64,000 nucleotides of DNA from a virus, in IMG/VR virus record IMGVR_UViG_3300004369_000002, positions 1 through 64,000 of that record. The stretch is one strand, 5' to 3'. Of the stretch, positions 1 to 64,000 are shown one piece after another (within the stretch, counting starts at the first letter, position 1; each line of letters begins with the position of its first letter). The translations under genes were made by a program, and so were the position numbers. The notes under the pieces are model-generated. The model saw only the letters and a program-made list of their open reading frames with translations, was not told the DNA's origin and ran no database searches.

Positions 1-238
1 GTTTTACGGCAACTTTGTCAGGTCCGCCTTGTATTTGCATGGCTGAGACAGTTGCGCTAACGGTCGCCATTGACCCAGCAAAACTGGTGATGTCTACGGA
101 CTGTTCTACATAGTTATAGTCGTAGGAGAAGATGATTGCGCTAGAGGTTTGAGCCTCTGCTCGCATGGCGGCTGGACCCAAAAGAACCGCAAAGATGGCG
201 ACGATCAGGAACCACCGCCGACGCAATCTTTCCCGCAT
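1..238 (-). CDS. Exported protein with signal peptide (partial, runs off window start)
   Basis: Not in ORF track. Hand translation from ATG 238 after GGAGG: MRERLRRRWFLIVAIFAVLLGPAAMRAEA|QTSSAIIFSYDY... Basic n-region with RRxFL, hydrophobic h-region, AxA site; open to base 1. Confidence 0.75.
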   Translation of the reverse strand, partial: MRERLRRRWFLIVAIFAVLLGPAAMRAEAQTSSAIIFSYDYNYVEQSVDITSFAGSMATVSATVSAMQIQGGPDKVAVK

Positions 239-260
239 GGCAAACCTCCACCAAAGAAGA

Positions 261-269
261 TTTTACCAT
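261..269 (-). promoter_or_regulatory. Extended -10 promoter (TGG-TAAAAT) for the exported protein
   Basis: Minus strand reads catggTAAAATcttctttggtGGAGGtttgccATG. Confidence 0.55.
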
Positions 270-281
270 GCCTATTACATG

Positions 282-1091
282 TTAGCGTCGGTGAAAAAGC
301 CTATCAATCAAACTCCGAGGCTCTGAATCAGCAAGCCTCTGGGCATTCTTATAAAAAGGCCTACGAGAATCAGGAAAAGTAGAAAACTTCGTTTCCGCAA
401 ACTGCGTCATTTCCATCATCGCCTGAACCTCACGATGAGCAGGAACAGTCTTTGTCAACTTGAAATCCCGGCGAAAAGGAAAAACGTAAAACAAAGGAGT
501 TCCACGTTCAATCGTAAAAGAAGATGTCGCCTGCACACTTATCGCACAATGAAGATCATGGAAGAAATCGGTATGAACCACACCCGGCATAACCCGGTAC
601 TTGGGGTCATAGTTGAAAGGACTTGGAATAACAAGAACTGACCAGTGCTTTGGAGTCCGAACATAAAAAGGAGAAATAACCTTAGGGAAAGGCATTCGCT
701 CGGAGTTGTGTTCCGATATCGGACATTCGCCAACCTGTTCAAAATCGAATTGCGTAGCCTGAAACACCTTAGAAGGAGAATGAATCGCTGGCCCCTGATG
801 ATCCGGGTCATTCACATGAATATGAAAATCACACCAGGCATCCACCTGCCAACCATGAGCCAACAAATCATTGATCCCATAACAACGCCTAAAAGAGCCC
901 TTGTGTGAAGGAAGATCCACCCACCAATCAGGGCGACCACGCTTTAAAGCATTACCCAAAACAGGCATGTGATCCAACAAATAATCATGCTGAGTCCCAA
1001 TGATCACCTCATTACGGCGAGGCTTTGGAACATCACTATAAGAACGAACAGGACCCTTTTTCTTCAAAATACGACGAGAAATTTTGGACAT
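282..1091 (-). CDS. Hypothetical protein, DUF6065-like (paralog of 26311..27015)
   Basis: RRCxGINDL, PGVVHTD, IERGTPLFYVFPFRR motifs. Start moved to ATG 1091, which lies 6 nt after TAAGGT. Confidence 0.55.
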   Translation of the reverse strand: MSKISRRILKKKGPVRSYSDVPKPRRNEVIIGTQHDYLLDHMPVLGNALKRGRPDWWVDLPSHKGSFRRCYGINDLLAHGWQVDAWCDFHIHVNDPDHQGPAIHSPSKVFQATQFDFEQVGECPISEHNSERMPFPKVISPFYVRTPKHWSVLVIPSPFNYDPKYRVMPGVVHTDFFHDLHCAISVQATSSFTIERGTPLFYVFPFRRDFKLTKTVPAHREVQAMMEMTQFAETKFSTFPDSRRPFYKNAQRLADSEPRSLIDRLFHRR

Positions 1092-1097
1092 AAACAC

Positions 1098-1108
1098 ACC
1101 TTAGCCCA
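1098..1108 (-). promoter_or_regulatory. Leaderless promoter, -10 TAAGGT
   Basis: tgggcTAAGGTgtgtttATG on minus strand; no SD. Confidence 0.55.
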
Positions 1109-1116
1109 CAATGAGC

Positions 1117-1143
1117 AAAGCCCCCCGGTTTTACCCGGGGGGC
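1117..1143 (-). terminator. Intrinsic terminator after major capsid gene
   Basis: GC-rich inverted repeat gccccccgg...ccggggggc followed by ttt on minus strand, ~35 nt after the capsid stop. Confidence 0.8.
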
Positions 1144-1178
1144 CGACTCAGCCGGACTCGGTAAGAGTCAGGTCTTTA

Positions 1179-2483
1179 TCAGGAGGGGGCTCCGTCGAAG
1201 GTGACAGCGACGAAGGCCTCCGGACGCTTGACAGCAAGTGCGAGACGCTGCTCGGCGAGGATCACGATAGCGTTGCGCACGAAGAAGTCTGCGTGCTGCT
1301 CGCTGATGCGGATCGAAGCCTGCTCACGGTCGTACAACTGAGCGCCGGTACCGAACGCACCGACGAGAGCGGTGCCCTCGGCGATAGCGGGGGTATCGAC
1401 AACCGGGATGCGCCACAAGCGGGGTTCGCCACCGAGTGCCACGGAGACAGCGACCAGGTACTGGCCGTTGGCGTCCTTGGTCAGTTCGATGTCTTCCCAG
1501 TCGTTCGGGTGGAGAACCACACCGGTCGGCTCGTAGTAAGCCAGGAACGACAGGGTAGCCGCACGACGGATCGCGTCAGCCTTGGTGTCCGGAACCGGAA
1601 GGGTTGCACCAGCCGACCACGAGTAGGTCTGAATACCCGAGGTCTGCAGCACGCCTTCCAGATTCTCACCAGCGCCGTCACCATTGAGGATCTGCTCATC
1701 CTCCTGGAGACGGAGGCCATACATCAGTTCGTTGTCGATGATGGAGCGCAACTGCGGCTCATCAGCGAGAACGTTCCGGTGGGCGGCTTCCCAGTGAGCC
1801 AAGGTGCGAACCGGAGCCTGAGCACCAGCGAAGGTGAAGCCCGACTGCGGCTTGAGGCCGAAGGCGGATCCCGAACGCTCAGCGACAGACGACGCGTTGT
1901 TGGTGAAACCGGTCATCTTGAAGTACTCAATCACCGCAGCGGTGGTGGTACGAACCGGGAACAGGTCACGAACGCGACGGGTACGCATCGGCGGAACCAC
2001 GATCGGGTCACGCTGGATGCTTCCGAAAGCGCCGGGGGTGCCGGTGGGCAGGGCCGAGTAGACGTCCTTCTTGCCGTAAGCCGTCACGTCCTGAGCGTTC
2101 AGGACGAAGGGGCTGGGCATGTTGGCACCGTTACGGCCACCGTCCAGGGCCTTGAACTCTGCCGAGTCCAGGAACACCTCTCCAAGCGAGCGACCGCGGC
2201 TGGGGGCGTAGCCCGCAACTTCGGCAGCCGACTTGGCGGCGACGCTTTCACCCTCGGCGCGCGAGCCCCAAGAGTCGACATCACGCATGGCCTCAAGACC
2301 CTCAATGAGGCCCTTGATTTCCTTGATGTCTGACATGTTCTTGTCGAAGGCGGTCTTCTGGTCGGCAGAAACCTGCACGACTCCGTCTTCAATCTTGAAT
2401 GAATCGGCGATGGCCTTGTTGTCGGCCATCTTGCCTCGTAGCGCACCCTGGAGTTCGCGGAGGCGTCCTTCGTCGAATGACAT
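1179..2483 (-). CDS. Major capsid protein, HK97 fold, with N-terminal delta/scaffold domain
   Basis: Coiled N-terminus; RRVRDLFPV, KPQS, L.DEPQLRSIIDNEL, QILNGDGAGENLEG, LHPNDW, LWRIPVV, FVRNAIVILAEQRLALAVKRPEAF; AGGAG SD. Confidence 0.95.
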   Translation of the reverse strand: MSFDEGRLRELQGALRGKMADNKAIADSFKIEDGVVQVSADQKTAFDKNMSDIKEIKGLIEGLEAMRDVDSWGSRAEGESVAAKSAAEVAGYAPSRGRSLGEVFLDSAEFKALDGGRNGANMPSPFVLNAQDVTAYGKKDVYSALPTGTPGAFGSIQRDPIVVPPMRTRRVRDLFPVRTTTAAVIEYFKMTGFTNNASSVAERSGSAFGLKPQSGFTFAGAQAPVRTLAHWEAAHRNVLADEPQLRSIIDNELMYGLRLQEDEQILNGDGAGENLEGVLQTSGIQTYSWSAGATLPVPDTKADAIRRAATLSFLAYYEPTGVVLHPNDWEDIELTKDANGQYLVAVSVALGGEPRLWRIPVVDTPAIAEGTALVGAFGTGAQLYDREQASIRISEQHADFFVRNAIVILAEQRLALAVKRPEAFVAVTFDGAPS

Positions 2484-2650
2484 GATTTGCTCCTATGAGA
2501 AAGTTGTGGTTTTTGGTGTTTGCTTTGCTGACCAGTAAGGCTCAGGTAAGCACCCAGCCACCGCAGTCACTATGTCAATGTAACACAACGTATTTAGTGT
2601 GTGGTGTAAATAGACCTATGAACCTGTCAACCAGCGATAAAATTTGCTAG

Positions 2651-5143
2651 TTATGGATGGAATTCCTCACAAGTGGTTTCCGTAAACGAAGGCATTCCCT
2701 TGAGGTACGAAAGCGCCTTCGACGGCTTGATTGCCGCCATAATCTTTTTCCAGTCAGTTGAATCGTCGGACTTCTTTTTGGACATCTCTTCAAGAAGCCT
2801 CGTCATAGCGATGCTCCTGCCTCTAGTGACGTTCTGATAATCCTTCAGAATGTATTCCACAGCAAATTCTTCGGCGACAGCCTCTCGTGGGCTAACACCC
2901 GCATAACGGCTGATTCGTTTGCTATCGGCGGGCAGCGAATTGTATGTACCGGAAGGCAACCCGTCTCTAAGAGTGCGATTCCTGACGGCATTAATATTGT
3001 CTTTCTCCAACTCTTGGTTGAGTGCAGAAAATAAAGCAAGACCTGCTTTCTGTCTGAGTATGGCAGGGTCCTCATTCGGAGACTTGCTAAAAAGGTCGTC
3101 GTACATTTCCTTGTACTTTTTATCTATTTCACTATCTGGAATATCGTAATATGCCCTCACTTGAGTAAGAGCATCTGGTGACTCCAGTTCGGCAGTACGC
3201 ATTGACGAGTAATGCCAGGCGTGGCCAAACTCATGTGCCAATAGATAAGACGCGTAAAGTTCATCAAGGTCGTCATTATTTAGATCGTCACTTTCACGCT
3301 TCACAATGTAAGTCAACCCTGTTGTATTCGCGCCCTGTTTGGCTTCCCGCCGAACCGAACTCCTGTTCTTTAAAAGAACATCTTTAATAGACCCGTTCAC
3401 CCAAAGTTCCTGCCTCCACTCAAGCAGGTTTTCGTCTTCCCATTTGTCAACTTCGTAGTCAAAAAAATGACTTGCATCAGCATTCCTGATGTTTTGGAAC
3501 TTTTGTTTTTCAGGTGTCCCAGGACGAGCATCACCAATTGCTCTCAAATTCTTTGCAGTTTCAGGATGAGAAATGGACATATCAAGAAGAGTGTGTACCA
3601 CCCCTCGTTGCCCAGGAGTTAAATCGTCATCCAAAATAAACTTGATATCCGCATTAGGGAATGCCTTGCTGAGAGCCTGAGTTGCTTGTGACCGTGTTTT
3701 TACTTCACCAAATTCTTTGCTCAACCTTTCTGCACGATCAGAAAAAAGTTGTCTCACTCGCGACACTGACGGCACAGAATCAGGTTTCTCGGGTTTCGGA
3801 CCTTCAGATTGTGCAATCAACCTATTCATCTCAGCCGCAGACAACTTTGGCTTTTTCTTCTTTTTCCCGCCAGAACCAAAATCCCTAGCCAAAACTTCAT
3901 TTCGCAACTTCTTCGGCTTCTCCGCAGGCTTCTTAGGTTTCACGACACGCTGATGAATCGTCCCCTCCTGAACAATCCCATCACCATCGGCATCATCAGC
4001 ATTCGCATCAAAAGCAACCCGACTCAACGTCGGCTTCTTCCGACCAGCACCAACACGACGCCTAATCTTCTTGCCAATGCCTTTCTCCTCCCCACCAAAA
4101 GCACCAAACAAAAAACCATCAACGTCAGAACACCCGCAATCCTCACCAGACTTACGCCGACGAAGCCGACCCACCAAACGCCGCTCAGCACGCTCACGAT
4201 CCCGCCGAGCCTGAGGACCAACACCCATACGACGACGATAATCAGACATATTCGTACAAGGCATCCAAACAGTCGTACCATCGGCAGCCTGACGGCGACT
4301 GATACCTATACAACCCAACTGGCGAGAACGAAGACGCGCCGCATCAGGATTCAAGAAAACATCAGGATCTCCAACACGAGGCTTAGCCCGACCTGACAAA
4401 AACGACTTCTCCGACTGGCGAGCACGACGTCCAGCCTCACGTGCCCGTTCCGTATTCGCAACAAACTGTCTTCCTGTTCGGGAACCACGACGCTTCTTAC
4501 GATTAGTGGCCGCACGCTGAGCAGGTGTCAACTTCTCCCATGCTGAACGCGGAAGATACCGGTTCGTGCCACCTTCGCGTATAGCAGGCTTATCATCGGA
4601 TGTGGTCCAATCTTCCCTCGTCCACTTATCCAACGACCGCTGCGGCTTCTTCCGTCCACCCCTATATCCGCCGCCAGCACGACGATACTCCAAAGCCAAC
4701 AACTGTGCTTTCCGAGCAGACCACTGACCAGGCTTGCCACCACGAGAGCCAGCCATGATCCGTTTCTTGATACGTTCACGCAACTCGGGCTTCGTATAGT
4801 TAGCGGCCTTCAACTCCAATAGTTCATACGCTTCGAAATAATCATTCGAATCGGCTTTACCTGAAACAAGACCACCACCAGGCAACGAGTCAATCGAAAT
4901 CACTCCACGCTCACCCAACGGCTCATAGCCAGCAACATTTCGACCTACCCGACGACGCTTTTTCTTCTTGGGGTCATCGGTCTTTTTCTTTTTAGGTTCG
5001 GCACGATCCGAGATGCGCATGAGTTCCTCATGGGAGGAACAAGGCATGAGTTCACCATTGGGGCCCTTGTGCGTTCCCGAACACCCTAGATAGCGAGCCA
5101 TACGGGCTACCATCTCCGGGCGAGGTTCCTCTCGCTTAGCCAT
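2651..5143 (-). CDS. Head-region multidomain protein: two DUF3721-like motifs, DUF5872-like domain, C-terminal HEXXH zinc metallopeptidase
   Basis: LGCSGTH..MPC and LGCIG..WMPC; GGKPGQWSARKAQLLALEY..GGGY..WTREDW..RYLP; LAHEFGHAWH ... ISRYA...EAVAEEFA. Confidence 0.75.
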   Translation of the reverse strand: MAKREEPRPEMVARMARYLGCSGTHKGPNGELMPCSSHEELMRISDRAEPKKKKTDDPKKKKRRRVGRNVAGYEPLGERGVISIDSLPGGGLVSGKADSNDYFEAYELLELKAANYTKPELRERIKKRIMAGSRGGKPGQWSARKAQLLALEYRRAGGGYRGGRKKPQRSLDKWTREDWTTSDDKPAIREGGTNRYLPRSAWEKLTPAQRAATNRKKRRGSRTGRQFVANTERAREAGRRARQSEKSFLSGRAKPRVGDPDVFLNPDAARLRSRQLGCIGISRRQAADGTTVWMPCTNMSDYRRRMGVGPQARRDRERAERRLVGRLRRRKSGEDCGCSDVDGFLFGAFGGEEKGIGKKIRRRVGAGRKKPTLSRVAFDANADDADGDGIVQEGTIHQRVVKPKKPAEKPKKLRNEVLARDFGSGGKKKKKPKLSAAEMNRLIAQSEGPKPEKPDSVPSVSRVRQLFSDRAERLSKEFGEVKTRSQATQALSKAFPNADIKFILDDDLTPGQRGVVHTLLDMSISHPETAKNLRAIGDARPGTPEKQKFQNIRNADASHFFDYEVDKWEDENLLEWRQELWVNGSIKDVLLKNRSSVRREAKQGANTTGLTYIVKRESDDLNNDDLDELYASYLLAHEFGHAWHYSSMRTAELESPDALTQVRAYYDIPDSEIDKKYKEMYDDLFSKSPNEDPAILRQKAGLALFSALNQELEKDNINAVRNRTLRDGLPSGTYNSLPADSKRISRYAGVSPREAVAEEFAVEYILKDYQNVTRGRSIAMTRLLEEMSKKKSDDSTDWKKIMAAIKPSKALSYLKGMPSFTETTCEEFHP

Positions 5144-5433
5144 TAGTCATTTCTCCGGGCACGCTTCGGGTTAAGCATCTCATCGTTCAAAGCACCAAAA
5201 TCGCCTGGAATCACAAACTCGTCATAGTCGCGTTCAAGATTAGGCCAGTTCTCGGCAAGCGAATACTTATAGATCGCACTGTAGAAAGCATCGTCGTCCG
5301 GTTCATCAGCCAACGAGTAAGCAACACGAATGATTTTCCGGGCACGTTCCGGATTTGTAACACGAGCAAAGAACAACTCAATAATATTGTCTTTTTGTTT
5401 TTGAGTCAGAGCCTTAACTTTTTTACTTGCCAT
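5143..5433 (-). CDS. Hypothetical protein (~96 aa)
   Basis: Coupled to neighbours by overlaps; ATG 5433 (MASKK) preferred. Confidence 0.65.
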   Translation of the reverse strand: MASKKVKALTQKQKDNIIELFFARVTNPERARKIIRVAYSLADEPDDDAFYSAIYKYSLAENWPNLERDYDEFVIPGDFGALNDEMLNPKRARRND

Positions 5434-5743
5434 CGTTCTTCGCCTCGTGATCAACAACCCGAATTTTCTTTCCGTTTAACTGCATAAAAGCCTGCGCAAA
5501 CTCGTCATCACCTTCACCGGGGGCAAAAGTTTTTACGCTGGAACGCCCGTCACCAAACAGCATCCCGAAAGGATCATCAGTGGTTCGATGAGCGCTCCAC
5601 AGTTCCCCTGGGTCGGAGAAATATTCAAACCACGTATCGACCTCGGATTCATCACCAACAATCATTGTGGTTTTTCCGTCATATCTGAAAGCCCCAGTTG
5701 GCTCATCGGTATTAAGGTCCAAAAAAATGGCGTAACTGTTCAC
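5423..5743 (-). CDS. Small acidic protein homologous to the N-terminal domain of the 2454-aa protein ('domain X'; putative kinase partner)
   Basis: GTGA overlap with the giant gene stop; MN..DLNTDE..GA...DGK...I....S...W aligns with the giant protein N-terminus. Confidence 0.75.
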   Translation of the reverse strand: MNSYAIFLDLNTDEPTGAFRYDGKTTMIVGDESEVDTWFEYFSDPGELWSAHRTTDDPFGMLFGDGRSSVKTFAPGEGDDEFAQAFMQLNGKKIRVVDHEAKNDGK

Positions 5744-8700
5744 TGGGCACCTCGCGGAATGGAAAGTTTTCTCTTCAAATAATCTCTGTGCTCACTGGCA
5801 CGATCAACCTTAGTCTTCAGATGATCGTAAATTTCACCCAGTCGCTGCTCGCGGACACCCCGAACATCCGCACCGCCTACAGTGTCTGGGGCGCCGATCG
5901 ACATTCGACGAATGAACTCGTCACGTCCACCTGAAATAGCAGAACGATAACGGCTCACCATCTCATCGTAACGTTCCAACATTTCACGACGGAACCGAGT
6001 AGCCTCTGCCCGGCTTAATGACCGAACATGATCCTGCATCTCAGGGAATAGTCGCGAATCCATTGCGAACTTGTATGAGGACACAGGGGCATTCGCGCCC
6101 AGCCATTGGTATTGAGGAAGATTGCCGTAGAAACCAACTGCTACACGCCCCTGGTCGTAAGGAACAACAATCGCATTTCCGTTTTCATCAATGAATGTTC
6201 CACCATTCCTGTTATGACGGTCTGCTGAACCCAAGAAAAAGTTATGGAAGAAGTGTGCAGTTCTTGCAGGCAAGCCACGATCGGGAGCGTTGGCTAGTAA
6301 AGCCGGATCATAATCCGCCGCCCCCCGAGTCAACGGGCCATTCCCTGGGGCAAGGTTTGCTGCATGAGGAATCACCGCAAAAACCGCCTCCTCACCCTGA
6401 CCACGACCTCTCACACGCGGGTTCAACTGCGACGTACCAACATAGCCAGCACCCTCAGGCATAATTCCCACAGCAGCGGCGAGGTTATAACTGGCCACCT
6501 CGGCGTAAACGTCATCCATAATGCCTTGGCCGACTTGGTTGGGCCGAGAACCCTTGATTACGAGACCCTGGTTGGTTGGCCTACCGTCTGCATCTCGTAA
6601 CAAGAAAATACGAGTATCCGCTATGTTGCCGTCACGCGGAGGCTTCTCGTAGAACATTGAACCAGGATCAACCTCGGTTCGTGACGAGTTGGCTTGAATT
6701 GCCGAAATCCAATATTGATTTGGAACTTCGCTGAGGCTTCCGCCACTGCGCAAGAAATTGGCTGCCTGCTCGGAAGATTTGATAGAAGCATTCTCAATGA
6801 GACGTGGCTCGGGAAGGTCCCCGGGAGCAACTACAGGTGTAGCAATCTGTCCTCGGCGCTCATCCGGCGGTTGAGGACGAACAAACCCACGAAGCATGTG
6901 ACCGCCATGAACATCAACACCACGACGGTTCAATTGAACGTCAGCGGCATCAGTGGATTCATCAACAGCGTCAAATGAATGCTGGTCTAAGTACAAAGTT
7001 CCGCTACTCAACGGAGCGTTCGACCTCATCCATGCTTTAACTTTATTGATGCGAGCACGCCTGTCGTTGTCGGAACCACCATGCTCTAGAGCGTAGATAA
7101 GTTCCATACGGCTTGGTGAGGTACGACCATCATAATTTACTGCGTTTGCGCGACGAGCAAGTTCAGTGATCATTCGCGCCTGATCCTCAGTCGTAACAAT
7201 GCTGGAGCGTCCTGCACGGAACTTGAGGACTTCGTTGGCTGCTAGATTCCACAGTTCTCGCTGTGAATAACCATCACGGTATCCGACACGACCCCAGATA
7301 TAAGGACCATCAGATGCTGCACCAACTCCAACTCTGTCGAAACCGGCATCCTTCAACCAACCCCATGAATGCCCATTGAGGGCAGTGGCAACACCCATGC
7401 CTTTGAGGATGTGATGATCGTCAGGCATCGGGGTGCCGTCACTATATTTCCATACGTTCCCATCGCGCGTTACGCGTCGACCAGTGATCATGTCAATATC
7501 GCTTGTTGATGCAGTCTGGTAACTGTCGTGGCCCACAGAGAAAACAGAACTGGAAATCTTTCCATCGCTGCCGATCATGCGCGTAAAGGCGCCGACATTG
7601 TTTGACACCTCGGTTCCATCAGCCATTTTTGCAACAAGTCTTCCGTAAATGCTAATGGTGCCTCTGCTGAACTGAACATCGCTGACGACAGAACGCACGG
7701 ATGTTCCTTGTGGTCCTTCTACTTCTATTTCGTAAAGATTCTTCACCCACTCTTTAATTTTGCGTTTTTCCTCGGGTGTTCCGTTCGCCAATTTGTCAGC
7801 CATGGTCGCTGCAGTCAATGGATGTTCACCGCCATTGCGACGCTTATAGTTATCCCACGGATTACCCGTATCATTCGGATACTTCTTGCGGAAAACGGCA
7901 GTGAGCGACCGACGACGCTTCTTCTGTGCATTTTCAAGAATGCCGTCAATCATGGCAGCGGCTTCACTGTCAGTACTAATTAGATCCTGAACACCGTTAA
8001 CCACACCATTGGGCTCATTCACAACTCGCTGAGCACCAAGACCGGGATCAGGAGCCTGAGGAATACCCCACGCAGCCTGAATTGCGCGCTTACGATTCTC
8101 CAACTGCTGCCGTGTCAGCGAAGTGCGCGTCATCGACAACGCAACATATTGACCCAAATACTTTTGAAGCACATCATCTGATTGCACCCACCTACCGGCA
8201 GCAGCAATAGCACCACGGTCCAACAAATTATCAATGTCAGCCAGGCGTCGTTCATCTGCAGCCCTATCGACACCAATAGGTGCCTGATAAATATCGCGCG
8301 CACGATCAGCAACCTGACTGGCATGACCTTGAGCCAAAAGAAGTTGACGGGTCAGTTCATTGGGCGTTTCCTCAAAAAGACCCTGATCGCGTTCCCGAAG
8401 ATCTCTCTCTGACTTATACCTCTGACCCAAAGCACGCAAGAAGTTGCGCCCATCACCATCACCCTCAAGCCCCACACGCGCAGCATCAACCATCGCCTGA
8501 TACGACGCCACCCACGAATCAACATCAGACTTCAACTCATCGATACGCCCTTCAATTGTCTGAGGCATATCACCAGGAACTGTCCGGTTATACAACAACT
8601 CGCGATTTCGCCTGATATTTTCGGCATGACGTTTCATCGAAGAAGCAGCAACCGCCATACGGTTAGCGTCGTCGCGACCCATCCCTATACGACGACGCAA

Positions 8701-11700
8701 ATTATCATCCATCTCACCGCTACTGATAGATGCCATGGCAAGATACCGAATTGTTTCGGCGCGCCTGTCCGCATCCATCCCGTCCCAGCCGCCGCCCTTC
8801 CAACCGAGAATTCCCGAGAAATCCCCAGGACCGAGCGATCCACCGTTGTCTAGCCATTCCTGATTAACAAAAGAGACGACCTCATCCAAAGCACTATCTT
8901 CACGTCCTGCACCGTCGCCAATAATCGCGTTGATTCCGGCAGGGATTGCGTAGCGCTGACGGAAAAAATCCTCCCGATAATCATCGAACATCGGATGGAA
9001 AATACCTTCGTCGTATATTTCTCCACGAAGATTGATTTTTGTTTGGTCTATATCTCGGAATAGTGGCGTCGCTCCGGGAGCCATAGCGTTACGAGCCCGA
9101 TGGAGTTCCCGATAGGCTTCCTCTAGATCTGCAATTTCAGAGTTGCGCAATACGACGCGTCCATCCCAATTCGCTTCTAGACGTGCCCGAATTTGAGCCA
9201 TTTGACCCGTAATGCGTCGCTCTTCGTCTAGCAGTTCTTGAATCTCGTTTGGAGTGTCCGGTCCGGCCCCACCGTTCTGTAGACGATCGACAATGTCTTT
9301 AACTCGTCTTGCTACTGTGCCATCTCGGGCGGCTTGAATGTCGCTTTGTGCAATAGCAGGGACGTCGCCATCTGGCGCGTCAGCCGCCCGAGCCGCAGGA
9401 GCAGCATCGGGAACCGGCGGAGCAGACAGTTCACGTTCCTGCTGCTCTACTTCTGCGAGGGAAATAACCTGCTCAACCTCACGATCCTCAAGCGGACGAC
9501 CCTCAGCCTCACGGCGTTCACGTAGTTTCCGGTTTACGTAGCGTCCACGCTCGTTCAGATCGCCGTTTTCGTCGTAGTAACGATTGAATCGACGGTCGTA
9601 TTCGCGTTCACGAGTCTCGCTATAGTTCCGTCGATTACGGTCACGCCAAGTGGGCCTTGCTGGCAAACCACGCTGCCGGAACGCATTCCAAACATTACGG
9701 AAAGACCGTTCATCAGGTACGCTCCCAGAACCGAAGCCGGGCGAGTCAGGATCAGGGGCATCAACGATGCGTTCTAAGCCAGGATTCCAATCCGGATCAA
9801 CGCGCTGCAAAGATGACATCGCCAGGCGACGTGCATACGCAATGTCCTTGCGTCGTTGACGAATCTCATCGGCTTCATCAGTGAAACCGCCATCACGTAA
9901 ACGCTGTTCAAGAGCCTGCAAAGCATTCTCTCGGTCTTGATACATGTTGAAGGCTCGCTCTAGGGCATCCCTGTTGTTTCCTTCACGCCAGGAACGAACC
10001 TGCTCACCGAAATCGTCTGGCGGAGCAGGGTTATCGGCAAGAGCACGATCAACCTCTTGGCGACGACGACCAGCAGTATCGGGAGTATTCCGATTACGTC
10101 CGTTACGTCCGCCATTCTGACGTATGTTGAATTCTCCTCCAACAAGCCTGAACGCTGGATGGACATCCCTTCGCCCATCCGGACGCTCCAACTCCTCAAA
10201 GATGTCCATATTGCGGTCAACAATGTCTTGCAGACGCGCAACTTCATCATCACGAAGTTCGACCATATTGAAAGGATCGTCTTGGTCATACCGGTATCGC
10301 TGCAGACGATCACGAATCTCATCATCCGACAAGTTGTCAAGTTGACCAGGACGACGATCAGCGACATCAGGTGCATCCGCATCCCCAGGCGAACCAGCCC
10401 CATCAGGAGTCCTCGTACGATCAAAAGAACGGTTCGCTTGCTCTTCAAGCCGATCACGTTCATCCGCATCCAACGGACGGCGGGCCGCCTGCCGCTGATC
10501 CCGCAAATCGTTATTGATGTAACTGCCACGCTCGTTCAGGTTCCCATCGCGATCGTAATACCGTCCAAAACGCTCATCCATTTCGCGTTGCTTATCGCGA
10601 TCCCAGCCAGGACGATTACGGTCACGCCAATAAGCACGCTGAGGCAGACCACGATCAGGGAAACGATTACGCACATTACGCAAAGAACGCTCATCAGGAA
10701 CACTGTCTTCCCTGGGCGGTGAATCAGAACCAATTCCACGACGGTTACGTTCATCATTGATCCGCTCAACAGCAGGATGCGGCACACGGTTACGTTCACG
10801 CAATGGTTGGCGAGGACCATTGTTGGCATTAACAATCCGATTCAGACGTTCCAAATCGTCGTCAGACAGATTCTCCAAATCGTATGGGAAATCATCGCCA
10901 CGAATGAAGTTAGATAGATCATTCAAAATGTCGTCATCGCTACGGTCACCAAGACCAGCAGCAGGACGAGCCTCAGGCGCACGCTCCGCGTCAGGAACTG
11001 GAGCAGCAGCCTCTTCACGCTGTCTACGCCGGTCACGACGACGACGCTCAGCCTTCAGCCGACCAAGATTTCGACGACGTTCCTCAACAAACATGTCGAA
11101 AGTATCTGGATTCGCATTGAACTCGTCTTCTTCTAACTGAACAATCTCTTGAATTGTTTCCAACTCGTTATCGTCCAGATCCTTCAGATTCTCTGGGATG
11201 CCACGCTCTTCACGCCACTGACGATTAGCCTCCTTGCGCCACTGAGAACGATCGTCAGAATCGGGAACAACACGTTCCGCAGCACCACGAGCACGACCAT
11301 TTACATCCGTGCGATCACGACCCCGTTCCGTGCCGCGACGGCGACGCTTCGGCTTCCCCTCCTCCTGAAGCACACGTGCAGCCGCATCATCCAAAGCACG
11401 AGCAATCTGGCGGCGACGTTCATTACGACGTTCACGACGACGCTCACGGCTTTCCCCGCGACGCTCACGGAACTCACCCAGACGCTGAATAGCCTGAGCG
11501 AAGAAATCCATGATCTTCTGCATCAAAGAACGCTGCTCTTCGGATTCTTCACCCCGAGCGGAACCACGACGCTCACGACGAGGACGACGCTCACCGTCTC
11601 CTCCATCACCACGACGGCGATCACGAATTAGATCAGCAAGAACCTGAGCCCACGGACCCAATGCTTCCTTGACACGCTCACGCTCATCAGGATCCTCAAT

Positions 11701-13104
11701 AAAATCAAAAGGATCGTCACTATCCGAAGGACGATCAGCATCAGCGTCGGGAGTCGGTCGACGTTCACCTTGGGGGCGACGAGGACGGACAGGACGCTGC
11801 TCGCTAGGACGCCGACCAGGACGACGACCAGGAGCACGACCGGCTTCCGGAGCATCGGCATCGCCTGCGTCTCCTTCATCGGCTGGGCGATCCCTACCTT
11901 CTCCACGACGAAATGCTTGCTCAGCACGAATCGCCGCCTGGTTCGCTCGCTTGCGACGCTGCTCGGCTTCAGATTCTGGGTTGAAACCGATGCGCCCATC
12001 AGTGGGAGGCTTCTGCAACTCGTTACGGGCAAGTGCCTCTTCCAGTTCAGCGTCATCCATATCTGCCCAACGACGCCCAACTTCACCCCCAGGCAAAATT
12101 TCGTTAGCCGGACCATCGCGACGAACTAGGTTTCCATTTTCGTCAAACCGGTAAGCATTCAGAAGATCATCTTCCGAGCGTCGTTGATCTCGCCGCCCGC
12201 CAAGTCCAGGGACTCCTCGGGTGGGAAGGTCGCGCTGTGGGCGACGCTGAGACGGAGTGCGGTCACGACCCCCACCTCGCCCAGGTCGCGCCGGAGCAAA
12301 GTCTCCAACCAAGCGATCTGCCGCAGCATCCAAACGGTTCGCTACCGCACGACGGCCTTCACGGATGCGCTCACCACGCTCACGACGATTGACAGCAGCC
12401 TGCGTACGCCGAGCCAAACGACGAGCATCACGGCCAGCACCGACATCGTCCAGACGACGACCTGCACGCATCAACGCACGCCCAATACGACGAGTCAAGC
12501 CGCCACCACATCCACGACCAAAACGATCCGTAATCTGGCCGCCGTTCAACGTTCCGTCTGGACAACGCCATCCGCCTCCTGGACCGATGTTTGCGTCGAA
12601 CACAGCACGAACGCGCTTGACCTGAATGTTCAGGGCAGTGACTTTTTGTTCCGTGCGGAAACGGCGAGCCTTGAAGTTGAGAGCAGCCTGACGATCCTTC
12701 GCATCAATCTGATCAAGACGTGTTGAATACAGGTTGGTGCGTGTAACACCCTTCAGAGACTTCCGTCTGATACTTGTCCCCATGGTGGGATGGGTCTTGC
12801 CATCCTGAACGAACTGATCGCCGGGGATATATAGTTCAACTTTGCGGGCGAGTTCTTCGCCATACTGATCTTCGACGCTTTTAACGAAATGCCGATCGAT
12901 GTCAACGGATAGTTCTTGCTGCAAGTTGAGATCCAGCACTGCCTTGACTTCGTTGAAAGTGGCTTTAGAGTCATTGAGCCAAGCGGCCCATTCAACAGAC
13001 TTCAACGAATAGGGGATAGCGATCGCTGCCGATTTCCCGTCGTGGATTACTGCTCCGTAGAGTTCCTGAGTATTGATGTCCTTGATGACACTTGCTTTGT
13101 TCAT
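5740..13104 (-). CDS. Giant 2454-aa polyvalent protein: domain X, Cys motif, Arg/Asp-rich repeats, GNAT-like domain, C-terminal HipA/PI3K-like kinase
   Basis: LKGMGVATALN..GPYIWGRVGY (GNAT); LVIKG, YAEVASYNLA, FFLGSADRHNRN, VPYDQG (kinase); lies between prohead protease and capsid genes. Confidence 0.8.
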   Translation of the reverse strand: MNKASVIKDINTQELYGAVIHDGKSAAIAIPYSLKSVEWAAWLNDSKATFNEVKAVLDLNLQQELSVDIDRHFVKSVEDQYGEELARKVELYIPGDQFVQDGKTHPTMGTSIRRKSLKGVTRTNLYSTRLDQIDAKDRQAALNFKARRFRTEQKVTALNIQVKRVRAVFDANIGPGGGWRCPDGTLNGGQITDRFGRGCGGGLTRRIGRALMRAGRRLDDVGAGRDARRLARRTQAAVNRRERGERIREGRRAVANRLDAAADRLVGDFAPARPGRGGGRDRTPSQRRPQRDLPTRGVPGLGGRRDQRRSEDDLLNAYRFDENGNLVRRDGPANEILPGGEVGRRWADMDDAELEEALARNELQKPPTDGRIGFNPESEAEQRRKRANQAAIRAEQAFRRGEGRDRPADEGDAGDADAPEAGRAPGRRPGRRPSEQRPVRPRRPQGERRPTPDADADRPSDSDDPFDFIEDPDERERVKEALGPWAQVLADLIRDRRRGDGGDGERRPRRERRGSARGEESEEQRSLMQKIMDFFAQAIQRLGEFRERRGESRERRRERRNERRRQIARALDDAAARVLQEEGKPKRRRRGTERGRDRTDVNGRARGAAERVVPDSDDRSQWRKEANRQWREERGIPENLKDLDDNELETIQEIVQLEEDEFNANPDTFDMFVEERRRNLGRLKAERRRRDRRRQREEAAAPVPDAERAPEARPAAGLGDRSDDDILNDLSNFIRGDDFPYDLENLSDDDLERLNRIVNANNGPRQPLRERNRVPHPAVERINDERNRRGIGSDSPPREDSVPDERSLRNVRNRFPDRGLPQRAYWRDRNRPGWDRDKQREMDERFGRYYDRDGNLNERGSYINNDLRDQRQAARRPLDADERDRLEEQANRSFDRTRTPDGAGSPGDADAPDVADRRPGQLDNLSDDEIRDRLQRYRYDQDDPFNMVELRDDEVARLQDIVDRNMDIFEELERPDGRRDVHPAFRLVGGEFNIRQNGGRNGRNRNTPDTAGRRRQEVDRALADNPAPPDDFGEQVRSWREGNNRDALERAFNMYQDRENALQALEQRLRDGGFTDEADEIRQRRKDIAYARRLAMSSLQRVDPDWNPGLERIVDAPDPDSPGFGSGSVPDERSFRNVWNAFRQRGLPARPTWRDRNRRNYSETREREYDRRFNRYYDENGDLNERGRYVNRKLRERREAEGRPLEDREVEQVISLAEVEQQERELSAPPVPDAAPAARAADAPDGDVPAIAQSDIQAARDGTVARRVKDIVDRLQNGGAGPDTPNEIQELLDEERRITGQMAQIRARLEANWDGRVVLRNSEIADLEEAYRELHRARNAMAPGATPLFRDIDQTKINLRGEIYDEGIFHPMFDDYREDFFRQRYAIPAGINAIIGDGAGREDSALDEVVSFVNQEWLDNGGSLGPGDFSGILGWKGGGWDGMDADRRAETIRYLAMASISSGEMDDNLRRRIGMGRDDANRMAVAASSMKRHAENIRRNRELLYNRTVPGDMPQTIEGRIDELKSDVDSWVASYQAMVDAARVGLEGDGDGRNFLRALGQRYKSERDLRERDQGLFEETPNELTRQLLLAQGHASQVADRARDIYQAPIGVDRAADERRLADIDNLLDRGAIAAAGRWVQSDDVLQKYLGQYVALSMTRTSLTRQQLENRKRAIQAAWGIPQAPDPGLGAQRVVNEPNGVVNGVQDLISTDSEAAAMIDGILENAQKKRRRSLTAVFRKKYPNDTGNPWDNYKRRNGGEHPLTAATMADKLANGTPEEKRKIKEWVKNLYEIEVEGPQGTSVRSVVSDVQFSRGTISIYGRLVAKMADGTEVSNNVGAFTRMIGSDGKISSSVFSVGHDSYQTASTSDIDMITGRRVTRDGNVWKYSDGTPMPDDHHILKGMGVATALNGHSWGWLKDAGFDRVGVGAASDGPYIWGRVGYRDGYSQRELWNLAANEVLKFRAGRSSIVTTEDQARMITELARRANAVNYDGRTSPSRMELIYALEHGGSDNDRRARINKVKAWMRSNAPLSSGTLYLDQHSFDAVDESTDAADVQLNRRGVDVHGGHMLRGFVRPQPPDERRGQIATPVVAPGDLPEPRLIENASIKSSEQAANFLRSGGSLSEVPNQYWISAIQANSSRTEVDPGSMFYEKPPRDGNIADTRIFLLRDADGRPTNQGLVIKGSRPNQVGQGIMDDVYAEVASYNLAAAVGIMPEGAGYVGTSQLNPRVRGRGQGEEAVFAVIPHAANLAPGNGPLTRGAADYDPALLANAPDRGLPARTAHFFHNFFLGSADRHNRNGGTFIDENGNAIVVPYDQGRVAVGFYGNLPQYQWLGANAPVSSYKFAMDSRLFPEMQDHVRSLSRAEATRFRREMLERYDEMVSRYRSAISGGRDEFIRRMSIGAPDTVGGADVRGVREQRLGEIYDHLKTKVDRASEHRDYLKRKLSIPRGAQ

Positions 13105-15158
13105 GTTCCTGCGCCAATGATTTGAAGGATCAATTCACGAGACTCCCGAAGTGAAGTCAACCGTGTGTCAAAAATTTCTTTTACGATTGATAGGTGTGAC
13201 TCTTCCGCTGAAGATAGTTTACCGTCAATAGACAATTTCTCCAGGTAATCAGCCCACGAAAACTCTTCAGCACGCGAAATCAACTGGTCCAAAATTTGGA
13301 TCATCAACGCACGCTCATCCTCACCAATCTCAGCAAAAGTACGACCGTAAGCATCAGTGGTCTTACGGAAAAAGTCCTCCGGACCAATAGCCCGCCTGGC
13401 TTCCAACTCATCCGCGTCCAAACCCACCAAAGCGGCGAATGGCCCTACCCCAGCAACAAGTTCAGCCTCTTCACCAACAGTCGCAGTAAAAATCGAATTC
13501 TTCGAACGATCACGAGTATCCGTCAACCAGTCAGCCACCTGAACACCCAAAACCTGCTCCGGCGGCACAACCTCTGGGTCATAATCCTCCGTAATGCCAG
13601 CACCCTCAATCACATTGTCCGGAGACCTGTAATAGAACGGACGATCATCCCCCTCTCCAGCAAACCGAACCGACGGTGACTGAACCCCCAACTCACGCAA
13701 CATCTCCGAACTGTAATGCGCACTCAAATGCTCAAACGTCTCATTGTCCTCCTTGACAACAACACGCTTGCCATCCTCCGTCTCATACAACGTAATGTCA
13801 TCACGAAGTTTGGTGGCCTCATAAATCTCAGCCTGACCCAAAGCCTCCAACACAATCGCCGGATCAATCTCAGACAACAAACCGCCCTTATTGATGTGCT
13901 CAACAGCCTCCTTCACGGAGTCAATTCGCTCTTCAGGCTTCTTCGGAGCAACATTCTGAGGAGCAGCAGCAGGAGCAGCCTCGCCAGGCTCCGGCTCACC
14001 CTCCCCATCACTCAAATCAGCCTCTTCCTCAACCCGTGGAGTTATATCCTCACTAAACGCTTCCTTAGCCCACTTAGGCGTACCGTCATCGTCACCCTCA
14101 GGATCCTTGACGTCACCGTAATCCTTGGACATCTCAAAAGCGCCATCAGCGTTTTCCACGATGAAATCAAGCCGAGCCAAAGGATCCTTTGAAACATCCA
14201 TGTCGGCGGCAGTGTTCGCATCCTTACCAAGTTGACGACGCTCGCCGGTCGAAAGATCCCGCTTCCTATCCAAGCGAATCTGCACTCCGTTTGGAGTCAC
14301 ATAAACCAGTGAAGTGACACCAGTGTTCGACAAGAAGCGAAGTTCGTCCCCACCAAGATTCTCTGGCTTACGAACCGACTGAACGAAAGCGGCTTCTTCC
14401 ATGTTGCGGTTATCCGGAACCTCACGCAAATCTGCGGCAGACACAACAGGGACCATCACAAAACCGTCACGACGAACCAAAACACCAGAATCAGCGTCCT
14501 GATTAGTGATCGCTTCGACAGCCTGCTTGATTCCATCTTCCCGAGCCTCAACGCTCATGGGCCCAACTTCAGAGACACGCGCAGCACGACGAATCATCAA
14601 CTGGGGATTCTCATCGGCTGCTCCACCACCCAAAGCCTGAGCAGTTACAGTCGTGCCGGGAGCAACCGAACGCCGTCGGTCCCTAGTCCGATAAATCGCC
14701 TGACCGAGGGTTTCACGCAAAGACGGGATGTCGAACAACTGTTTCCCACAGGTCGAATAGTTCTCATCTGTGAAACGTCCACCAAACTGGAAACCTTCAG
14801 AACATCGATAGCCACGTTCGTCCGGACTGGGAAGATTAACCCCACGGCCCCCACCACCAGGCGTCAAAGCACGAGCAATACCAGACCGAATTGGACTACG
14901 GGCAGGGCTTACGTTCCCCGGAAGAATCATTGAACCAGCAGCCTGAGCAGCCTGCCCAGCACGCCCCCTAGACCCAACAACCCCGACAACCTTCTCTTGG
15001 ACCCTTTTCAGCGCGTTAGACCGATAAAGGCGAGCCTTGTATTCCACCAGATTCTGATCCCCATTAAGAGGCAAATAGAAAAGATCACGAGCAAAAGAAA
15101 GCGGAGTGCTCAAAGGAACTGACTTACGTTCCATACGCTCGCCGTCGTATTCGCTCAT
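13101..15158 (-). CDS. 685-aa paralog of the giant protein with a degenerate C-terminal kinase-like domain
   Basis: EYKARLYR; YRCSEGFQFGGRFTDENYSTC; IDSVKEAVEHINKGGLLSEI; VVVKE, EHLSAHYSSEMLRELG, DWLTDTRDRSKNS. Confidence 0.7.
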   Translation of the reverse strand: MSEYDGERMERKSVPLSTPLSFARDLFYLPLNGDQNLVEYKARLYRSNALKRVQEKVVGVVGSRGRAGQAAQAAGSMILPGNVSPARSPIRSGIARALTPGGGGRGVNLPSPDERGYRCSEGFQFGGRFTDENYSTCGKQLFDIPSLRETLGQAIYRTRDRRRSVAPGTTVTAQALGGGAADENPQLMIRRAARVSEVGPMSVEAREDGIKQAVEAITNQDADSGVLVRRDGFVMVPVVSAADLREVPDNRNMEEAAFVQSVRKPENLGGDELRFLSNTGVTSLVYVTPNGVQIRLDRKRDLSTGERRQLGKDANTAADMDVSKDPLARLDFIVENADGAFEMSKDYGDVKDPEGDDDGTPKWAKEAFSEDITPRVEEEADLSDGEGEPEPGEAAPAAAPQNVAPKKPEERIDSVKEAVEHINKGGLLSEIDPAIVLEALGQAEIYEATKLRDDITLYETEDGKRVVVKEDNETFEHLSAHYSSEMLRELGVQSPSVRFAGEGDDRPFYYRSPDNVIEGAGITEDYDPEVVPPEQVLGVQVADWLTDTRDRSKNSIFTATVGEEAELVAGVGPFAALVGLDADELEARRAIGPEDFFRKTTDAYGRTFAEIGEDERALMIQILDQLISRAEEFSWADYLEKLSIDGKLSSAEESHLSIVKEIFDTRLTSLRESRELILQIIGAGT

Positions 15159-15770
15159 TTAGTGGCAACCACAATCTTTCTCATCACTCGGCATCCATTC
15201 GTGGATAACCTCGTTGCCAAGATCATCATCACCTACATGCTCCCAGTTTTTGTCATCACGGAGAAAGTCGATGAAACCCTTCTCCATTTCAGCAAACTCC
15301 GACAAAACACTCATCGCATACTTGAAATCTGTTTCCGTAACAACGTCATAGTCAAATCCCATTTCCCCCGACTTTTTGCCACGTCGAAAACGGCGATTCA
15401 TACGGCTGTTGAACTCACGATCAGTCCACAAAGAGCCGCCAACGCCACGACGAATCTTGCCGCGACAATTCTTCATGCCAGGATGGTGGCATCCTTCGTT
15501 TGGCCACAAACCAGTTGTCTCATGGTGAAGCCAAGCGCAGATTCGCTCCAACGGATACAACTCAGGGTGATTAGCGAGGATGCGACGGCAACGACGAAAA
15601 CCACCAGGCTTACGCATAATCGGACGCCAATAGCGAAGAAGGCGCTCCAAATTTCCACGACGAGGGCCGTAGCCACGAAGAATATCTCCACTGATCCGCT
15701 CCTGCGGCAAATCCAAAACGGATTCCAAAGCAGGTGGTGTTGGTGCCTTCTCTTCAAACGCTTCAGCCAT
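15159..15770 (-). CDS. Head-region hypothetical protein (203 aa, Cys/His motif)
   Basis: Start moved to ATG 15770 (MAEAFEEK), overlapping the upstream stop; LLRYW..GGFRRC..ICAWLHHETTGLWP. Confidence 0.7.
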   Translation of the reverse strand: MAEAFEEKAPTPPALESVLDLPQERISGDILRGYGPRRGNLERLLRYWRPIMRKPGGFRRCRRILANHPELYPLERICAWLHHETTGLWPNEGCHHPGMKNCRGKIRRGVGGSLWTDREFNSRMNRRFRRGKKSGEMGFDYDVVTETDFKYAMSVLSEFAEMEKGFIDFLRDDKNWEHVGDDDLGNEVIHEWMPSDEKDCGCH

Positions 15771-16065
15771 CAGTTTCATCTCCACAGTTGCAAGGCAATT
15801 CATCAAACCAAGCGACCAAACGCTTGTACAAAGATGACCGGGATTCCTCAAATGCTCGTTGTAGAACTTCCCGGTCATCAAGTGCCGTCGACAAATCACG
15901 TTGCGACACCAGTGTTTTCTTCTTGACGTACGACAACCGACGATCACCAGTCATCACAACGTCCTCAGAATTACGAAACGACACGTCACGACGAACACGG
16001 TCGGTAAGTTGCGTAATTCGTTGAACAGAAAAGTTCACGCGCATGGAGGCGTCGTTATTCTCCAT
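15763..16065 (-). CDS. Hypothetical protein (100 aa)
   Basis: GAAAGG SD; fills the operon gap. Confidence 0.7.
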   Translation of the reverse strand: MENNDASMRVNFSVQRITQLTDRVRRDVSFRNSEDVVMTGDRRLSYVKKKTLVSQRDLSTALDDREVLQRAFEESRSSLYKRLVAWFDELPCNCGDETDG

Positions 16066-16084
16066 AACGTGGCCTTTCTTTAGA

Positions 16085-17566
16085 TCAGAACTGGTCTTTT
16101 AGATCTTCTTCTGCTTCGATGATCTGGAATTCCATCAGGCTTGCAAGGAAAGCGTCATCGGACTTTTCTCCTGCTGCTTCAGCCTGGATCTTCTTCGGAA
16201 CCCACGACTCGGGAATGAGATCTTCCAAACCAAGATCCATGGCCCGCTTCATGATGTGCTTCTTAGCAGCGTCCTTGTCCTTGGCTCGGCCAAAGGCCTG
16301 GATGGCGTTGCGAAGATCGGCTTCGTCCTTGATCGGGTACGAGCCGTCCGGCAACGCTTCACCGCTTTCAGACATTGCTGACCGAGCATCCTCGTCGTAC
16401 GCTCGCTTCAATGCAATCTCGGCTGCCTCGGCCTCAATTTCCTCAACCTCATCGGCTTCGTACTCATCGATACGAATGCCGGTTCCATCGACCCCAACGA
16501 ACACGTCGTACGACTTGCCATTGAGACCGTCAACTTCGAAGACGTAAGCGTCATATCCATCCACAATGTCCGAGTCCGCCATGACAACCGAACCGGCAGT
16601 CTTGAACTCGGTGTGGAGAAGATCCAAAGCAATGTCCTCTGCCGTCTTGATGTCGACGATTCGGATTGCTTCTTCTTGGTCCAAAGACTTTTCGCCGAAT
16701 GCTGTTCCCATGTCCGAGGCATTCAAACGATGGAAGTTGATGATTTCGCCCGTTGCACCGTCAGCAAGAACCTCAACGGCACGACCATCCTTGGCGAGAA
16801 CATCCACGATGAACAGTTCCATTTCGTCGGAATATCCGGAGTAGAGAACCTTGCCACCGAACATATCCAACGTCATTCCTTCGACGTCCAACAATCCTGG
16901 CATTCCCTGCTCTGCGGCGCACCCTCCAGGGCAGTTGGCGCAAACGTCAGACTCACCCGGGTAAACCTTGCGCTCAAACTGGCAAAGGAAAGCGCCATCG
17001 GGATCGTCGAAGTCCTCGGACTTGACACCCATAGCGTTCATCGCGCGGGCACGCGAACGCTTCTTGGGCTTCATCATCCAGGTCTTGCCCTCTTCGTCTT
17101 CTTCGTCCTCGGTCATGACGTCTTCGGCGGGCATTTCCTCGTCGTCCATCATTTCCTTGGCTCCGAGGTTCTCTTCGCGCATTTCCATTTCACGCTTCTT
17201 GCGCTTCTTGAGAGTGGCGTTCACCTCGTCGGTGTAATCCTCGTCGACCTCTTCGGCTGCTTCCATGGCACCCTTTTGGGTGACAGCCATAGCGCCACAG
17301 GCACCACAAACTTTTGCGCCAGCCTTATAGCCACATTCATCACTTCCAAGACCTTTGGCGCATTTAACAACTGCACCGTCTGCGTCGATCTTTACGACGG
17401 CCTTTTCGCTGAGTTCTTCCATTTCCTCGTTCTCCTTGTACTGCATGGCCCGTGACAAGCAGCCTTTGGGATTAGAGCACCCGTCACAGGGTTCCATGAC
17501 TTTGCGTCCTGAAACCATGCAGTGGTACTTGGTTGTGATTTTTTCTAGAGATTTCTCCGTTGTCAT
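16085..17566 (-). CDS. Acidic head-region protein: Cys-rich N-terminal motifs, two PepSY-like repeats, DUF6582-like C-terminus (possible scaffold/internal protein)
   Basis: CDGC..C, CGACG, CANCPGGC; FIVDVL..DG...EVLADGATGEII and YVFEVDG..G..YDVFV; ALPDGSYPIKDEADLRNAIQAFGRA. Confidence 0.6.
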   Translation of the reverse strand: MTTEKSLEKITTKYHCMVSGRKVMEPCDGCSNPKGCLSRAMQYKENEEMEELSEKAVVKIDADGAVVKCAKGLGSDECGYKAGAKVCGACGAMAVTQKGAMEAAEEVDEDYTDEVNATLKKRKKREMEMREENLGAKEMMDDEEMPAEDVMTEDEEDEEGKTWMMKPKKRSRARAMNAMGVKSEDFDDPDGAFLCQFERKVYPGESDVCANCPGGCAAEQGMPGLLDVEGMTLDMFGGKVLYSGYSDEMELFIVDVLAKDGRAVEVLADGATGEIINFHRLNASDMGTAFGEKSLDQEEAIRIVDIKTAEDIALDLLHTEFKTAGSVVMADSDIVDGYDAYVFEVDGLNGKSYDVFVGVDGTGIRIDEYEADEVEEIEAEAAEIALKRAYDEDARSAMSESGEALPDGSYPIKDEADLRNAIQAFGRAKDKDAAKKHIMKRAMDLGLEDLIPESWVPKKIQAEAAGEKSDDAFLASLMEFQIIEAEEDLKDQF

Positions 17567-17627
17567 TTTACACGTCCTGGTCTATTTGTTTGTAAACACA
17601 GGTCTTGTAGACACATTAGTGGATATT

Positions 17628-19331
17628 TCATTGTGCTGTGTAGAAGTTCCGGACAGCATTTGTCAACGCCAGTTCAAGTTCGTCTCGCTGTGAAGTATTG
17701 AGGGCCTTTACTGTGATCCCGTTTTCGTGAACTTCTGCCTCAGCCTGATGATGCGACAACACTGGATCAATGAAAGAGCGAAGGTCGAATAGTTCCGACA
17801 TCTTGGCCTCAACCAAAATGGTGTCGTCCTGCTCCTTCATTTCGATTTCGGAGCGCCCGCCAGCAGCAATGATTTCCTGGAGGATTTCCATGGCCCGCTG
17901 GAGTTTCTCCAGATTGCCTGCACTGATGACGCGTCCGGCCTTGAATTCAACATCCTCGGCGTCAAGGGCTGCAAACATTTCGTCAAGGTTGGCGTAGACG
18001 TCCTTGCGCAAAGATTTGCCACACGAACATCCAGTCTTGCCATACTCCTCATCGTCGTCATCCTCATAATCGGATGGCTTAGGAATACGACGCTCCTCAC
18101 CTTCGTCATCGCCCTCGTACTCGTTGCCGTAACCAGCCTCTTCGTCGCCGTCCTCCATCTCCATGTAGACGGTACGGGCTACAACTTGTACAGGATCTCC
18201 GAACATGAACTGGCCATCTTCATAGTGGTAGCCAACCCTCATCGTCATCGGCTTTCCATCGTGCAGATGATCGAAGATGACCTGATTTTTCGACACTTGG
18301 CGCATACGAACCGGCCCGCCGAATCGTTTCCCAATCTCGGCGACTAGCGAACGCATCATGTTCATCGCGGGGGACATTGGCATCATCCCCCACCCGCCTT
18401 TTTCTTGAGCCGTTTCGTCGACCTCGGGAAGAGTCTCGTCGGCCTTTTTCTTCATATCCGACTTCTTCATAGCCTCCCGGACCACATTCTTCATGAAGTC
18501 CTCGCCCCTGCTCCCCACTGCCAGCCACTTGATCTGTGCGATCACGCCGGGAAGCCGGAAGTCTTGAGCGTGGCGGGCCACCCATGCTTCGCGCAGTTCT
18601 AGAGCGTTTACCTGGTCGGGAGTGTCCGCCAGTCCGCCGCTTTCCGCGATCTTCGTGAGGATCGCGTATTGGGCGTTCCCCTTGATATTTCCGCCTTTGG
18701 CCCAAATCTCTGGATATTCCTCTTTTATGCGAGCCGCGAATTCACGGTCGAACATCTTCCATTTGCTCTTACCAAAGGAGTCAACTTTCTGCTCGCCTGT
18801 TTCACTCTTAATCGAAATAGTACCAGTTAACTGATTAGCCCCATGAAGAACAGGGCTAACTTCGTAAAGTTCTACTTCACGTAGCAGATTTGCTTGACGG
18901 TTATTGTCATAAATGGCGTCCAAAGTCTTGTAGCCAATGCTCCATTCCTGCTCTTCACCATAGAAAGCAACATTGGCAAATGCCTCTCGCCCCTTCTCGG
19001 ACTTGAGGTTGAACTGGACTCGGGCAAAAAGGCCACCGATACCAGCAGCCTTCATTTTGCCGGGCAGACGCGGATCGCTCGCCGGAACTTCGTAGATCTC
19101 CAGAACCTTGCCGATTGGATGATTCCAGTCGTGACCCCACACGACACGAGGCTTGCGACGCTTGAGACTTTCAGTAAATGCGCCGGGCAGAACAATGTCA
19201 CCCACGGAGTCCTTATTGCCAACACCAGAAACAAAACACTCAACGATGCCTTTTGCCTCGTCAACGTTAATTTGCCCGCTGATTGCCTTGAACTCTACCG
19301 AGCCCGACTGACCTGAAATAGTGGATGGCAT
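17628..19331 (-). CDS. HK97-family prohead protease (S78) with long C-terminal extension
   Basis: DSVGDIVLPGAF, VWGHDWNHPIG (His), EWSIGY (Ser), LYEVSPVLHGAN. Confidence 0.93.
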   Translation of the reverse strand: MPSTISGQSGSVEFKAISGQINVDEAKGIVECFVSGVGNKDSVGDIVLPGAFTESLKRRKPRVVWGHDWNHPIGKVLEIYEVPASDPRLPGKMKAAGIGGLFARVQFNLKSEKGREAFANVAFYGEEQEWSIGYKTLDAIYDNNRQANLLREVELYEVSPVLHGANQLTGTISIKSETGEQKVDSFGKSKWKMFDREFAARIKEEYPEIWAKGGNIKGNAQYAILTKIAESGGLADTPDQVNALELREAWVARHAQDFRLPGVIAQIKWLAVGSRGEDFMKNVVREAMKKSDMKKKADETLPEVDETAQEKGGWGMMPMSPAMNMMRSLVAEIGKRFGGPVRMRQVSKNQVIFDHLHDGKPMTMRVGYHYEDGQFMFGDPVQVVARTVYMEMEDGDEEAGYGNEYEGDDEGEERRIPKPSDYEDDDDEEYGKTGCSCGKSLRKDVYANLDEMFAALDAEDVEFKAGRVISAGNLEKLQRAMEILQEIIAAGGRSEIEMKEQDDTILVEAKMSELFDLRSFIDPVLSHHQAEAEVHENGITVKALNTSQRDELELALTNAVRNFYTAQ

Positions 19332-19421
19332 AAGTCACCTCTAAAGTTGGACTTCCCCAATAATAAACAAAATAAGCAGCACACAGGGAAACCCATAGTG
19401 ACTTTACAGAAAGTCGCTAGA

Positions 19422-21641
19422 TCAGAAATCGAAACCCAAACGGCAACGACAGTTAATGGTCAAGCCGGGAGGAGCCAACGGATCGCCAGGGAACCGCAAC
19501 AAGGCACCCTCAACAGCAAACCCATCACCGATATCAACACTCTTTCCGTCCAAGAATCGGTGAGATTCACGCACACGAGCATCCTTGCGTGTCAACCACT
19601 TTTTCCTCGGAATACCGGCAGCGACACTACCCAGATAAGTGCCAGCATTGAAAGCAGACTGAGACTCATGCTCAGCGATAGTCCGCTTTCGCTTCGCCAA
19701 CAAGTTCGCAAAAATGGCAATCAAAGCGGCACGCAACATGCTTGCTTTATCGTCGTCGGAACCAGACAAAGCCATCACAACCAGAAGAGCGGCCGCCAAC
19801 TCTTCCTTGGTTGTTTCATTGGCCTGCTGAGCGCGAGCAACCTGAGCCTCCAAAACCTCTTCTAGTTCCTTCTCGGCGATAGTTCCCGTTTCGCCAATGT
19901 CTTCAGAAACAAGATTGGCTGCATCCAACAAAATGGCCTTGAACAACGGGCGAAGGTCATCGTCCATTTGCCGGTTCCACACGTCAACATCAAAAATGGC
20001 GTCCACCGACAGCAAATTCTCGCGAATCGCCTTCCGGCTCTTGGCACCCAACGCCTTCTCCAGGATCACTCGCTGCTGACGTTCGAACAGCCGATCCAAA
20101 GAGGCATCAACAATTTCGGTCCATCGGTCGGCAGTATCTTCAGCCTTCTTGTCCCAAACGGTCAGAGCCTGATTCAAAACCTTGGTCTCAATACCAGAAC
20201 GCGGTTCGCTGAGTTGCCCTTCAGGAATGGGTTCGATCGCTGCCTCCACAGGCTGACCTTCAGCGGGTTGCCCTTCCATCTCAGGCATTGCACCTGGCTG
20301 AGGCGCACCCCCTGCGGGCTGTCCTTCCATGCCAGGCATTGCTCCACCTGCACTGCCATCCGGAACAGCGCCCGCCTGAGCGATCGGCATTTGATCTTCA
20401 ATACTGAAAGGCTTTTCCGTATTGGCAATCGGAACCAAATTCGGGTTTGACAGCAACTGGTCAGCGATTTCGGACTCAACGTTTTTACGTCCAGTTCCTT
20501 CACGATACTCGTTCGCGCTGATCAGTCCGTTCCCAAACTCTTCCATCAAATATCGTTCACGTTCCTGCTTAGACAGGATGAGAATCGGAACGTCCTTGGT
20601 GTCAAAATCGACGTAGTACTTGTCGTCAAGTTCGTCCAAAGCACGGGCCAAAGGCTCCAGATGGGGAAGCATGGTTTCCATCCAGAAAACACGCAATTCT
20701 TCGGCAGCATTGGAGAAAGTTCTTCCTGAGGCATTTCCGATCACGGATTCAGGAACACCAAAAGCAGCAAGAATCTCTTCTTTGGTGATTTGACGCATTT
20801 CGACGTACGCTGCGTCACGAGGATTGGAAGCGGTGTCAATGAAATCGGCACCTTCTTCGGAACTGATTACAGAAACAGATCCCGTCCTGCTGAGATTTCC
20901 ACGGAATCGACTACGCAGTTCGTCAGCGTCGTCCGGGTCCAATTCTCCGCGAACGACAAGTAGTCCTCCAGGGCGACCGTCGTTCAACAAGAAGTTTCGA
21001 TTGTAGAGACGAGAAAGGTTTTCGATTTCGATGGCAATGCCAGCGGACTCCATTGGAGTCAAAGACAAGTAAGGATCAAGTGGGTGAGGTCGACGTACCC
21101 ACACAACTTTCTCCGGGGGAAGAACATACTTTTGGCCAGTGGGCAGATCGACCTGATATCCCGAGACGAAGCGCTTAGGGTCGGGAAGGGGCGCAGTGAA
21201 CTGCGGAGGGAGCAAGTTCAACGCAATGACACTTCCATCACGTCCAGTGACTTTTTCAATGAATACTCCACGGGTCGACATCAAAAGTTGGCTAGACAGT
21301 CGATAGCGGAACACGAAGGAGTTTTCCCCTTCGTTTGACTTGGTGTTGAGCAAGTCCAGGACACGATGCTTCTTGTTGACGACTTCCCCGTTGGGGTTGT
21401 TGTCCTTGCGGAGTATGACGGGGAGTCGGGCTTGGTTTCCGGCGATGGCGTCGATACAGCGGGAAACCCATACGACCTTTTGCAAACCTTCTCGGTATGC
21501 GCGTTCGATATCCCAGGAATCACGGTATGGCTTTCCGGCCATTGCCGGGTGAAGGGCGACGGGTGCGCCCGGACCAAGTGTTCCTGCTTTTTGCTGGCTA
21601 TTGCCACCCAGGTTCTTGGTCTGCCGAGAGTTCCATGCCAT
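19422..21641 (-). CDS. Portal protein fused to C-terminal MuF-like minor head domain
   Basis: CIDAIA, L.P..SA, F.NDGRPGGLL, EILAAFGVP...G, TFSNA, GLISANEYR; then KKWLTRKDARVRESH..LDG...FPGDP...INCRC. Confidence 0.92.
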   Translation of the reverse strand: MAWNSRQTKNLGGNSQQKAGTLGPGAPVALHPAMAGKPYRDSWDIERAYREGLQKVVWVSRCIDAIAGNQARLPVILRKDNNPNGEVVNKKHRVLDLLNTKSNEGENSFVFRYRLSSQLLMSTRGVFIEKVTGRDGSVIALNLLPPQFTAPLPDPKRFVSGYQVDLPTGQKYVLPPEKVVWVRRPHPLDPYLSLTPMESAGIAIEIENLSRLYNRNFLLNDGRPGGLLVVRGELDPDDADELRSRFRGNLSRTGSVSVISSEEGADFIDTASNPRDAAYVEMRQITKEEILAAFGVPESVIGNASGRTFSNAAEELRVFWMETMLPHLEPLARALDELDDKYYVDFDTKDVPILILSKQERERYLMEEFGNGLISANEYREGTGRKNVESEIADQLLSNPNLVPIANTEKPFSIEDQMPIAQAGAVPDGSAGGAMPGMEGQPAGGAPQPGAMPEMEGQPAEGQPVEAAIEPIPEGQLSEPRSGIETKVLNQALTVWDKKAEDTADRWTEIVDASLDRLFERQQRVILEKALGAKSRKAIRENLLSVDAIFDVDVWNRQMDDDLRPLFKAILLDAANLVSEDIGETGTIAEKELEEVLEAQVARAQQANETTKEELAAALLVVMALSGSDDDKASMLRAALIAIFANLLAKRKRTIAEHESQSAFNAGTYLGSVAAGIPRKKWLTRKDARVRESHRFLDGKSVDIGDGFAVEGALLRFPGDPLAPPGLTINCRCRLGFDF

Positions 21642-21643
21642 CT

Positions 21644-21874
21644 TTAATCAGACCCCAGTAGGTAGCCGAATAGCCCGCAGGTTATTCCTGCGGTTATAAA
21701 ACCTGCCGCAGGGAGAAGCATCGCCGCTCCTACGGATGTCATAAGTATAAAGGATAACATGAAGAAATTAGCGGTTACCGTGCGCCAAGGTACCCGACGT
21801 AGTCCTATGGACAACTTTGCAAGCATGCGTTTTGGTAGTCGTAGAATCCGCACTTTCACCTCTTGGTCGTTCAC
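21644..21874 (-). CDS. Small two-TM membrane protein upstream of portal
   Basis: Hydrophobic C-terminal hairpin; first gene of the head operon. Confidence 0.7.
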   Translation of the reverse strand: MNDQEVKVRILRLPKRMLAKLSIGLRRVPWRTVTANFFMLSFILMTSVGAAMLLPAAGFITAGITCGLFGYLLGSD

Positions 21875-21910
21875 TTATACTAACTTAGAGGTAACGACCT
21901 GGAGACCAAG
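21875..21910. promoter_or_regulatory. Compact divergent promoter region (head operon / terminase)
   Basis: 36-bp gap with TATACT on plus strand and TAAGTT on minus strand 7 nt before GTG 21874; GGAG SD for terminase. Confidence 0.55.
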
Positions 21911-23215
21911 ATGGGCGATTGGACCGCAGTCCTAAAATATTTGGAGCCCAAGTTGCCTCCGTTCTGTCCGGAAGAGCCGTCGATCACGCAGAAGGTTTTT
22001 CTGCGTACTAATGCGATTGAGGCTCTGTTTGGTGGGGCAGCGGGTGGTGGCAAATCAAGTGCTTTGTTGATGTCGGCCCTTCAGTATGTCGACACCCCGG
22101 GTTATTCGGCCATCTTGTTTCGTCGTACGTACGCCGACCTAGCCCTGCCGGGGGCCATCATGGACCGTTTCCAGCATTGGATGGCCCCATACGACGATGT
22201 GCGATGGAACGCCAATAATTACACGGCCGTTTTCCCCTCGGGAGCACGTATTTCTTTTGGTTATTTGAATAACCAGCAGGACTATCTTCGCTATAAGGGT
22301 GCTGAATTTCAATTCATAGGTATGGATGAAGTTACAGAAATCCGGGAAACTGACTATCGTTATCTATTCTCCCGTCTCCGCCGACCAGCCTCAGGACCCC
22401 TTTCCCAGGTCCCACTTAGAATGAGGGCAGCATCGAACCCCGCTCCCAACTGGGTACGACAAAGATTCATCGTGGAAGGCAAGGAAGAGGGCCGCATTTT
22501 CGTCCCCTCCAAGTTGACGGACAACCCGGGTATTGATGCCGCGTCCTACCGGCAGTCACTCCAAGCCCTGGACCCGATCGAACGGCGCAGACTGGAACTC
22601 GGTGACTGGTGGTCTACCTCGCTCGGAACCTTGTTCGAACGTGAATCATTCATCATTATCGATCAGATTGACGTTCCAGAGTTGACAAGTGCCGCCCGGG
22701 CAGTCAGATTCTGGGACCTGGCGGCCACCGAACCCTCCCAAAGCAACCCCGACCCAGACTGGACCGTCGGAACCCTCATGCTCTTCGACCAAGGAATCGC
22801 CTACGTACTGGACGTAAAAAAGGCCAGGGTGAAGGGCGAAAAAGTCGAACAACTCATCGCCCAAACCGCCTACGAAGATGGAAAAGGCATAGCCATACGA
22901 ATGGAACAAGAACCGGGATCCTCCGGTAAGGCGCTGGCGGACCAGTACGCCAGATATGTCGTCCCCGGCTACGACTTTGGCGCCATCCGGTCAACGGGCG
23001 ATAAAGTGACCCGGGCCAGACCTTTCGCCGCCGCAGTAGCCAATGGGAACGTCAGAGTCGTACGTGGCCCATTCCTGACCGATTGGTTGGATGAATTTTC
23101 TTCGTTCCCCGAAGCCGCTCACCACGATGACCAGGTAGACTCTTCTGTTGGAGCGTTCACGTTCTTGACGGGCCTCGGCCTACCACAACGTAAACGGGCC
23201 GCCATAATCATCTGA
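21911..23215 (+). CDS. terL: Terminase large subunit
   Basis: Walker A GGAAGGGKS, Walker B FIGMDE, ASNP, nuclease FWDLA, DWTVG, GDKVTRA, HDDQVD. Confidence 0.95.
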   Translation: MGDWTAVLKYLEPKLPPFCPEEPSITQKVFLRTNAIEALFGGAAGGGKSSALLMSALQYVDTPGYSAILFRRTYADLALPGAIMDRFQHWMAPYDDVRWNANNYTAVFPSGARISFGYLNNQQDYLRYKGAEFQFIGMDEVTEIRETDYRYLFSRLRRPASGPLSQVPLRMRAASNPAPNWVRQRFIVEGKEEGRIFVPSKLTDNPGIDAASYRQSLQALDPIERRRLELGDWWSTSLGTLFERESFIIIDQIDVPELTSAARAVRFWDLAATEPSQSNPDPDWTVGTLMLFDQGIAYVLDVKKARVKGEKVEQLIAQTAYEDGKGIAIRMEQEPGSSGKALADQYARYVVPGYDFGAIRSTGDKVTRARPFAAAVANGNVRVVRGPFLTDWLDEFSSFPEAAHHDDQVDSSVGAFTFLTGLGLPQRKRAAIII

Positions 23216-23234
23216 TTTATTGAACCGAGGATAA

Positions 23235-23738
23235 ATGTCTACTGATGTACCCGCATGGGTGCACGACTTCAATCAACGTCTGCTGGACCTTGATGAGTCG
23301 GTAACCCAACTACGCCAAGAAGGCGTTGACATTCGCACTGCCGCAGAAATCTATTCACATATTCAACGATTCAAAGCCGGAATTCGCTTGATCACGGAAA
23401 CCATGGAAAACCTGCTGGTCGAACTTTTCGATGACAGCGAAGAAGTCATCGTGAGCGAAAACGGAATGGCTGTCCAGAAAGTAATGGACACCCCACGGAA
23501 GGCGTGGCGCAACCAGGAGGTTGCAACTGCTGTCGCCAACCGAATTCAGCAAATGGCCGTGGATCTTGATACCGGCGAAATTACGATGACCACGGAAGAG
23601 ATGATCGCCAAACTCTTGGACTTCGTTCAACCGTCCTACTGGAGGCTGAAGCCCCTGCGGGAAATCGGAATCAACCCTGACGATTATTGCGAAGTCGGAG
23701 AACCCAAACCCACAATCAAGTACCAGAAAGCGAAGTGA
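23235..23738 (+). CDS. Hypothetical protein (recombination module)
   Basis: GAGG SD; tightly packed upstream of Sak. Confidence 0.75.
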   Translation: MSTDVPAWVHDFNQRLLDLDESVTQLRQEGVDIRTAAEIYSHIQRFKAGIRLITETMENLLVELFDDSEEVIVSENGMAVQKVMDTPRKAWRNQEVATAVANRIQQMAVDLDTGEITMTTEEMIAKLLDFVQPSYWRLKPLREIGINPDDYCEVGEPKPTIKYQKAK

Positions 23739-23739
23739 C

Positions 23740-24543
23740 ATGTCTGAAGAAAATGAGAATCTGCACATTGACAAACTTTGGTATCAACAGCGTCGCGAAA
23801 ACCACACCCTTGATTCAGAGATGGAAAAAGCGACTCTGAACAAAATCATGCGTGATCTCGCTGAACCATTTCCCGCCGAGATGGAAAGAACGCTAACTAA
23901 AAGTGGCGTTGCGTTGACCTACATCCCCGTCAGTGAAGTTATCAACCGACTCAACCGCGTTATTGGCGTGAGCAACTGGTCATCAGACATCATCAGGTGC
24001 GAACGCGACCAGCACGACCCGGACTTCATCGTTGCCCACGTTCGACTTACAGCAACGTTTCCCACGCTGAACTCCTCTGGGCGAGTCGTCAAAGATGGCA
24101 TTGGCGGCCAGAAGATCAAGCGCAATCGGAAAGACAACGAGATCATCGACCTGGGTGACGAGATGAAGGGTGCCGTATCCGACGCGTTGAAAAAAGCAGC
24201 CCAGCAGTTGGGTGTTGGCCTTTACCTGGCTCGCGATATCGACGCGATTGAAATCGATGAAGCGATGTACGCCGACGAAAAACAGCCAGTTCAGACTCAG
24301 AGCGTCTCGGTTCCCGATGAGGTAGTGGATGCTTACGAGCGGTTCCGAGAAATCCGCGACACCCTGTCGGATGATCAACGCATGAAGTTGCGCGACTTTT
24401 GGGCTGAATACAGTGGGGGACGGCCGATCCCCAAGCCAACAGAGTTCACGGTCAAGGAGTTGGATGCATTGATCGTCGAAGCGTTGCGAATTCAGTTCGA
24501 CGCCACATCGGTCGTTAATTCGGATGCCCCAGCCGTTTCCTGA
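23740..24543 (+). CDS. Rad52/Rad22-family single-strand annealing protein (Sak-like)
   Basis: LTYIP...VINRLN.V.G..NW, KDGIG, KGAVSDALKKAA..LGVGLYL. Confidence 0.9.
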   Translation: MSEENENLHIDKLWYQQRRENHTLDSEMEKATLNKIMRDLAEPFPAEMERTLTKSGVALTYIPVSEVINRLNRVIGVSNWSSDIIRCERDQHDPDFIVAHVRLTATFPTLNSSGRVVKDGIGGQKIKRNRKDNEIIDLGDEMKGAVSDALKKAAQQLGVGLYLARDIDAIEIDEAMYADEKQPVQTQSVSVPDEVVDAYERFREIRDTLSDDQRMKLRDFWAEYSGGRPIPKPTEFTVKELDALIVEALRIQFDATSVVNSDAPAVS

Positions 24544-25307
24544 TGGCCTATTCAGCACCGGAGTACTTGTCTCCAACATCCATTACAACCTTTGAGCAGT
24601 GCCCTCTGAAGTTCAAATACACGCGTATTGATGGCGTTCGCGAGCCACCGACAGAAGCAACCCTGCTCGGGAATTTCGTTCACGATGTATTTGAAGGCAT
24701 CTATTCGGCAGAGCCAGAAGATCGAACGATCCCAACGGCACGCAACCTGGCGCGCGATCTGTGGGAGAACAAATATCGCGAGCCGGTATCAAAGTTGGTT
24801 GCCCCTGACAAGTTGAATGACTTTCGCTGGAAGTCATGGTTCTGCATTGAGAACCTATGGAAGTTGGAAACCCCGGAAGGCAGAAAGTTTGACGGGGTGG
24901 AATTCGAACTTCTTACCGACCTGGATGGCGTCAAGGTACGCGGATTCGTTGACCGGTTTCATCTTGAGGAGGACTCCCAGATTGTTATCGGCGACTACAA
25001 AACCGGCAAGGTTCCGCAAGAACGTTATGTCCACGACAAGTTTTTCCAGTTGATCACATATGGAGCGATGTTTGAATCAATTGGGATGGGATCTACGAAA
25101 TCGGTAGAACTCATTTTCGTCAAAGGACCTAAAACCTTCAAGCGTGAAGTGTCACGGGAAGACATAACAGCAACCATTGATCGCATCAAATCTGTTTACG
25201 AAGGGATACAGAGCAGATGCGAATCGGAAACTTTTGAGCCAATCAAAACACGACTATGCGATTGGTGTTACTTCAAAACGAAATGCCCAGCCTGGAGTAG
25301 GAAATGA
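24543..25307 (+). CDS. PD-(D/E)xK RecB/AddB/Cas4-like exonuclease
   Basis: LSPTSI..FEQCP, G..VH, GFVDR, DYKTGK, QL..Y, C-terminal CDWC....C (4-Cys Fe-S pattern). Confidence 0.9.
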   Translation: MAYSAPEYLSPTSITTFEQCPLKFKYTRIDGVREPPTEATLLGNFVHDVFEGIYSAEPEDRTIPTARNLARDLWENKYREPVSKLVAPDKLNDFRWKSWFCIENLWKLETPEGRKFDGVEFELLTDLDGVKVRGFVDRFHLEEDSQIVIGDYKTGKVPQERYVHDKFFQLITYGAMFESIGMGSTKSVELIFVKGPKTFKREVSREDITATIDRIKSVYEGIQSRCESETFEPIKTRLCDWCYFKTKCPAWSRK

Positions 25308-25813
25308 AAATTTCAGATGATGCGTTTGCGAAGATTGTTGCCGAGGAGGTCAAGAACAGGGCCTCCCAGGCCAATCGGGCAATTCTTCTGGACAAGGAGA
25401 ATTGGGATCGGTGGTCTCGGGCATTGCGTGCATTGATTGACAACCTGGATCAACAGTTGAGCGACATTGAGTCCGATATTGATGCGGATACGGAACGCTA
25501 TAACGCCATCGAAGAAGGCGACGTGCTGCTATCAACATCGTTAGCCGTGTACGAATCACGCAAAAAGAAAATTCAACGTTTCAAGTTCCACGTAGAAAAT
25601 CGACTCATCCAAGTCGATTCTATGATCGAAACAGGGGTGACGCCCAAGGATGAGCCAGTTGCCGCTCTCCTTCATCTACAAAACGCCATTCGTACACACA
25701 AGCGTCTAATGTATGAATTTGAACTGGAAGACACCCCACTGGATAGGGCACTATGGGCCTCCCTTGACGGCAAGTGGTTGTTTGACTCCATCAAGAGCGA
25801 GGACATCCAATGA
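25304..25813 (+). CDS. Hypothetical coiled-coil protein
   Basis: ATGA coupling on both sides. Confidence 0.7.
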   Translation: MKISDDAFAKIVAEEVKNRASQANRAILLDKENWDRWSRALRALIDNLDQQLSDIESDIDADTERYNAIEEGDVLLSTSLAVYESRKKKIQRFKFHVENRLIQVDSMIETGVTPKDEPVAALLHLQNAIRTHKRLMYEFELEDTPLDRALWASLDGKWLFDSIKSEDIQ

Positions 25814-25953
25814 CTATCAACAAACATGACCGAACTGGATATGTCAGAGGTTGCAGGTGCGATATCTGTCGATCGGCCAACAGCGAATATCAGCGCCTCT
25901 ACATGAAGGAGTGGCGTCGTAAGCGTTCCGAAAAGCCAATCACCAATTCATGA
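25810..25953 (+). CDS. 47-aa HxxxxYxxGCRCxxC zinc-binding miniprotein
   Basis: Not in ORF track; MTINKHDRTGYVRGCRCDICRSANSEYQRLYMKEWRRKRSEKPITNS; ATGA overlaps at both ends. Confidence 0.75.
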   Translation: MTINKHDRTGYVRGCRCDICRSANSEYQRLYMKEWRRKRSEKPITNS

Positions 25954-26318
25954 AACGTGGCAAACCCCTAAAGCGGACAGGCGAACTTAAACGAGGCGGA
26001 CCGCTGAAGCCACGATCAAAGAAAAAAGAAAAGGAATACACCAAGCGCCGTCCACTGGTGGAACGACTGCTGAAAGAACGCCCCTGGTGTGAGGCATGTC
26101 CGGCATTCGCTAAACACGACAAACTTGCCGTATACATCCGACGTCCAAGTGTGGATATTCACGAACTGAAACGTCGTTCACAAGGCGGATCAATTCTGGA
26201 CGAACAGAATCTTTTAGCGGTTTGCCGTGAGTGTCATAACAGAATTGGGGCTCACCCAGCACTGGCTTTTGAACTAGGGTTGTCAATACACGGATGGGAG
26301 AAAAACGAAGATGATTAA
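25950..26318 (+). CDS. HNH endonuclease
   Basis: CEAC, DIHE...RSQGGS, NL.AVCRECHN..G.HP. Confidence 0.85.
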   Translation: MKRGKPLKRTGELKRGGPLKPRSKKKEKEYTKRRPLVERLLKERPWCEACPAFAKHDKLAVYIRRPSVDIHELKRRSQGGSILDEQNLLAVCRECHNRIGAHPALAFELGLSIHGWEKNEDD

Positions 26319-27015
26319 AATTGGATACGTGGCATCAGGTCCTGCTTTGGACTATTACAGCAGCCTTGCGCACCACCCAACGTTTCATCCAGTCAGAGAA
26401 GAAATCCCAGTTCGTGGGAGGGCCTTGCGTTGTCCAGCATTCAACGAATACTGCCAATCGGCATTCAATATTCATGTCCCCTACGACTTGAAGTTCCGAA
26501 TCAAACGGGCCCCACAAAACAAGGAACCGTTCATTGAGTACGATCGGTCTCAGACATCTCTTGACGAAGAGGGATGTGGCCATGCGCTTGCGTTGCAAGA
26601 CCTGGATGACGGTGTCGCCCAGTTGAGCCTACATCCGTTTTTTATGTTCCTCTCAGATACGCCAGATGTCATTATGACAGTCCTTGGCGCACAGGGCCAA
26701 ACTAACCCTGAGCCGATTCGTGGCCAATTCAACATTTACAACTGGTTTCGCGGCACATCGTACGCCTTCAAGGTAGAGGAGGAGAAGTGGTATACGATTT
26801 CACGAAGTAGCCCTATCTATCAAGTGAAGTTTTACCATCCTTCAGAAACGCATTTTCTTGTGGCCGAAGCACTCAAAACACCATTCCTTGACTCGCGCGA
26901 ATCAGGACAACGACTGCATGGAATGATTGGTCCACAGAAATGGCCATCGATTTTTGACTTCAACAAAAAGAGGCGGCCGAAGAAAGTTATTCAATTCCTG
27001 AACGAATTCGAATGA
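26311..27015 (+). CDS. Hypothetical protein, DUF6065-like (paralog of 282..1091)
   Basis: RCPAFNEY..F.I.VPYDL, G.FNIYNWFR, ISRSSPIYQV. Confidence 0.5.
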   Translation: MIKIGYVASGPALDYYSSLAHHPTFHPVREEIPVRGRALRCPAFNEYCQSAFNIHVPYDLKFRIKRAPQNKEPFIEYDRSQTSLDEEGCGHALALQDLDDGVAQLSLHPFFMFLSDTPDVIMTVLGAQGQTNPEPIRGQFNIYNWFRGTSYAFKVEEEKWYTISRSSPIYQVKFYHPSETHFLVAEALKTPFLDSRESGQRLHGMIGPQKWPSIFDFNKKRRPKKVIQFLNEFE

Positions 27016-27533
27016 ACGTTATCGGCTTAGATCTTTCGTTGACATCGACGGGCGTTTCGGGCAACGGCACAATGGCCGTTATCAGCACCCCGACAAAGGG
27101 AGCGGAACGTCTACACCTAATGTCCATGATGATCATGGAACACTTCAGTGATATCAACAAAAAAGTTGCGATCATTGAGGGCTACTCTTTCGCAAGCCGA
27201 AATAGCCAAGCCCATTCCATTGGTGAGTTGGGGGGCGTTGTCCGGGTTGAATTATGGCGACGGAACATCCCATACATAGAGGTTCCGCCAACAGCGCGAG
27301 CAAAATTTGCGACAGGAAAAGGCAACGCCAGCAAAATAGAAGTGATGTCAGCCGTGTCGGCAAGGACCGGAACAGTGTGGTCAGGCCCAGGTGCTGACGA
27401 CATGTGCGATGCGTGGATACTTGAAGAAATGGGCCTATGTGCCCAAGGCCAAGAACGTTTCGAATGGCCCCACCAGAATCGGTCGGCGCTGGAGTCAATC
27501 GACTGGAGCGCACTAAGGAGTGACGATGAATAG
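27012..27533 (+). CDS. RuvC-like Holliday junction resolvase
   Basis: IGLDLSLTSTG, IIEGY, ELGGV, V.P...KFATGKGNASK, DDMCDA. Confidence 0.9.
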   Translation: MNVIGLDLSLTSTGVSGNGTMAVISTPTKGAERLHLMSMMIMEHFSDINKKVAIIEGYSFASRNSQAHSIGELGGVVRVELWRRNIPYIEVPPTARAKFATGKGNASKIEVMSAVSARTGTVWSGPGADDMCDAWILEEMGLCAQGQERFEWPHQNRSALESIDWSALRSDDE

Positions 27534-27870
27534 AAGTCAACCCATCAGCCAGGTTGAGGTTGAAGAAGAAATTCTTCGGTTGTCCGGGATGCTGGAAGAA
27601 GAAACAGAATCGTTTGAAATACTTGCTCAGGATGCGGCAGTTAAAGAAGCGATGTACAAGTCGTCGTGGGCCAAGGAGTACCTCGCCGCTAAGGGTTCAA
27701 TCAAAGAACGAGAAGCATGGGCCGATTACAAATTGGAGCAAGAAATCTATAACTGGAAAATTTCGGAAGCGTTAGTGAAGGCCAAGAGAGAAAAACTCCA
27801 TTCACTACGGACAAGTATCGATGCCTTGAGAACTATCGCTGCGAACGTAAGGGCACAGGTGAACCCATGA
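27526..27870 (+). CDS. Hypothetical helical protein
   Basis: AAGGAG SD; coiled-coil character. Confidence 0.7.
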   Translation: MNRSQPISQVEVEEEILRLSGMLEEETESFEILAQDAAVKEAMYKSSWAKEYLAAKGSIKEREAWADYKLEQEIYNWKISEALVKAKREKLHSLRTSIDALRTIAANVRAQVNP

Positions 27871-28658
27871 GCGACAATGCGACACACAAGGTAAGTTCGG
27901 ATCTTCATAACCTGCTGGTTCCTATTGACAGTTTAGTTCCGCTTCCAAATAACCCACGCAAGGGAAGTGTTGAAGCGATCATGGCGTCGTACGGAGAATT
28001 CGGTCAACAGAAGCCAATCGTGGTTCGACCCAACGATGACGGTACGGCGACCGTTATTGCCGGGAATCATCAGGCCGAGGCCGCACGACGTTTGGGCTGG
28101 AGTCATATTGCGGCAGTCAAAATGGAGGCCGATGACTCGCGTGCGATTGCTTTTGCTTTAGCGGATAACCGAACGAACGAGTTGGGTCATACTGATCCAG
28201 AGTTGCTCAACAACTTGTTGGATGACATCACGGATTTCTACCCTGAACTTTTGGACGGTTTGGGCTGGGACGATTTTGAGTTGGCTGCCCTGGGGGAGCA
28301 GGCAGGCAGATTGGAAAGGTCTGGGGAAACTGGATATATACCGCCAGTAATTATTTCCTCGGTTCAGGAGCCAGAGCAAGACCTGTCGGGGATGGCTGTG
28401 GATAACTCCGATGATGGCCCCCGAATTGTGCCAGCAGCGAACGTGGACGCCAAGTCTGTGGCCGCCTTGGGGAGCACCAGTATTGGTGCCTCGGGGTCAA
28501 ATAAGGCGTTAGTCCAGTACACGGTAGTTTTTGACGACACTAGCCAGCAGGAAAAATGGTATAGGTTTATGAGGTGGCTACGTAGCGATGTGTCCATCGA
28601 TGGCGATACATTTGGGGCAAAACTCATCAATTTTATTGATGCTCACGCTGACTACTAG
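27867..28658 (+). CDS. ParB/Srx-like N-terminal domain protein
   Basis: NNPRK, S..EFGQQKPIVV, IAGNH..EAAR.LG, ALADNR. Confidence 0.85.
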   Translation: MSDNATHKVSSDLHNLLVPIDSLVPLPNNPRKGSVEAIMASYGEFGQQKPIVVRPNDDGTATVIAGNHQAEAARRLGWSHIAAVKMEADDSRAIAFALADNRTNELGHTDPELLNNLLDDITDFYPELLDGLGWDDFELAALGEQAGRLERSGETGYIPPVIISSVQEPEQDLSGMAVDNSDDGPRIVPAANVDAKSVAALGSTSIGASGSNKALVQYTVVFDDTSQQEKWYRFMRWLRSDVSIDGDTFGAKLINFIDAHADY

Positions 28659-28659
28659 G

Positions 28660-28688
28660 TTGTGAACATGCCTGGAACCAGGTAAGAT
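28660..28688 (+). promoter_or_regulatory. Sigma70-type leaderless promoter TTGTGA-N17-TAAGAT
   Basis: 17-bp spacer; ATG 28695 follows 6 nt after the -10; no SD. Confidence 0.65.
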
Positions 28689-28694
28689 GTTGAC

Positions 28695-29579
28695 ATGGAT
28701 ATTTATTACAACCCCGACTACACCGCTTCTGAATACTCGTTTGATACAACGAGGAAAGCAACCCTGATCGCCGAGGCAGCCCAACAGAGGCTGGGTGATG
28801 CCGTCCAGATCGTTTCCCCCGAGCAGTTCTACCAGGAAACCGAAGACTGGATCCGACTGACCCATTCGTCCGAATACGTCGATGCAGTCAAGACCGGAAA
28901 ACCGCGCCACCTCGCCGAAAGCCAAGGATTCAAGTGGGACGAAAAGTTCTACTCAATGGTTGTCGCCCACAATGCTGGCGTTGTCGCCGCTATGCACGAC
29001 GCCATTTATGACAACAAGACATCAATCACCCTGTCATCCGGTCTGCATCACGCACGAAAGGACTATGGCAGTGGGTTCTGCACCTTCAATGGTCTCGCTG
29101 TAGCCACGAACTATGCGCTCAACCAAGGAGTCAAGAACATTCTGATCATTGACTTCGACGCTCACGGAGGCGGAGGAACCTATTCGCTTGTCGGCGGAAA
29201 AGTCACTCACGTTGATCTCATCACCTCCCCGTTCGACGTAGCCGATGAGCATGATGGCCGGTCGCTAATTATTGTCAGCGAAACCGATGACGAAACATAC
29301 CTCGCCAACGCCGAGGCACTGTTGGCTTTCGGCACAACATTCCACCATCAGGTCGCTATCTACAACGCCGGGATGGATCCGTACAACTCTGGAGTGAGCA
29401 AAGAAGCGTTGATCGCCAGAGAGGAAATGGTTGCAAACACTCTAGGCCAGATGGGAATCCCTACGGTTGTCACAATGGCTGGCGGATACAAGAGCGGAAA
29501 GGTGATTACGATGCAGGACATCGCTGATCTTCACGTTTCAACCATTGAACAGTTTGCTCTTGTCGGAGCGAATCGATGA
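28695..29579 (+). CDS. Histone deacetylase (Zn-dependent arginase/deacetylase fold) family protein
   Basis: THS.EYV, SGLHHA, GFCTFNG, IIDFDAH.G.GT, YNAGMD, AGGY. Confidence 0.9.
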   Translation: MDIYYNPDYTASEYSFDTTRKATLIAEAAQQRLGDAVQIVSPEQFYQETEDWIRLTHSSEYVDAVKTGKPRHLAESQGFKWDEKFYSMVVAHNAGVVAAMHDAIYDNKTSITLSSGLHHARKDYGSGFCTFNGLAVATNYALNQGVKNILIIDFDAHGGGGTYSLVGGKVTHVDLITSPFDVADEHDGRSLIIVSETDDETYLANAEALLAFGTTFHHQVAIYNAGMDPYNSGVSKEALIAREEMVANTLGQMGIPTVVTMAGGYKSGKVITMQDIADLHVSTIEQFALVGANR

Positions 29580-30112
29580 ACACTAGGCCGTTGGCCCCCC
29601 ACGGCACACACAATCGATATTCAAAAGGGTGCAGGTGCGACGAGTGTCGTGTCGCTCACCGTCTTTACGAAAGAGAACGGAACCGTATGAGAACACGAGC
29701 AAGATACGGGATTGAGCCAATGCCGGAACGTCTGGTAGATGCAACGCAAGCAAGAGAACATCTACGTTTCCTACAATCCAAGGGGATCGGTGGATACAGC
29801 ATTGCGAAGCGTGCCTACACGACACGAAACTACGTGACCGAGATTCGGGCAAATCGCGTGAAACGAATCAACAAAGAGTTGAATGAAAGACTCCTCGCAA
29901 TACCGGCGATACCCACCCTTGACGGGCAGTATGTCGATGCTGAACCTGCTCGCCAAATGGTGAAAGATCTTCTGGAAGCGGGGGTCACGAAAACAGAAAT
30001 CGTTCGGTTCATTTCAGGACCCAAGGCCAGGCAACTTGTGATCAAAGACAAGATGCGGTTGAAGCGCATGGAAAAGTTGCGGACACTTCACGGACAGATG
30101 GTTCGACGATGA
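29576..30112 (+). CDS. HG..CRCxxC zinc-finger + HTH DNA-binding protein
   Basis: HGTHNRYSKGCRCDEC; two VDA..AR..(L/V)..L...G HTH-like repeats. Confidence 0.7.
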   Translation: MNTRPLAPHGTHNRYSKGCRCDECRVAHRLYERERNRMRTRARYGIEPMPERLVDATQAREHLRFLQSKGIGGYSIAKRAYTTRNYVTEIRANRVKRINKELNERLLAIPAIPTLDGQYVDAEPARQMVKDLLEAGVTKTEIVRFISGPKARQLVIKDKMRLKRMEKLRTLHGQMVRR

Positions 30113-31272
30113 CCAGACAAAGAATGTTTCTGGACATTTCATGCGTTGACGCTGCGCGAGAACGAATTCGGCATGTGTACGACACCTTTGATACGGTCTG
30201 TGTTCAATTTTCGGGAGGAAAAGACTCCACGGCAGTTTTGTACCTTGCTAAAGAAATTCACGAAGAGCGCAACCTTGGACCGGTAAAGGTTATTTTCCGT
30301 GACGAGGAGATGGTTTCGCCACTCGTATTGGATTACATCCATGAGGTTCAGAACTATGACTGGGTCGACATGGAATGGTATTGCCTCCCCCAGGGCCAAG
30401 AAATTTGGGTTCTTGGACGGCGTGAATACTGCTTATTGTGGTCTCCAGCCAGAGAAAGTGATGGGAGGCTTTATAGGCCGATCCCTGACGGCGCGATTAC
30501 AGCAAAAGATTTTGGGCTGGATCCTGCGAAACCCATTCCCGAATCAATCGACTACTACACCATGCAAGGCAAAAAGGGTCGTACGGCTTTTTTGACCGGG
30601 GTGCGGGCGAACGAATCAATGATCCGTTACCGGTCATGCGTTCAGAAGTTGCATGAGAATTACATAAATATTCCGTTCAAAATGAAAAAGTCGATTCCCT
30701 TAAGATTCGCAAAGGTGATTTATGACTGGACCACTGACGATGTTCTCAAATTCATCACGGAAGAACACAACGCCTCATACTGCGAGTACTACGATCTCGC
30801 AGCGATTACTGGGTCGAATACCAGAGTGGGTATTCCTTTGCACGCTGTTGCCATTCGCCGTATTGGTGATGTTGTTGCTACGGAGCCTGAGTTTTATGAT
30901 CGACTGTACCAATGCTTTCCGCAGATTGATGCGCAAAGGCGGTGGTGGCCAGACTTCGATGTTGAGTCGCTTATTCGATCGTATTCGGTCGATGGCTGGG
31001 ATGGAGTCCGCCGATGTGTAGAAGAGAACATTCTGACGCCTGGCTTGCGTCAACGAGGAATGGCATTTGCCGCAGAATTTCGCAAAAAGCACGTGAAGGA
31101 TCCCAATGCTTATCCGATTCACTGGCTGATTCGCAATTTGCTGATGCATGAGTTCAATATCACGTCAGTGAACCCGATCGGACCAAAAACGAAGGCGTAT
31201 GCGATGCAGCAGGAGGAAGCAGAAATCATGTCAAGTTTGGATGCCTTGGATTATCAGGATGATTCGCGATGA
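30109..31272 (+). CDS. PAPS-reductase/PP-loop family protein, IbrA/YbdN-like
   Basis: AARERI, FSGGKDS, F.DEE, GVRANESM.R, IYDW...DV, YD, RV. Confidence 0.9.
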   Translation: MTRQRMFLDISCVDAARERIRHVYDTFDTVCVQFSGGKDSTAVLYLAKEIHEERNLGPVKVIFRDEEMVSPLVLDYIHEVQNYDWVDMEWYCLPQGQEIWVLGRREYCLLWSPARESDGRLYRPIPDGAITAKDFGLDPAKPIPESIDYYTMQGKKGRTAFLTGVRANESMIRYRSCVQKLHENYINIPFKMKKSIPLRFAKVIYDWTTDDVLKFITEEHNASYCEYYDLAAITGSNTRVGIPLHAVAIRRIGDVVATEPEFYDRLYQCFPQIDAQRRWWPDFDVESLIRSYSVDGWDGVRRCVEENILTPGLRQRGMAFAAEFRKKHVKDPNAYPIHWLIRNLLMHEFNITSVNPIGPKTKAYAMQQEEAEIMSSLDALDYQDDSR

Positions 31273-31820
31273 AGAAAAAGTTTGATCGTTTGCAGGTGAC
31301 GTACATGTCGCCAGAAGATCTTAAGACGGCTGAATGGTGGAGCAATTACATGCTGAAGCCAGATCGGGATCTTTTGTTGAGGAGCGCCGAACAATATGGG
31401 ATTTTGAATCCTGTTGTTGTGCAGAAGTCGACCAACATGGTCATTGACGGGCACACCCGGCTATGGGCGGCTTTAGACCTACGTATGGAAGAGATCCCAG
31501 TTGTGTTGCAGGATGTCACCAATACAGAGGCGATGCTGATGCATCTTCAGTTAAACCGAGCCAAAGGTCAGGTAGTTGCCAAGCGAATGTCGAATGTGGT
31601 GAAGGACCTACTGCGTTCGGGCAAATATTCGGAAAATGACCTGAAGTATCACCTCGTCATGAAAAGTGATGAAATGGACCTGATGGTTGACGGCTCGCTT
31701 ATCAAGATGAGAAAAGTCCACGAACACAAGTATTCCCGAGCCTGGGTTCCCGTCGAAGCGCCAGCAAAAGCCACAGACGCCCTGGGTTTCATTGAAAGAC
31801 CACCCAACCCTGACCGTTGA
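31269..31820 (+). CDS. ParB-like protein, IbrB-like
   Basis: S..QYGILNPVVV, IDGHTR, LNRAKG, YSRAWVP; coupled to the IbrA-like gene. Confidence 0.85.
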   Translation: MKKKFDRLQVTYMSPEDLKTAEWWSNYMLKPDRDLLLRSAEQYGILNPVVVQKSTNMVIDGHTRLWAALDLRMEEIPVVLQDVTNTEAMLMHLQLNRAKGQVVAKRMSNVVKDLLRSGKYSENDLKYHLVMKSDEMDLMVDGSLIKMRKVHEHKYSRAWVPVEAPAKATDALGFIERPPNPDR

Positions 31821-31859
31821 CCCCGGGTGGTATTATGAGGTGTCTCCAGTGGAGGAAAA

Positions 31860-32045
31860 ATGCCTACTCCGTCAACAATCCCAGACATCGAACTTACGCC
31901 CGAAACGGACGTTCTTCCTGACGTCACTCCGCCCGCTCCCGATGCGGGCCGTCCAGGTAGACGACCGGCTTGGTGGCGGCGCGCTTTGGCGCAGACCCTC
32001 CGTGGGGCTGCTGGCGCTATTCGACCCGGAGAAGATCGCAACTAA
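31860..32045 (+). CDS. Small hypothetical protein (61 aa)
   Basis: TGG-TATTAT promoter and GGAGG SD upstream. Confidence 0.6.
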   Translation: MPTPSTIPDIELTPETDVLPDVTPPAPDAGRPGRRPAWWRRALAQTLRGAAGAIRPGEDRN

Positions 32046-32109
32046 AGTCAATCCGCAAAAGATCTTTTGCTATAGTCGGCGCTGGTAATAGTTCTGGCGT
32101 CGGAGATCA

Positions 32110-33183
32110 ATGCGTAATATCAAGATTGGCTATGCGTCGACCGACTGGTCGCGAACCATGATGACTCAAGATGGGCCGGTCCCTGGGGGTTCAAACTGGG
32201 TCCGCTTACAGCAGAGTCGTCCACATATCGGCTACGACAGTGTCACTGGGTTATTGGTTTTCCACAAAGATCGTGGATTTGGGATTTTGGATTGGCAGGA
32301 AAGGCCCCACTACAACTGCAATGTGATAGTTGTACAGCGCCTCATGTTCAAAGATCTCGCTGAAAAAATCGACGTCAGAAAAAAGTTCAACCAGATAATC
32401 ATCAACGACATAGATGACTGGTATTGGGGCTTACACGAAGATAACCACGCCTACAAGTTAACGCACCCCGATTTCAATAAAGACGAAAACATTGATCACT
32501 ATAAGCACATTATTCAAAACAGTGATGGGGTGACATCCTCAACCCCATTCCTTTTCGACAAGATGAAGAACGAATTTGGATGCACCAATGTGCATCTCAT
32601 TGAGAACCACGTCGAAGTAGACCGATTTAGAACTCGTCCAATCAATCTAAAGAAACCAGTAGTCGGATGGGTTGGATCAACCTCACATCGATCCGGCGAC
32701 CTGGAAACAATCGCCCCCGTTCTTCAAAACAAGAAATTTCGTCTACACCACTCAGGGCACGTAAATGGGGCGGCCTGGTTCGCCGACAAAATAGGTGTAT
32801 CGCGAGACAAAGTGACCAAATCTCCGATGTATGACCCGAGAGACTACGCTCGCCTTTCGTTTTGTTTTGATATCGGCATCGCCCCACTGAACGACATTCC
32901 CTTCAACCACGCCAAATCGTGGATCAAAGCCATTGAATACGCCTCAGCAGGGGTTCCTTTCGTTGCGACCAATATTGGAGAGTACCGTCGACTGTATGAG
33001 CAGTACGGGATTGGACGAGTGGCGTCAACACAGGAGGAATGGACCACCCACCTGGAAGAGTTGTGCGACATTCCCCTTCGGGGCAAAGAGGCCAGAGAGC
33101 AGCGGGAACGTGTCAAGGAAGTCCTTGACGTTCGCCTGATGGGCCAAAAATGGCGGTCCATCTTCGACGAGTACCTGCGATAG
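32110..33183 (+). CDS. GT-B (GT4-like) glycosyltransferase
   Basis: DIDDW, VGWVGS.SH..DL, DIGIAPL...FN.AKS.IK..EY...GVPFVAT. Confidence 0.88.
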   Translation: MRNIKIGYASTDWSRTMMTQDGPVPGGSNWVRLQQSRPHIGYDSVTGLLVFHKDRGFGILDWQERPHYNCNVIVVQRLMFKDLAEKIDVRKKFNQIIINDIDDWYWGLHEDNHAYKLTHPDFNKDENIDHYKHIIQNSDGVTSSTPFLFDKMKNEFGCTNVHLIENHVEVDRFRTRPINLKKPVVGWVGSTSHRSGDLETIAPVLQNKKFRLHHSGHVNGAAWFADKIGVSRDKVTKSPMYDPRDYARLSFCFDIGIAPLNDIPFNHAKSWIKAIEYASAGVPFVATNIGEYRRLYEQYGIGRVASTQEEWTTHLEELCDIPLRGKEAREQRERVKEVLDVRLMGQKWRSIFDEYLR

Positions 33184-33250
33184 GTGGCCAAGGTAAATAA
33201 ACCTGTCCTGTAACATATTGGTTAAGCCGATTTCGTGATAGGACGGAAAG

Positions 33251-33880
33251 ATGCTGGTTACAGAAAAAGAACTTGAACGGTATATGGACATCAAGTTCAG
33301 CAACCGCCAGTTGTATGCGGCGGAGTACGTTTTGACCGGTCTGCAAAGTGAAATGGAATCGTACCTACGTCGTCCTGTAGAAGTGCAGTCTTTCACCGAA
33401 GAATACACAGTCGAAATAAATCACCCTGGTGTGCCGTCGCACTCATACCTAAATAACTATTCGCTGGATACGACACAGCAGATTATTGAGTGGATTCAAC
33501 CCCCGTACACCCTTTATCTGAAAAATTCTCCAGTAGCCAGCGTAGCCAGCATCACGATAACCCGCCCCTTTGTCGGCGCAACCCCAGAAACCATGGTGGA
33601 GGGGACCGACTTCATCGTCAGAAAATTTGGCGTCGACATTTTCCGGGCATTTGCAAACGACACCATCAACATCACTTACACCGCTGGTCTTGATGGAGCC
33701 GAGGTCAAAATGTTCCGACTGATGATCCTTCGTGCCGCTTCACGTGAAATGCAAAATATGCACGATGACGTGGTTGGAATCAAGGATCTAGAGACGCGAA
33801 ACGTTGGCCCGCTTACGACCGGGTTCAGTCCAGAGGAACTGGCTTCCATGAAACGGTGGCGTAGGGTCCGGGTCGCCTGA
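33251..33880 (+). CDS. Head-tail adaptor/connector protein
   Basis: L...EL..Y, E.YL.RP, SPV.SV, ITYTAG; first gene of the neck/tail block. Confidence 0.75.
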   Translation: MLVTEKELERYMDIKFSNRQLYAAEYVLTGLQSEMESYLRRPVEVQSFTEEYTVEINHPGVPSHSYLNNYSLDTTQQIIEWIQPPYTLYLKNSPVASVASITITRPFVGATPETMVEGTDFIVRKFGVDIFRAFANDTINITYTAGLDGAEVKMFRLMILRAASREMQNMHDDVVGIKDLETRNVGPLTTGFSPEELASMKRWRRVRVA

Positions 33881-34320
33881 TGGCCAGAGTTGTCAGAGTT
33901 CGGGTTAGTTGCGACGCGTCTCGGGCTATTGCCCGCCTAGAGGCAATGCAACAGCGGGCCAGAGACTTCACTCCTCTCTTTGTGTACGCCAAGGAGCAGT
34001 TGAGGCTGGCGAACGCTGAAAACTTTTCTACAGGAGGATTGCCAGTTGGCGGCTGGAGACCGCGAGATTCGGAAGAAGATTATCGATGGCCAATCCTGGA
34101 TAAGGGCGGAAAACTCAAGAGGAGCCTCATCGGCTTGTCGGGTGCTCCCAATGTGATTACTCCCAAATACGCAGAATTTGGAACTGACGTTGAGTATGCG
34201 GTGTATCACCAGTACGGAACCCGATATATGCCAGCAAGAAAGATCGTCTACGATCCGCGAGGTTTTTCGGAGGATTTGGCAAACAAGGCTGCGTCATGGG
34301 TAGCCCGAGGAGTGATCTGA
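33880..34320 (+). CDS. Virion morphogenesis/tail completion protein (Mu gpG / P2 gpS-like)
   Basis: W.P, IL...GKLKRSL, FGTDVEYAVYHQYGT..MPAR. Confidence 0.85.
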   Translation: MARVVRVRVSCDASRAIARLEAMQQRARDFTPLFVYAKEQLRLANAENFSTGGLPVGGWRPRDSEEDYRWPILDKGGKLKRSLIGLSGAPNVITPKYAEFGTDVEYAVYHQYGTRYMPARKIVYDPRGFSEDLANKAASWVARGVI

Positions 34321-34321
34321 C

Positions 34322-34918
34322 ATGACAATGCAGGGAGCCTGGAAAGCCAAAAACTTCGTCAATGACTATTTGATGGCTGACATCCCCAAGCGGCTGTTGA
34401 CATATCGAAATGAGTGGAATCTGGATGACGAGAACATGCCAGAACCTCTCAAGTATTTGATGCACGAGCCGATTGCCTTGGATCATTGGCCCACGATTAT
34501 TACTGTTGTCATTTCCATGACGGGCCTGGAAAGGGACGATTACACAGGGCTTATGGACCCCATGTACTTCGTGAACTATTCGATGAGAACTTACGTGTGG
34601 GTCAAAGACGACAGTTCCGAGGAGTGCACCGCCAAGCGGGATCGGTTAACCACTGTTTTACGTTCGTCGATACTTGATTCTCCCTGTTTGAAGATCTTTG
34701 GTCAGCAGGACAATCTGGAAGTCCTCATCGACGAGTCAACACTCCGAGAAGAATACTCGGACCTGACATTGATCAAGGGTGAACGAGTCATGGCTGGCGC
34801 GTACCTCTCCTACAACCTCCGAATCAACGAGGTAGTACGAACCACCCCAATTGGAACAGCCACCAGTTACAACACAGAAGTCAACCCACTGGAACCACTA
34901 TTAAGAGATTTACCCTAG
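34322..34918 (+). CDS. Putative tail terminator/neck protein
   Basis: Position before sheath, size, WPTI motif. Confidence 0.55.
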   Translation: MTMQGAWKAKNFVNDYLMADIPKRLLTYRNEWNLDDENMPEPLKYLMHEPIALDHWPTIITVVISMTGLERDDYTGLMDPMYFVNYSMRTYVWVKDDSSEECTAKRDRLTTVLRSSILDSPCLKIFGQQDNLEVLIDESTLREEYSDLTLIKGERVMAGAYLSYNLRINEVVRTTPIGTATSYNTEVNPLEPLLRDLP

Positions 34919-35050
34919 TAAGTTCCACTACAGCGACGTCAAATGAGACAAAATAACAAAGGTGAGTACGTGTTCCGAATCAGCGGAACAACATTCGGTA
35001 TAATTCGATAGTCCCCAGAAACAGAACATCTTGGGAGCGGAGGAACTTAA

Positions 35051-36499
35051 ATGCCTGGCATTGTAGTAAATACCTCGGTCCGCACAGGGCCGTCAACCAC
35101 GAACCAGTCTCCCACAGCAACATTCTTTGTTGTCGGACAGACACAGCGCGGACCGGCAGGCTCGCCCAAGTTGGTGACAAGCATCGCAGACTACGAAAGC
35201 GTCTTCGGTGACTACGTCTCCTACGGAGCCGTACACCAGCAGGTCCAGACCTTCTTCGAAGAAGGCGGTGCCCAGGTTTATGTTTCCCGAGTGATTGGCG
35301 CAAGCGCTACCGCTGGAACCATTGAACTGGTCGACACGAACGGTGACCCCTCCATCACCCTCACCGCTGTCGGCGCAGGCGACTGGTCAGGAAACCTGAA
35401 GGCATCTGTCGAAACCTCGGGAACCGGCTTTGCCATCAAGTACTTCCTGTCAGATGAACTCGTGTACAGCACGGGCGAAGTCGCTTCGGCTGCTGCGGCA
35501 GTCACTCGCATCAACTCCTCCTCCATCGCAACAAAGTACGCGACGGCAGTTGATGAAGAGAACCTCGCTCCCGTGTTGCTTGCCGCCACCGCATTTTCCG
35601 CTGGCGACGACAACCGAGGAACGATCGGATCTTCCACTTACACCGACGCCCTGTCGTCCTTCGGAACGGACTTGGGCCCAGGTGCTGTCGCCATTCCAGG
35701 ACAGAACGGTTCAACCGTCTGGAATGCGATGCTCTCGCACTGTGCCGGAACAAATCGTGTGGCACTCATGGCCTTCCCGCAGGTTTACTCTGCCGCAGAG
35801 GCCGCCGCAGACGCAGCAGGAATGAGTGCAGAGGCGAACGCCGAGTACGGCTCAATGCTCTTCCCCTGGGTGACAATGGTGAACGATGCGGGAGCAACGC
35901 TCACGATTTCGCCCGAGGGTTTCGCTGCAGCCAAGCGGTCAATCGCTCACAACACGATCGGACCCTGGCAGCCTTACGCTGGCAAGATCTCGGAGTCGGC
36001 CTTCATCACCGGAACCAGCGTTGCGGTTGACAAGGTTGCAGGTGATTACCTGGATGAGAACCGAGTCAACGCTATCCGCATCATTTCGGGCAAGGTTCGA
36101 ATCTACGGTGCACGTTCCGTGTCGAATGACGAGGACAACTACCGATTCAACATTGCTCGCGAGATGCTCAACTATGTCGTGTCTCGTTCGCAGACAGCGT
36201 TGGAGGATCTTGTGTTCTCGCCGATCGATGGCCGAGCCTCACTGTTCTCCAAGGTGGAGGCCCGTCTCGTGGCGATGCTGGAGCCGATCCGTATCGCTGG
36301 CGGCCTGTACGAGGCCTTCGATTCGACGGGCAAGCGAATTGACAATGGGTATTCAGTGCAGGTGACCGACGCAATCAACCCGCTCAGCCAGTTGGCTGGA
36401 GGTTTGGTTCGTGCGAAGGTCGGCATCCGAGTTTCCAGCGTCGGTGATCAGATCCAGGTCGATGTGACCAAGTCCAACCTCACGGCGTCAGTCGTCTGA
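35051..36499 (+). CDS. Contractile tail sheath protein
   Basis: MPG, G..RGP, FFEEGG..YVSRV, G.W, P.GFAA, LDE.RVNAIR, IYGARS, LVF. Confidence 0.93.
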   Translation: MPGIVVNTSVRTGPSTTNQSPTATFFVVGQTQRGPAGSPKLVTSIADYESVFGDYVSYGAVHQQVQTFFEEGGAQVYVSRVIGASATAGTIELVDTNGDPSITLTAVGAGDWSGNLKASVETSGTGFAIKYFLSDELVYSTGEVASAAAAVTRINSSSIATKYATAVDEENLAPVLLAATAFSAGDDNRGTIGSSTYTDALSSFGTDLGPGAVAIPGQNGSTVWNAMLSHCAGTNRVALMAFPQVYSAAEAAADAAGMSAEANAEYGSMLFPWVTMVNDAGATLTISPEGFAAAKRSIAHNTIGPWQPYAGKISESAFITGTSVAVDKVAGDYLDENRVNAIRIISGKVRIYGARSVSNDEDNYRFNIAREMLNYVVSRSQTALEDLVFSPIDGRASLFSKVEARLVAMLEPIRIAGGLYEAFDSTGKRIDNGYSVQVTDAINPLSQLAGGLVRAKVGIRVSSVGDQIQVDVTKSNLTASVV

Positions 36500-36512
36500 T
36501 TAGGAGCCAGAT

Positions 36513-36965
36513 ATGAAACTAGCACAGCGCCAAATTGTCGCTTCGATCAACCCGTCGCAGGACGGCAACACTGAGGTTCCGCCTCCGGTGGGGTCTGATG
36601 GCGGTCTGGTTTACTTTGCTCAGGTGAGTGGTGGTGAAATCACTGCTTCGGTTGAGAAGATTTACATCGGCGGCAAGTTGTTCCCCGAGGTTCTTTGCGC
36701 TCCTTCGGAGATTGGTGACATCACTTTGACTCGTCACTATTCTCGTGATGTTGATGGGACGTTCTTGTCGTCTATTCGCAAGATGGTTGGTCGTGCCTAT
36801 TACGACATTCTGATTGAAGAATTGAACTGCGAGGTCAAGAACCCCCAGGGCAGCCGCAACTACCCGATGTGTTTGCTCGTTGGGTTGACGGAGCCTGAGG
36901 GTGACGCAGCGTCAGGTGCACCTGCCACCTACTCGCTGACCTTCAGCGTTTCCTCCATCGCCTGA
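36513..36965 (+). CDS. Tail tube protein
   Basis: Follows sheath; FAQVSGG, ITLTR, LTFSV. Confidence 0.8.
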   Translation: MKLAQRQIVASINPSQDGNTEVPPPVGSDGGLVYFAQVSGGEITASVEKIYIGGKLFPEVLCAPSEIGDITLTRHYSRDVDGTFLSSIRKMVGRAYYDILIEELNCEVKNPQGSRNYPMCLLVGLTEPEGDAASGAPATYSLTFSVSSIA

Positions 36966-36987
36966 ACCATCAAAATCTAAGAACTTT

Positions 36988-37022
36988 CGACAAAGGGAGT
37001 GCCACTGGCGCTCCCTTTGTCG
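36988..37022 (+). terminator. Strong hairpin after tube gene
   Basis: cgacaaagggag-tgcca-c-tggcg-ctccctttgtcg; 12-bp perfect outer stem. Confidence 0.75.
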
Positions 37023-37031
37023 TGCTATGGT
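37023..37031 (+). promoter_or_regulatory. Extended -10 TGC-TATGGT, leaderless
   Basis: 7 nt before ATG 37039; no SD. Confidence 0.6.
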
Positions 37032-37038
37032 TCCCAGC

Positions 37039-37560
37039 ATGGCAGAAGAACTGTACGAAATTGTCGGTGACGAACCCACGAAGAAGGCGTCACCGAAAAA
37101 CCTTGTATCGTCCACACCTACAGTGTTGGAGCAACTGAAGGAAGCACTCAGCAAGAAAGTGGAACGCCCCAGCGTTTATCTGGAAGTCCCAGAACGCCCG
37201 GGAATAACACTTGAAGTGTCTCCCAACATCACACAGAACCAAATCCGCGCATGGCGTAAAAATGCTGGTGAAGACACCAAAAATGGTATGGACGCAACAA
37301 AGTTCGCTTGCGCCGTTATCGGACACACCACAATCGGCATTTTCCTCAATAGTGAACAGGCTGTTGACGACGACGGCATTCCGTTGACATTTGGTTCGGA
37401 TCTGATCCTTCAGATGACCAGCACCACTCGCCCCATCCCCGATTGCGTGCGAGCATTTTTCGGTATCGACCCCCACGTAGAGGCTGCCGCGCTGGCAATC
37501 CTGGAGGCGGCAGGGTATTCAGACTCTGTTGATACCGTGGACCCTACCAAGACGTCCTAG
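37039..37560 (+). CDS. Tail assembly chaperone (G)
   Basis: Between tube and tape measure; ends VDPTKTS. Confidence 0.8.
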   Translation: MAEELYEIVGDEPTKKASPKNLVSSTPTVLEQLKEALSKKVERPSVYLEVPERPGITLEVSPNITQNQIRAWRKNAGEDTKNGMDATKFACAVIGHTTIGIFLNSEQAVDDDGIPLTFGSDLILQMTSTTRPIPDCVRAFFGIDPHVEAAALAILEAAGYSDSVDTVDPTKTS

Positions 37561-37739
37561 ACGTTCTCGTCCAGGACCCGCGGGTACAGTCCGCAGCACG
37601 ACTAGGTGAACTATGGGGCACAGACCCCATTAGGCTTCTTGACTGTAGCGATGAAGAATGGCTGATCAGGTATGCCTGTGCTAAAGTTATTGAAGCAGAT
37701 CGTGCAGAGCAGGAGCGTAAATCGGCCCAAAATCGTTAG
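37533..37739 (+). CDS. Tail assembly chaperone -1 frameshift extension (T)
   Basis: -1 frame open 37533-37739 (..LDVLVQDPRVQSAARLGELWGTDPIRLL..WLIRYACAK..) with no ATG/GTG/TTG start; overlaps the G stop. Confidence 0.75.
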   Translation, partial: YRGPYQDVLDVLVQDPRVQSAARLGELWGTDPIRLLDCSDEEWLIRYACAKVIEADRAEQERKSAQNR

Positions 37740-37772
37740 CGGGCTATTTATTTGTTTCCGTGGAGTCCGTAG

Positions 37773-40700
37773 ATGGCAGAACGAGAAAAAGTCACAATAC
37801 GGATCGACGTCGACGCCGATACGGCGGCAATTGACAGGCTTCAAAAGCGCCTGAAAGAACTTTGCCGTCAGGCTGATCGTTGCAACGAAACGTTCAGCAA
37901 ACTGGGCAGAACGTTCGAAGACAATGAAAAAGAAGTCAACAAAAGCACCAAGTCCAACGATAAAAATCGAAAATCTCTTAGCGCATTAGCCAGGGCTGGC
38001 GACAAGGTTTCCGACGTCTTTGGGAAAACATTCAAGTTGGCTCTCAAAGGCACGGCAATCGCAACAGCCGCGCTAGCAGCAGCACTATCGTCAGTAAACC
38101 TACTGTTGAAAACAGGTCAGGTTTTGACGCGTGCCTGGAATGCATCGGTGCGTGGATTAGGAGTCGCAGCAGCCAACGCTGCGGCAGGTGTCGCCGCCCT
38201 TGCTGCGGTATTTACCCAGGCTATGCGCCAGTTTGCGGCGGCACAAAGCAGCGCAAACTATAAGGGCAGTTTTGCTGGGGCATCACAGGGTCTCCGGACA
38301 ATGCAAACCGATGTCGAATTGGCCGTATTCGGAGTTCAAAGCCTGACCTCAGCATTTGCCGCTGCATCTAGAAACTCGCCAGTTACATCCGGAACAGTCA
38401 AAAGTCTTCGGGGTTTGGCTGACTTCGCTATCGCTTCTGGCGACATGGAAAAGGGTCTGACGGCTGCAGCGAATTTGGTGTCGTTGCTTCAAAGTGGGAA
38501 GGCAGCCGGTGGTCAAGATGTGTTGGCCGCAGCCGCTGAACTTGGGCCACAGTTCGAAAAAGCCTATAAAACTGCGCTCAAGGGTGGCAAGGCAACTAAC
38601 GCTGAACTTTTAAAAATGTTTTCTTCTGGTGCGTTGGCTCAGCAGGCTGGTGTTGCTGGCACGGCAGGAAATGTTCGTGGGACTTTGCTGGGCCAGTTGA
38701 AGATGTTTGCCACCGAATTTCAAACAATCTTCGCTGACATTGGACAAAACTTTATTGAGCCTGTTCAGAGGGCGTTCAACGAAATTCGTCGTATTTTTCT
38801 TCGTACTGTTGTAGCGATTTCCGGGAATCTCGGCCAGTTCGCTCGTGGCCCATTCGTTGATACGCTCGTCAAAGTTGTAGACAAACTTGGCACGTTGACA
38901 GCGACACTATTCAACGTTTACCTTCCAAAGACAGGGGAGGTCGTCAACAATTTCGTCAACAAGTGGAATAGTTTTACCGGAGCAATAGATAAGGCGTTCA
39001 CAAAATTTGGTCGCTTCCTCAACCGGTTCTCGGACGCATCAAAGGTTCTCAACACATTTTTCGGTTCCATCCTACGAGCAATCGGTGGGGAAATTGGAAC
39101 AGGGTTCGAAAACTTCGCTGATCTCATCGTCAAAAACCAAGACGATTTCCTCAAATTCGGTGACTCACTCGGGAAATTAATCAAACAGATTGGTCGCCTT
39201 TTTTCCGAAATTCGCGACGCGTTCTTTCAGGCTCTCCCGGCAATCACCAACATTGTTAACGCGATCACACAGTTGGTTGGCGCGTTAGCAAGCCTCGTTA
39301 ATATTCTCGGTCCGCTTGGAGTTATCGCATTGCCACTGCTCGCAATGGGAATGAGCAGCAAAGGTCGTGGCCGCCTAGGAGCGGCAGGCCGATTTGTGGG
39401 AACACCTGGTGGAGGTGCTGTTACTGCAGCGATGGCCGCCCAATTGATTCCTGGTCTTGGTGGCGATCTCTTGACGGCAGGGATTCTGGGTGGCTTTGGA
39501 GGCGCAAAAATAGCGGGCAAAATGGGAGGCGCCTACGCAGGACTTCTGGGAGCGGGAGCAGGAGTTGTGGGGGGAGCAGGCGTTGTCGCATCTAACTACA
39601 CATCCCAATGGGCAGAAAACGCTTTCGGGAACACCGCTGCAACAACAGGCGTTGGTGCAGGAACCGGAGCCGCATTTGGCGCAGCCGCTGGAACAATGAT
39701 CCTTCCTGGAGTTGGCACGGCAATCGGAGCCGTTTTGGGAACAATTATCGGAGGAGTTATCGGCTGGATGAATTCTGGCAAAGCCAAAAAAGCGGCACGG
39801 CAGGGAGGCGAACGATTCGCAGAAGGCTACGCCGACAACATCACACTTGCACTACAACACGGCGCTATTCGTGAAGCCGAAACTATGAGCATGCGCTTTG
39901 ATACAAACCTGCAAAAAGCAACAGACGGCATGAACCGTGCAGGAGAAGCACGCAAAAAAGCCGACGAAGTATTCGGCAAACGAATGGAAGACATTCAACC
40001 AGTAATCGATCAATTCAACCGCAACCTTGATGACCTAACCAGAATCACCGGCAGAACCGAAGAGGAAATCATTGCTCTCGCACAATCAGCAGAAGTAGAT
40101 CTTGGATCAAACCTACTTGACTTGCAAGAGATCATGCAGAAAACCGGCCTAGCAGTCGGAAAGTTCGGTGAAGATTTCAACGCAGCAATCAACAATGTGA
40201 TCGGTGAAGCCGCATCATCTATTTACCGAACATTCGAAATTCTGGACGCTCCACGCGTCATGGATCAAGCAGCGATCGCACTTCAAGAGGCAATAGCAAG
40301 TGGCGCCGGACTAACAGATCAAGACAGAAGCCAATTCCTACAAACGCTTTTCACCCAAGCCCAACTTGTAACAGGCGGCGACCCTCTAGAAACAATCCGG
40401 TACCTACGCGAAAATATCGGAACACTAGACGCACCTGGCATTCAGTTCACCACTCCAGGTTCTCGTCTCTACGGGCTACAAGGCGACTTGCTCGGTGGTG
40501 GAGGCGCCCAAATGATGGGTGCCGCCTATGGCACTATCGGAACCGGATTGCGTGACGTTATCCGAGGAAACATCATCAGTGAAGTTGGGCGTGCTGGCGC
40601 GACAATCGATGTTGCGCAACTAGATGCGGCGTTGGCTGGAATCACAGATCTTGCTGAATTGGAACGGATCGGTGAAGCAGTTCGGCAGTCAGGTTTCATC

Positions 40701-41489
40701 ACAAACGCAACATTGAACCTGGGTCGTGGCCGTACAGCCAACATGGAAGGGACTGCAGGAAGGGACCTGGAAGAAATTCTTGGTACTGATGCTGGGCTTC
40801 GTAGAAGCGAAAACCAGGAATTTTTAGCCGAATACGGTAATGAGACCGAGCGAATGATCGCTGGCTTTGGCACTGCACTTGACCCGCTGGAACAAGGGAT
40901 GGCCACATTCAATAACAATATCAACTTGTTGATTGCTGCAGTCGGCGGCAACCCGAGCGGTTCTTCATCTAGCGCGACGACAACCAGCACATCGACGGCT
41001 AGGAACACTAGGACTGGACGGGGGCAAACAGATGGCGATACATCATCGCCCCGATGGAATATCTTGCAGACACTTGGCAAACACTCGTCATTTGATATGG
41101 GTATCGCCGGAACGCGACAGATTTCATCTGGGCTGCGTAACTACAATCTTGGCTCCTTGTCCTCCGATCATGCCATGGGACGCGCCTATGACCTGACCGG
41201 ACAAAACCTTGGCGCATACCAGTCAGCAGTGCGGGCAGCAGGAGGCCTGGCCGAGTTCCATGGCCGAGGTGGAAGCCGTCATCTACACGTTGTTCCTGGC
41301 GCTGGCCCGGTCGGTGACAGTGCGACGCCATACATGGGAGCGCCCTCGGGAGGCGGATCGATCACAACCAACGATTCATACAGCATTGTTGTGAATGCGA
41401 CGCCAGGCATGGATGTCAAGCAGTTGGCAGATGAGGTCATGAGCCGCCTGGAACGCAAGCAGCGCGACATGTACGAGAGGCGGCAGTAA
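37773..41489 (+). CDS. Tape measure protein with C-terminal M15/LAS-type peptidase-like domain
   Basis: 1238 aa, Ala/Gly-rich helical with hydrophobic segments; SSG.R, SDHAMGRAYD, HLHV. Confidence 0.9.
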   Translation: MAEREKVTIRIDVDADTAAIDRLQKRLKELCRQADRCNETFSKLGRTFEDNEKEVNKSTKSNDKNRKSLSALARAGDKVSDVFGKTFKLALKGTAIATAALAAALSSVNLLLKTGQVLTRAWNASVRGLGVAAANAAAGVAALAAVFTQAMRQFAAAQSSANYKGSFAGASQGLRTMQTDVELAVFGVQSLTSAFAAASRNSPVTSGTVKSLRGLADFAIASGDMEKGLTAAANLVSLLQSGKAAGGQDVLAAAAELGPQFEKAYKTALKGGKATNAELLKMFSSGALAQQAGVAGTAGNVRGTLLGQLKMFATEFQTIFADIGQNFIEPVQRAFNEIRRIFLRTVVAISGNLGQFARGPFVDTLVKVVDKLGTLTATLFNVYLPKTGEVVNNFVNKWNSFTGAIDKAFTKFGRFLNRFSDASKVLNTFFGSILRAIGGEIGTGFENFADLIVKNQDDFLKFGDSLGKLIKQIGRLFSEIRDAFFQALPAITNIVNAITQLVGALASLVNILGPLGVIALPLLAMGMSSKGRGRLGAAGRFVGTPGGGAVTAAMAAQLIPGLGGDLLTAGILGGFGGAKIAGKMGGAYAGLLGAGAGVVGGAGVVASNYTSQWAENAFGNTAATTGVGAGTGAAFGAAAGTMILPGVGTAIGAVLGTIIGGVIGWMNSGKAKKAARQGGERFAEGYADNITLALQHGAIREAETMSMRFDTNLQKATDGMNRAGEARKKADEVFGKRMEDIQPVIDQFNRNLDDLTRITGRTEEEIIALAQSAEVDLGSNLLDLQEIMQKTGLAVGKFGEDFNAAINNVIGEAASSIYRTFEILDAPRVMDQAAIALQEAIASGAGLTDQDRSQFLQTLFTQAQLVTGGDPLETIRYLRENIGTLDAPGIQFTTPGSRLYGLQGDLLGGGGAQMMGAAYGTIGTGLRDVIRGNIISEVGRAGATIDVAQLDAALAGITDLAELERIGEAVRQSGFITNATLNLGRGRTANMEGTAGRDLEEILGTDAGLRRSENQEFLAEYGNETERMIAGFGTALDPLEQGMATFNNNINLLIAAVGGNPSGSSSSATTTSTSTARNTRTGRGQTDGDTSSPRWNILQTLGKHSSFDMGIAGTRQISSGLRNYNLGSLSSDHAMGRAYDLTGQNLGAYQSAVRAAGGLAEFHGRGGSRHLHVVPGAGPVGDSATPYMGAPSGGGSITTNDSYSIVVNATPGMDVKQLADEVMSRLERKQRDMYERRQ

Positions 41490-42211
41490 TGGCTAGTCAG
41501 TCGTCAGATCTTCGTAAGATTCGTGTTACGCCGCAATTAGCGCGAGTGAGCGCGGGCGTCCCATCTATTCGCACACGCAATAACTCAGTCGCTCAGAAAG
41601 CATTGATCAAGTACCCGCAGATGATCGCTGCAAAAACTCAGGGTACAGAAGAAGAACTGGAGTTCACATTCCCGTTCCCTCCACAGTCTGTTTCGTATCG
41701 CGATTTAGCGCCGGAAATGTCGCAGATCGCGCGCCCTGGACGTACACCAATTGTTGCTTTTAGTCGTTACAAGGCACGCCAGGTGGATCTACAGTTTTTG
41801 GTTGCCGTGCCCACAGATGGTCTTTTTATCGATGTTGAAAACGACGTGCGGCTTTTGCAGTTTATGGCGGCAACCGGTCGTCCAGTTTGGTTTTACAACT
41901 TTGACAAGTTTCTTGGCAACACGTTCTCGGAAATTACAATCGGACAGATCACGTTTTTTTGGACGATCACCGATCTGAACTTCACGTCAATTCGTCGTAA
42001 TTCGGCGCAAAGAATTGTGCAGGCAGAAGTATCGATGAGTATTGTTGAAAATAACAATCCAAAAATTGTGGTTGCGCAGTTGCCGAAGATCACTTACGGG
42101 GAGAATCCTCCCGCTAGATCAAATCGTCCGAGCACCGCTCCGCCAGAGCAGGAGTTTGTGGAGTGGACTGACGTTTGGGAGACGGGCAACTCGCGAGCAG
42201 GATCCCCCTAA
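41489..42211 (+). CDS. Tail tube initiator/baseplate protein
   Basis: Follows TMP; FPFPP..V, I.RPGR.P, ITDL, A.VS.S..E. Confidence 0.6.
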   Translation: MASQSSDLRKIRVTPQLARVSAGVPSIRTRNNSVAQKALIKYPQMIAAKTQGTEEELEFTFPFPPQSVSYRDLAPEMSQIARPGRTPIVAFSRYKARQVDLQFLVAVPTDGLFIDVENDVRLLQFMAATGRPVWFYNFDKFLGNTFSEITIGQITFFWTITDLNFTSIRRNSAQRIVQAEVSMSIVENNNPKIVVAQLPKITYGENPPARSNRPSTAPPEQEFVEWTDVWETGNSRAGSP

Positions 42212-42213
42212 AA

Positions 42214-43794
42214 ATGAGTTCGTTCATTCCGATCGATAAAGACTTGTTCCAGATTGGTGATATTGCCACCAATGTTATGAATGACATATCTGAATATGTT
42301 TCATCGTTTGATGTGTCGTTTAGTATGGATGGAACATCAGAATTGGCGATTGAGATAGTTGACCCGAACTTCCAGTTTGGAAACAATAATTATTTCCAGA
42401 TTCGACGTGACATCTTGTACAACCGCAATATGTTTGAAATTGCGGCAGTCGAAGTTCGTCAATCCGAGTCAGTTCATCCGGTGTACCGCATTCAGGCTAG
42501 GAATAAAGCGGTTCAGATGATGAAACGTGATAAGACGCCGGAAGCGTATCGCGGCACGTCAGCATCGGATTATGCCAGGACCGTAGCGAAACGGTTCAAC
42601 ATGGATGTCGTTATTGAGGAAACCGCCAAGAAGCAGTCCATCGTGAAAGGGCGGAGCGGGAAAAATGACGAGTCGGTTTGGGACGTTCTTCAACGGTCAG
42701 CCGGTGATGCGCAGTTCGTGTGTTTTGAAGTGGACAACATTCTCTTCTTTTGTTCTCAAACGTTCCTTCTGGGTAAATGGGGTGACCCTAAGTACAAGTG
42801 GGGTGATGGGACGTTTGTTCCTTATGGGTGGCCGAACCCAAACGAAGAAGCGTTTCCGGGAGCCACGGAAAAGTACATGTTGATCGACATGCCGACGGTT
42901 CGCCGTTCGGACGACAATCCAATGGATGCTGAAGGCATGATAAATGTTGAGCGAACCAACGGGCGTTTGCTTCGTCCGGGTATGACGATCGTATTGACTG
43001 GCATCCCAGATTTTGAGGGTTTCTTTCTTATTGACTCGGTTGATTTTGCGGAAGGTAGCCCGGACCCGGTTCGGATTTCGTTTAGGACACCTGTCAAGCC
43101 GAAAGAGGATCAGAAGAGGAACACTGGAACATCGCAAAGTAGCCAGAACAGCGGTGGAGGTTTGGCTCCTACTGCTTTGCCGACAGATATTGCGAACAAG
43201 ATTCGTGATTATGTTTCGCGAAATTATCCTCGGGCCGAGTTCACTACGCCTGATGGGTTTGCCCAAAAGATAATGGCCGCAGCCAATGAGGCGGTGGCGT
43301 GGGCAACGTTCATTTATGTCAACGGTAAGACTGTTGCTCAGCAGAACGAGTTGCTGGAGAAGTATGCGACTTCGCTGGCCGGAGGTAAGGGCAATATTCG
43401 ATGGAGGGCAGTTGCGAGCGTGAAGTCGTTGTTAAGAGGGAGCACGATCAATGCGTTGGCTCAGGCTTATGCTTCGGCGTTGCCTTCGTCGGCGTACAAC
43501 GGGATTGTTCGTTACTTTTCCAGTCAGGCAGTGGCGAGCGAACGAGACCGACTGGTTCAACTGGCCAGAATTGATGCGTACACTATTTACAAAGCGACTA
43601 CCAAGTCAGAACAAGACAAACTTTTCACTAAGTTCAGAAATCAATACGGCACTAACAGCCCCAGTTATCTCGTTCTTGTTAATATCAGAGGCACAATCTC
43701 ACGAACCGGAACCACAAATCTGGACAATGCATTCCCACCAACCACGCTAGTGGGTTCCTCCAGAAGTGGTGGCGGCGGAATCTCTTACAGGTGA
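42214..43794 (+). CDS. Baseplate hub (gpD/gp27-like) with duplicated helical C-terminal extension
   Basis: ESVWD.LQR.A....FVCFE....LFF, LRPGMTI.L.G...FEG.FLIDSV. Confidence 0.8.
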   Translation: MSSFIPIDKDLFQIGDIATNVMNDISEYVSSFDVSFSMDGTSELAIEIVDPNFQFGNNNYFQIRRDILYNRNMFEIAAVEVRQSESVHPVYRIQARNKAVQMMKRDKTPEAYRGTSASDYARTVAKRFNMDVVIEETAKKQSIVKGRSGKNDESVWDVLQRSAGDAQFVCFEVDNILFFCSQTFLLGKWGDPKYKWGDGTFVPYGWPNPNEEAFPGATEKYMLIDMPTVRRSDDNPMDAEGMINVERTNGRLLRPGMTIVLTGIPDFEGFFLIDSVDFAEGSPDPVRISFRTPVKPKEDQKRNTGTSQSSQNSGGGLAPTALPTDIANKIRDYVSRNYPRAEFTTPDGFAQKIMAAANEAVAWATFIYVNGKTVAQQNELLEKYATSLAGGKGNIRWRAVASVKSLLRGSTINALAQAYASALPSSAYNGIVRYFSSQAVASERDRLVQLARIDAYTIYKATTKSEQDKLFTKFRNQYGTNSPSYLVLVNIRGTISRTGTTNLDNAFPPTTLVGSSRSGGGGISYR

Positions 43795-44231
43795 CAATCG
43801 TGTACAACCTCATTTCCCCAGATAAAGCCGCTTCCGTTGAACTGGAGAAAAACGGCCTATTTGTCGGCACCGTTACCCTGGTTGAGGACAAGAAGGTGTA
43901 CGTAGAGATTCCCCAGTTGACACCTGGGTTCAGTTACGGGCCCTGCATGGTGGTTGCCAACAACCTGAATGTGACGCTGACACGCGCTACGGCTGTAACC
44001 GAGACGGTTGAGACAACGGGAAGTGCGATCGTTTCGGTCTCGGGCGGGGGAACAAGTCCTGTGACGTCGACGTCATCGACTTTCGTCAAATCCGTAAGCG
44101 ACAACACAAATGAGTTTGTCGTTCTGGTTGACATCGAAATGGTTGTTCCGCCCGTAGGAAGTTTGGTTCTCTGCGGCTTCCTCAACAACAGCCTGGACGA
44201 AATAATCGTCCTCGGATCCATACTCTCATAG
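43791..44231 (+). CDS. Baseplate spike / gpV-like OB-fold protein
   Basis: G.V, VEIP, P.VG..VL..F......VLG. Confidence 0.65.
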   Translation: MTIVYNLISPDKAASVELEKNGLFVGTVTLVEDKKVYVEIPQLTPGFSYGPCMVVANNLNVTLTRATAVTETVETTGSAIVSVSGGGTSPVTSTSSTFVKSVSDNTNEFVVLVDIEMVVPPVGSLVLCGFLNNSLDEIIVLGSILS

Positions 44232-44257
44232 CCCTCTGGGCGTGGCAAAATTAAAGA

Positions 44258-44554
44258 ATGGACACCTTGCGCATTCCACTTCGTTTTCGTAACGGTGAGG
44301 CAGAAAAACTCACCGAAGGCTCAGACGAATACTTTGCGCAACTCCTGGCCCTGACCGCCCAAATTTTGCCCGGTGAACTGCCCCTGAACCCCAACTACGG
44401 GGTAGACGACCCCACGTTCAGTGAAGCGGCCCGTCGATCTTTGGCTTTCGTAGCAGGGGCTTTTATCCCAGAAATCGTATTGGAAAACGTAGAAATTATT
44501 GACACAGACTCGGGCAGGTCACAAATTGACATTGCCTTCACGGTAAGGACCTAA
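44258..44554 (+). CDS. Baseplate wedge gp25/gpW-like
   Basis: PGELPLNPNYG; preceded by TGG-CAAAAT, 6 nt from ATG. Confidence 0.8.
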   Translation: MDTLRIPLRFRNGEAEKLTEGSDEYFAQLLALTAQILPGELPLNPNYGVDDPTFSEAARRSLAFVAGAFIPEIVLENVEIIDTDSGRSQIDIAFTVRT

Positions 44555-44555
44555 A

Positions 44556-45989
44556 ATGCCGTCTCCGGATTTCAGCGAATACATTGACCTCACCATCAAC
44601 GACCTCCAACCGGAGGACGTTTACAACGGTGCCGTCGAATACGCCAGGGAGGCACTGCCGGAATTTGATCCTCGGGCAGGGACCGTTGAAGATGCGCTGC
44701 TTCAGGCCATGTCATATGTGTCTGGCGAGGTTATGGGGGCTATCAACCGTTTGCCCAATGGTTTGATGGAAGGCATTTTGCGGTTGATGGGTTTTGCCCG
44801 CTCCGAAGACACCTTTGCAACTGGTGCTGTTATTTTCACAACGATTGACGACACGGGATTGTCGATCCCCGCTGGAACCCAAGTCGCATTCACCGAAATC
44901 ACAGCAACAGGCAGCATCCAGCACATCTTCGAAACAACCGAGAGTGCACAAATAAGTTTCGGATCCACCACCTCATCCGCCGTTCCCATGGTCGCAATTG
45001 ATACAGGAGAAAAACCGGCAATTGCTGACGGAGATGGGATGATCATCTTAACCGCCTCTAACAAACTGTTTTCAGCAGTATTTTCTGGTTCCCTTACGCA
45101 AGGAGCCGTCGGAGAATCAGATTCCGACTACTTCCAGAGAGGCGTACGTTACCTGCAGAGCCTTTCCAGCGCCCTCGCCACACCCACACAAATAGCCGCC
45201 TATGTCCTCACAAACTATTTAGAGGTATACAGGGCGAACGCCATTGATTTAAGTGACCTTGATGAACTGACAGGAATCACCATCTTCGAAAGTGGAGGCC
45301 TAATTGGGGCATCTTTGACACCCAACGTGACCACGGTTGCCCCCGTAGTCAACCCAGGCGACCTGATTCGGATTTATGGGGCGACACCGGAATATTTCAA
45401 TGGCATATTCGAAATTGACAGCGTTGACCCGTATCCGGGTTCGACAATCTATTTCAGTAACACCGTTGGAGCATCGTCCGGCGAAACACACAGCGGCACG
45501 TACACCTTGGAACTGTTGGAAGGCTTGAAGAAAACGACAGCAGACAATCTGGGGTCAGTGACAGTGGTGGTCAACAGCGTCGAAGCCGGAGACCTAACAA
45601 ACACATATAGAAACACCATTAAGAGTGGCGTTTCTCAAAAAATTATTGGGGGAATAAGCCTAAAGGTAGTCAATGCCCTCATCCTTGATTTTGATGTCAA
45701 TATTACGATTGGTCTCAGATCTGGCTATGCGGAACTTGACGTGCGAACAGCAGTCGATACCGCAATCACCAACTACCTCTCCCCTCTACAGTGGGATTGG
45801 TCTGACGAAATCCGTTTGACGACATTAACCACTCTCATCGCCGAAATCGGAGGCGTTGACTACGTGGATAGTGTCTCCATGACGCTTCAAGCAGGAGAAC
45901 TGCTTGCTCAGCAGTTGGTTAACGGAAACATCCAATTCCTATACCACGGCATGCTGCCTCGCGCATCTGTAACGGTAGGCGTGGTGTGA
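44556..45989 (+). CDS. Baseplate J-like protein
   Basis: G..R...A.G.V.F, IPAGT, G...ESDSDY..R, I.GVDYV. Confidence 0.88.
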   Translation: MPSPDFSEYIDLTINDLQPEDVYNGAVEYAREALPEFDPRAGTVEDALLQAMSYVSGEVMGAINRLPNGLMEGILRLMGFARSEDTFATGAVIFTTIDDTGLSIPAGTQVAFTEITATGSIQHIFETTESAQISFGSTTSSAVPMVAIDTGEKPAIADGDGMIILTASNKLFSAVFSGSLTQGAVGESDSDYFQRGVRYLQSLSSALATPTQIAAYVLTNYLEVYRANAIDLSDLDELTGITIFESGGLIGASLTPNVTTVAPVVNPGDLIRIYGATPEYFNGIFEIDSVDPYPGSTIYFSNTVGASSGETHSGTYTLELLEGLKKTTADNLGSVTVVVNSVEAGDLTNTYRNTIKSGVSQKIIGGISLKVVNALILDFDVNITIGLRSGYAELDVRTAVDTAITNYLSPLQWDWSDEIRLTTLTTLIAEIGGVDYVDSVSMTLQAGELLAQQLVNGNIQFLYHGMLPRASVTVGVV

Positions 45990-45990
45990 T

Positions 45991-47472
45991 ATGGCCCACG
46001 AACTTGATGACATCGTAGATGGACCGCTGACAAGCAACAAACTGTCGGGAGATAACGCGAGTTTTGTGACTTCAGTCGGAGGCTGGACTTCCACCAACTC
46101 CAACCTTGCACCAGAATTCGATTTCAAAAAATACGACAACATCAACTCCCTGAAAATAACACCAACCGCATATGACCCAATCGTTCTTTCATTGAACGGC
46201 ACAAACACTTCTCTCAGGGAAGCGAACGACAACATCGACCTACATTTTTGGATGTGGTCCACTAATGACGTTCTGGTGACGGTGGATCTATCTCTTGGAT
46301 CGGACGAGACTTCAACCATCTCCCAAACATACGCTGGGGGAATATGGAATGTCGTACGAGCAAACCCGATCGATGTTCCACTGTCCTCTGAAACATATCC
46401 GATAGGTATAACCATCACTCTAACTAATCATGGTGGCGGAGCCGTATGGCTTTCAAACCCGGTCTTATACCAAGAATATAATTTCACTAGAAATCGGTTC
46501 GTAAGAGAAACCGTACCTTTGATACCCCGCATTTTCACGGAACTGGACAAGATTCAAACTCGTCCCACGTTCCCCATGTATCGGATGATGGAAATTGGCT
46601 TGGCATACGCCGGAGTCGCATTCGAACAACAGGAACATTTCAGATATCGGGATGTGGCAGGAGGAAAAAAAACTGCCAACCGCGAGACGTTGAGTGGGTT
46701 GGTCGACCCAACAGTTGCTGATGTAGCCATTCTTCCGTGGCTTTCCCAGTTCACGGGAACTCAGTACATCGACCCCACTATCCGCACAACACCATGGGGC
46801 AACCTGCCCGAGACCTGGCTGCAAGTCATGCAGGACATCGACGAAGCAGTCGACATCGTTCTGAACGTCACCTCTTTGACCCGTACATCAAACGTAGTTT
46901 CAGCAGTTCTAGATGGCGACGTCACAGACTACGCGATCGGCCAAACAGTTCTTGTTAGCGGTGCTGGCACATTTGATGGGCAGTTCTTAATCACAGGACA
47001 AAATATTGGGACATCTACTATCGAATGGTCGCAGGACGGCTCAGATGACACCATTTTGACAGGCACAGTGTCTCTCGTTGATCAATCGTGGATTGAACTG
47101 GAATCGTTCCGAATTGACATCACGAACCGTGTTGAGTTCCTGCGTTGGCAGGTGGAAAACCAGTATTACGGGGTGAGGGCTGGAACTTTGGAGGCTTTGG
47201 CGGAGGCCACGAAGTTTTACCTGAGCGGCACTAAGACTGTCAACATTTTTCCGAAGCATCAAGGCGTACCGTTTTTGATCAAGATCTTCACGAAAACGTC
47301 GGAAACCCCCGGTGGTGTAGAAGGTGAAGAGTCCTTGGAATTAGCCCAAGCCCTACAGAAAGCAAAGCCCGCAGGGTTTAAAATAGTCCATGAATGTAAT
47401 AGCGATGGAACGGATTCGCTATTTGTTTTGGGTAGTTCAACTGATGGACTTTTGTCTAGCAGTCTTCTGTAA
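45991..47472 (+). CDS. Baseplate wedge gpI-like protein with carbohydrate-binding-like N-terminus
   Basis: DP.......LPWLSQFTG, GT..AL, KPAG. Confidence 0.75.
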   Translation: MAHELDDIVDGPLTSNKLSGDNASFVTSVGGWTSTNSNLAPEFDFKKYDNINSLKITPTAYDPIVLSLNGTNTSLREANDNIDLHFWMWSTNDVLVTVDLSLGSDETSTISQTYAGGIWNVVRANPIDVPLSSETYPIGITITLTNHGGGAVWLSNPVLYQEYNFTRNRFVRETVPLIPRIFTELDKIQTRPTFPMYRMMEIGLAYAGVAFEQQEHFRYRDVAGGKKTANRETLSGLVDPTVADVAILPWLSQFTGTQYIDPTIRTTPWGNLPETWLQVMQDIDEAVDIVLNVTSLTRTSNVVSAVLDGDVTDYAIGQTVLVSGAGTFDGQFLITGQNIGTSTIEWSQDGSDDTILTGTVSLVDQSWIELESFRIDITNRVEFLRWQVENQYYGVRAGTLEALAEATKFYLSGTKTVNIFPKHQGVPFLIKIFTKTSETPGGVEGEESLELAQALQKAKPAGFKIVHECNSDGTDSLFVLGSSTDGLLSSSLL

Positions 47473-47481
47473 GGAGTAGTT

Positions 47482-48222
47482 ATGGCTGGTGCAGGTTTTC
47501 GAACATGGGTAGACGAGGAGCCTCTATATGCGGCTGATGTCGTTTCGTATCTCATGGAGCAGTCGGTTATGGTGTTTGCGTCCACGAGTGCCAGAGATGC
47601 CGCAATCTCTGTTCCGACGGAAGGAATGATCTCCTACACCAAGGATGACAATGTGATCCGTTACTTCGATGGGACGTTGTGGAATGCCATTGGGGAGATC
47701 ACTGGTGGCTCAGGTATTTCGGTTTCAGAGTCAACATCGTCGTTCACAATTTCGTTGAATGTTGATGCTAAGGGTGATTTGCTGGTTGGTACCGCCAACG
47801 ACACGGTGGCTCGTATCCCTGTCGGTTCCGATGGTCAGGTTTTGACTGCCGCGTCAGGAGAGACAACTGGTGTGGCTTGGCAAGATGGCTTCACTTATGC
47901 GTCGCCTTTAACAACACAGACAAAGTCAGCGTCTTACACGCTTAGTTCTGCTGATGCCGGAAAGTTGTCTTGGATTGATACAACCGCTGGTGATGTGATT
48001 ATTACGCTCCCTGATGGCGCTACAGATCCTGGCTTGGATGACGGTCACCAATTCATGTTTCTAAGTATCAGTTCTGCGAACGATGTTATTTTCCAGGGCA
48101 ATGGCACATCAAATGTCGTTAGTAAAAATGCCTTTCTGACCATGAAGGGCGCATATCATGCTGTAACAGCAGTATTCTACGCTACATCTGATACTTGGAT
48201 TCTGGTAGGCGATCTGGGATAA
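47482..48222 (+). CDS. Tail fibre/minor tail protein
   Basis: VMVFAS..ARDAA...PTEGM, AKGDL repeat, YTL...D, WILVGDL. Confidence 0.7.
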   Translation: MAGAGFRTWVDEEPLYAADVVSYLMEQSVMVFASTSARDAAISVPTEGMISYTKDDNVIRYFDGTLWNAIGEITGGSGISVSESTSSFTISLNVDAKGDLLVGTANDTVARIPVGSDGQVLTAASGETTGVAWQDGFTYASPLTTQTKSASYTLSSADAGKLSWIDTTAGDVIITLPDGATDPGLDDGHQFMFLSISSANDVIFQGNGTSNVVSKNAFLTMKGAYHAVTAVFYATSDTWILVGDLG

Positions 48223-48224
48223 TC

Positions 48225-49853
48225 ATGCCTAACTTCTCCTATTATCTAGCGTCGCAGGCTGTTTCGGGTCGTGAAGTCAATGTGTATCTTCTCGTTCATC
48301 GACTTGATACGACTGGAACCAACAAATTAACGGATCTTGTCAATGTTGGCCCGTACGATGTAAATGGTCGCGATACCTATGATCAAGTGGCGCTAGGAAT
48401 AAAAAATGATGGAGGTTTTGATTCTGATGGTCCATTTGATTACTGGCATATTTACGCGCCCCATAGTCGTGGGGACTCATTCTGGGGTCCTCTAAGTCCA
48501 ACTGCAAACTTCAACATCAGTGCACCGCAATACGACGGAGTTTACAGCGGTGGCGCAACATCATCAGAGCCAACAACAAGACTCACAGCGCTCAATCAAA
48601 ACATGCATGTGTATCAGGCTCTGGCTCAAGAAGTTATTGCCAATAACGACTATGACATGGTTGTTCTGGCGTGGATGTACGACGACCTGGTTTTGGGGCC
48701 GCTTATTGGTGTGCCACTGTATCAATGGGGAAGAAAAATTACTGCTGGTTCAGGGGACAGGTTTTTAAGTAATTTGTATTTTGACAATTGGAATACATAC
48801 CTCTACTGGGGTTTGCACGGCACTACCACATCGCTAGGTCAGACATATATGTACCTGCGAAAGTACAACCAGTCTGGCACATTGATCTGGCATCGACGAT
48901 TGCAGTCAACCGTAACATCGCCGACTCGTAATCAGATGGGAACCTTGGCGGGTTTTGACACTGGCCGAATAGTCGTGCCAATTACTGTTGCCGCCTCGTC
49001 CACGGAATACAAGTTTGGCCTTGCTTATTATGACGCGTCAGGCAACCTAGAGGCGAACTCTATTTACTACTCTTGGGACAGCCCTGCTGTGAGTGGCTAT
49101 GCGAGTCCAGCATCATCAGTAGTTTCGTCGCGCCCAGCGTGGGATCGACAATATTTTGGTTGGCACTGGTATGACTTTGATTACACTCAGGCTCAAACAA
49201 ATTTCATCGCGGCACTTGGAGCCAGTGTTGGCACATTCTTTTTCACGCAGACCACCGCACCAGGTTTGATGGTGTCTGGTGCCATTGAGACTCTTGGTTC
49301 TGATCCGGGCGATGCAATTTTCCTCTGCCTTAACGATGAAACAGGGTTTGCTGCCACATCGCTTGTTTTGATCAAATTGGATTTTGACGGTGATGTTATT
49401 TGGCAAAGAAAACTCACTGTAAGAGGGCAGTATGAAACTGGTGGCGCAGTCACCAGTGGAACAACAACGATTTCCCAAGCGAAAATTAACTGGCGTGACG
49501 AAGAGGGATTTTCCTTGGCCCTCACAGTGAAGGAAGAATCCGGCTGGGGTGGGGATCCCGACTCTCCGGAAATTACCGCTTTCATGTCTTTCCCCTCTGA
49601 TGGTTCGGGATTGACGGGAGAGTATGTCAAACTTGAATTTGATCAGGGATTCAACTCAAGCCTAAATCCTCTGGTGTCACTAGCGTATAAATATGAAGAA
49701 TCAAACTTTGTGTTTAGTGAACCAGTATTGATCAGCGAGACTCAAGTTGGGGCGACGAGCGCTACCACCAACCCGTTTAGCCAAACTAATGTCACATCTA
49801 GTCCAACGAAGACTGAGTTTTCGGTTGAATCGGCGAACGGAGTGTATCGATGA
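48225..49853 (+). CDS. Putative receptor-binding/beta-rich tail protein
   Basis: KY..SG.LIW.R and KLD.DG.VIWQR propeller-like blades. Confidence 0.55.
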   Translation: MPNFSYYLASQAVSGREVNVYLLVHRLDTTGTNKLTDLVNVGPYDVNGRDTYDQVALGIKNDGGFDSDGPFDYWHIYAPHSRGDSFWGPLSPTANFNISAPQYDGVYSGGATSSEPTTRLTALNQNMHVYQALAQEVIANNDYDMVVLAWMYDDLVLGPLIGVPLYQWGRKITAGSGDRFLSNLYFDNWNTYLYWGLHGTTTSLGQTYMYLRKYNQSGTLIWHRRLQSTVTSPTRNQMGTLAGFDTGRIVVPITVAASSTEYKFGLAYYDASGNLEANSIYYSWDSPAVSGYASPASSVVSSRPAWDRQYFGWHWYDFDYTQAQTNFIAALGASVGTFFFTQTTAPGLMVSGAIETLGSDPGDAIFLCLNDETGFAATSLVLIKLDFDGDVIWQRKLTVRGQYETGGAVTSGTTTISQAKINWRDEEGFSLALTVKEESGWGGDPDSPEITAFMSFPSDGSGLTGEYVKLEFDQGFNSSLNPLVSLAYKYEESNFVFSEPVLISETQVGATSATTNPFSQTNVTSSPTKTEFSVESANGVYR

Positions 49854-50170
49854 GTCTTTACATGGATCCGAATGGGAATTTTCCTCGTCATTCAGGTGAT
49901 GTTCGTCTTGCTAATGGTCGTTGGAAGAAGGGTGATCCTCTGCCTGACGGTTGGAGGGAAGTTACCCAAACTCCCCCGCCACAGGTTCCAGGCAAGGTCG
50001 TCACATACGGCATTCCAGTTGAGGTTGATGGGGTACTCTCCACCACCTACGAACTCGTTGACATGAAGCCTAAGTCAATTGCGGATTTGAGCGATGACGA
50101 GATTCGTAAGGCATTGGGTCCGGAAGCCTATAGGGCTTATCAGGAACACCTAGAATCTAAACTACAATAG
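49850..50170 (+). CDS. Hypothetical protein (possible fibre assembly)
   Basis: ATGA overlap; FPRH.GD, LP.GW.EV. Confidence 0.6.
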   Translation: MSLYMDPNGNFPRHSGDVRLANGRWKKGDPLPDGWREVTQTPPPQVPGKVVTYGIPVEVDGVLSTTYELVDMKPKSIADLSDDEIRKALGPEAYRAYQEHLESKLQ

Positions 50171-50190
50171 TTTCAGTGCAGGAGTAAAAA

Positions 50191-51207
50191 ATGACCGTTT
50201 CCCAGACAACCCGATTTGGTATCTACCGCTGGAGTGAAGATACTGATGCCTTCACGCGTCAGCAAATGGACTCTAGCCACGACTCCATCGAATCAAAAGG
50301 GGCCATTTTTACCTCGGGGACAACAATCCCTGCACCAAACCCCGAGCACGCCCGATCGTTCTTCTTCAAAACAGACACCCAAACGCTCTACTACTTCAAC
50401 GGCACAGATAATACGGGGTCGTGGGTGGCTATCGGCCAGTTCGGAAACACAGGCCAAATGGCCACTCTCGCATACGGCCAATCGAACAGTGCAGGCGTCG
50501 TCGATGCTGTGGCCCGAATTGACCATGTCCACGAACTGCCCACGATTGACACGACGGCTCTGATCCCAAAAAATATTTTGACAAGCAAGGGCGATCTGAT
50601 AGCCGGAGCAGGTCCCTCAACTCCAACAGTTCAGGGTGTGGGTGCGGACGGCCAGTTTCTGAAGGCTGACTCCTCATCGGCGACAGGTCTTTCTTGGGGA
50701 ACCGTAGTAACGACTGGTTTTCTGTCATCGACCGTGGTCGACGCGAAGGGCGATTTGCTGGTTGGAACAGGAAACGACACGGTTGCTCGTCGTTCTGTTG
50801 GGACAAACGGCCAACTTCTTATTGCCGACTCATTTCAATCAACCGGCTTGCGCTGGGGGAATGATCCTCAGTTCCAGAAGTACAGTGAAGGCTTGCTTTC
50901 AGTTGGCTCCTATTCTGGTTCCACTGTCGGCGATCAGGCCAACGTGTATTACATTGAATTGGGATCCAGTCAAACGTTGACCCTGTCTGCAGGTGTTGCG
51001 ACAGCAAATACTGCGTATTCGCTGTCCCTGATCATCAAGAACACGGCAGCCAGCGTCACAATGACTTTTCCTGCTTCGGTGAAATGGCCCAACGGCACGC
51101 GACCGACAGAAGATACAGGTCTTAACAAGACGAACCTGTGGACACTGATCACTTACGATCAGGGCACTACCTGGCTTGGCTTTTTGGCAGGACGAGGGTT
51201 CTCGTGA
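50191..51207 (+). CDS. Tail fibre protein
   Basis: AR.DHVH, two KGDL repeats, FPASVKWPNG..P, T.D.GTTW.G. Confidence 0.75.
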   Translation: MTVSQTTRFGIYRWSEDTDAFTRQQMDSSHDSIESKGAIFTSGTTIPAPNPEHARSFFFKTDTQTLYYFNGTDNTGSWVAIGQFGNTGQMATLAYGQSNSAGVVDAVARIDHVHELPTIDTTALIPKNILTSKGDLIAGAGPSTPTVQGVGADGQFLKADSSSATGLSWGTVVTTGFLSSTVVDAKGDLLVGTGNDTVARRSVGTNGQLLIADSFQSTGLRWGNDPQFQKYSEGLLSVGSYSGSTVGDQANVYYIELGSSQTLTLSAGVATANTAYSLSLIIKNTAASVTMTFPASVKWPNGTRPTEDTGLNKTNLWTLITYDQGTTWLGFLAGRGFS

Positions 51208-52181
51208 GCCATTTTGGTGTTGGTGGTGCTGGCCGTTTTAGGCCAAACATTGGGTATTTGCAGCGAAACCCTACTGCGCTTGGTTCGGGTTCCTCCATTG
51301 GAGGGGACATCGAACAAAATGGTAGTGGGGCAGCAAACCCTTACATTAGAATTGGTTCAGGTTTTAGGCCAGGGAACTCCCTGACGCAAACAAGCAACAG
51401 TCACGCTTTGTGGAATGTGTACTCGCCAAACGCTGACATTTCGTCCAACATGATTGTCCCTGATGGTAGCGGAATCTATTTCCGGTACAAAGACATCAAT
51501 AGGATGTGGCGTTTGATTATGGGCGAATATCTGTATAACTACTACACTGTTCCCGCTTTTTACCAAGAAGCGACATGCACGGGCTGCTATTTGACCAGTT
51601 ACTCAACAACACAACAAGAATTCTCATACGAGTGCACGTCAATATACTCATACGGAACCGTATACACATCCAGCAACTACAGTTACTGTAGTTATGGCGG
51701 ATACAGCCAACTATACGATTATAGTCGCGTTTGGAAATCGTATTGCGACTCATCTTGCGGATGCAACCCAACATACGCAAACCTATACGGCTGCGCAGGA
51801 AAATGCCAGGACTTTATTACCCGCACCTACTACCAGTGTACGGGCGGAACATCGGGAACATACATCGCTGGTTCACAAACACCAAACTATCGTCCCCGGC
51901 TTTTCTTGCAATACCGGAATGGCTCTTCGACGTGGACCAATCACGGAACAATCAATCTGACCGGTGCTGAGGTTGGCGGACTTAGGGTACGGCTCGTTGG
52001 TAACTCCATCGTTGTTTACAAGGGAACGTATGGTCAAACATCGGGGTGGACGCAAATCGGATCATATACGTCGTCTATTCACAATGACGGTCTCTTTCAT
52101 GGGATTGGGATAGGCAGCGAGAACCCCCAAAACCGTGGAGTAAGCAGCGGTATAGGCGCATTTACCATCGAAGGAATCTGA
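51204..52181 (+). CDS. Lectin-like beta protein with Cys/Tyr-rich insertion
   Basis: GTGA overlap; GIYFRY.D...W ... LRV...GN.I.VY ... HGIG; 10-Cys insert. Confidence 0.6.
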   Translation: MSHFGVGGAGRFRPNIGYLQRNPTALGSGSSIGGDIEQNGSGAANPYIRIGSGFRPGNSLTQTSNSHALWNVYSPNADISSNMIVPDGSGIYFRYKDINRMWRLIMGEYLYNYYTVPAFYQEATCTGCYLTSYSTTQQEFSYECTSIYSYGTVYTSSNYSYCSYGGYSQLYDYSRVWKSYCDSSCGCNPTYANLYGCAGKCQDFITRTYYQCTGGTSGTYIAGSQTPNYRPRLFLQYRNGSSTWTNHGTINLTGAEVGGLRVRLVGNSIVVYKGTYGQTSGWTQIGSYTSSIHNDGLFHGIGIGSENPQNRGVSSGIGAFTIEGI

Positions 52182-52182
52182 G

Positions 52183-52428
52183 ATGGCTCAAATTTTTGAG
52201 ATTTCGGACGAAACATTCCACGCAATAGCGGCCGGGGAAAAAAACGTGTACGCTATCAAAAAGTCGCGTTATAAAACGTTGGATGGGTGGGAAAAAGCGG
52301 GATCAAAAATCAGCATTTGTGTTGTCCGTGACGACTACACTGTGCGAGAGGAACTTCGGATTCCTATTTCAAAAATTGAGTCAGCACACCAGAGGTTAAG
52401 TAATGGTGATGGTACAGAAGCGCAATGA
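52183..52428 (+). CDS. Hypothetical protein
   Basis: Operon packing. Confidence 0.55.
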   Translation: MAQIFEISDETFHAIAAGEKNVYAIKKSRYKTLDGWEKAGSKISICVVRDDYTVREELRIPISKIESAHQRLSNGDGTEAQ

Positions 52429-52813
52429 CGTCCCTGAAAAAACGTTAATTGCCATTGTTTCTGATGTAACTTTGGTTCAATTAATGGAGATGGACCACGC
52501 TGCGGTCTATTGGGGTGTTATTACGGAAGATTTCCCGCGCGAGGAATGGAATCGTGTTTCCCGAGTTATGAACTTTGTTCAACTGGGAACATATGAAGAA
52601 TTCGTTGTCGACGAGGAAGGTATTGTCACTTTTGGTTGGTCCGAAATTCGTATTATTTCAAACCGCCAGAATCTTCATTTGGATCGTCGGCTTTTGGAAG
52701 CGGACAATATTCCGACGATTTCAGCAAAACCGTCTACTAGCGAGGGTAAGCGCAAGTTCCGTTTGCCTGGGTTTATCAGAAAATCAAAACCCGATTGTGG
52801 ATGTGGAGGTTGA
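52403..52813 (+). CDS. Hypothetical protein ending DCGCGG
   Basis: GAGG SD; operon packing. Confidence 0.55.
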   Translation: MVMVQKRNDVPEKTLIAIVSDVTLVQLMEMDHAAVYWGVITEDFPREEWNRVSRVMNFVQLGTYEEFVVDEEGIVTFGWSEIRIISNRQNLHLDRRLLEADNIPTISAKPSTSEGKRKFRLPGFIRKSKPDCGCGG

Positions 52814-52815
52814 CA

Positions 52816-53055
52816 ATGGAGGGTGAACAGAACGAGGAAATGGCCAAAATGGTTGACGATGCCTTTCCCGAAAGCATGGTCCTCAACTGGATTGTCATAG
52901 CCGAAACTGTCAACAGTGATGAAAGACATCTACAAATGGCGACAAGCGACGGCATGACAACATGGCTGGCGACCGGAATGCTAAACTGTGCCAACGAGAT
53001 AGTGATCAATCAGCACTACACCAATCAAGAGGAGTTTGACGATGGCGACAACTAA
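52816..53055 (+). CDS. Hypothetical protein
   Basis: GGAGG SD; W.VIAE, W..TGML motifs. Confidence 0.65.
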   Translation: MEGEQNEEMAKMVDDAFPESMVLNWIVIAETVNSDERHLQMATSDGMTTWLATGMLNCANEIVINQHYTNQEEFDDGDN

Positions 53056-53374
53056 GCGCAAGCGAGCCAAGAAGAGCCAGGTCGGAGACCAGATGGCAAA
53101 AGGCGGCATCATGGCGCTCGTGGTCTACTTTGCCAACAAGGGCGACATCGACCCGGAACTCGTTGCAATCTGCATGCCCCTGATCGCAGGAATCATGGCA
53201 GTGGTCTCAACAAAAATTGGAGACCCCGCAATCGCATCGTTCTTCGATGTGGGCAAGAAGGACGCCGCAATTCCGGCTCCTGCAGCAGCGGAAGCAGCCC
53301 CCAAGGCCGAAGAGGCAGCCGCACCCGCAAAGAAGTCCGCAGGGCGACCCAAGAAGGCCGCACCCAAGAAGTAA
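53042..53374 (+). CDS. Putative holin-like membrane protein with Ala/Lys/Pro tail
   Basis: Two hydrophobic segments, S.KIGDP..ASF, basic C-terminus; GAGGAG SD. Confidence 0.5.
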   Translation: MATTKRKRAKKSQVGDQMAKGGIMALVVYFANKGDIDPELVAICMPLIAGIMAVVSTKIGDPAIASFFDVGKKDAAIPAPAAAEAAPKAEEAAAPAKKSAGRPKKAAPKK

Positions 53375-53392
53375 ACCAATCTCCGACAAGGG

Positions 53393-53430
53393 ACGGTGGG
53401 CGAGGCAGGTTATCCTGCCTCGTTTGCCGT
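53393..53430 (+). terminator. Long hairpin after holin-like gene
   Basis: acggtggg-cgaggcagg-ttat-cctgcctcg-tttgccgt (9-bp perfect stem extended by G-U pairs). Confidence 0.7.
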
Positions 53431-53498
53431 TATCGGCACACTAGAAGTGATCCTTCTTGGGCTAAAATTATGCCAGGTAAACAGTTGGAGGGCTAACT

Positions 53499-53846
53499 GT
53501 GATCGCTGGCGTCTATAACATCAATCTTGACCAGGGCGCTACGTTCGAACGCCTACTCACGGTAAAAGACGCTGCCGATGCCCTCTATGACTTTACTGAC
53601 CATACGGCACGAATGCAGATTCGCGCCGAACTGGAAGACACTGATGTCCTGGCAGAACTGACGACCGAAAACGGCTACATAACGCTCGGGGGATCAGCGG
53701 GGACGATCAACCTCATGCTTCCACCCGTAGTGACGGCAACACTGGATCGTGATTGCGTCTACGACCTGGAAATCATCGACGGTCTCGGTCGCGTCTATCG
53801 ACTCCTTAAAGGAATTGTTCGTGTAGATGCCGAGGTCACCAGATGA
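53499..53846 (+). CDS. Tail fibre attachment protein (BppU/LtfC-like)
   Basis: DQGATF, ARMQIR, G.I.L, YDLEI, RLL.G...V..EVT. Confidence 0.7.
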   Translation: MIAGVYNINLDQGATFERLLTVKDAADALYDFTDHTARMQIRAELEDTDVLAELTTENGYITLGGSAGTINLMLPPVVTATLDRDCVYDLEIIDGLGRVYRLLKGIVRVDAEVTR

Positions 53847-54379
53847 GCAGCATTTCGGGATCAAAGATCGATGTAGAGGCACAAAATCTTCGCAACCGGG
53901 TCACGGTTGAAGAGCCGGAAGTTTCGGTAAATGTTGAGCAGATCAACAACATCATTTCCGTTACCGAAGAACCGACCGAAGTTCTAATCTCGCTTTTAGG
54001 GAGCCAAGGTCCTCGCGGTGGAACCATTTTGTATGGGACGACTTCTCCGCCGTCAATACAGTTGGGTGTTCCCGGGGATATTTACTTCGACCAAAACCAG
54101 TACCAGTTCTGGGGACCAAAGTATGTGGATCCTGCTGACGGCGCAGCAAAATGGCCCCAATTCCCATTTTTCACCATTTCGGTATCTCGGAGATATGTCC
54201 ACACACAAACAACCCCCAGCAACACCTGGCTGATCAACCACGACCTTGGTGGAGAACCTTCAATCTCAGTAGTGGATAGCGCAAAAACTATGGTCATCGG
54301 CGAGGTAAGATATATTAGTACAACGCAAATTGAGGTGCAATTTACCTCACCGTTTTCAGGGTTCGCATACCTAACGTAA
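53843..54379 (+). CDS. Minor tail protein
   Basis: GPRG, G..GD.Y.D, WGPK, H.Q..PS.TW.I.H.LG, F..PFSG.AYL. Confidence 0.7.
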   Translation: MSSISGSKIDVEAQNLRNRVTVEEPEVSVNVEQINNIISVTEEPTEVLISLLGSQGPRGGTILYGTTSPPSIQLGVPGDIYFDQNQYQFWGPKYVDPADGAAKWPQFPFFTISVSRRYVHTQTTPSNTWLINHDLGGEPSISVVDSAKTMVIGEVRYISTTQIEVQFTSPFSGFAYLT

Positions 54380-54395
54380 AGTGAGAGGGCGCTAA

Positions 54396-55895
54396 ATGGC
54401 GACTAGATTCGTAACAAATCTTGATCTGGTACAGAACCAGATCCTCAACGGACGCTTCGAAAGCGTTGCCAGCGACCCCAATACCGGCAACTTCGAAGGC
54501 CGGATGATCTATAACACCACCGAAGACACCATCAAGGTGTACTCGGGGTCCGCATGGCGGAAGATGCTGTGGGAAATCACCTCCGGAACCACAGCCCTCG
54601 TCCCCAGCGAAACCAACGGAAGCGTCGCCCTCACAATTGCCAATGTGACCAGCACCGTCGACGGCTTGATGTCCGCGACCGACAAGGTCAAACTGGATGC
54701 CTCCACCTCAAACAACACGGCCTCAACAATTGTTTTCCGAGATACCAACGGAGACTTCTCGGCTAATACCATCACTGCAGGAAAAGTAACTGGACTCAAC
54801 GCCCCTAGCGCTGATACGGACGCAGCCAACAAGGCCTATGTTGACGCTGCCAGGTCAGGGTTGGATGTCAAGGCATCCGTTCGCGTTGCAACGACAGGAG
54901 ACATCTCCCTGTCCAACGCCACAACCACCGTCGACAACATCACCCTAAATGACGGAGACCGAATCCTAGTCAAAGACCAGAACACAGGCTCCGAAAACGG
55001 CATCTACATCGTCTCCACCAGCGGAAACTGGTCACGAGCCACCGATGCCGATTCCAGCGCCGAAGTCACCTCCGGTTTGTTCACATTCGTTGCCGAAGGC
55101 GACGCCAACGCTGACTCCGGCTGGGTTTTGGCCACCAACGACACAATCGTCCTGGACACCACCAACCTGGTCTTCAACAAGTTCTCGGGTGCTGGCCAGA
55201 TTATCGCTGGTCTCGGCCTGTCCAAGAGCGGCGTTCAGTCTAACCAACTGGATGTGAATACCGATGGGACATCCATTGAAATCGACGGCAACGACGATGT
55301 TCGCATCGCTTCTGGGGCTGCTGGTGACGGCCTCGGTTGGAATACTGGTGTCCTGAGCATCAACATCGCCGCAACAGGTGGTTTGCAACTCACCTCGGAC
55401 GAAATTGAAATCAAACTCAACTCTGGGGTGTCGGGTCTCAACACGACCGCCAACGGTCTTGCGCTTGACTCGTCAATGGCTGGAACCGGCCTCACCTTCA
55501 CGACCGGAGTGCTGTCGGTCAACACGATTGACCTGACGAGCGCATCGGGTAACGGTGTTTCGGGTCTTCTACCCATCGCCAATGGTGGTACGAACGCTTC
55601 AACCGAGGCCGCCGCCCGAAGCACTCTTGCTTTTACCCCCGCTGGTTACAACACGAGCCAGGCAGTTCTTGCTCGTATCGCTGCGGTTGACTGCTCGGCT
55701 TCATCGGGAACCACCTCTGTCACTGCCGTGACACACAATTTCAATACCGCTGATGTTGTTGTGCAGGTATACGACACAGTTACCAACGACACAGTTATTG
55801 CTGATGTTGTTCGTGCAAACGCCAATGCGGTCACGGTCACAATCAATGGCTCGTTAATTGCCTCAGGTGACTACCGAATTGTTGTGACAGGCTAA
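54396..55895 (+). CDS. Tail fibre protein
   Basis: GLMS..DK.KLD, DAANKAYVD, DVKASVRVATT, DRILVKDQ...ENGIY, W.RA.DAD, G.GL repeats, LPIANGGT. Confidence 0.85.
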   Translation: MATRFVTNLDLVQNQILNGRFESVASDPNTGNFEGRMIYNTTEDTIKVYSGSAWRKMLWEITSGTTALVPSETNGSVALTIANVTSTVDGLMSATDKVKLDASTSNNTASTIVFRDTNGDFSANTITAGKVTGLNAPSADTDAANKAYVDAARSGLDVKASVRVATTGDISLSNATTTVDNITLNDGDRILVKDQNTGSENGIYIVSTSGNWSRATDADSSAEVTSGLFTFVAEGDANADSGWVLATNDTIVLDTTNLVFNKFSGAGQIIAGLGLSKSGVQSNQLDVNTDGTSIEIDGNDDVRIASGAAGDGLGWNTGVLSINIAATGGLQLTSDEIEIKLNSGVSGLNTTANGLALDSSMAGTGLTFTTGVLSVNTIDLTSASGNGVSGLLPIANGGTNASTEAAARSTLAFTPAGYNTSQAVLARIAAVDCSASSGTTSVTAVTHNFNTADVVVQVYDTVTNDTVIADVVRANANAVTVTINGSLIASGDYRIVVTG

Positions 55896-55947
55896 GATTT
55901 CCACATAGGGCTTGAGGGCCCACTAACAAAGAGAAACGGTTGAGGTC

Positions 55948-56400
55948 GTGGCTCAGAGATTCACAACGCCAATATCTATCGCGCAGTTATCTTCTGCGTC
56001 ATCAGATGCTATCTCTGTGCTTGTCGACGGCGATGTCAGCCCTCGGGTCAAAGTAGAAGCAGGGGGACGCCTCACGTGGGGTGATGGAACATCTTCCGGC
56101 GATGTTGTTCTATATCGTGACTCTGCAAATCTCCTCAAAACTGATGACACCTTTCAGGCCACTGGCGGTGTCGCCACTATTACGAACCCCGGTCCTCCCC
56201 CGAACGCTCTTGTTCGCCCAGTCGGAACACTTCTCGTTGACTCAACCAACGACACCTTCTACTTCTATGGAACGCTCGGCTGGACGCAAATCGTCGGCGG
56301 AGAAGGCGGCGGTGGCGGTGGCGAACAAATCAATCTTGACGGTGGCGACTCCGACGAAATTTTCGGTGGCATCGTAAGCATTGATGGAGGAACCGCCTGA
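55948..56400 (+). CDS. Minor tail protein
   Basis: G.LTWGDG, LYR..AN.LKTDD, DGG repeats. Confidence 0.65.
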   Translation: MAQRFTTPISIAQLSSASSDAISVLVDGDVSPRVKVEAGGRLTWGDGTSSGDVVLYRDSANLLKTDDTFQATGGVATITNPGPPPNALVRPVGTLLVDSTNDTFYFYGTLGWTQIVGGEGGGGGGEQINLDGGDSDEIFGGIVSIDGGTA

Positions 56401-58124
56401 TGGGTACCCGCATACAATTCCGTCGTGATTCATCGTCCAACTGGACAATAAATAACCCCGTTCTGGCCGAAGGAGAAATGGGGCTAGAACTTGATACACG
56501 ACGTATCAAAATCGGTAACGGTTTAGACAACTGGAACAACCTGCCGTACGGCATTGCGACTATTGGCATTGACGAACTTGTTGATGTCACAATCACCGAC
56601 CCGCAAGACGGCGAACTCATCGTTTACGACAGTGCAACTAGCACATGGGTCAATACATCAGCATCACTCGTAGCCGAACAAAATGACCTAACCGACACGG
56701 TCATCACCAACCCACAGCCGGGCCAATACCTTCAGTACGACGGCACACAATGGGTTAACGGGGTCAGCCCGACCGGTGAACCCCTGGGCCACGAGGACAG
56801 AACCACCAGTCACATTGCATTCGACTCTGGAACTCTCACGTTCTCCATTGAACCAAAGTTACCAGTAACAGAATTTGTGGTCTGGGTTGGTGGCATCAAA
56901 TACACCTACACAACCACGCAAAGCGTCACAATCCCTGATGTCACCGGCCTCTACTACTTCTACTTTAATTTGTCTGGTGCGCTGGCATACAAGACCACCT
57001 ACTTTGACTGGCCCGTTGAAGCGCCGACTGCCTACCTATACTGGAACGCAACGACAAGCACCGCAACATTCTTTGCTGACGAACGGCATGGCATCGTCCT
57101 TGACTGGCAAACCCACGAATACCTCCATCGAACACGAGGTGCGGCATTCGCAGCAGGCTTCAACATTTCGGGCGTCATCACTAATGGCGACGGAACCCTT
57201 GACACCCATGTTGAGTTCAGCCTAAGCAACGGAACATTTTTTGACGAAGACCTACAGGTCGACATCGTCGATTCAGCAACACCAACAGTTGACACCTGGG
57301 AGCAAGACCTATCCCCAGCGTCAATTCCTCTCTACTACCTGGATGGTACAGAGTGGGTGCGCGATTCAGCCAGCACTAATCCCGTCAAAAAGGGAACGAC
57401 CTTCGCTGTCTACAACGAACTTTCACTTGGCTCATGGCAACTTACAGAAGTCGCCAACGGTGCTTACGTTATTTCTTGGATTGTCGCAACAAACCAACTC
57501 AACACCCCGGTTATCGCCATCATGGGACAAGGCGAATACACCAACATCGGGGACGCCGAGGACGAAATCTGGGAAACAGTCAACCTAGACGACTTCCCAG
57601 CCTTTGAATTCCGACCGCTGTACAAACTCATCTACCAGACTGGCTCTTATGGAAATACCACAAACTCGCGGCTCAGGGGAGTCAATGACCTTCGTGGCGG
57701 AGGTACCTCAGGGAGTTCTGGGGCAGGGACAACCGACCACGGACTCCTCACTGGGTTGGCAGACGACGACCACACCCAGTACCTCAACAATTCACGGCAC
57801 AACAACCTTGACCATTCGGACGCACTGGCAACAGCCTCACTGAGCGACCTGGGCGATGTCACTCTCGCTTCTATCAACACCGATGAACTTCTTCGGTGGA
57901 GTGGTACCGCCTGGGTGAACACCGATGGCATTACGATTGCGTCCACGGGTGCTGTCACCTTCAACGGCGTCAACACCTTCCCAACCGCCGCAGGTGGACT
58001 CGGCCAGTATCTGGCATCTGATGGTGCAGGGAATCTCGTTTGGACAAACGCAGGCTCAACAGCCGGTGGAATCATTAACAGTTCCTCATCAGGTGCTGTT
58101 CTCATCATGGAGATTGGACCGTAA
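56400..58124 (+). CDS. Tail fibre with Mtd/hyaluronidase-type N-terminal domain
   Basis: IQFRRD...W...NPVLAEGEMGLELDT..IKIGNG...W..LPY; L.DL.DV repeats; DHG.L.GL.DDDH.QY. Confidence 0.8.
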   Translation: MGTRIQFRRDSSSNWTINNPVLAEGEMGLELDTRRIKIGNGLDNWNNLPYGIATIGIDELVDVTITDPQDGELIVYDSATSTWVNTSASLVAEQNDLTDTVITNPQPGQYLQYDGTQWVNGVSPTGEPLGHEDRTTSHIAFDSGTLTFSIEPKLPVTEFVVWVGGIKYTYTTTQSVTIPDVTGLYYFYFNLSGALAYKTTYFDWPVEAPTAYLYWNATTSTATFFADERHGIVLDWQTHEYLHRTRGAAFAAGFNISGVITNGDGTLDTHVEFSLSNGTFFDEDLQVDIVDSATPTVDTWEQDLSPASIPLYYLDGTEWVRDSASTNPVKKGTTFAVYNELSLGSWQLTEVANGAYVISWIVATNQLNTPVIAIMGQGEYTNIGDAEDEIWETVNLDDFPAFEFRPLYKLIYQTGSYGNTTNSRLRGVNDLRGGGTSGSSGAGTTDHGLLTGLADDDHTQYLNNSRHNNLDHSDALATASLSDLGDVTLASINTDELLRWSGTAWVNTDGITIASTGAVTFNGVNTFPTAAGGLGQYLASDGAGNLVWTNAGSTAGGIINSSSSGAVLIMEIGP

Positions 58125-58456
58125 TGGCAGTAGGAGATCGTTCTGAACTCAGGTTGGCTGGACCGGCTGGTATCGGCACTACCACAACCACAATGATGAC
58201 TGTTCCTGCGGGGAGCGTCTATGTGACCAAGCAGGTTCTGTTCACCAACACAAACGGTATTGATGCGTATATTACTGTCGCTATAGGCGACCCGGCTACG
58301 GCATCAAATTGTATTTTCTACAACCTTCCTATAGCGGGATTTGATACAACCGTCTTTGACACGGCTTTGGTTATTGATACCGGCGAAACCATTCAGGCTT
58401 TTGCTGATCGTGCCGGTGTAAACATGACGATCACCGGTTGGGACAAGGAGGTCTAA
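58124..58456 (+). CDS. Small beta-sandwich virion protein
   Basis: TVPAG...V.K...TN; similar to N-terminus of 60234..61040. Confidence 0.65.
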   Translation: MAVGDRSELRLAGPAGIGTTTTTMMTVPAGSVYVTKQVLFTNTNGIDAYITVAIGDPATASNCIFYNLPIAGFDTTVFDTALVIDTGETIQAFADRAGVNMTITGWDKEV

Positions 58457-59199
58457 TGCCTCTTGATTCCGCTTTGGGTTTGCCTGGACAACGTCCAGGA
58501 GTTGTCACTTCAGTTACCCGACCAGTTAATCCTTTTGTCGGTCAGATGATCGTAGAGACCGATACGGGTCGACTAATGGTTTATACCTCTTCCGGCGAAT
58601 GGCGACAGGCGACAACCGGAACAGACGTCACCGCCACCCCGCCCGCAGGAGCCATCACAGGCGACTTGTGGTTTGATAACGAGTCCGCCGCCATGTACTG
58701 CTACTACGACGGCTTTTGGGTTGAAGTCACTGGGGTGGCATCAACAGAGGTTGCGGATGGCCAGATCACTTCAGCAAAACTTGCATCTGATGTTACAACA
58801 ACTCACTACGGAAAAGTTTTTTACGATTCATTCCCTGCGGTAGTTGACAACTCTTCTGGTACAGCGGCATATCAAACTCTCACTGATATGACAACTGCTT
58901 CTGGTGAAGGTTCAATGTCCTGGAACGCCACTAACGGCGAGTGGACAATTCCAGTAGACGGAGTTTATGCAGTTGAATTCATCACCAAAATGGGTGACGG
59001 AGCAACCTACGGTGACCTGAATGTGCGTGTGGATGTAAATGGGACTCAGGCGGGTACGACACTCACTGGCTTTGAAACCAACGACACCGTTTCCGAGAAG
59101 TGGCTACTCCCCTTGAGCGCCAATGACCTGGTTTCATTTGTTTATCGTGGTCAGATGCTTTATCCGCGAGCCAACATATACAAGATTTCGGTTGGGTGA
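58456..59199 (+). CDS. Tail fibre protein with C1q/TNF-like C-terminus
   Basis: TRP..P..GQ.I.ETDT, GDLWFD, G.WTIPVDGVY, L.AND.V. Confidence 0.65.
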   Translation: MPLDSALGLPGQRPGVVTSVTRPVNPFVGQMIVETDTGRLMVYTSSGEWRQATTGTDVTATPPAGAITGDLWFDNESAAMYCYYDGFWVEVTGVASTEVADGQITSAKLASDVTTTHYGKVFYDSFPAVVDNSSGTAAYQTLTDMTTASGEGSMSWNATNGEWTIPVDGVYAVEFITKMGDGATYGDLNVRVDVNGTQAGTTLTGFETNDTVSEKWLLPLSANDLVSFVYRGQMLYPRANIYKISVG

Positions 59200-59204
59200 T
59201 GTAA

Positions 59205-60230
59205 ATGGGCTTGAAATCAACCGTACCTAACTCCCTGGCCCAGCCTGGCGTCTGCACTTCGATCACCCGACCCCTCGCCCCCTACGAGGGTCAAATAATC
59301 TACGAAACCGACACCGACAACGCCATGGTCTGGAACGGATCTGCGTGGATATTCATCCACGACGGAGCCTGGACAGCCAAAGGTGACCTGTTCGTCGGAA
59401 CCGCCGACTCAGACGGAGACATCATTGGGGTTGGAGCCAACAACACCCTACTGACCGCAGACAACTCCACCCCAACCGGCTTGGCGTGGAAATCAGACAT
59501 CAACGTAACATCAGTTACAACGAATGTTTTGTCCGCAGCAGACATAACCGGAGCAATCAGCGGCCAGATCATTATCAACGCCGTCAACAACACTGCGTCC
59601 ACGTTGACTAAAGGCTCCATTGTTTACATTTCTGGCGTCAACGCTTCGGCAACGCCAGAAGTAGAACTGTGTGACTACAACATTTCTTCAACCCTCCCGC
59701 CAGCAGGTTTAGTGTTCGCCGATATTACGGCTGGCCAAATAGGTCATGTTGTCGTGTTCGGTTTAGTGAGCGGCTTGGATACATCAGCCTTTGCGGCAAA
59801 TACGCAATTGTGGATGGATCCTGCTGGTGGACTTTCGGTAAACCAACCGATGGGCCCGGCAGAAGACATCTACACCATTGGTCGCGTGGTTGTTTCTGAT
59901 GCCACAAATGGCTCAATTCTTGTCACAAGCGGAATACCCAAAACAATTACTCCGAACACAATTAGTGTTGACGGTCCAATAACTACAGCCCTGTCCATCA
60001 CGTCGGATACAGCAAATGTGACGACGCATATATACGGTTTGGACATTACGGCCACGGGAACAATAACTGGGGCCAACCTTGCAGCAACCAATTCGCTCAC
60101 CGTCAACTCGGTAGAAATCGACCCTACTGGCGCGGACATCGATGAGGTGCTCGTGTTTAACGGAACAAAATTCGTACCAGCAAACATCGATACAGGCGGA
60201 AAAGCATTCGCCTACTTTATGGGAGCCTAA
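59205..60230 (+). CDS. Tail fibre protein
   Basis: TRP..PYEGQ.IYETDT, AKGDL repeat, KG..VY.SG, G.V...G.V.GLDTS. Confidence 0.7.
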   Translation: MGLKSTVPNSLAQPGVCTSITRPLAPYEGQIIYETDTDNAMVWNGSAWIFIHDGAWTAKGDLFVGTADSDGDIIGVGANNTLLTADNSTPTGLAWKSDINVTSVTTNVLSAADITGAISGQIIINAVNNTASTLTKGSIVYISGVNASATPEVELCDYNISSTLPPAGLVFADITAGQIGHVVVFGLVSGLDTSAFAANTQLWMDPAGGLSVNQPMGPAEDIYTIGRVVVSDATNGSILVTSGIPKTITPNTISVDGPITTALSITSDTANVTTHIYGLDITATGTITGANLAATNSLTVNSVEIDPTGADIDEVLVFNGTKFVPANIDTGGKAFAYFMGA

Positions 60231-60233
60231 ACA

Positions 60234-61040
60234 ATGGCAGAAACATTCAAACTTCTCGGGTCGTTTGACTCTGCGAGCGACAACGTCTTAGATCCTTTTT
60301 ATACGGTTCCGTCTGGGCGTTCGTTTGTTGGGCGCGTATTCATAGCAAATAACTCACCGAGTGACGTGACAGTATCGCTCGCATTCAAGCCATCTAGTGG
60401 CGCACAGAAAACTGTTATTCCCAACGTCACAATCGCTGGATATTCGGTGATGGATTTCAATGGTCTTGCCGGTACTGCTGGCGACGCCATTTACGCCGAC
60501 ACGACCGCTTCCAATGTCACCTACACGGTGTTCGGCACGGAGATGTACGCGTCATCGGGCGATGTTTCAGTTGGCGGGTCGATCCTGGATTCAATCGTTA
60601 ACGCCAAGGGTGACCTGATTGTAGGATCTAGCGATAACGCTGTCGCTCGTTTCGGCGTAGGCGCTGACGGCTATGCCTTGGTGGCTGATGCTTCAACATT
60701 GTCGGGTCTTCGGTGGGATAACCTGCGCGCCCAAACGGTGTCCGTCAAGAGCACCGCGACGCACACTCTGGCCTTAGAGGATTCCAGTGAGATTTTGGAG
60801 TTCACGAACGCTGGCGGATGCCAAATCACCATCCCGACCAATGCGTCTGTCAACTTTCCAGTTGGTTCGCAAATCACGCTGGTTCAGGCGGCTGCTGGAC
60901 CGATTGAAGTCATTGCTGCTGGTGGCGTGACCCTGAACTCCAAGCAGGGGTACCGGGTTTCTGCTTTCCAATGGGTTGGTCTCGTCTTGTACCAGCGTGA
61001 AGTTGATAATTGGGTGCTGTTGGGAGACTTGGTGCCGTGA
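60234..61040 (+). CDS. Tail fibre protein
   Basis: YTVP.G, AKGDL repeat, TIP.NASV.FPVG.QI..Q, WVL.GDL. Confidence 0.72.
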   Translation: MAETFKLLGSFDSASDNVLDPFYTVPSGRSFVGRVFIANNSPSDVTVSLAFKPSSGAQKTVIPNVTIAGYSVMDFNGLAGTAGDAIYADTTASNVTYTVFGTEMYASSGDVSVGGSILDSIVNAKGDLIVGSSDNAVARFGVGADGYALVADASTLSGLRWDNLRAQTVSVKSTATHTLALEDSSEILEFTNAGGCQITIPTNASVNFPVGSQITLVQAAAGPIEVIAAGGVTLNSKQGYRVSAFQWVGLVLYQREVDNWVLLGDLVP

Positions 61041-61603
61041 GTGTTTTTGCCGGGATTGTAAGTTCCAGCGGCACTGATGTGCCCGCCCAGGACTGGACGC
61101 TCATTGGAGAAGACCACATTGATGCGGGTACATCCAATGAACTTGCCGTGCTAGGTGGTGCGCTTTCCTATTCGTCAGTGAAGTTCATTGCTGACATTGA
61201 TTCCTCGGCATCGCAGACTTTGACAATTCATTTCCCGGATGACCCCAGCGATGCCAAATATTACGAGCAGACAATAACTGAATCAGGAATTTCAGAGGTT
61301 GGATGGGTCATCACAACAGTCTCAACACCTGGTGGTGGGCTTGCTTGCAATTTAGATTCAGCAGGTCGATATGTAATTTTTGGGGAAATAACACAATCCG
61401 ACATTCCGGGCACTTATGGGCGGGTCGTCATAAATCTTCAGCGCACAAATAGTGCCAGTGATTATCAGATGACCACCATTGAGGGGTGGATGATGACTGC
61501 TGGGCCATGGTCAACTGCAAACTTCACGATGAGTGGTACTACAGGCTTTAAAACTGGAAGTCGACTTTCCGTTTATTCATCACCTGCGAGCGTGACGGGA
61601 TGA
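61037..61603 (+). CDS. Beta-sandwich virion protein (paralog family 1/3)
   Basis: GTGA overlap; C-terminal GSRLSVY. Confidence 0.6.
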   Translation: MSVFAGIVSSSGTDVPAQDWTLIGEDHIDAGTSNELAVLGGALSYSSVKFIADIDSSASQTLTIHFPDDPSDAKYYEQTITESGISEVGWVITTVSTPGGGLACNLDSAGRYVIFGEITQSDIPGTYGRVVINLQRTNSASDYQMTTIEGWMMTAGPWSTANFTMSGTTGFKTGSRLSVYSSPASVTG

Positions 61604-62133
61604 GCGCAGTTCTTTTGGATGTTCTTGGGCCACCTGCGGCTGGCTGGGGCAACTGGGATATACCGTTGGATTATGTCGGTTTCAAACATATAGGAATCAA
61701 AGCATGTTTGAGGTCTAACGACCCAGAGGGAATTTCAATTATATTTTTGAACAGCCTATTAGACCCAATTACCCAGGTGGAGTACGGGCAAATGTCTCGC
61801 ACCAACCCTTCCTTTAATTTGCCAAACGGGATAAGCCTTGATTACCCTCCTCCAACGTTCTGTTACGTCGCTGGGTCAAGCGACCTATTTCCAACCTATC
61901 TTGATATAACAATTTATGATTTTTCAACCTCTGATACATTTTCGTCAGCCACCTGCACTGCATTGACCCCATCGGTTGACTCTACAGAGGAAATTGTATC
62001 CGGACAGGCACAACTACTGACTACGGACCCAGTGTCATACATTCGTTTACCTCACGCTAGTGAGTTTGGAGAGGGAGAAGTTCTGGGGTATGACGCACTC
62101 AGCGAAGTAAAAGTATTCGGTTACAGAGGTTAG
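61600..62133 (+). CDS. Beta-sandwich virion protein (paralog family 2/3)
   Basis: I.A.LRS, I.I.D.S, P...I.L, S.V.VFG. Confidence 0.6.
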   Translation: MSAVLLDVLGPPAAGWGNWDIPLDYVGFKHIGIKACLRSNDPEGISIIFLNSLLDPITQVEYGQMSRTNPSFNLPNGISLDYPPPTFCYVAGSSDLFPTYLDITIYDFSTSDTFSSATCTALTPSVDSTEEIVSGQAQLLTTDPVSYIRLPHASEFGEGEVLGYDALSEVKVFGYRG

Positions 62134-62135
62134 TT

Positions 62136-62681
62136 ATGTCTCTTACACTCATGCAAAAAGTAGACCTATCTTCGGATACAGCAGAAATCAACTTTAGCAA
62201 TATTGGCGGTTTCTCTAATCTGATGATTATCGCGAGTCTACGAAGCAACTACGCAACATCTAGTACAGATGGTATTGCAATCCGACTTAACCAAATAGCA
62301 ACTGGATTCCAGTCAATTGACGTTAAATCTCAAGTAAGTTTTGACAGAGATCTTTTTGAGGACAACAGCACGTTCTATCAAAATGCTCCAATCATCACCA
62401 ATGAAGCCGCTGGCGGTCGAACTGCAACAGCCTTAAGTACATCAGGGGTCAAGGGAACATCTCAAATTCTCTTTCCGTCATACTCTGAATCTGGTTGGTT
62501 GAAGTGCATTATGGCTGAGTACAAGTTTTATGAATCGACTAGCACAGACTTTGTGATGGGTAAAGTTGGAACAACCTGGAACAGCACTGTCCCCATCAAC
62601 ACCATCACCCTCTACCCAGCAGACGGCTCAGCCTGGGAAGCAGGTTCTGTCGCCACCCTCTACGGACTCCAAGCATCATAA
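62136..62681 (+). CDS. Beta-sandwich virion protein (paralog family 3/3)
   Basis: I.FSNI, L.IIASLRS, W.ST.PI.TITL, GS.ATLYG. Confidence 0.7.
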   Translation: MSLTLMQKVDLSSDTAEINFSNIGGFSNLMIIASLRSNYATSSTDGIAIRLNQIATGFQSIDVKSQVSFDRDLFEDNSTFYQNAPIITNEAAGGRTATALSTSGVKGTSQILFPSYSESGWLKCIMAEYKFYESTSTDFVMGKVGTTWNSTVPINTITLYPADGSAWEAGSVATLYGLQAS

Positions 62682-62690
62682 GGATTCGCC

Positions 62691-64000
62691 ATGGCCATCA
62701 ATGTCACCCCCCAACCAGAACTTCTCAGGGACACCTATCCGCTTCCGCTTTTTGGTGTCTGGTCAAACTACAACAACAACCCAGTGATGCATGTGTACGA
62801 CTCCGACTTCGCTCCAGTGTCTATCAGTACAACACCAACCTACGCTTACACATCCATGGAATTGTATTCGGCGTTCACCACCCAGAATTACACGCAGTCC
62901 CTGGTCGGCACAAACACCTCCAACTACACCATCGCCTCCTGCTTCAACAACAGTTTTGCCGGACACCAGTTCGTTAATGGTGGTGCGTCGGGAGCGTTCT
63001 CCCACCAACATGTTGACAACGTGGCTGCATCAATCTTGGACGCCGGTAACACCCTTCATTCCGTTCCGGGCTATCGACCCGACTGGTACATCGCCCAGAA
63101 CAACCTGACCCTTCAGATGCGGACACGAAACACACACGTGCCCCTAGACAGTCTGACGATCAGTTCGACGTATGCGACAGCACCCACCGGAACCTCCAGG
63201 GGCATGGTGTGCTACAACGACACAACCCGACGTTTGATTGCGATTACGGCCCTGGATACATCTAACAACTACCGGATGCATGTCTGGACAGCACCTAACG
63301 ACCGGCTCACCGGCAAGGCAGGAGAACTCCATACTTTCCTCACCAATGCTAAAAACGAACTAAACGGAGGGTCGTACCAGTATCGCGACTTCTCGCATGC
63401 GACCACTGGCTCGGGTAACTATAACGAGTCGCGCTACCGGATGAGCGTCATCCTTGACGATTTGGGCAACGTGGGATTGGTGCGATTTACTCCATCGACA
63501 AATCTTAATTATGCGATCCTGCTCAAGGCTGGGGCGGGATGGAATACTCCAGTCGTGTATGAAACCTTGGCTGCCACGACCTCCTACGGATATGAGCAAG
63601 GCAACCGGTATGGCATTCGAAGCAATATGACCTGGGATAACAACTGGGTGGCCTCCTACGCTCCGTATTACTACTATGGCTCAGGTGTCAACGTTTTCTT
63701 CGTTGATTCCAGAAACTGTCAAAATTACTATCACTACTCAAATACCAGCACTTCAGTCGGCCACCAGTTTGCACCTGCCAAGGAATCTGGGTTTGTCATC
63801 GGAATCTCCAATAACGCTGACGGAACGGTGGGCATGAGGCACGATTTTGTTGACCTGCAAGCCATTCAGGATTCTGGTCGCTTGCCGAATGGGACGACAA
63901 TTGCGAACGGAGAAACCCTGTCATCCATCTCTAACCGTCTGTACAGCATTGACACGGGTTACAACTCCACCAACTACCCGTGCATTATCACCATGGCATC
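62691..64000 (+). CDS. Ser/Thr/Asn/Tyr-rich putative receptor-binding protein (partial, runs off window end)
   Basis: Not in ORF track; AAGGA SD then ATG 62691 MAINVTPQPELLRDTYPLPLFGVWSNYNNNPVMHVYDSDF...; no stop seen. Confidence 0.75.
   Translation, partial: MAINVTPQPELLRDTYPLPLFGVWSNYNNNPVMHVYDSDFAPVSISTTPTYAYTSMELYSAFTTQNYTQSLVGTNTSNYTIASCFNNSFAGHQFVNGGASGAFSHQHVDNVAASILDAGNTLHSVPGYRPDWYIAQNNLTLQMRTRNTHVPLDSLTISSTYATAPTGTSRGMVCYNDTTRRLIAITALDTSNNYRMHVWTAPNDRLTGKAGELHTFLTNAKNELNGGSYQYRDFSHATTGSGNYNESRYRMSVILDDLGNVGLVRFTPSTNLNYAILLKAGAGWNTPVVYETLAATTSYGYEQGNRYGIRSNMTWDNNWVASYAPYYYYGSGVNVFFVDSRNCQNYYHYSNTSTSVGHQFAPAKESGFVIGISNNADGTVGMRHDFVDLQAIQDSGRLPNGTTIANGETLSSISNRLYSIDTGYNSTNYPCIITMA

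Follow-up and report, generated by a model that had tools for sequence, protein, structure and literature searches.

A kinase-fold gene pair in the head operon of an uncultured marine myovirus as candidate capsid-carried cargo

The head operon of an uncultured marine myovirus (~105 kb) carries two adjacent genes, named A and G, whose products are, judging by profile alignment, paralogues: they share a co-linear front module, made up of a KA motif and a two-Cys motif, and close with an atypical kinase fold. By its residue pattern A is a predicted pseudokinase with a structural or adaptor role, strongly conserved along its full length. On balance, we consider it somewhat more likely than not that the capsid carries A and G as effector cargo of the polyvalent or polymorphic type, which is probably also injected.

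The locus within the head operon

The genome is a single 104,839-bp contig, and we analyzed a stretch of 64,000 nucleotides of it (the window). The three open reading frames described in the first-pass annotation, of 685, 2454 and 106 aa, were verified together with their coordinates. The genes and their parts are as follows.

13101..15158, minus strand: gene A (P0001, 685 aa), with front module, middle alpha/beta domain and predicted C-terminal pseudokinase; a conserved family
15021..15044, minus strand: KA motif of A, EYKARLYR, residues 39-46, co-linear with its counterpart in G when the hhalign alignment is extended
14745..14810, minus strand: two-Cys motif of A, YRCSEGFQFGGRFTDENYSTCG, residues 117-138, from the family alignment and hhalign against G
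14043..14561, minus strand: middle alpha/beta domain of A, ~residues 200-372, pLDDT 77-90
13104..13937, minus strand: predicted pseudokinase domain of A, residues 408-685 (leading helix: IDSVKEAVEHINKGGLLSEI, 412-431), from VIA and hhalign
5740..13104, minus strand: gene G (P0002, 2454 aa), with conserved front module, polymorphic middle and C-terminal kinase
12910..13104, minus strand: N-terminal domain of G ("X1"), ~residues 1-65, the conserved start of the gene after A
12655..12678, minus strand: KA motif of G, NFKARRFR, residues 143-150, from co-linear alignment with the motif of A
12505..12570, minus strand: two-Cys motif of G, WRCPDGTLNGGQITDRFGRGCG, residues 179-200, from BLASTP and hhalign against A
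9355..12504, minus strand: Arg/Asp/Glu-rich, poorly hydrophobic region of G with internal repeats, ~residues 201-1250, from composition
6985..7971, minus strand: conserved domain M of G, ~residues 1712-2040, upstream of the kinase, from conservation in giants
5743..6837, minus strand: kinase domain of G, residues 2090-2454, from AF2, VIA, profile matches and catalytic residues
5423..5743, minus strand: gene X (P0003, 106 aa), small and acidic, its first ~45-65 aa resembling the N-terminus of G

A, G and X all lie on the minus strand inside the head operon, with the prohead protease gene on one side and that of the major capsid protein on the other. The gene order runs from portal-MuF and prohead protease, by way of other genes, to A, G and X, and further on to the major capsid protein. 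The portal-MuF fusion (MuF being portal residues 649-735) and the S78 protease were identified in the window, the major capsid protein was found at 1179-2483 (phrog_10, E 8e-67), and terminase, sheath and tape measure were found elsewhere within the window. The unit is thus inside the head operon and non-MuF, as had been claimed: MuF is fused to the portal, and no MuF domain (PF04233) was detected in A (30 members scanned) or in G. This synteny is kept in ~60 IMG/VR loci as a gene of ~210 aa, A, G, a small gene, a gene of 600-1100 aa and the capsid protein.

Read directly, the stop-start junction of A and G is ...ACATGAAC, with an ATGA overlap, and that of G and X is ...CAGTGAAC, with a GTGA overlap. 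The overlaps noted earlier are real, but they lend no support to the special kinase-X coupling read into them, since overlaps are generic in the ~60 related loci. The -4 overlap is the commonest A/G junction there, which points to ordinary operon coupling.

The phage lineage looks lytic. Among 185,579 prokaryote genomes there was one match, a 12-kb contig of a Phycisphaerae MAG that itself resembles phage DNA, and a prophage origin was rejected on the strength of this lone match. By the capsid protein, the closest cultured relatives are Gordonia phages (49% identity), which have an ADP-ribosyltransferase toxin and an RNA ligase between the portal and capsid genes. A, the front module and the kinase were absent from all cultured phages (50,697 records searched), so no virion proteome applies. 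Pfam and PHROG searches matched no family to A, G or X, and PDB sequence searches returned nothing for the three proteins.

A conserved pseudokinase and a polymorphic giant

The 685-aa and 2454-aa proteins had been proposed to have four ordered landmarks in common, the last a kinase-like C-terminus, as copies of a duplicated unit of front motif, variable middle and kinase fold. Profile alignments of A and G bore this out. With hhalign, the Cys motifs of the two families aligned at a probability of 95% (E 3.4e-8, 25 columns; plain BLASTP E 0.008), and the leading helix plus kinase-like domain at 97.4% (E 1.2e-11, 267 columns, P0002 ~2104-2453 against P0001 408-683). The KA motifs (P0001 39-46, P0002 143-150) were co-linear with high per-column confidence under permissive settings; too short for a stand-alone test, they aligned only within this extended permissive hhalign. 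Both C-termini folded as kinases in AF2 models, with VIA matches to CotH, PI4KII, CtkA and HipA. The unit also recurs in other phages, as the strict Cys motif lies upstream of a mostly C-terminal kinase in 51 of 91 kinase-family representatives, and some phages hold two or three such front-motif/kinase genes.

The A family comprises >228 full-length metagenomic homologues, 640-720 aa long and all free of Pfam domains; the AF2 model of the whole protein had a pLDDT of 70. In the two-Cys motif, R118, C119, E121, G122, Q124, G126, G127, R128, T130, D131, C137 and G138 were invariant in 30 sequences, and this region had low pLDDT in the model. The middle domain is rich in invariant residues in the 30-sequence alignment (e.g. 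RRDGF, PDNRNME, LSNTG, GERRxLG), and a Pfam scan of the 30 members gave no match for it. A MuF-like reading of this domain, based on BFVD matches to "minor capsid" proteins, was dropped for want of Pfam support in the 30 members.

Residues 432-685 of P0001 have a kinase fold (VIA Z 13.7 to CtkA, 13.6 to CotH and 13.0 to HipA). In the 30 sequences of the family, the beta3 Lys was present in 12 and the catalytic Asp550 in 14; Ser/Asn555 stands in place of the catalytic Asn, and the DxG position holds Asp in none, Asn in 16 and Gly in 12. From these residues, the domain is judged to be a pseudokinase, with the fold kept and the catalytic residues lost. The capsid-loaded kinase effector system suggested by the first-pass annotation was accordingly narrowed: the duplicated unit, its place in the head operon and its non-MuF nature stood, but the 685-aa protein fell out as a second kinase effector, being a conserved pseudokinase by its 30-sequence alignment.

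G has the polymorphic-toxin layout of a conserved N-terminal part and a variable C-terminal enzyme. Its first ~250 aa recur in conserved form in numerous phage contigs, whereas the remainder is swapped between relatives; the giants of loci L005 and L006 resemble the G of the window over the first ~270 aa only. It was by their front module that the 34 giant homologues, without exception, were found; 32 of them have the strict Cys motif, and they differ in other parts. The gene in the G slot ranges from 236 aa to >3300 aa among related loci, and the X1-type domain opens the gene after A in nearly all of them, ~240-aa versions included. Between the front module and the kinase, residues ~201-1250 contain 15-30% R and ~20-25% D+E per 100 aa, and 801-879 repeat 1128-1206 at 59% identity (E 1e-29). 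Domain M is also conserved in 8 other kinase-bearing giants and had no Pfam or PDB sequence match; Pfam likewise returned nothing on 5 sibling giants of G. Residues ~1800-2035 of domain M weakly matched one ESM Atlas cluster, 20% of whose members carry Acetyltransf_1, and with this cluster as its sole support we kept a GNAT reading as a lead only.

The kinase domain of G was modeled by AF2 at a pLDDT of 87 and a pTM of 0.89. Its VIA matches were CotH (5jd9, Z 13.6, rmsd 4.1, 253 aligned), PI4KII (12.8), CtkA (11.2) and HipA (~11). The catalytic set consists of K2184 (ATP-binding), E2202 (helix-C), D2295-R-H-x-x-N2300 and the metal-binding D2317 (YDQG); in its relatives, D, R, N and D were invariant in 16/16, Lys was present in 12/13 and Glu in 13/13. 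Profile matches to the PI4K/PI3K catalytic loop had E 0.002-0.01, the alignment to the PI4K loop "DRHxGN...IDFG" being at E 0.002. The gathering threshold of PF00454 (PI3_PI4_kinase) was not reached, P0002 and its domain having no Pfam match even at E 10; the sibling giant P0238 carries a precomputed PF00454 match. By the bilobal fold of the model together with the catalytic residues, we place the domain in the protein-kinase-like superfamily, PI3/4K-HipA-CotH branch. Because Lys, Glu, the DRHxxN loop and the metal Asp are all retained, G is predicted, from sequence alone, to be an active phosphotransferase. Among the nearest folds are lipid kinases and CotH, a kinase of spore-coat assembly; the role of the G domain may therefore be in assembly, or its substrate something other than protein.

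Gene X and the small downstream genes

X had been described as homologous to the N-terminus of the giant over ~100 aa, and what we found was a weak similarity over ~45-65 aa. BLASTP of X against the G N-terminus aligned 28 aa at 39% identity (E 2e-5). By hhalign, the X group matched G N-termini at probabilities of 39-72% and scores of 24.9-28.4, against a mean of 9.5 (sd 2.0, max 17.1) in 150 column shuffles; HMM searches between X and the G N-terminus were not significant in either direction. The C-terminal half of X (GEGxxEF...) is without counterpart in G. X homologues form a narrow clade (4 near, 2 distant), and the open frame and 17 invariant positions are kept across six sequences, down to 29-33% identity. 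The ESM Atlas had no match for X.

X follows a DRH-type C-terminal kinase in the window and in loci L010 and L016, but the small genes that follow kinases in other lineages have no detectable homology to it. In those lineages each kinase-ending gene is followed by a gene of 99-126 aa. A by-eye resemblance to X of the small genes after the kinases in L083-L087 was rejected, the hhalign score of 9.3 lying within the shuffles (mean 10.5, max 16). In L005 and L006 the giant has a different C-terminal half, and the small genes there are homologous to each other and not to X; kinase-less giants too are followed by a small gene, of another family. A single family for all small genes after G was also rejected, because the joint HMM was dominated by the distant-clade "YPPFS...ARLYQKRY" family; the X of the window matched this HMM only through being in its seed. 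Since the small gene co-varies with the C-terminal half of the giant, X may act as its partner.

In L084 and L085, a 97-aa gene stands alone; at 89% identity it matches the beginning of a longer protein of L086 that has the Cys motif, and it occupies the same slot, before a DUF3721-type gene and the capsid gene. As the N-terminal domain is fused in one related phage (L086) and stand-alone in another (L084), X may be a split-off cassette head. A co-fold of the G kinase domain with X scored 0.06 (mark 0.32), which is evidence neither way. No HTH or HipB family was found among the scanned neighbours, and the G kinase aligns only to residues 116-437 of HipA.

Possible roles in the capsid and comparison with known systems

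In the explanation that we favour, the front module (KA helix plus two-Cys knuckle) would direct A and G into the procapsid; a role of the Cys motif as loading tag, put forward in the first-pass annotation, is conjectural. A would be a constant adaptor, comparable to DarA/Hdf of phage P1, and G a variable cargo, comparable to P1 DarB, T4 Alt and the phage polyvalent proteins. G would leave the head with the DNA and phosphorylate host proteins early in infection. In X, the N-terminal domain type of G would be encoded once more as a gene of its own, which is either a small partner that was retained or the head of a third cassette that was truncated.

We also considered the effector-inhibitor model of the first-pass annotation, in which the C-terminal kinase would be toxic and X, acting as immunity proteins or HipS/HipB do, would bind and silence it inside the capsid or the cell that produces it. 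This matches the polymorphic-toxin layout, with its conserved front, variable C-terminal enzyme and small gene directly downstream, and the fold match to HipA 116-437 only means that the kinase lacks the N-subdomain that HipS supplies in HipBST. The co-variation of the small gene with the giant (X with the DRH kinase, another family in L005/L006), and the 99-126 aa genes after kinase-ending genes elsewhere, also suit an inhibitor. Linkage within one swapped DNA block explains this co-variation equally well, however; giants without a kinase also precede a small gene of a different family, and the small genes after kinases elsewhere have no detectable homology to X. Moreover, the likeness of X is to the N-terminal part of the next type of cassette, with a fused counterpart in a related phage pair, and not to any known inhibitor, it has only 4 near and 2 distant homologues, the overlapping stops are generic, and a lytic phage has no kin to protect. 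We therefore regard this inhibitor role as unlikely. That X is a leftover head of a truncated third cassette, functionless on its own, we judge improbable: the 97-aa gene of L084/L085, matching the start of the L086 protein in the same slot, and the phages with three cassettes speak for it, but the 17 invariant positions and open frame of the six X sequences suggest selection, and the C-terminal half of X has no counterpart in G.

Alternatively, A and G may serve assembly rather than delivery, as an internal scaffold or core. While heads are being assembled, the kinase would then phosphorylate phage proteins, perhaps G itself in its Arg-rich region, much as CotH acts on spore-coat proteins, and there would be no action in the next host. 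Scaffold and core genes are typically located between protease and capsid protein, A is conserved in the manner of a structural gene, G contains a ~1000-aa Arg/Asp/Glu-rich region, and no structure matches better than that of CotH (Z 13.6, rmsd 4.1, 253 residues). Nevertheless, a core component is not expected to range from 236 to >3300 aa and to swap its whole body between close relatives, and CotH, PI4KII, CtkA and HipA lie within ~3 Z units, so the fold does not single out CotH; we hold an assembly role to be quite unlikely. Likewise improbable is that the (pseudo)kinase folds are docking modules, each binding the X-type N-terminal domain encoded right after it (A pseudokinase with G N-terminus, G kinase with X), in an ordered head-to-tail chain that loads variable cargo into the procapsid and keeps the active kinase silent until ejection. 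If true, capsids would be loaded on a new principle, with a pseudokinase as the adaptor.

If A and G as injected cargo are indeed in the virion, they would represent an undescribed, widespread family of phage-delivered kinases without a Pfam or PHROG family; the family extends over >200 phage contigs, its kinases falling into 91 clusters at 50% identity. PI3/4K-CotH-HipA-like phosphorylation would then join ADP-ribosylation, methylation and RNA polymerase among injected activities. The family would come with a constant pseudokinase partner, its recognisable front module would allow metagenomes to be searched for capsid cargo, and the system could serve as a simple test bed for cargo selection in packaging.

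Published work describes the packaging of effectors into phage heads and places the genes of polyvalent proteins close to those for portal and terminase (PMC5512222). Like G, these proteins (Iyer, Burroughs, Anand, de Souza, Aravind 2017, PMC5512222) are giant neighbours of head genes with modular, swappable domains; they are proposed to be packaged and injected, and some have kinase domains proposed to modify host proteins. The polyvalent kinase, however, is of a Ser/Thr/Tyr-kinase clade without the C-terminal subdomain, whereas the G domain has a complete PI3/4K-CotH-HipA-like fold, and the conserved pseudokinase paralogue and KA/two-Cys front module fall outside the description of polyvalent proteins (PMC5512222). 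Polyvalent proteins are defined by at least two effector domains; G, in its virion gene context, has one verified, the kinase. The MuF polymorphic toxins of temperate phages (Jamet et al. 2017, PMC5576092), for which phage delivery is proposed, resemble the system described here in lying among head/packaging genes and in joining a conserved N-terminal part to variable C-terminal enzymes. Unlike them, A and G have no MuF domain, MuF being on the portal here, and the lineage looks lytic.

HipA/HipT, CtkA, CotH and the type II PI4-kinases have the same bilobal fold as the A and G domains (Z 10.6-13.7), at 8-14% sequence identity to the phage domain, and G has their catalytic layout of Lys, Glu, DxHxxN-type loop and metal-binding Asp. 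Unlike HipA systems, G is without the HipA N-subdomain, and nothing resembling HipB was recognised among its neighbours; its kinase forms a fusion with a phage protein of >2000 aa.

The inside of the P1 capsid is lined by pairs of DarA and Hdf, which are missing from heads that have released their DNA (PMC12810830). The P1 Dar system (DarA/Hdf and the 2255-aa DarB; PMC12810830), also of a myovirus, combines conserved small to medium head-internal proteins with a giant enzymatic cargo that leaves with the DNA; its enzyme is a methyltransferase-helicase, whereas here it is a kinase. A and G are analogous to the Dar proteins in their proposed roles. For the Dar genes, a comparable location between protease and capsid genes is not known. 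In T4, Alt and IPI-III have in common an N-terminal capsid-targeting sequence that loads diverse cargo into the prohead and is processed by gp21. This cleaved tag has ~10-19 aa, compared with ~90-250 aa for the module shared by A and G.

The head operon and its genome

The window covers the initial 64 kb of one 104,839-bp contig (51.5% GC, one tRNA). The source genome is that of a myovirus, and baseplate-like genes are also present alongside the following features.

1179-2483, minus strand: major capsid protein (phrog_10, E 8e-67)
2651-5143, minus strand: 830-aa gene with DUF3721 (E 1.4e-7) and HExxH
minus strand, between X and the 830-aa gene: 104-aa gene
5423-5743, minus strand: gene X, 106 aa
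5740-13104, minus strand: gene G, 2454 aa
6985-7971, minus strand: domain M of G (residues 1712-2040), preceding the kinase and conserved in eight other kinase-bearing giants
9487-9723 and 10468-10704, minus strand: Arg/aromatic-rich copies of the G internal repeat
13101-15158, minus strand: gene A, 685 aa
minus strand, between the prohead protease and A: 493-aa, ~100-aa and 262-aa genes
17628-19331, minus strand: S78-type prohead protease, after portal-MuF
19422-21641, minus strand: portal fused to MuF (Pfam)
21911-23215: large terminase
35051-36499: tail sheath
37773-41489: tape measure

Pfam and PHROG returned no matches for A, G or X. The 830-aa gene, directly upstream of the capsid gene, also has a weak DUF5872 match, and the C-terminal HEFGH motif of its product looks like that of a zincin peptidase. 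Proteins with N-termini homologous to it are encoded before the capsid gene in three related loci (L013, L083 and L084).

A and G as paralogues with a kinase fold

The first-pass annotation had described four ordered landmarks common to the 685-aa and 2454-aa proteins. Plain BLASTP of A against G found the Cys motif alone (E 0.008), with the helix motif below significance. Using hhalign, the Cys motif of the A front end was matched to G-type front ends with a probability of 95% (E 3.4e-8), and a permissive run also aligned the KA motifs (A 39-46, G 143-150), co-linearly and with high column confidence. A search of 1.84 billion cluster representatives with the final 365 residues of G gave 91 relatives, located almost always at the C-terminus of long proteins, and this family aligned with the A family over 267 columns (probability 97.4%, E 1.2e-11), beginning at the helix "I.S...A...h..GG.LSEh". 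These profile comparisons are clear: all four landmarks are real, which makes A and G paralogues. The A family counts >228 full-length members of 640-720 aa from metagenomes, and RCxEGxQxGGRxTDxxxxxCG is invariant in 30 diverse members. The ATGA and GTGA stop/start overlaps are likewise present; a 4-nt overlap is the commonest A/G junction in ~60 related loci, and therefore they carry no special meaning.

The AF2 model of the G kinase domain (pLDDT 87, pTM 0.89) resembled CotH (Z 13.6, rmsd 4.1, 253 residues), PI4K-II (Z 12.8), CtkA (11.2), HipT (10.6) and HipA, the last at Z ~11 and covering HipA residues 116-437 only. In PDB sequences, the family profile matched the PI4K/PI3K catalytic loop and DFG region (E 0.002-0.01), and a precomputed PF00454 was found on one G sibling. 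G has the catalytic residues K2184, E2202, D2295-R-H-x-x-N2300 and D2317, of which D, R, N and D are invariant in 16/16 relatives. Since these residues are retained, G is probably an active kinase, as predicted from sequence. Residues 432-685 of A adopt the same fold (Z 13.7 to CtkA, 13.6 to CotH, 13.0 to HipA). Of 30 A-family members, 12 retain the Lys and 14 the catalytic Asp (550); Ser or Asn occupies the site of the catalytic Asn, and Asn or Gly, but in no member Asp, the metal-binding site. The A loop "DRTPGS" could be aligned through the variant kinase DRTPGN...IDHGN of the giants L005_G and L006_G. With its catalytic residues eroded and its fold retained, A is therefore a conserved pseudokinase; the proposed kinase-like domain in both copies thus stands as a fold, with the A copy a pseudokinase.

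In BFVD, the A model gave kinase-fold matches including proteins annotated with PI3K/PI4K catalytic domains in the haloarchaeal tailed viruses HSTV-2 and HHTV-1, and also large mycobacteriophage proteins of the ADP-ribosyltransferase type. Such a kinase fold may be widespread among tailed viruses.

Conserved front module and swapped cassettes

Many loci conserve the first ~250 aa of G, a stretch made up of a ~50-65 aa N-terminal domain together with the KA and Cys motifs; this N-terminal domain is retained even in ~240-aa gene versions. All giant homologues (34/34) were detected via the front module. Past it G is polymorphic: L005_G and L006_G have only ~270 aa in common with the window G. Residues ~200-1250 of the latter are Arg/Asp/Glu-rich and poorly hydrophobic, and contain a 79-aa internal repeat (59% identity, E 1e-29). 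Domain M had no Pfam or PDB matches; a GxGxA-like stretch in it makes a GNAT acetyltransferase a tentative candidate.

The strict Cys motif lies upstream of the kinase in 51 of the 91 kinase representatives; the kinase is nearly always terminal, and some proteins carry two in tandem. In other phage lineages, two or three cassettes stand in tandem between the protease and capsid genes. A third cassette protein (L015:18337-21869), from a related phage, combines a Cys motif at residue 64 with two kinase domains in tandem; this double-kinase layout is also seen in a set of database proteins starting "MxTDCxTC". Upstream of A, more distant relatives (L017-L080) have a further giant gene, encoding 1700-2900 aa (e.g. 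L027:121-8733).

X and the proposed packaging of A and G

X had been taken as a ~100-aa homologue of the G N-terminus. The similarity was recovered for its first ~45-65 aa, by BLASTP (E 2e-5 over 28 aa) and by hhalign (probability 39-72%, score 24.9-28.4; maximum of 17.1 in 150 column shuffles), but HMM searches in both directions were not significant. Near homologues numbered only four among 5.8 billion proteins, plus the small genes L010_S and L016_S at ~30% identity. L084 (10116-10409) and L085 each have a separate 97-aa gene directly ahead of a DUF3721-type gene and the capsid gene; it shares 89% identity with the N-terminal part of a longer protein bearing the Cys motif in a related phage (L086:10660-11816). 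From this fused/stand-alone pair and the similarity to G, X is best described as a putative, separately encoded G-type N-terminal domain.

The expected linkage of X to a kinase held in the window, L010 and L016, where X follows a DRH-type C-terminal kinase. The C-terminal half differs in L005 and L006, whose small genes show homology to one another (E 7.5e-7) and not to X. In distant clades (L017-L080), downstream giants lacking a kinase are followed by a different small-protein family, "YPPFS...ARLYQKRY". X may act as a kinase partner, or it may be the surviving head of a cassette since lost; competing explanations are an inhibitor or immunity protein, and a remnant.

The most likely reading of A and G is that of head-packaged, probably injected phage effectors, by analogy with polyvalent proteins (PMC5512222), MuF toxins (PMC5576092) and P1 DarA/Hdf/DarB (PMC12810830). 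In line with this picture are the location of the genes between those for prohead protease and capsid protein, a front module that stays conserved while the bodies attached to it are otherwise unrelated, and an enzyme domain at the end. Loading of both proteins into the procapsid would be the task of the front module, A would act as a constant adaptor, and G would deliver the kinase, by which host proteins would be modified. A rival to packaged effectors is an assembly-only, CotH-like role. Gordonia phages, the nearest cultured relatives as judged from the capsid protein (49% identity), likewise have genes for an ADP-ribosyltransferase toxin and for an RNA ligase between the portal and capsid genes. 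That head modules encode variable enzymatic cargo is a general principle already known. The kinase known from polyvalent proteins belongs to a different clade from that of G (PMC5512222).

A, the front module and the kinase had no matches in 50,697 cultured phage records, and 185,579 prokaryote genomes yielded a single match, a MAG contig with the look of phage DNA. The same two genes, A and G, are found on this 12-kb contig (L082, JASLZV010000019.1), which was assigned to a Phycisphaerae MAG of the eastern tropical North Pacific; it probably represents phage DNA and hints at a marine host.

Follow-up and report, generated by a model that had tools for sequence, protein, structure and literature searches.

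Within the head-assembly operon of an uncultured phage (the window analysed here comprises positions 1 to 64,000 of IMG/VR record IMGVR_UViG_3300004369_000002) a stand-alone 106-aa protein and the N-terminal domain of a neighboring 2454-aa giant protein are supported as old paralogs of one small α/β domain family, which is new, so far unnamed, and here termed S. The free copy, S2, resembles the giant's N-terminus because a two-gene unit, encoding a cargo protein (A) and an S protein, was duplicated and one of the S copies (S1) became joined to the cargo gene that follows it. Descent of S1 and S2 from a tandem duplication of this A+S unit is strongly supported. We give a probability of roughly 0.7 to the account as a whole, that is, the A+S duplication, the S1 fusion, the role of S as partner of a kinase-like domain (KLD) and the packaging of the A proteins as cargo.

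Both open reading frames are as the first-pass annotation had described them (Table 1). The GTG start of S2, with a GAGG ribosome-binding site upstream, overlaps the TGA stop of the giant gene (GTGA), and in the same manner the TGA stop of A1 overlaps the ATG of the giant gene (ATGA). The small conserved gene after S2, whose product begins MASKKVK, probably starts at an ATG that creates an 11-nucleotide overlap with the end of S2; it is syntenic in two related loci (L011 and L021) and is unrelated to S. The giant gene lies between the genes for the prohead protease and the major capsid protein, in a cargo block flanked by a portal protein with a MuF domain, an S78 protease, an HK97-type capsid protein and TerL. 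A putative GNAT-like motif was also noticed at about residue 1902 of the giant.

Table 1. Features of the cargo block and its flanking genes in the window
Feature	Coordinates	Strand	Description
Major capsid gene	1179..2483		HK97-type
Small conserved gene (MASKKVK...)	5143..5433	-	likely ATG at 5433
S2	5423..5743	-	stand-alone 106-aa small α/β protein (S family), GTG start
S2 residues 1-48	5600..5743	-	β1-β2-β3-helix; detectable similarity to giant N-terminus
Giant gene, S1::A2	5740..13104	-	2454 aa, ATG; putative virion cargo/polyvalent protein
KLD	5761..6876	-	kinase-like C-terminal domain of giant, residues ~2077-2448
Giant residues 116-211	12472..12759	-	homologous to residues 15-155 of 685-aa A1; Cys motif
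S1 (N-domain)	12790..13104	-	giant residues 1-~105; S-like domain fused in frame to remainder
A1	13101..15158	-	685 aa; short paralog of giant minus N-domain
KLD'	13113..14054	-	A1 C-terminal domain (residues 369-682), paralogous to giant KLD
Prohead protease gene	17628..19331		S78 protease
Portal protein gene	19422..21641		Phage_Mu_F at residues 649-735

Searches for relatives of these proteins returned little. S2 has no match in Pfam, PHROG, PDB or the Atlas, and neither the giant nor the 104-aa protein of the block matches a Pfam or PHROGs family. Among 50,697 phage records no cultured relative of the region was found with megablast, and tblastn with S2 and with the first 220 residues of the giant found nothing. 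The nearest cultured relatives of the capsid protein (Gordonia phage GMA6 and others) are 49% identical, and these phages have an unannotated block at the same place with no detectable homologue of S or of the giant. Locus searches of IMG/VR with S2 and with a distant S alignment, a metagenome locus search with a close S alignment, and a locus search with the too divergent A3 found none.

The first-pass annotation had argued from a manual alignment with one gap that the small gene is a paralog of the giant's N-terminus, and the residue matches that it listed are real. BLASTP aligns residues 1-28 of both proteins without a gap (11/28 identities, 17/28 positives, E 4e-5), and the Smith-Waterman score of 59 compares with 22-26 ± 4 for shuffled sequences, none of 2000 shuffles reaching it (z 7-11); in comparisons with the full-length giant, 4 of 500 shuffled sequences do reach this score. 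In a six-frame translation of all 64 kb the two N-termini are reciprocal best non-self matches, with scores of 59/55 versus 41/37 for the next best. Continuation of the alignment to about residue 45, the part with the W..[WY]..D[SP] pattern, was not recovered in pairwise comparisons and emerges only in profile-profile comparison: hhalign with profiles of 16-18 S sequences and of 22 N-termini of giants, re-run without two doubtful S sequences (L005s2 and L007s2), aligns 47 columns from residue 1 with a score of 24.8-25.3 (P 1.9e-5; probability 78%, below 95%). Two hundred column shuffles gave 7.5 ± 1.5 with a maximum of 13.4, placing the real score about 11 standard deviations above them, and it remained at 20.6-23.3 after the window's own clade was dropped from both profiles. 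Independent cross-family pairs also score high in the same register (e.g. L010s1 with P0015, z 8.6). HMM-versus-sequence cross searches between the S family and the giant N-domain were not significant (E 1.6 or worse). Recent gene conversion between the two N-termini was ruled out, with third codon positions matching at 9/28. Separately, the N-terminal part of a 194-aa protein, P0041, is weakly like the giant-type N-domain (about 2-4 bits) and may be an intermediate.

Sequence similarity between the second half of S2 and residues 47-112 of the giant is undetectable, so that about half of the domain, rather than all 106 residues, carries a sequence signal, and the proposal of one domain in both proteins holds at this level for the first ~47 residues. 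The AlphaFold2 models were compared by the order of their elements and by shared BFVD targets: S2 (pLDDT 90.8) is predicted to begin E3-8 E15-21 E25-30 H32-43, and the N-domain (pLDDT 80-88) is predicted as E3-9 E15-21 E25-31 H34-46 H50-56 E61-68 H71-81 H83-90 E98-100. The order of elements is the same in both models, over the first ~55 residues the elements fall at nearly the same positions, and four targets are common to the best-50 BFVD lists of the two. Paralogy of the small gene and the giant's N-terminus is supported by four independent lines: the pairwise statistics, the profile-profile alignment, the models and the duplicated context.

This context supports duplication of a gene pair: the flanking Cys-motif and KLD modules have duplicates of their own, arranged alike in A1 and the giant, and each S copy comes after one of the paralogous KLDs, the stop and start codons overlapping. 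Comparisons with hhalign showed that: 1) the giant KLD aligns with the C-terminus of A1 over 298 columns (probability 95.8%, E 6.9e-9); and 2) residues 116-211 of the giant align with residues 15-155 of A1 over 93 columns (probability 94%, E 1.3e-7). The latter region of the giant contains the Cys motif GPGGGWRCPDG..GG.ITDRFGRGCGGG, with invariant columns in the family alignment. As A1 is the giant's short paralog minus the N-domain, the arrangement reads as A1, S1 fused to A2, and S2. In this unit A would be a cargo protein that carries the RCPxG Cys motif close to the N-terminus and ends in a PI3/4-kinase-like KLD, and S, of ~100 residues, would follow with its start codon overlapping the stop of A; the order in this phage is A1 with a degenerate KLD', S1 fused in frame to an expanded A2 (together the giant), and S2. 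The earlier picture of one domain bracketing the giant gene is geometrically accurate; it is better described as tandem duplication of the A+S unit, with one S copy joined to the following A.

The kinase identity of the KLD is weakly supported. The giant KLD carries LVIKG, AEV, DRHNRN and YDQG, and the catalytic-loop test found SADRHNRN with YDQG, corresponding to the DRHxxN and DxG/DFG motifs; D219, N224 and D241 are invariant across nine KLDs. The top PDB matches of the KLD profile are all PI4K-β (E 0.009), the alignment spanning the catalytic loop and DFG. Against Pfam PF00454 (PI3_PI4_kinase) the window's KLD has no match, and one of six relatives matches at E 0.13, below the gathering threshold. 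The domain thus resembles the PI3/PI4-kinase catalytic domain and HipA-like kinases in its DRHxxN loop and DxG metal-binding motif, while differing from PF00454 members in its sub-threshold score, its very low identity and its lack of lipid-kinase accessory domains, and, in the A1 copy, in the loss of the His and Asn of the loop. KLD' is probably inactive, since DTRDRSKNS replaces DRHxxN, whereas the giant KLD is, judged by its sequence, apparently intact.

Across the related loci S accompanies the KLD. An S gene directly follows each complete KLD-ending giant (the window, L003, L011, L014 and L021, the last being the sole locus from the metagenome locus search), and in L010 and L012, where the giants have two KLDs, two S genes lie downstream, a pairing counted over about eight related, phylogenetically non-independent loci. 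A 10-member S HMM, built solely from search-derived members, matches the window S2 (2.5e-43) and those of L011, L003, L010 (s1 and s2), L012 (s1 and s2) and L014 above noise. Giants of L005 and L007 end in another domain and the ORFs downstream of them fail this HMM; L005s2 and L007s2, earlier judged by eye to be S members, were rejected when they failed a leave-out HMM. The KLD and S trees have the same 100/100 top split, duplications of both are confined to the L010/L012 lineage, and there KLD-b and the adjoining s1 both evolve fast, and KLD-a and s2, which go together, both evolve slowly. The 125-aa ORF that separates the two giants in L010/L012 resembles S only weakly, at RYD..VVGD (P 0.01-0.05). 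We infer from these patterns that S is the cognate partner of the KLD, as inhibitor, chaperone or dock, with one-to-one binding; the adjacency could also be simply inherited. A role as acidic chaperone or DNA mimic was ruled out by pI values from 4.2 to 9.5 across the family.

The strongest competitor, to which we assign a minor share of the probability, is that S is a classical immunity protein, or antitoxin, for a toxic C-terminal kinase domain, with the N-domain as a functionless relic of fusion. The position of the S gene immediately 3' of the KLD with translational coupling, the different downstream small genes of giants with a different C-terminus (L005, L007) and the co-divergence of KLD-b and s1 all agree with it, and MuF-type phage toxins have the same layout (PMC5576092). 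A relic would not be expected to be conserved in sequence across most giants and to fold confidently in models, as the N-domain does, and for the probably inactive KLD' an immunity partner would be superfluous. As this explanation overlaps with the preferred reading of S as a KLD partner, the role of S1 is the sole difference between them.

The position of both genes between the prohead protease and capsid genes, with the similarity located exactly at both N-termini, also suits a capsid-targeting or protease-processed leader into the prohead, unrelated to the KLD. We consider this improbable: the element is absent from the other genes of the cargo block (685, 493, 262, 104 and 830 aa), the shared part falls within a ~100-aa domain predicted to fold confidently rather than in a short peptide, some giants in the same operon lack it wholly, and S copy number tracks the number of KLDs, not of cargo proteins. 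A general N-terminal leader common to the cargo proteins was ruled out, as six-frame and HMM searches of the window or genome match only the giant and S2. The capsid-targeting sequence of phage T4 is a short cleaved peptide common to several internal proteins (IPI-III, Alt). S resembles it as an N-terminal element common to proteins that would be loaded into the prohead, and differs in being a ~100-residue domain, predicted to fold, that just two of the cargo block's proteins, at least seven in number, share. Marginally less probable still is chance or convergence of unrelated small domains that both start with a three-stranded β-meander and a helix, whose hydrophobic/Gly/Asp pattern gives the scores: the low identity (11/28), the lack of conservation of this phage's identities (D.NT, DGK) in either family, the non-significant HMM cross searches and the dissimilar C-terminal halves would fit it, against which stand the profile-profile score and its robustness to clade removal, the start of the alignment at residue 1 of both proteins, the ordered duplication of the flanking modules and the BFVD matches common to both models.

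On the preferred reading, with S as a KLD partner, free S2 would restrain or chaperone the giant's apparently intact kinase inside the producing cell, and fused S1 would serve as the giant's dock on A1, at its pseudokinase end, linking the cargo proteins for incorporation into the prohead. Any such docking is dispensable, since giants without the N-domain in L013, L017 and L019 still follow an A1 with KLD'; the P0027/P0029 giants likewise lack it. Packaging of these proteins and their ejection with the DNA is probable because their genes lie between the prohead protease and major capsid genes. We hold as doubtful the most specific form of this idea, in which S is a binding module for the PI3/4-kinase-like fold whose free form silences or chaperones a virion-delivered kinase and whose fused form docks on a pseudokinase, chaining giant cargo for capsid loading.

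The giant shares several features with the polyvalent proteins of phages and conjugative elements (Iyer et al. 2017, PMC5512222): very large size and several domains, a gene placed amid those for the virion, small nearby ORFs for related domains, and a proposed delivery with the DNA. It may also share with them a kinase-type and perhaps a GNAT-type domain, both putative here. The polyvalent-protein kinases described there are truncated Ser/Thr/Tyr-type enzymes, unlike the giant KLD with its PI3/4-kinase-like DRHxxN catalytic loop; the giant has no match to the LPD or other Pfam domains of the polyvalent set, and the passages of that paper considered here describe neither an S domain nor an A+S duplication. 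The MuF polymorphic toxins that temperate phages carry (Jamet et al. 2017, PMC5576092) have downstream immunity genes, and are comparable in their head-module location, their C-terminal enzyme domain and the small gene immediately downstream that changes with that domain. In our case, however, MuF is on the portal protein and none is present in the giant, and the small partner occurs in addition as the fused N-terminal domain of the following cargo protein, a trait foreign to toxin-immunity pairs.

The finding bears on how cargo proteins stay harmless in the producing cell and get into capsids. To our knowledge, large cargo or polyvalent proteins are common in phage head operons and almost unstudied. 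S is a small domain with no solved fold relative that tracks the KLD one-to-one, both free and fused. If it does not bind the KLD, the locus is still a clean case of a gene pair that was duplicated and fused within a structural operon of a phage. If it does, S would be a new family of partners, inhibitors or docks, for phage-delivered atypical kinases, and this would explain the building of a gene for 2454 residues by the joining of a partner gene to the paralog behind it; if docking is true, phage cargo would have a protein-protein docking system of a new kind.

The first-pass annotation had proposed that the 106-aa gene of the window encodes a paralog of the N-terminus of the 2454-aa giant protein, the same domain thus standing at both ends of a 7.4-kb gene. 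A pairwise alignment with shuffling statistics upheld the likeness: an ungapped BLASTP match of the 106-aa protein (S2) to giant residues 1-28 contains 11 identities and 17 positives (E 4e-5), and the Smith-Waterman score of 59, against 22-26 ± 4 for shuffled sequences, was reached by 0 of 2000 shuffles. When all six reading frames of the window (64 kb) are searched, the two N-termini come out as reciprocal best non-self matches. Their matching DNA is identical at 43 of 84 positions, and the agreement of 20/28 at codon position 2 as against 9/28 at position 3 points to old, protein-level conservation; the third positions likewise rule out recent gene conversion between the two.

S2 has 3 close relatives (69-80% identity), to which a profile search against 1.84 billion representatives added ~100-115-aa proteins at 24-32% identity (the S family), while the first 200 residues of the giant defined a family of 1400-2500-aa proteins. 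For the N-terminal 48 residues of S (16-18 sequences) against the N-terminal 50 of 22 giants, hhalign gave a score of 24.8-25.3 (P 1.9e-5, probability 78%), with 47 columns aligned in the same register from residue 1 onward. Shuffling the columns 200 times yielded 7.5 ± 1.5 (maximum 13.4), and taking the window's clade out of both profiles left 20.6-23.3 (P 5e-5 to 3e-4). Pairs of one S and one giant sequence taken from unrelated lineages reach z 5-9 in the same register. The common pattern opens with a short hydrophobic strand; after a loop come [VI][VI]xDG, an [IV]G-ending strand and a helix bearing the residues W..[WY]..[DN][SP]. HMM-to-sequence cross searches between S and the giant N-terminus family gave no significant match. 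AlphaFold2 models of S2 (pLDDT 90.8) and of giant residues 1-~105, the N-domain (block pLDDT 80-88), are both confident. The sequence similarity covers 47 columns from residue 1; it was also sought in the later half of each domain, and none was found there. We put the probability that S2 and the giant N-domain are paralogs at roughly 0.8. A further protein from the S profile search, P0041 (194 aa), is two-part, with a clear S domain at residues 95-166 and a weak likeness to the giant-type N-domain at residues 9-28 (YGAAILHDDGSVELFGV), which would fit either two S domains in tandem or a form intermediate between the two subfamilies.

The window covers the opening 64 kb of an IMG/VR virus record 104.8 kb long, and both genes lie in a head-morphogenesis operon, with the large terminase on the opposite strand. 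From the 685-aa gene through the giant and the 106-aa gene to the ~96-104-aa gene, neighbours abut or overlap: the giant's ATG lies inside the 685-aa gene's 3' end (...ACATGA), and the GTG inside the giant's 3' end (...CAGTGA), with GAGG upstream, starts the 106-aa gene. The portal is a portal-MuF fusion. The 830-aa protein has a weak match to DUF3721 (residues 16-38, above the Pfam cut-off), a weaker one to DUF5872 (119-181, below it) and matches to two PHROGs of unknown function; its homologues (MAK..A..IARY.GCSGAH...G.W.PC) are syntenic wherever related loci reach beyond the small ORFs.

Features of the head-morphogenesis operon and its products
Feature	Position	Strand	Order or source
Portal with C-terminal MuF domain	19422-21641	-	first
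Phage_Mu_F in portal	residues 649-735	-	
S78 prohead protease	17628-19331	-	second
493-, 262- and 685-aa proteins		-	after protease, in that order
2454-aa giant	5740-13104	-	after 685-aa gene
106-aa gene (S2)	5423-5743	-	after giant
~96-104-aa gene		-	after 106-aa gene
830-aa protein	2651-5143	-	between ~96-104-aa gene and capsid gene, just upstream of the latter
HK97-type major capsid protein	1179-2483	-	last
Cys mini-motif	12472-12600 and 14694-14830	-	
GNAT-like segment of giant	~7280-7400 (residue ~1902)	-	
S2 elements	E3-8, E15-21, E25-30, H32-43, H49-52, H58-63, E70-73, H79-88, E93-98		AlphaFold2
Giant N-terminus elements	E3-9, E15-21, E25-31, H34-46, H50-56, E61-68, H71-81, H83-90, E98-100		AlphaFold2

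The giant's C-terminal ~370 residues match the C-terminal ~310 of the 685-aa protein (probability 95.8%, E 6.9e-9, 298 columns), and its residues 116-211 match residues 15-155 of the latter (probability 94%, E 1.3e-7), a region including [WY]RCP[DE]G-x3-GG-x-[IF]TD-x5-CG. As both ends match, the giant consists of an S-like domain joined to an expanded paralog (A2) of the whole 685-aa protein (A1), and the locus reads A1 / S1::A2 / S2, S1 being the N-domain. Some relatives' giants start right after the N-domain (P0027/P0029, L013, L017) and that of L019 also lacks it, which shows the N-domain to be a module that can be separated from the rest. Duplication of an A+S pair with fusion of S1 to A2 is the probable origin of this layout. 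The Cys mini-motif, which has no match in Pfam, is invariant across all giants (GPGGGWRCPDG..GGQITDRFGRGCGGG), with RGYRC[PS]EGFQFGGRFTDENxxTCGKQ as the counterpart in the 685-aa family, and may serve metal binding or form a disulfide.

The giant's C-terminal kinase-like domain (KLD) bears the motifs LVIKG, AEV, DRHNRN and YDQG. The six top PDB matches of a nine-sequence KLD profile are all PI4K-beta (best E 0.009) and span the catalytic loop and DFG; Pfam PI3_PI4_kinase falls below threshold. With DTRDRSKNS as its catalytic loop, the A1 copy is probably inactive. A segment kept across giants, GMGVATALNG...DGPYIWGRVGY, resembles in sequence GNAT motif A plus the C-terminal GNAT strand.

Genomic context came from 18 IMG/VR loci and one metagenome locus. 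Every complete KLD-ending giant (window, L003, L011, L014, L021) is directly followed by an S gene, that of L021 (P0040) being only 24% identical to S2. In L010 and L012 it is the second giant that bears two tandem KLDs, with two S genes behind it. An S profile built solely from search-derived small proteins picks out the ORFs directly downstream of giants above all noise in L003, L011, L010 (two), L012 (two) and L014. The giants of L005 and L007 end in another domain instead of the KLD, and their downstream small ORFs fail the S profile, a cassette-swap pattern resembling that of polymorphic toxin loci. At L005:16055-17694 and L007:15077-16734, these ORFs are one of 146-152 aa and one of 111-115 aa, neither of them S by HMM. 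The KLD and S trees share an identical, fully supported top split; both duplications occur only in the L010/L012 lineage, where fast-diverging KLD-b adjoins fast-diverging s1, KLD-a and s2 both being slow. Since the loci are related to each other, this co-occurrence is suggestive, short of proof. In L010 and L012 the cargo gene is split (L010:16472-20722, L012:16466-20446) into a 2041-aa protein with the N-domain at its start and an end like KLD' (the A1 counterpart of the KLD), a 125-aa ORF and a 1326-1416-aa protein bearing the tandem KLDs, in some copies of which the predicted ATP-binding Lys is substituted (VVFAR, FLIQR).

The nearest described concepts are polyvalent proteins (PMC5512222, in the part of that account considered here) and MuF polymorphic toxins with their immunity genes (PMC5576092). 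The present locus differs from both in the type of kinase, in a giant devoid of a MuF domain and in the fusion of the partner domain to the next cargo protein. Gene position alone suggests that the cargo proteins may be packaged in the capsid. Tentatively, S might be the cognate binding partner of the KLD: free S would act as its inhibitor or chaperone, and fused S would dock on the pseudokinase.
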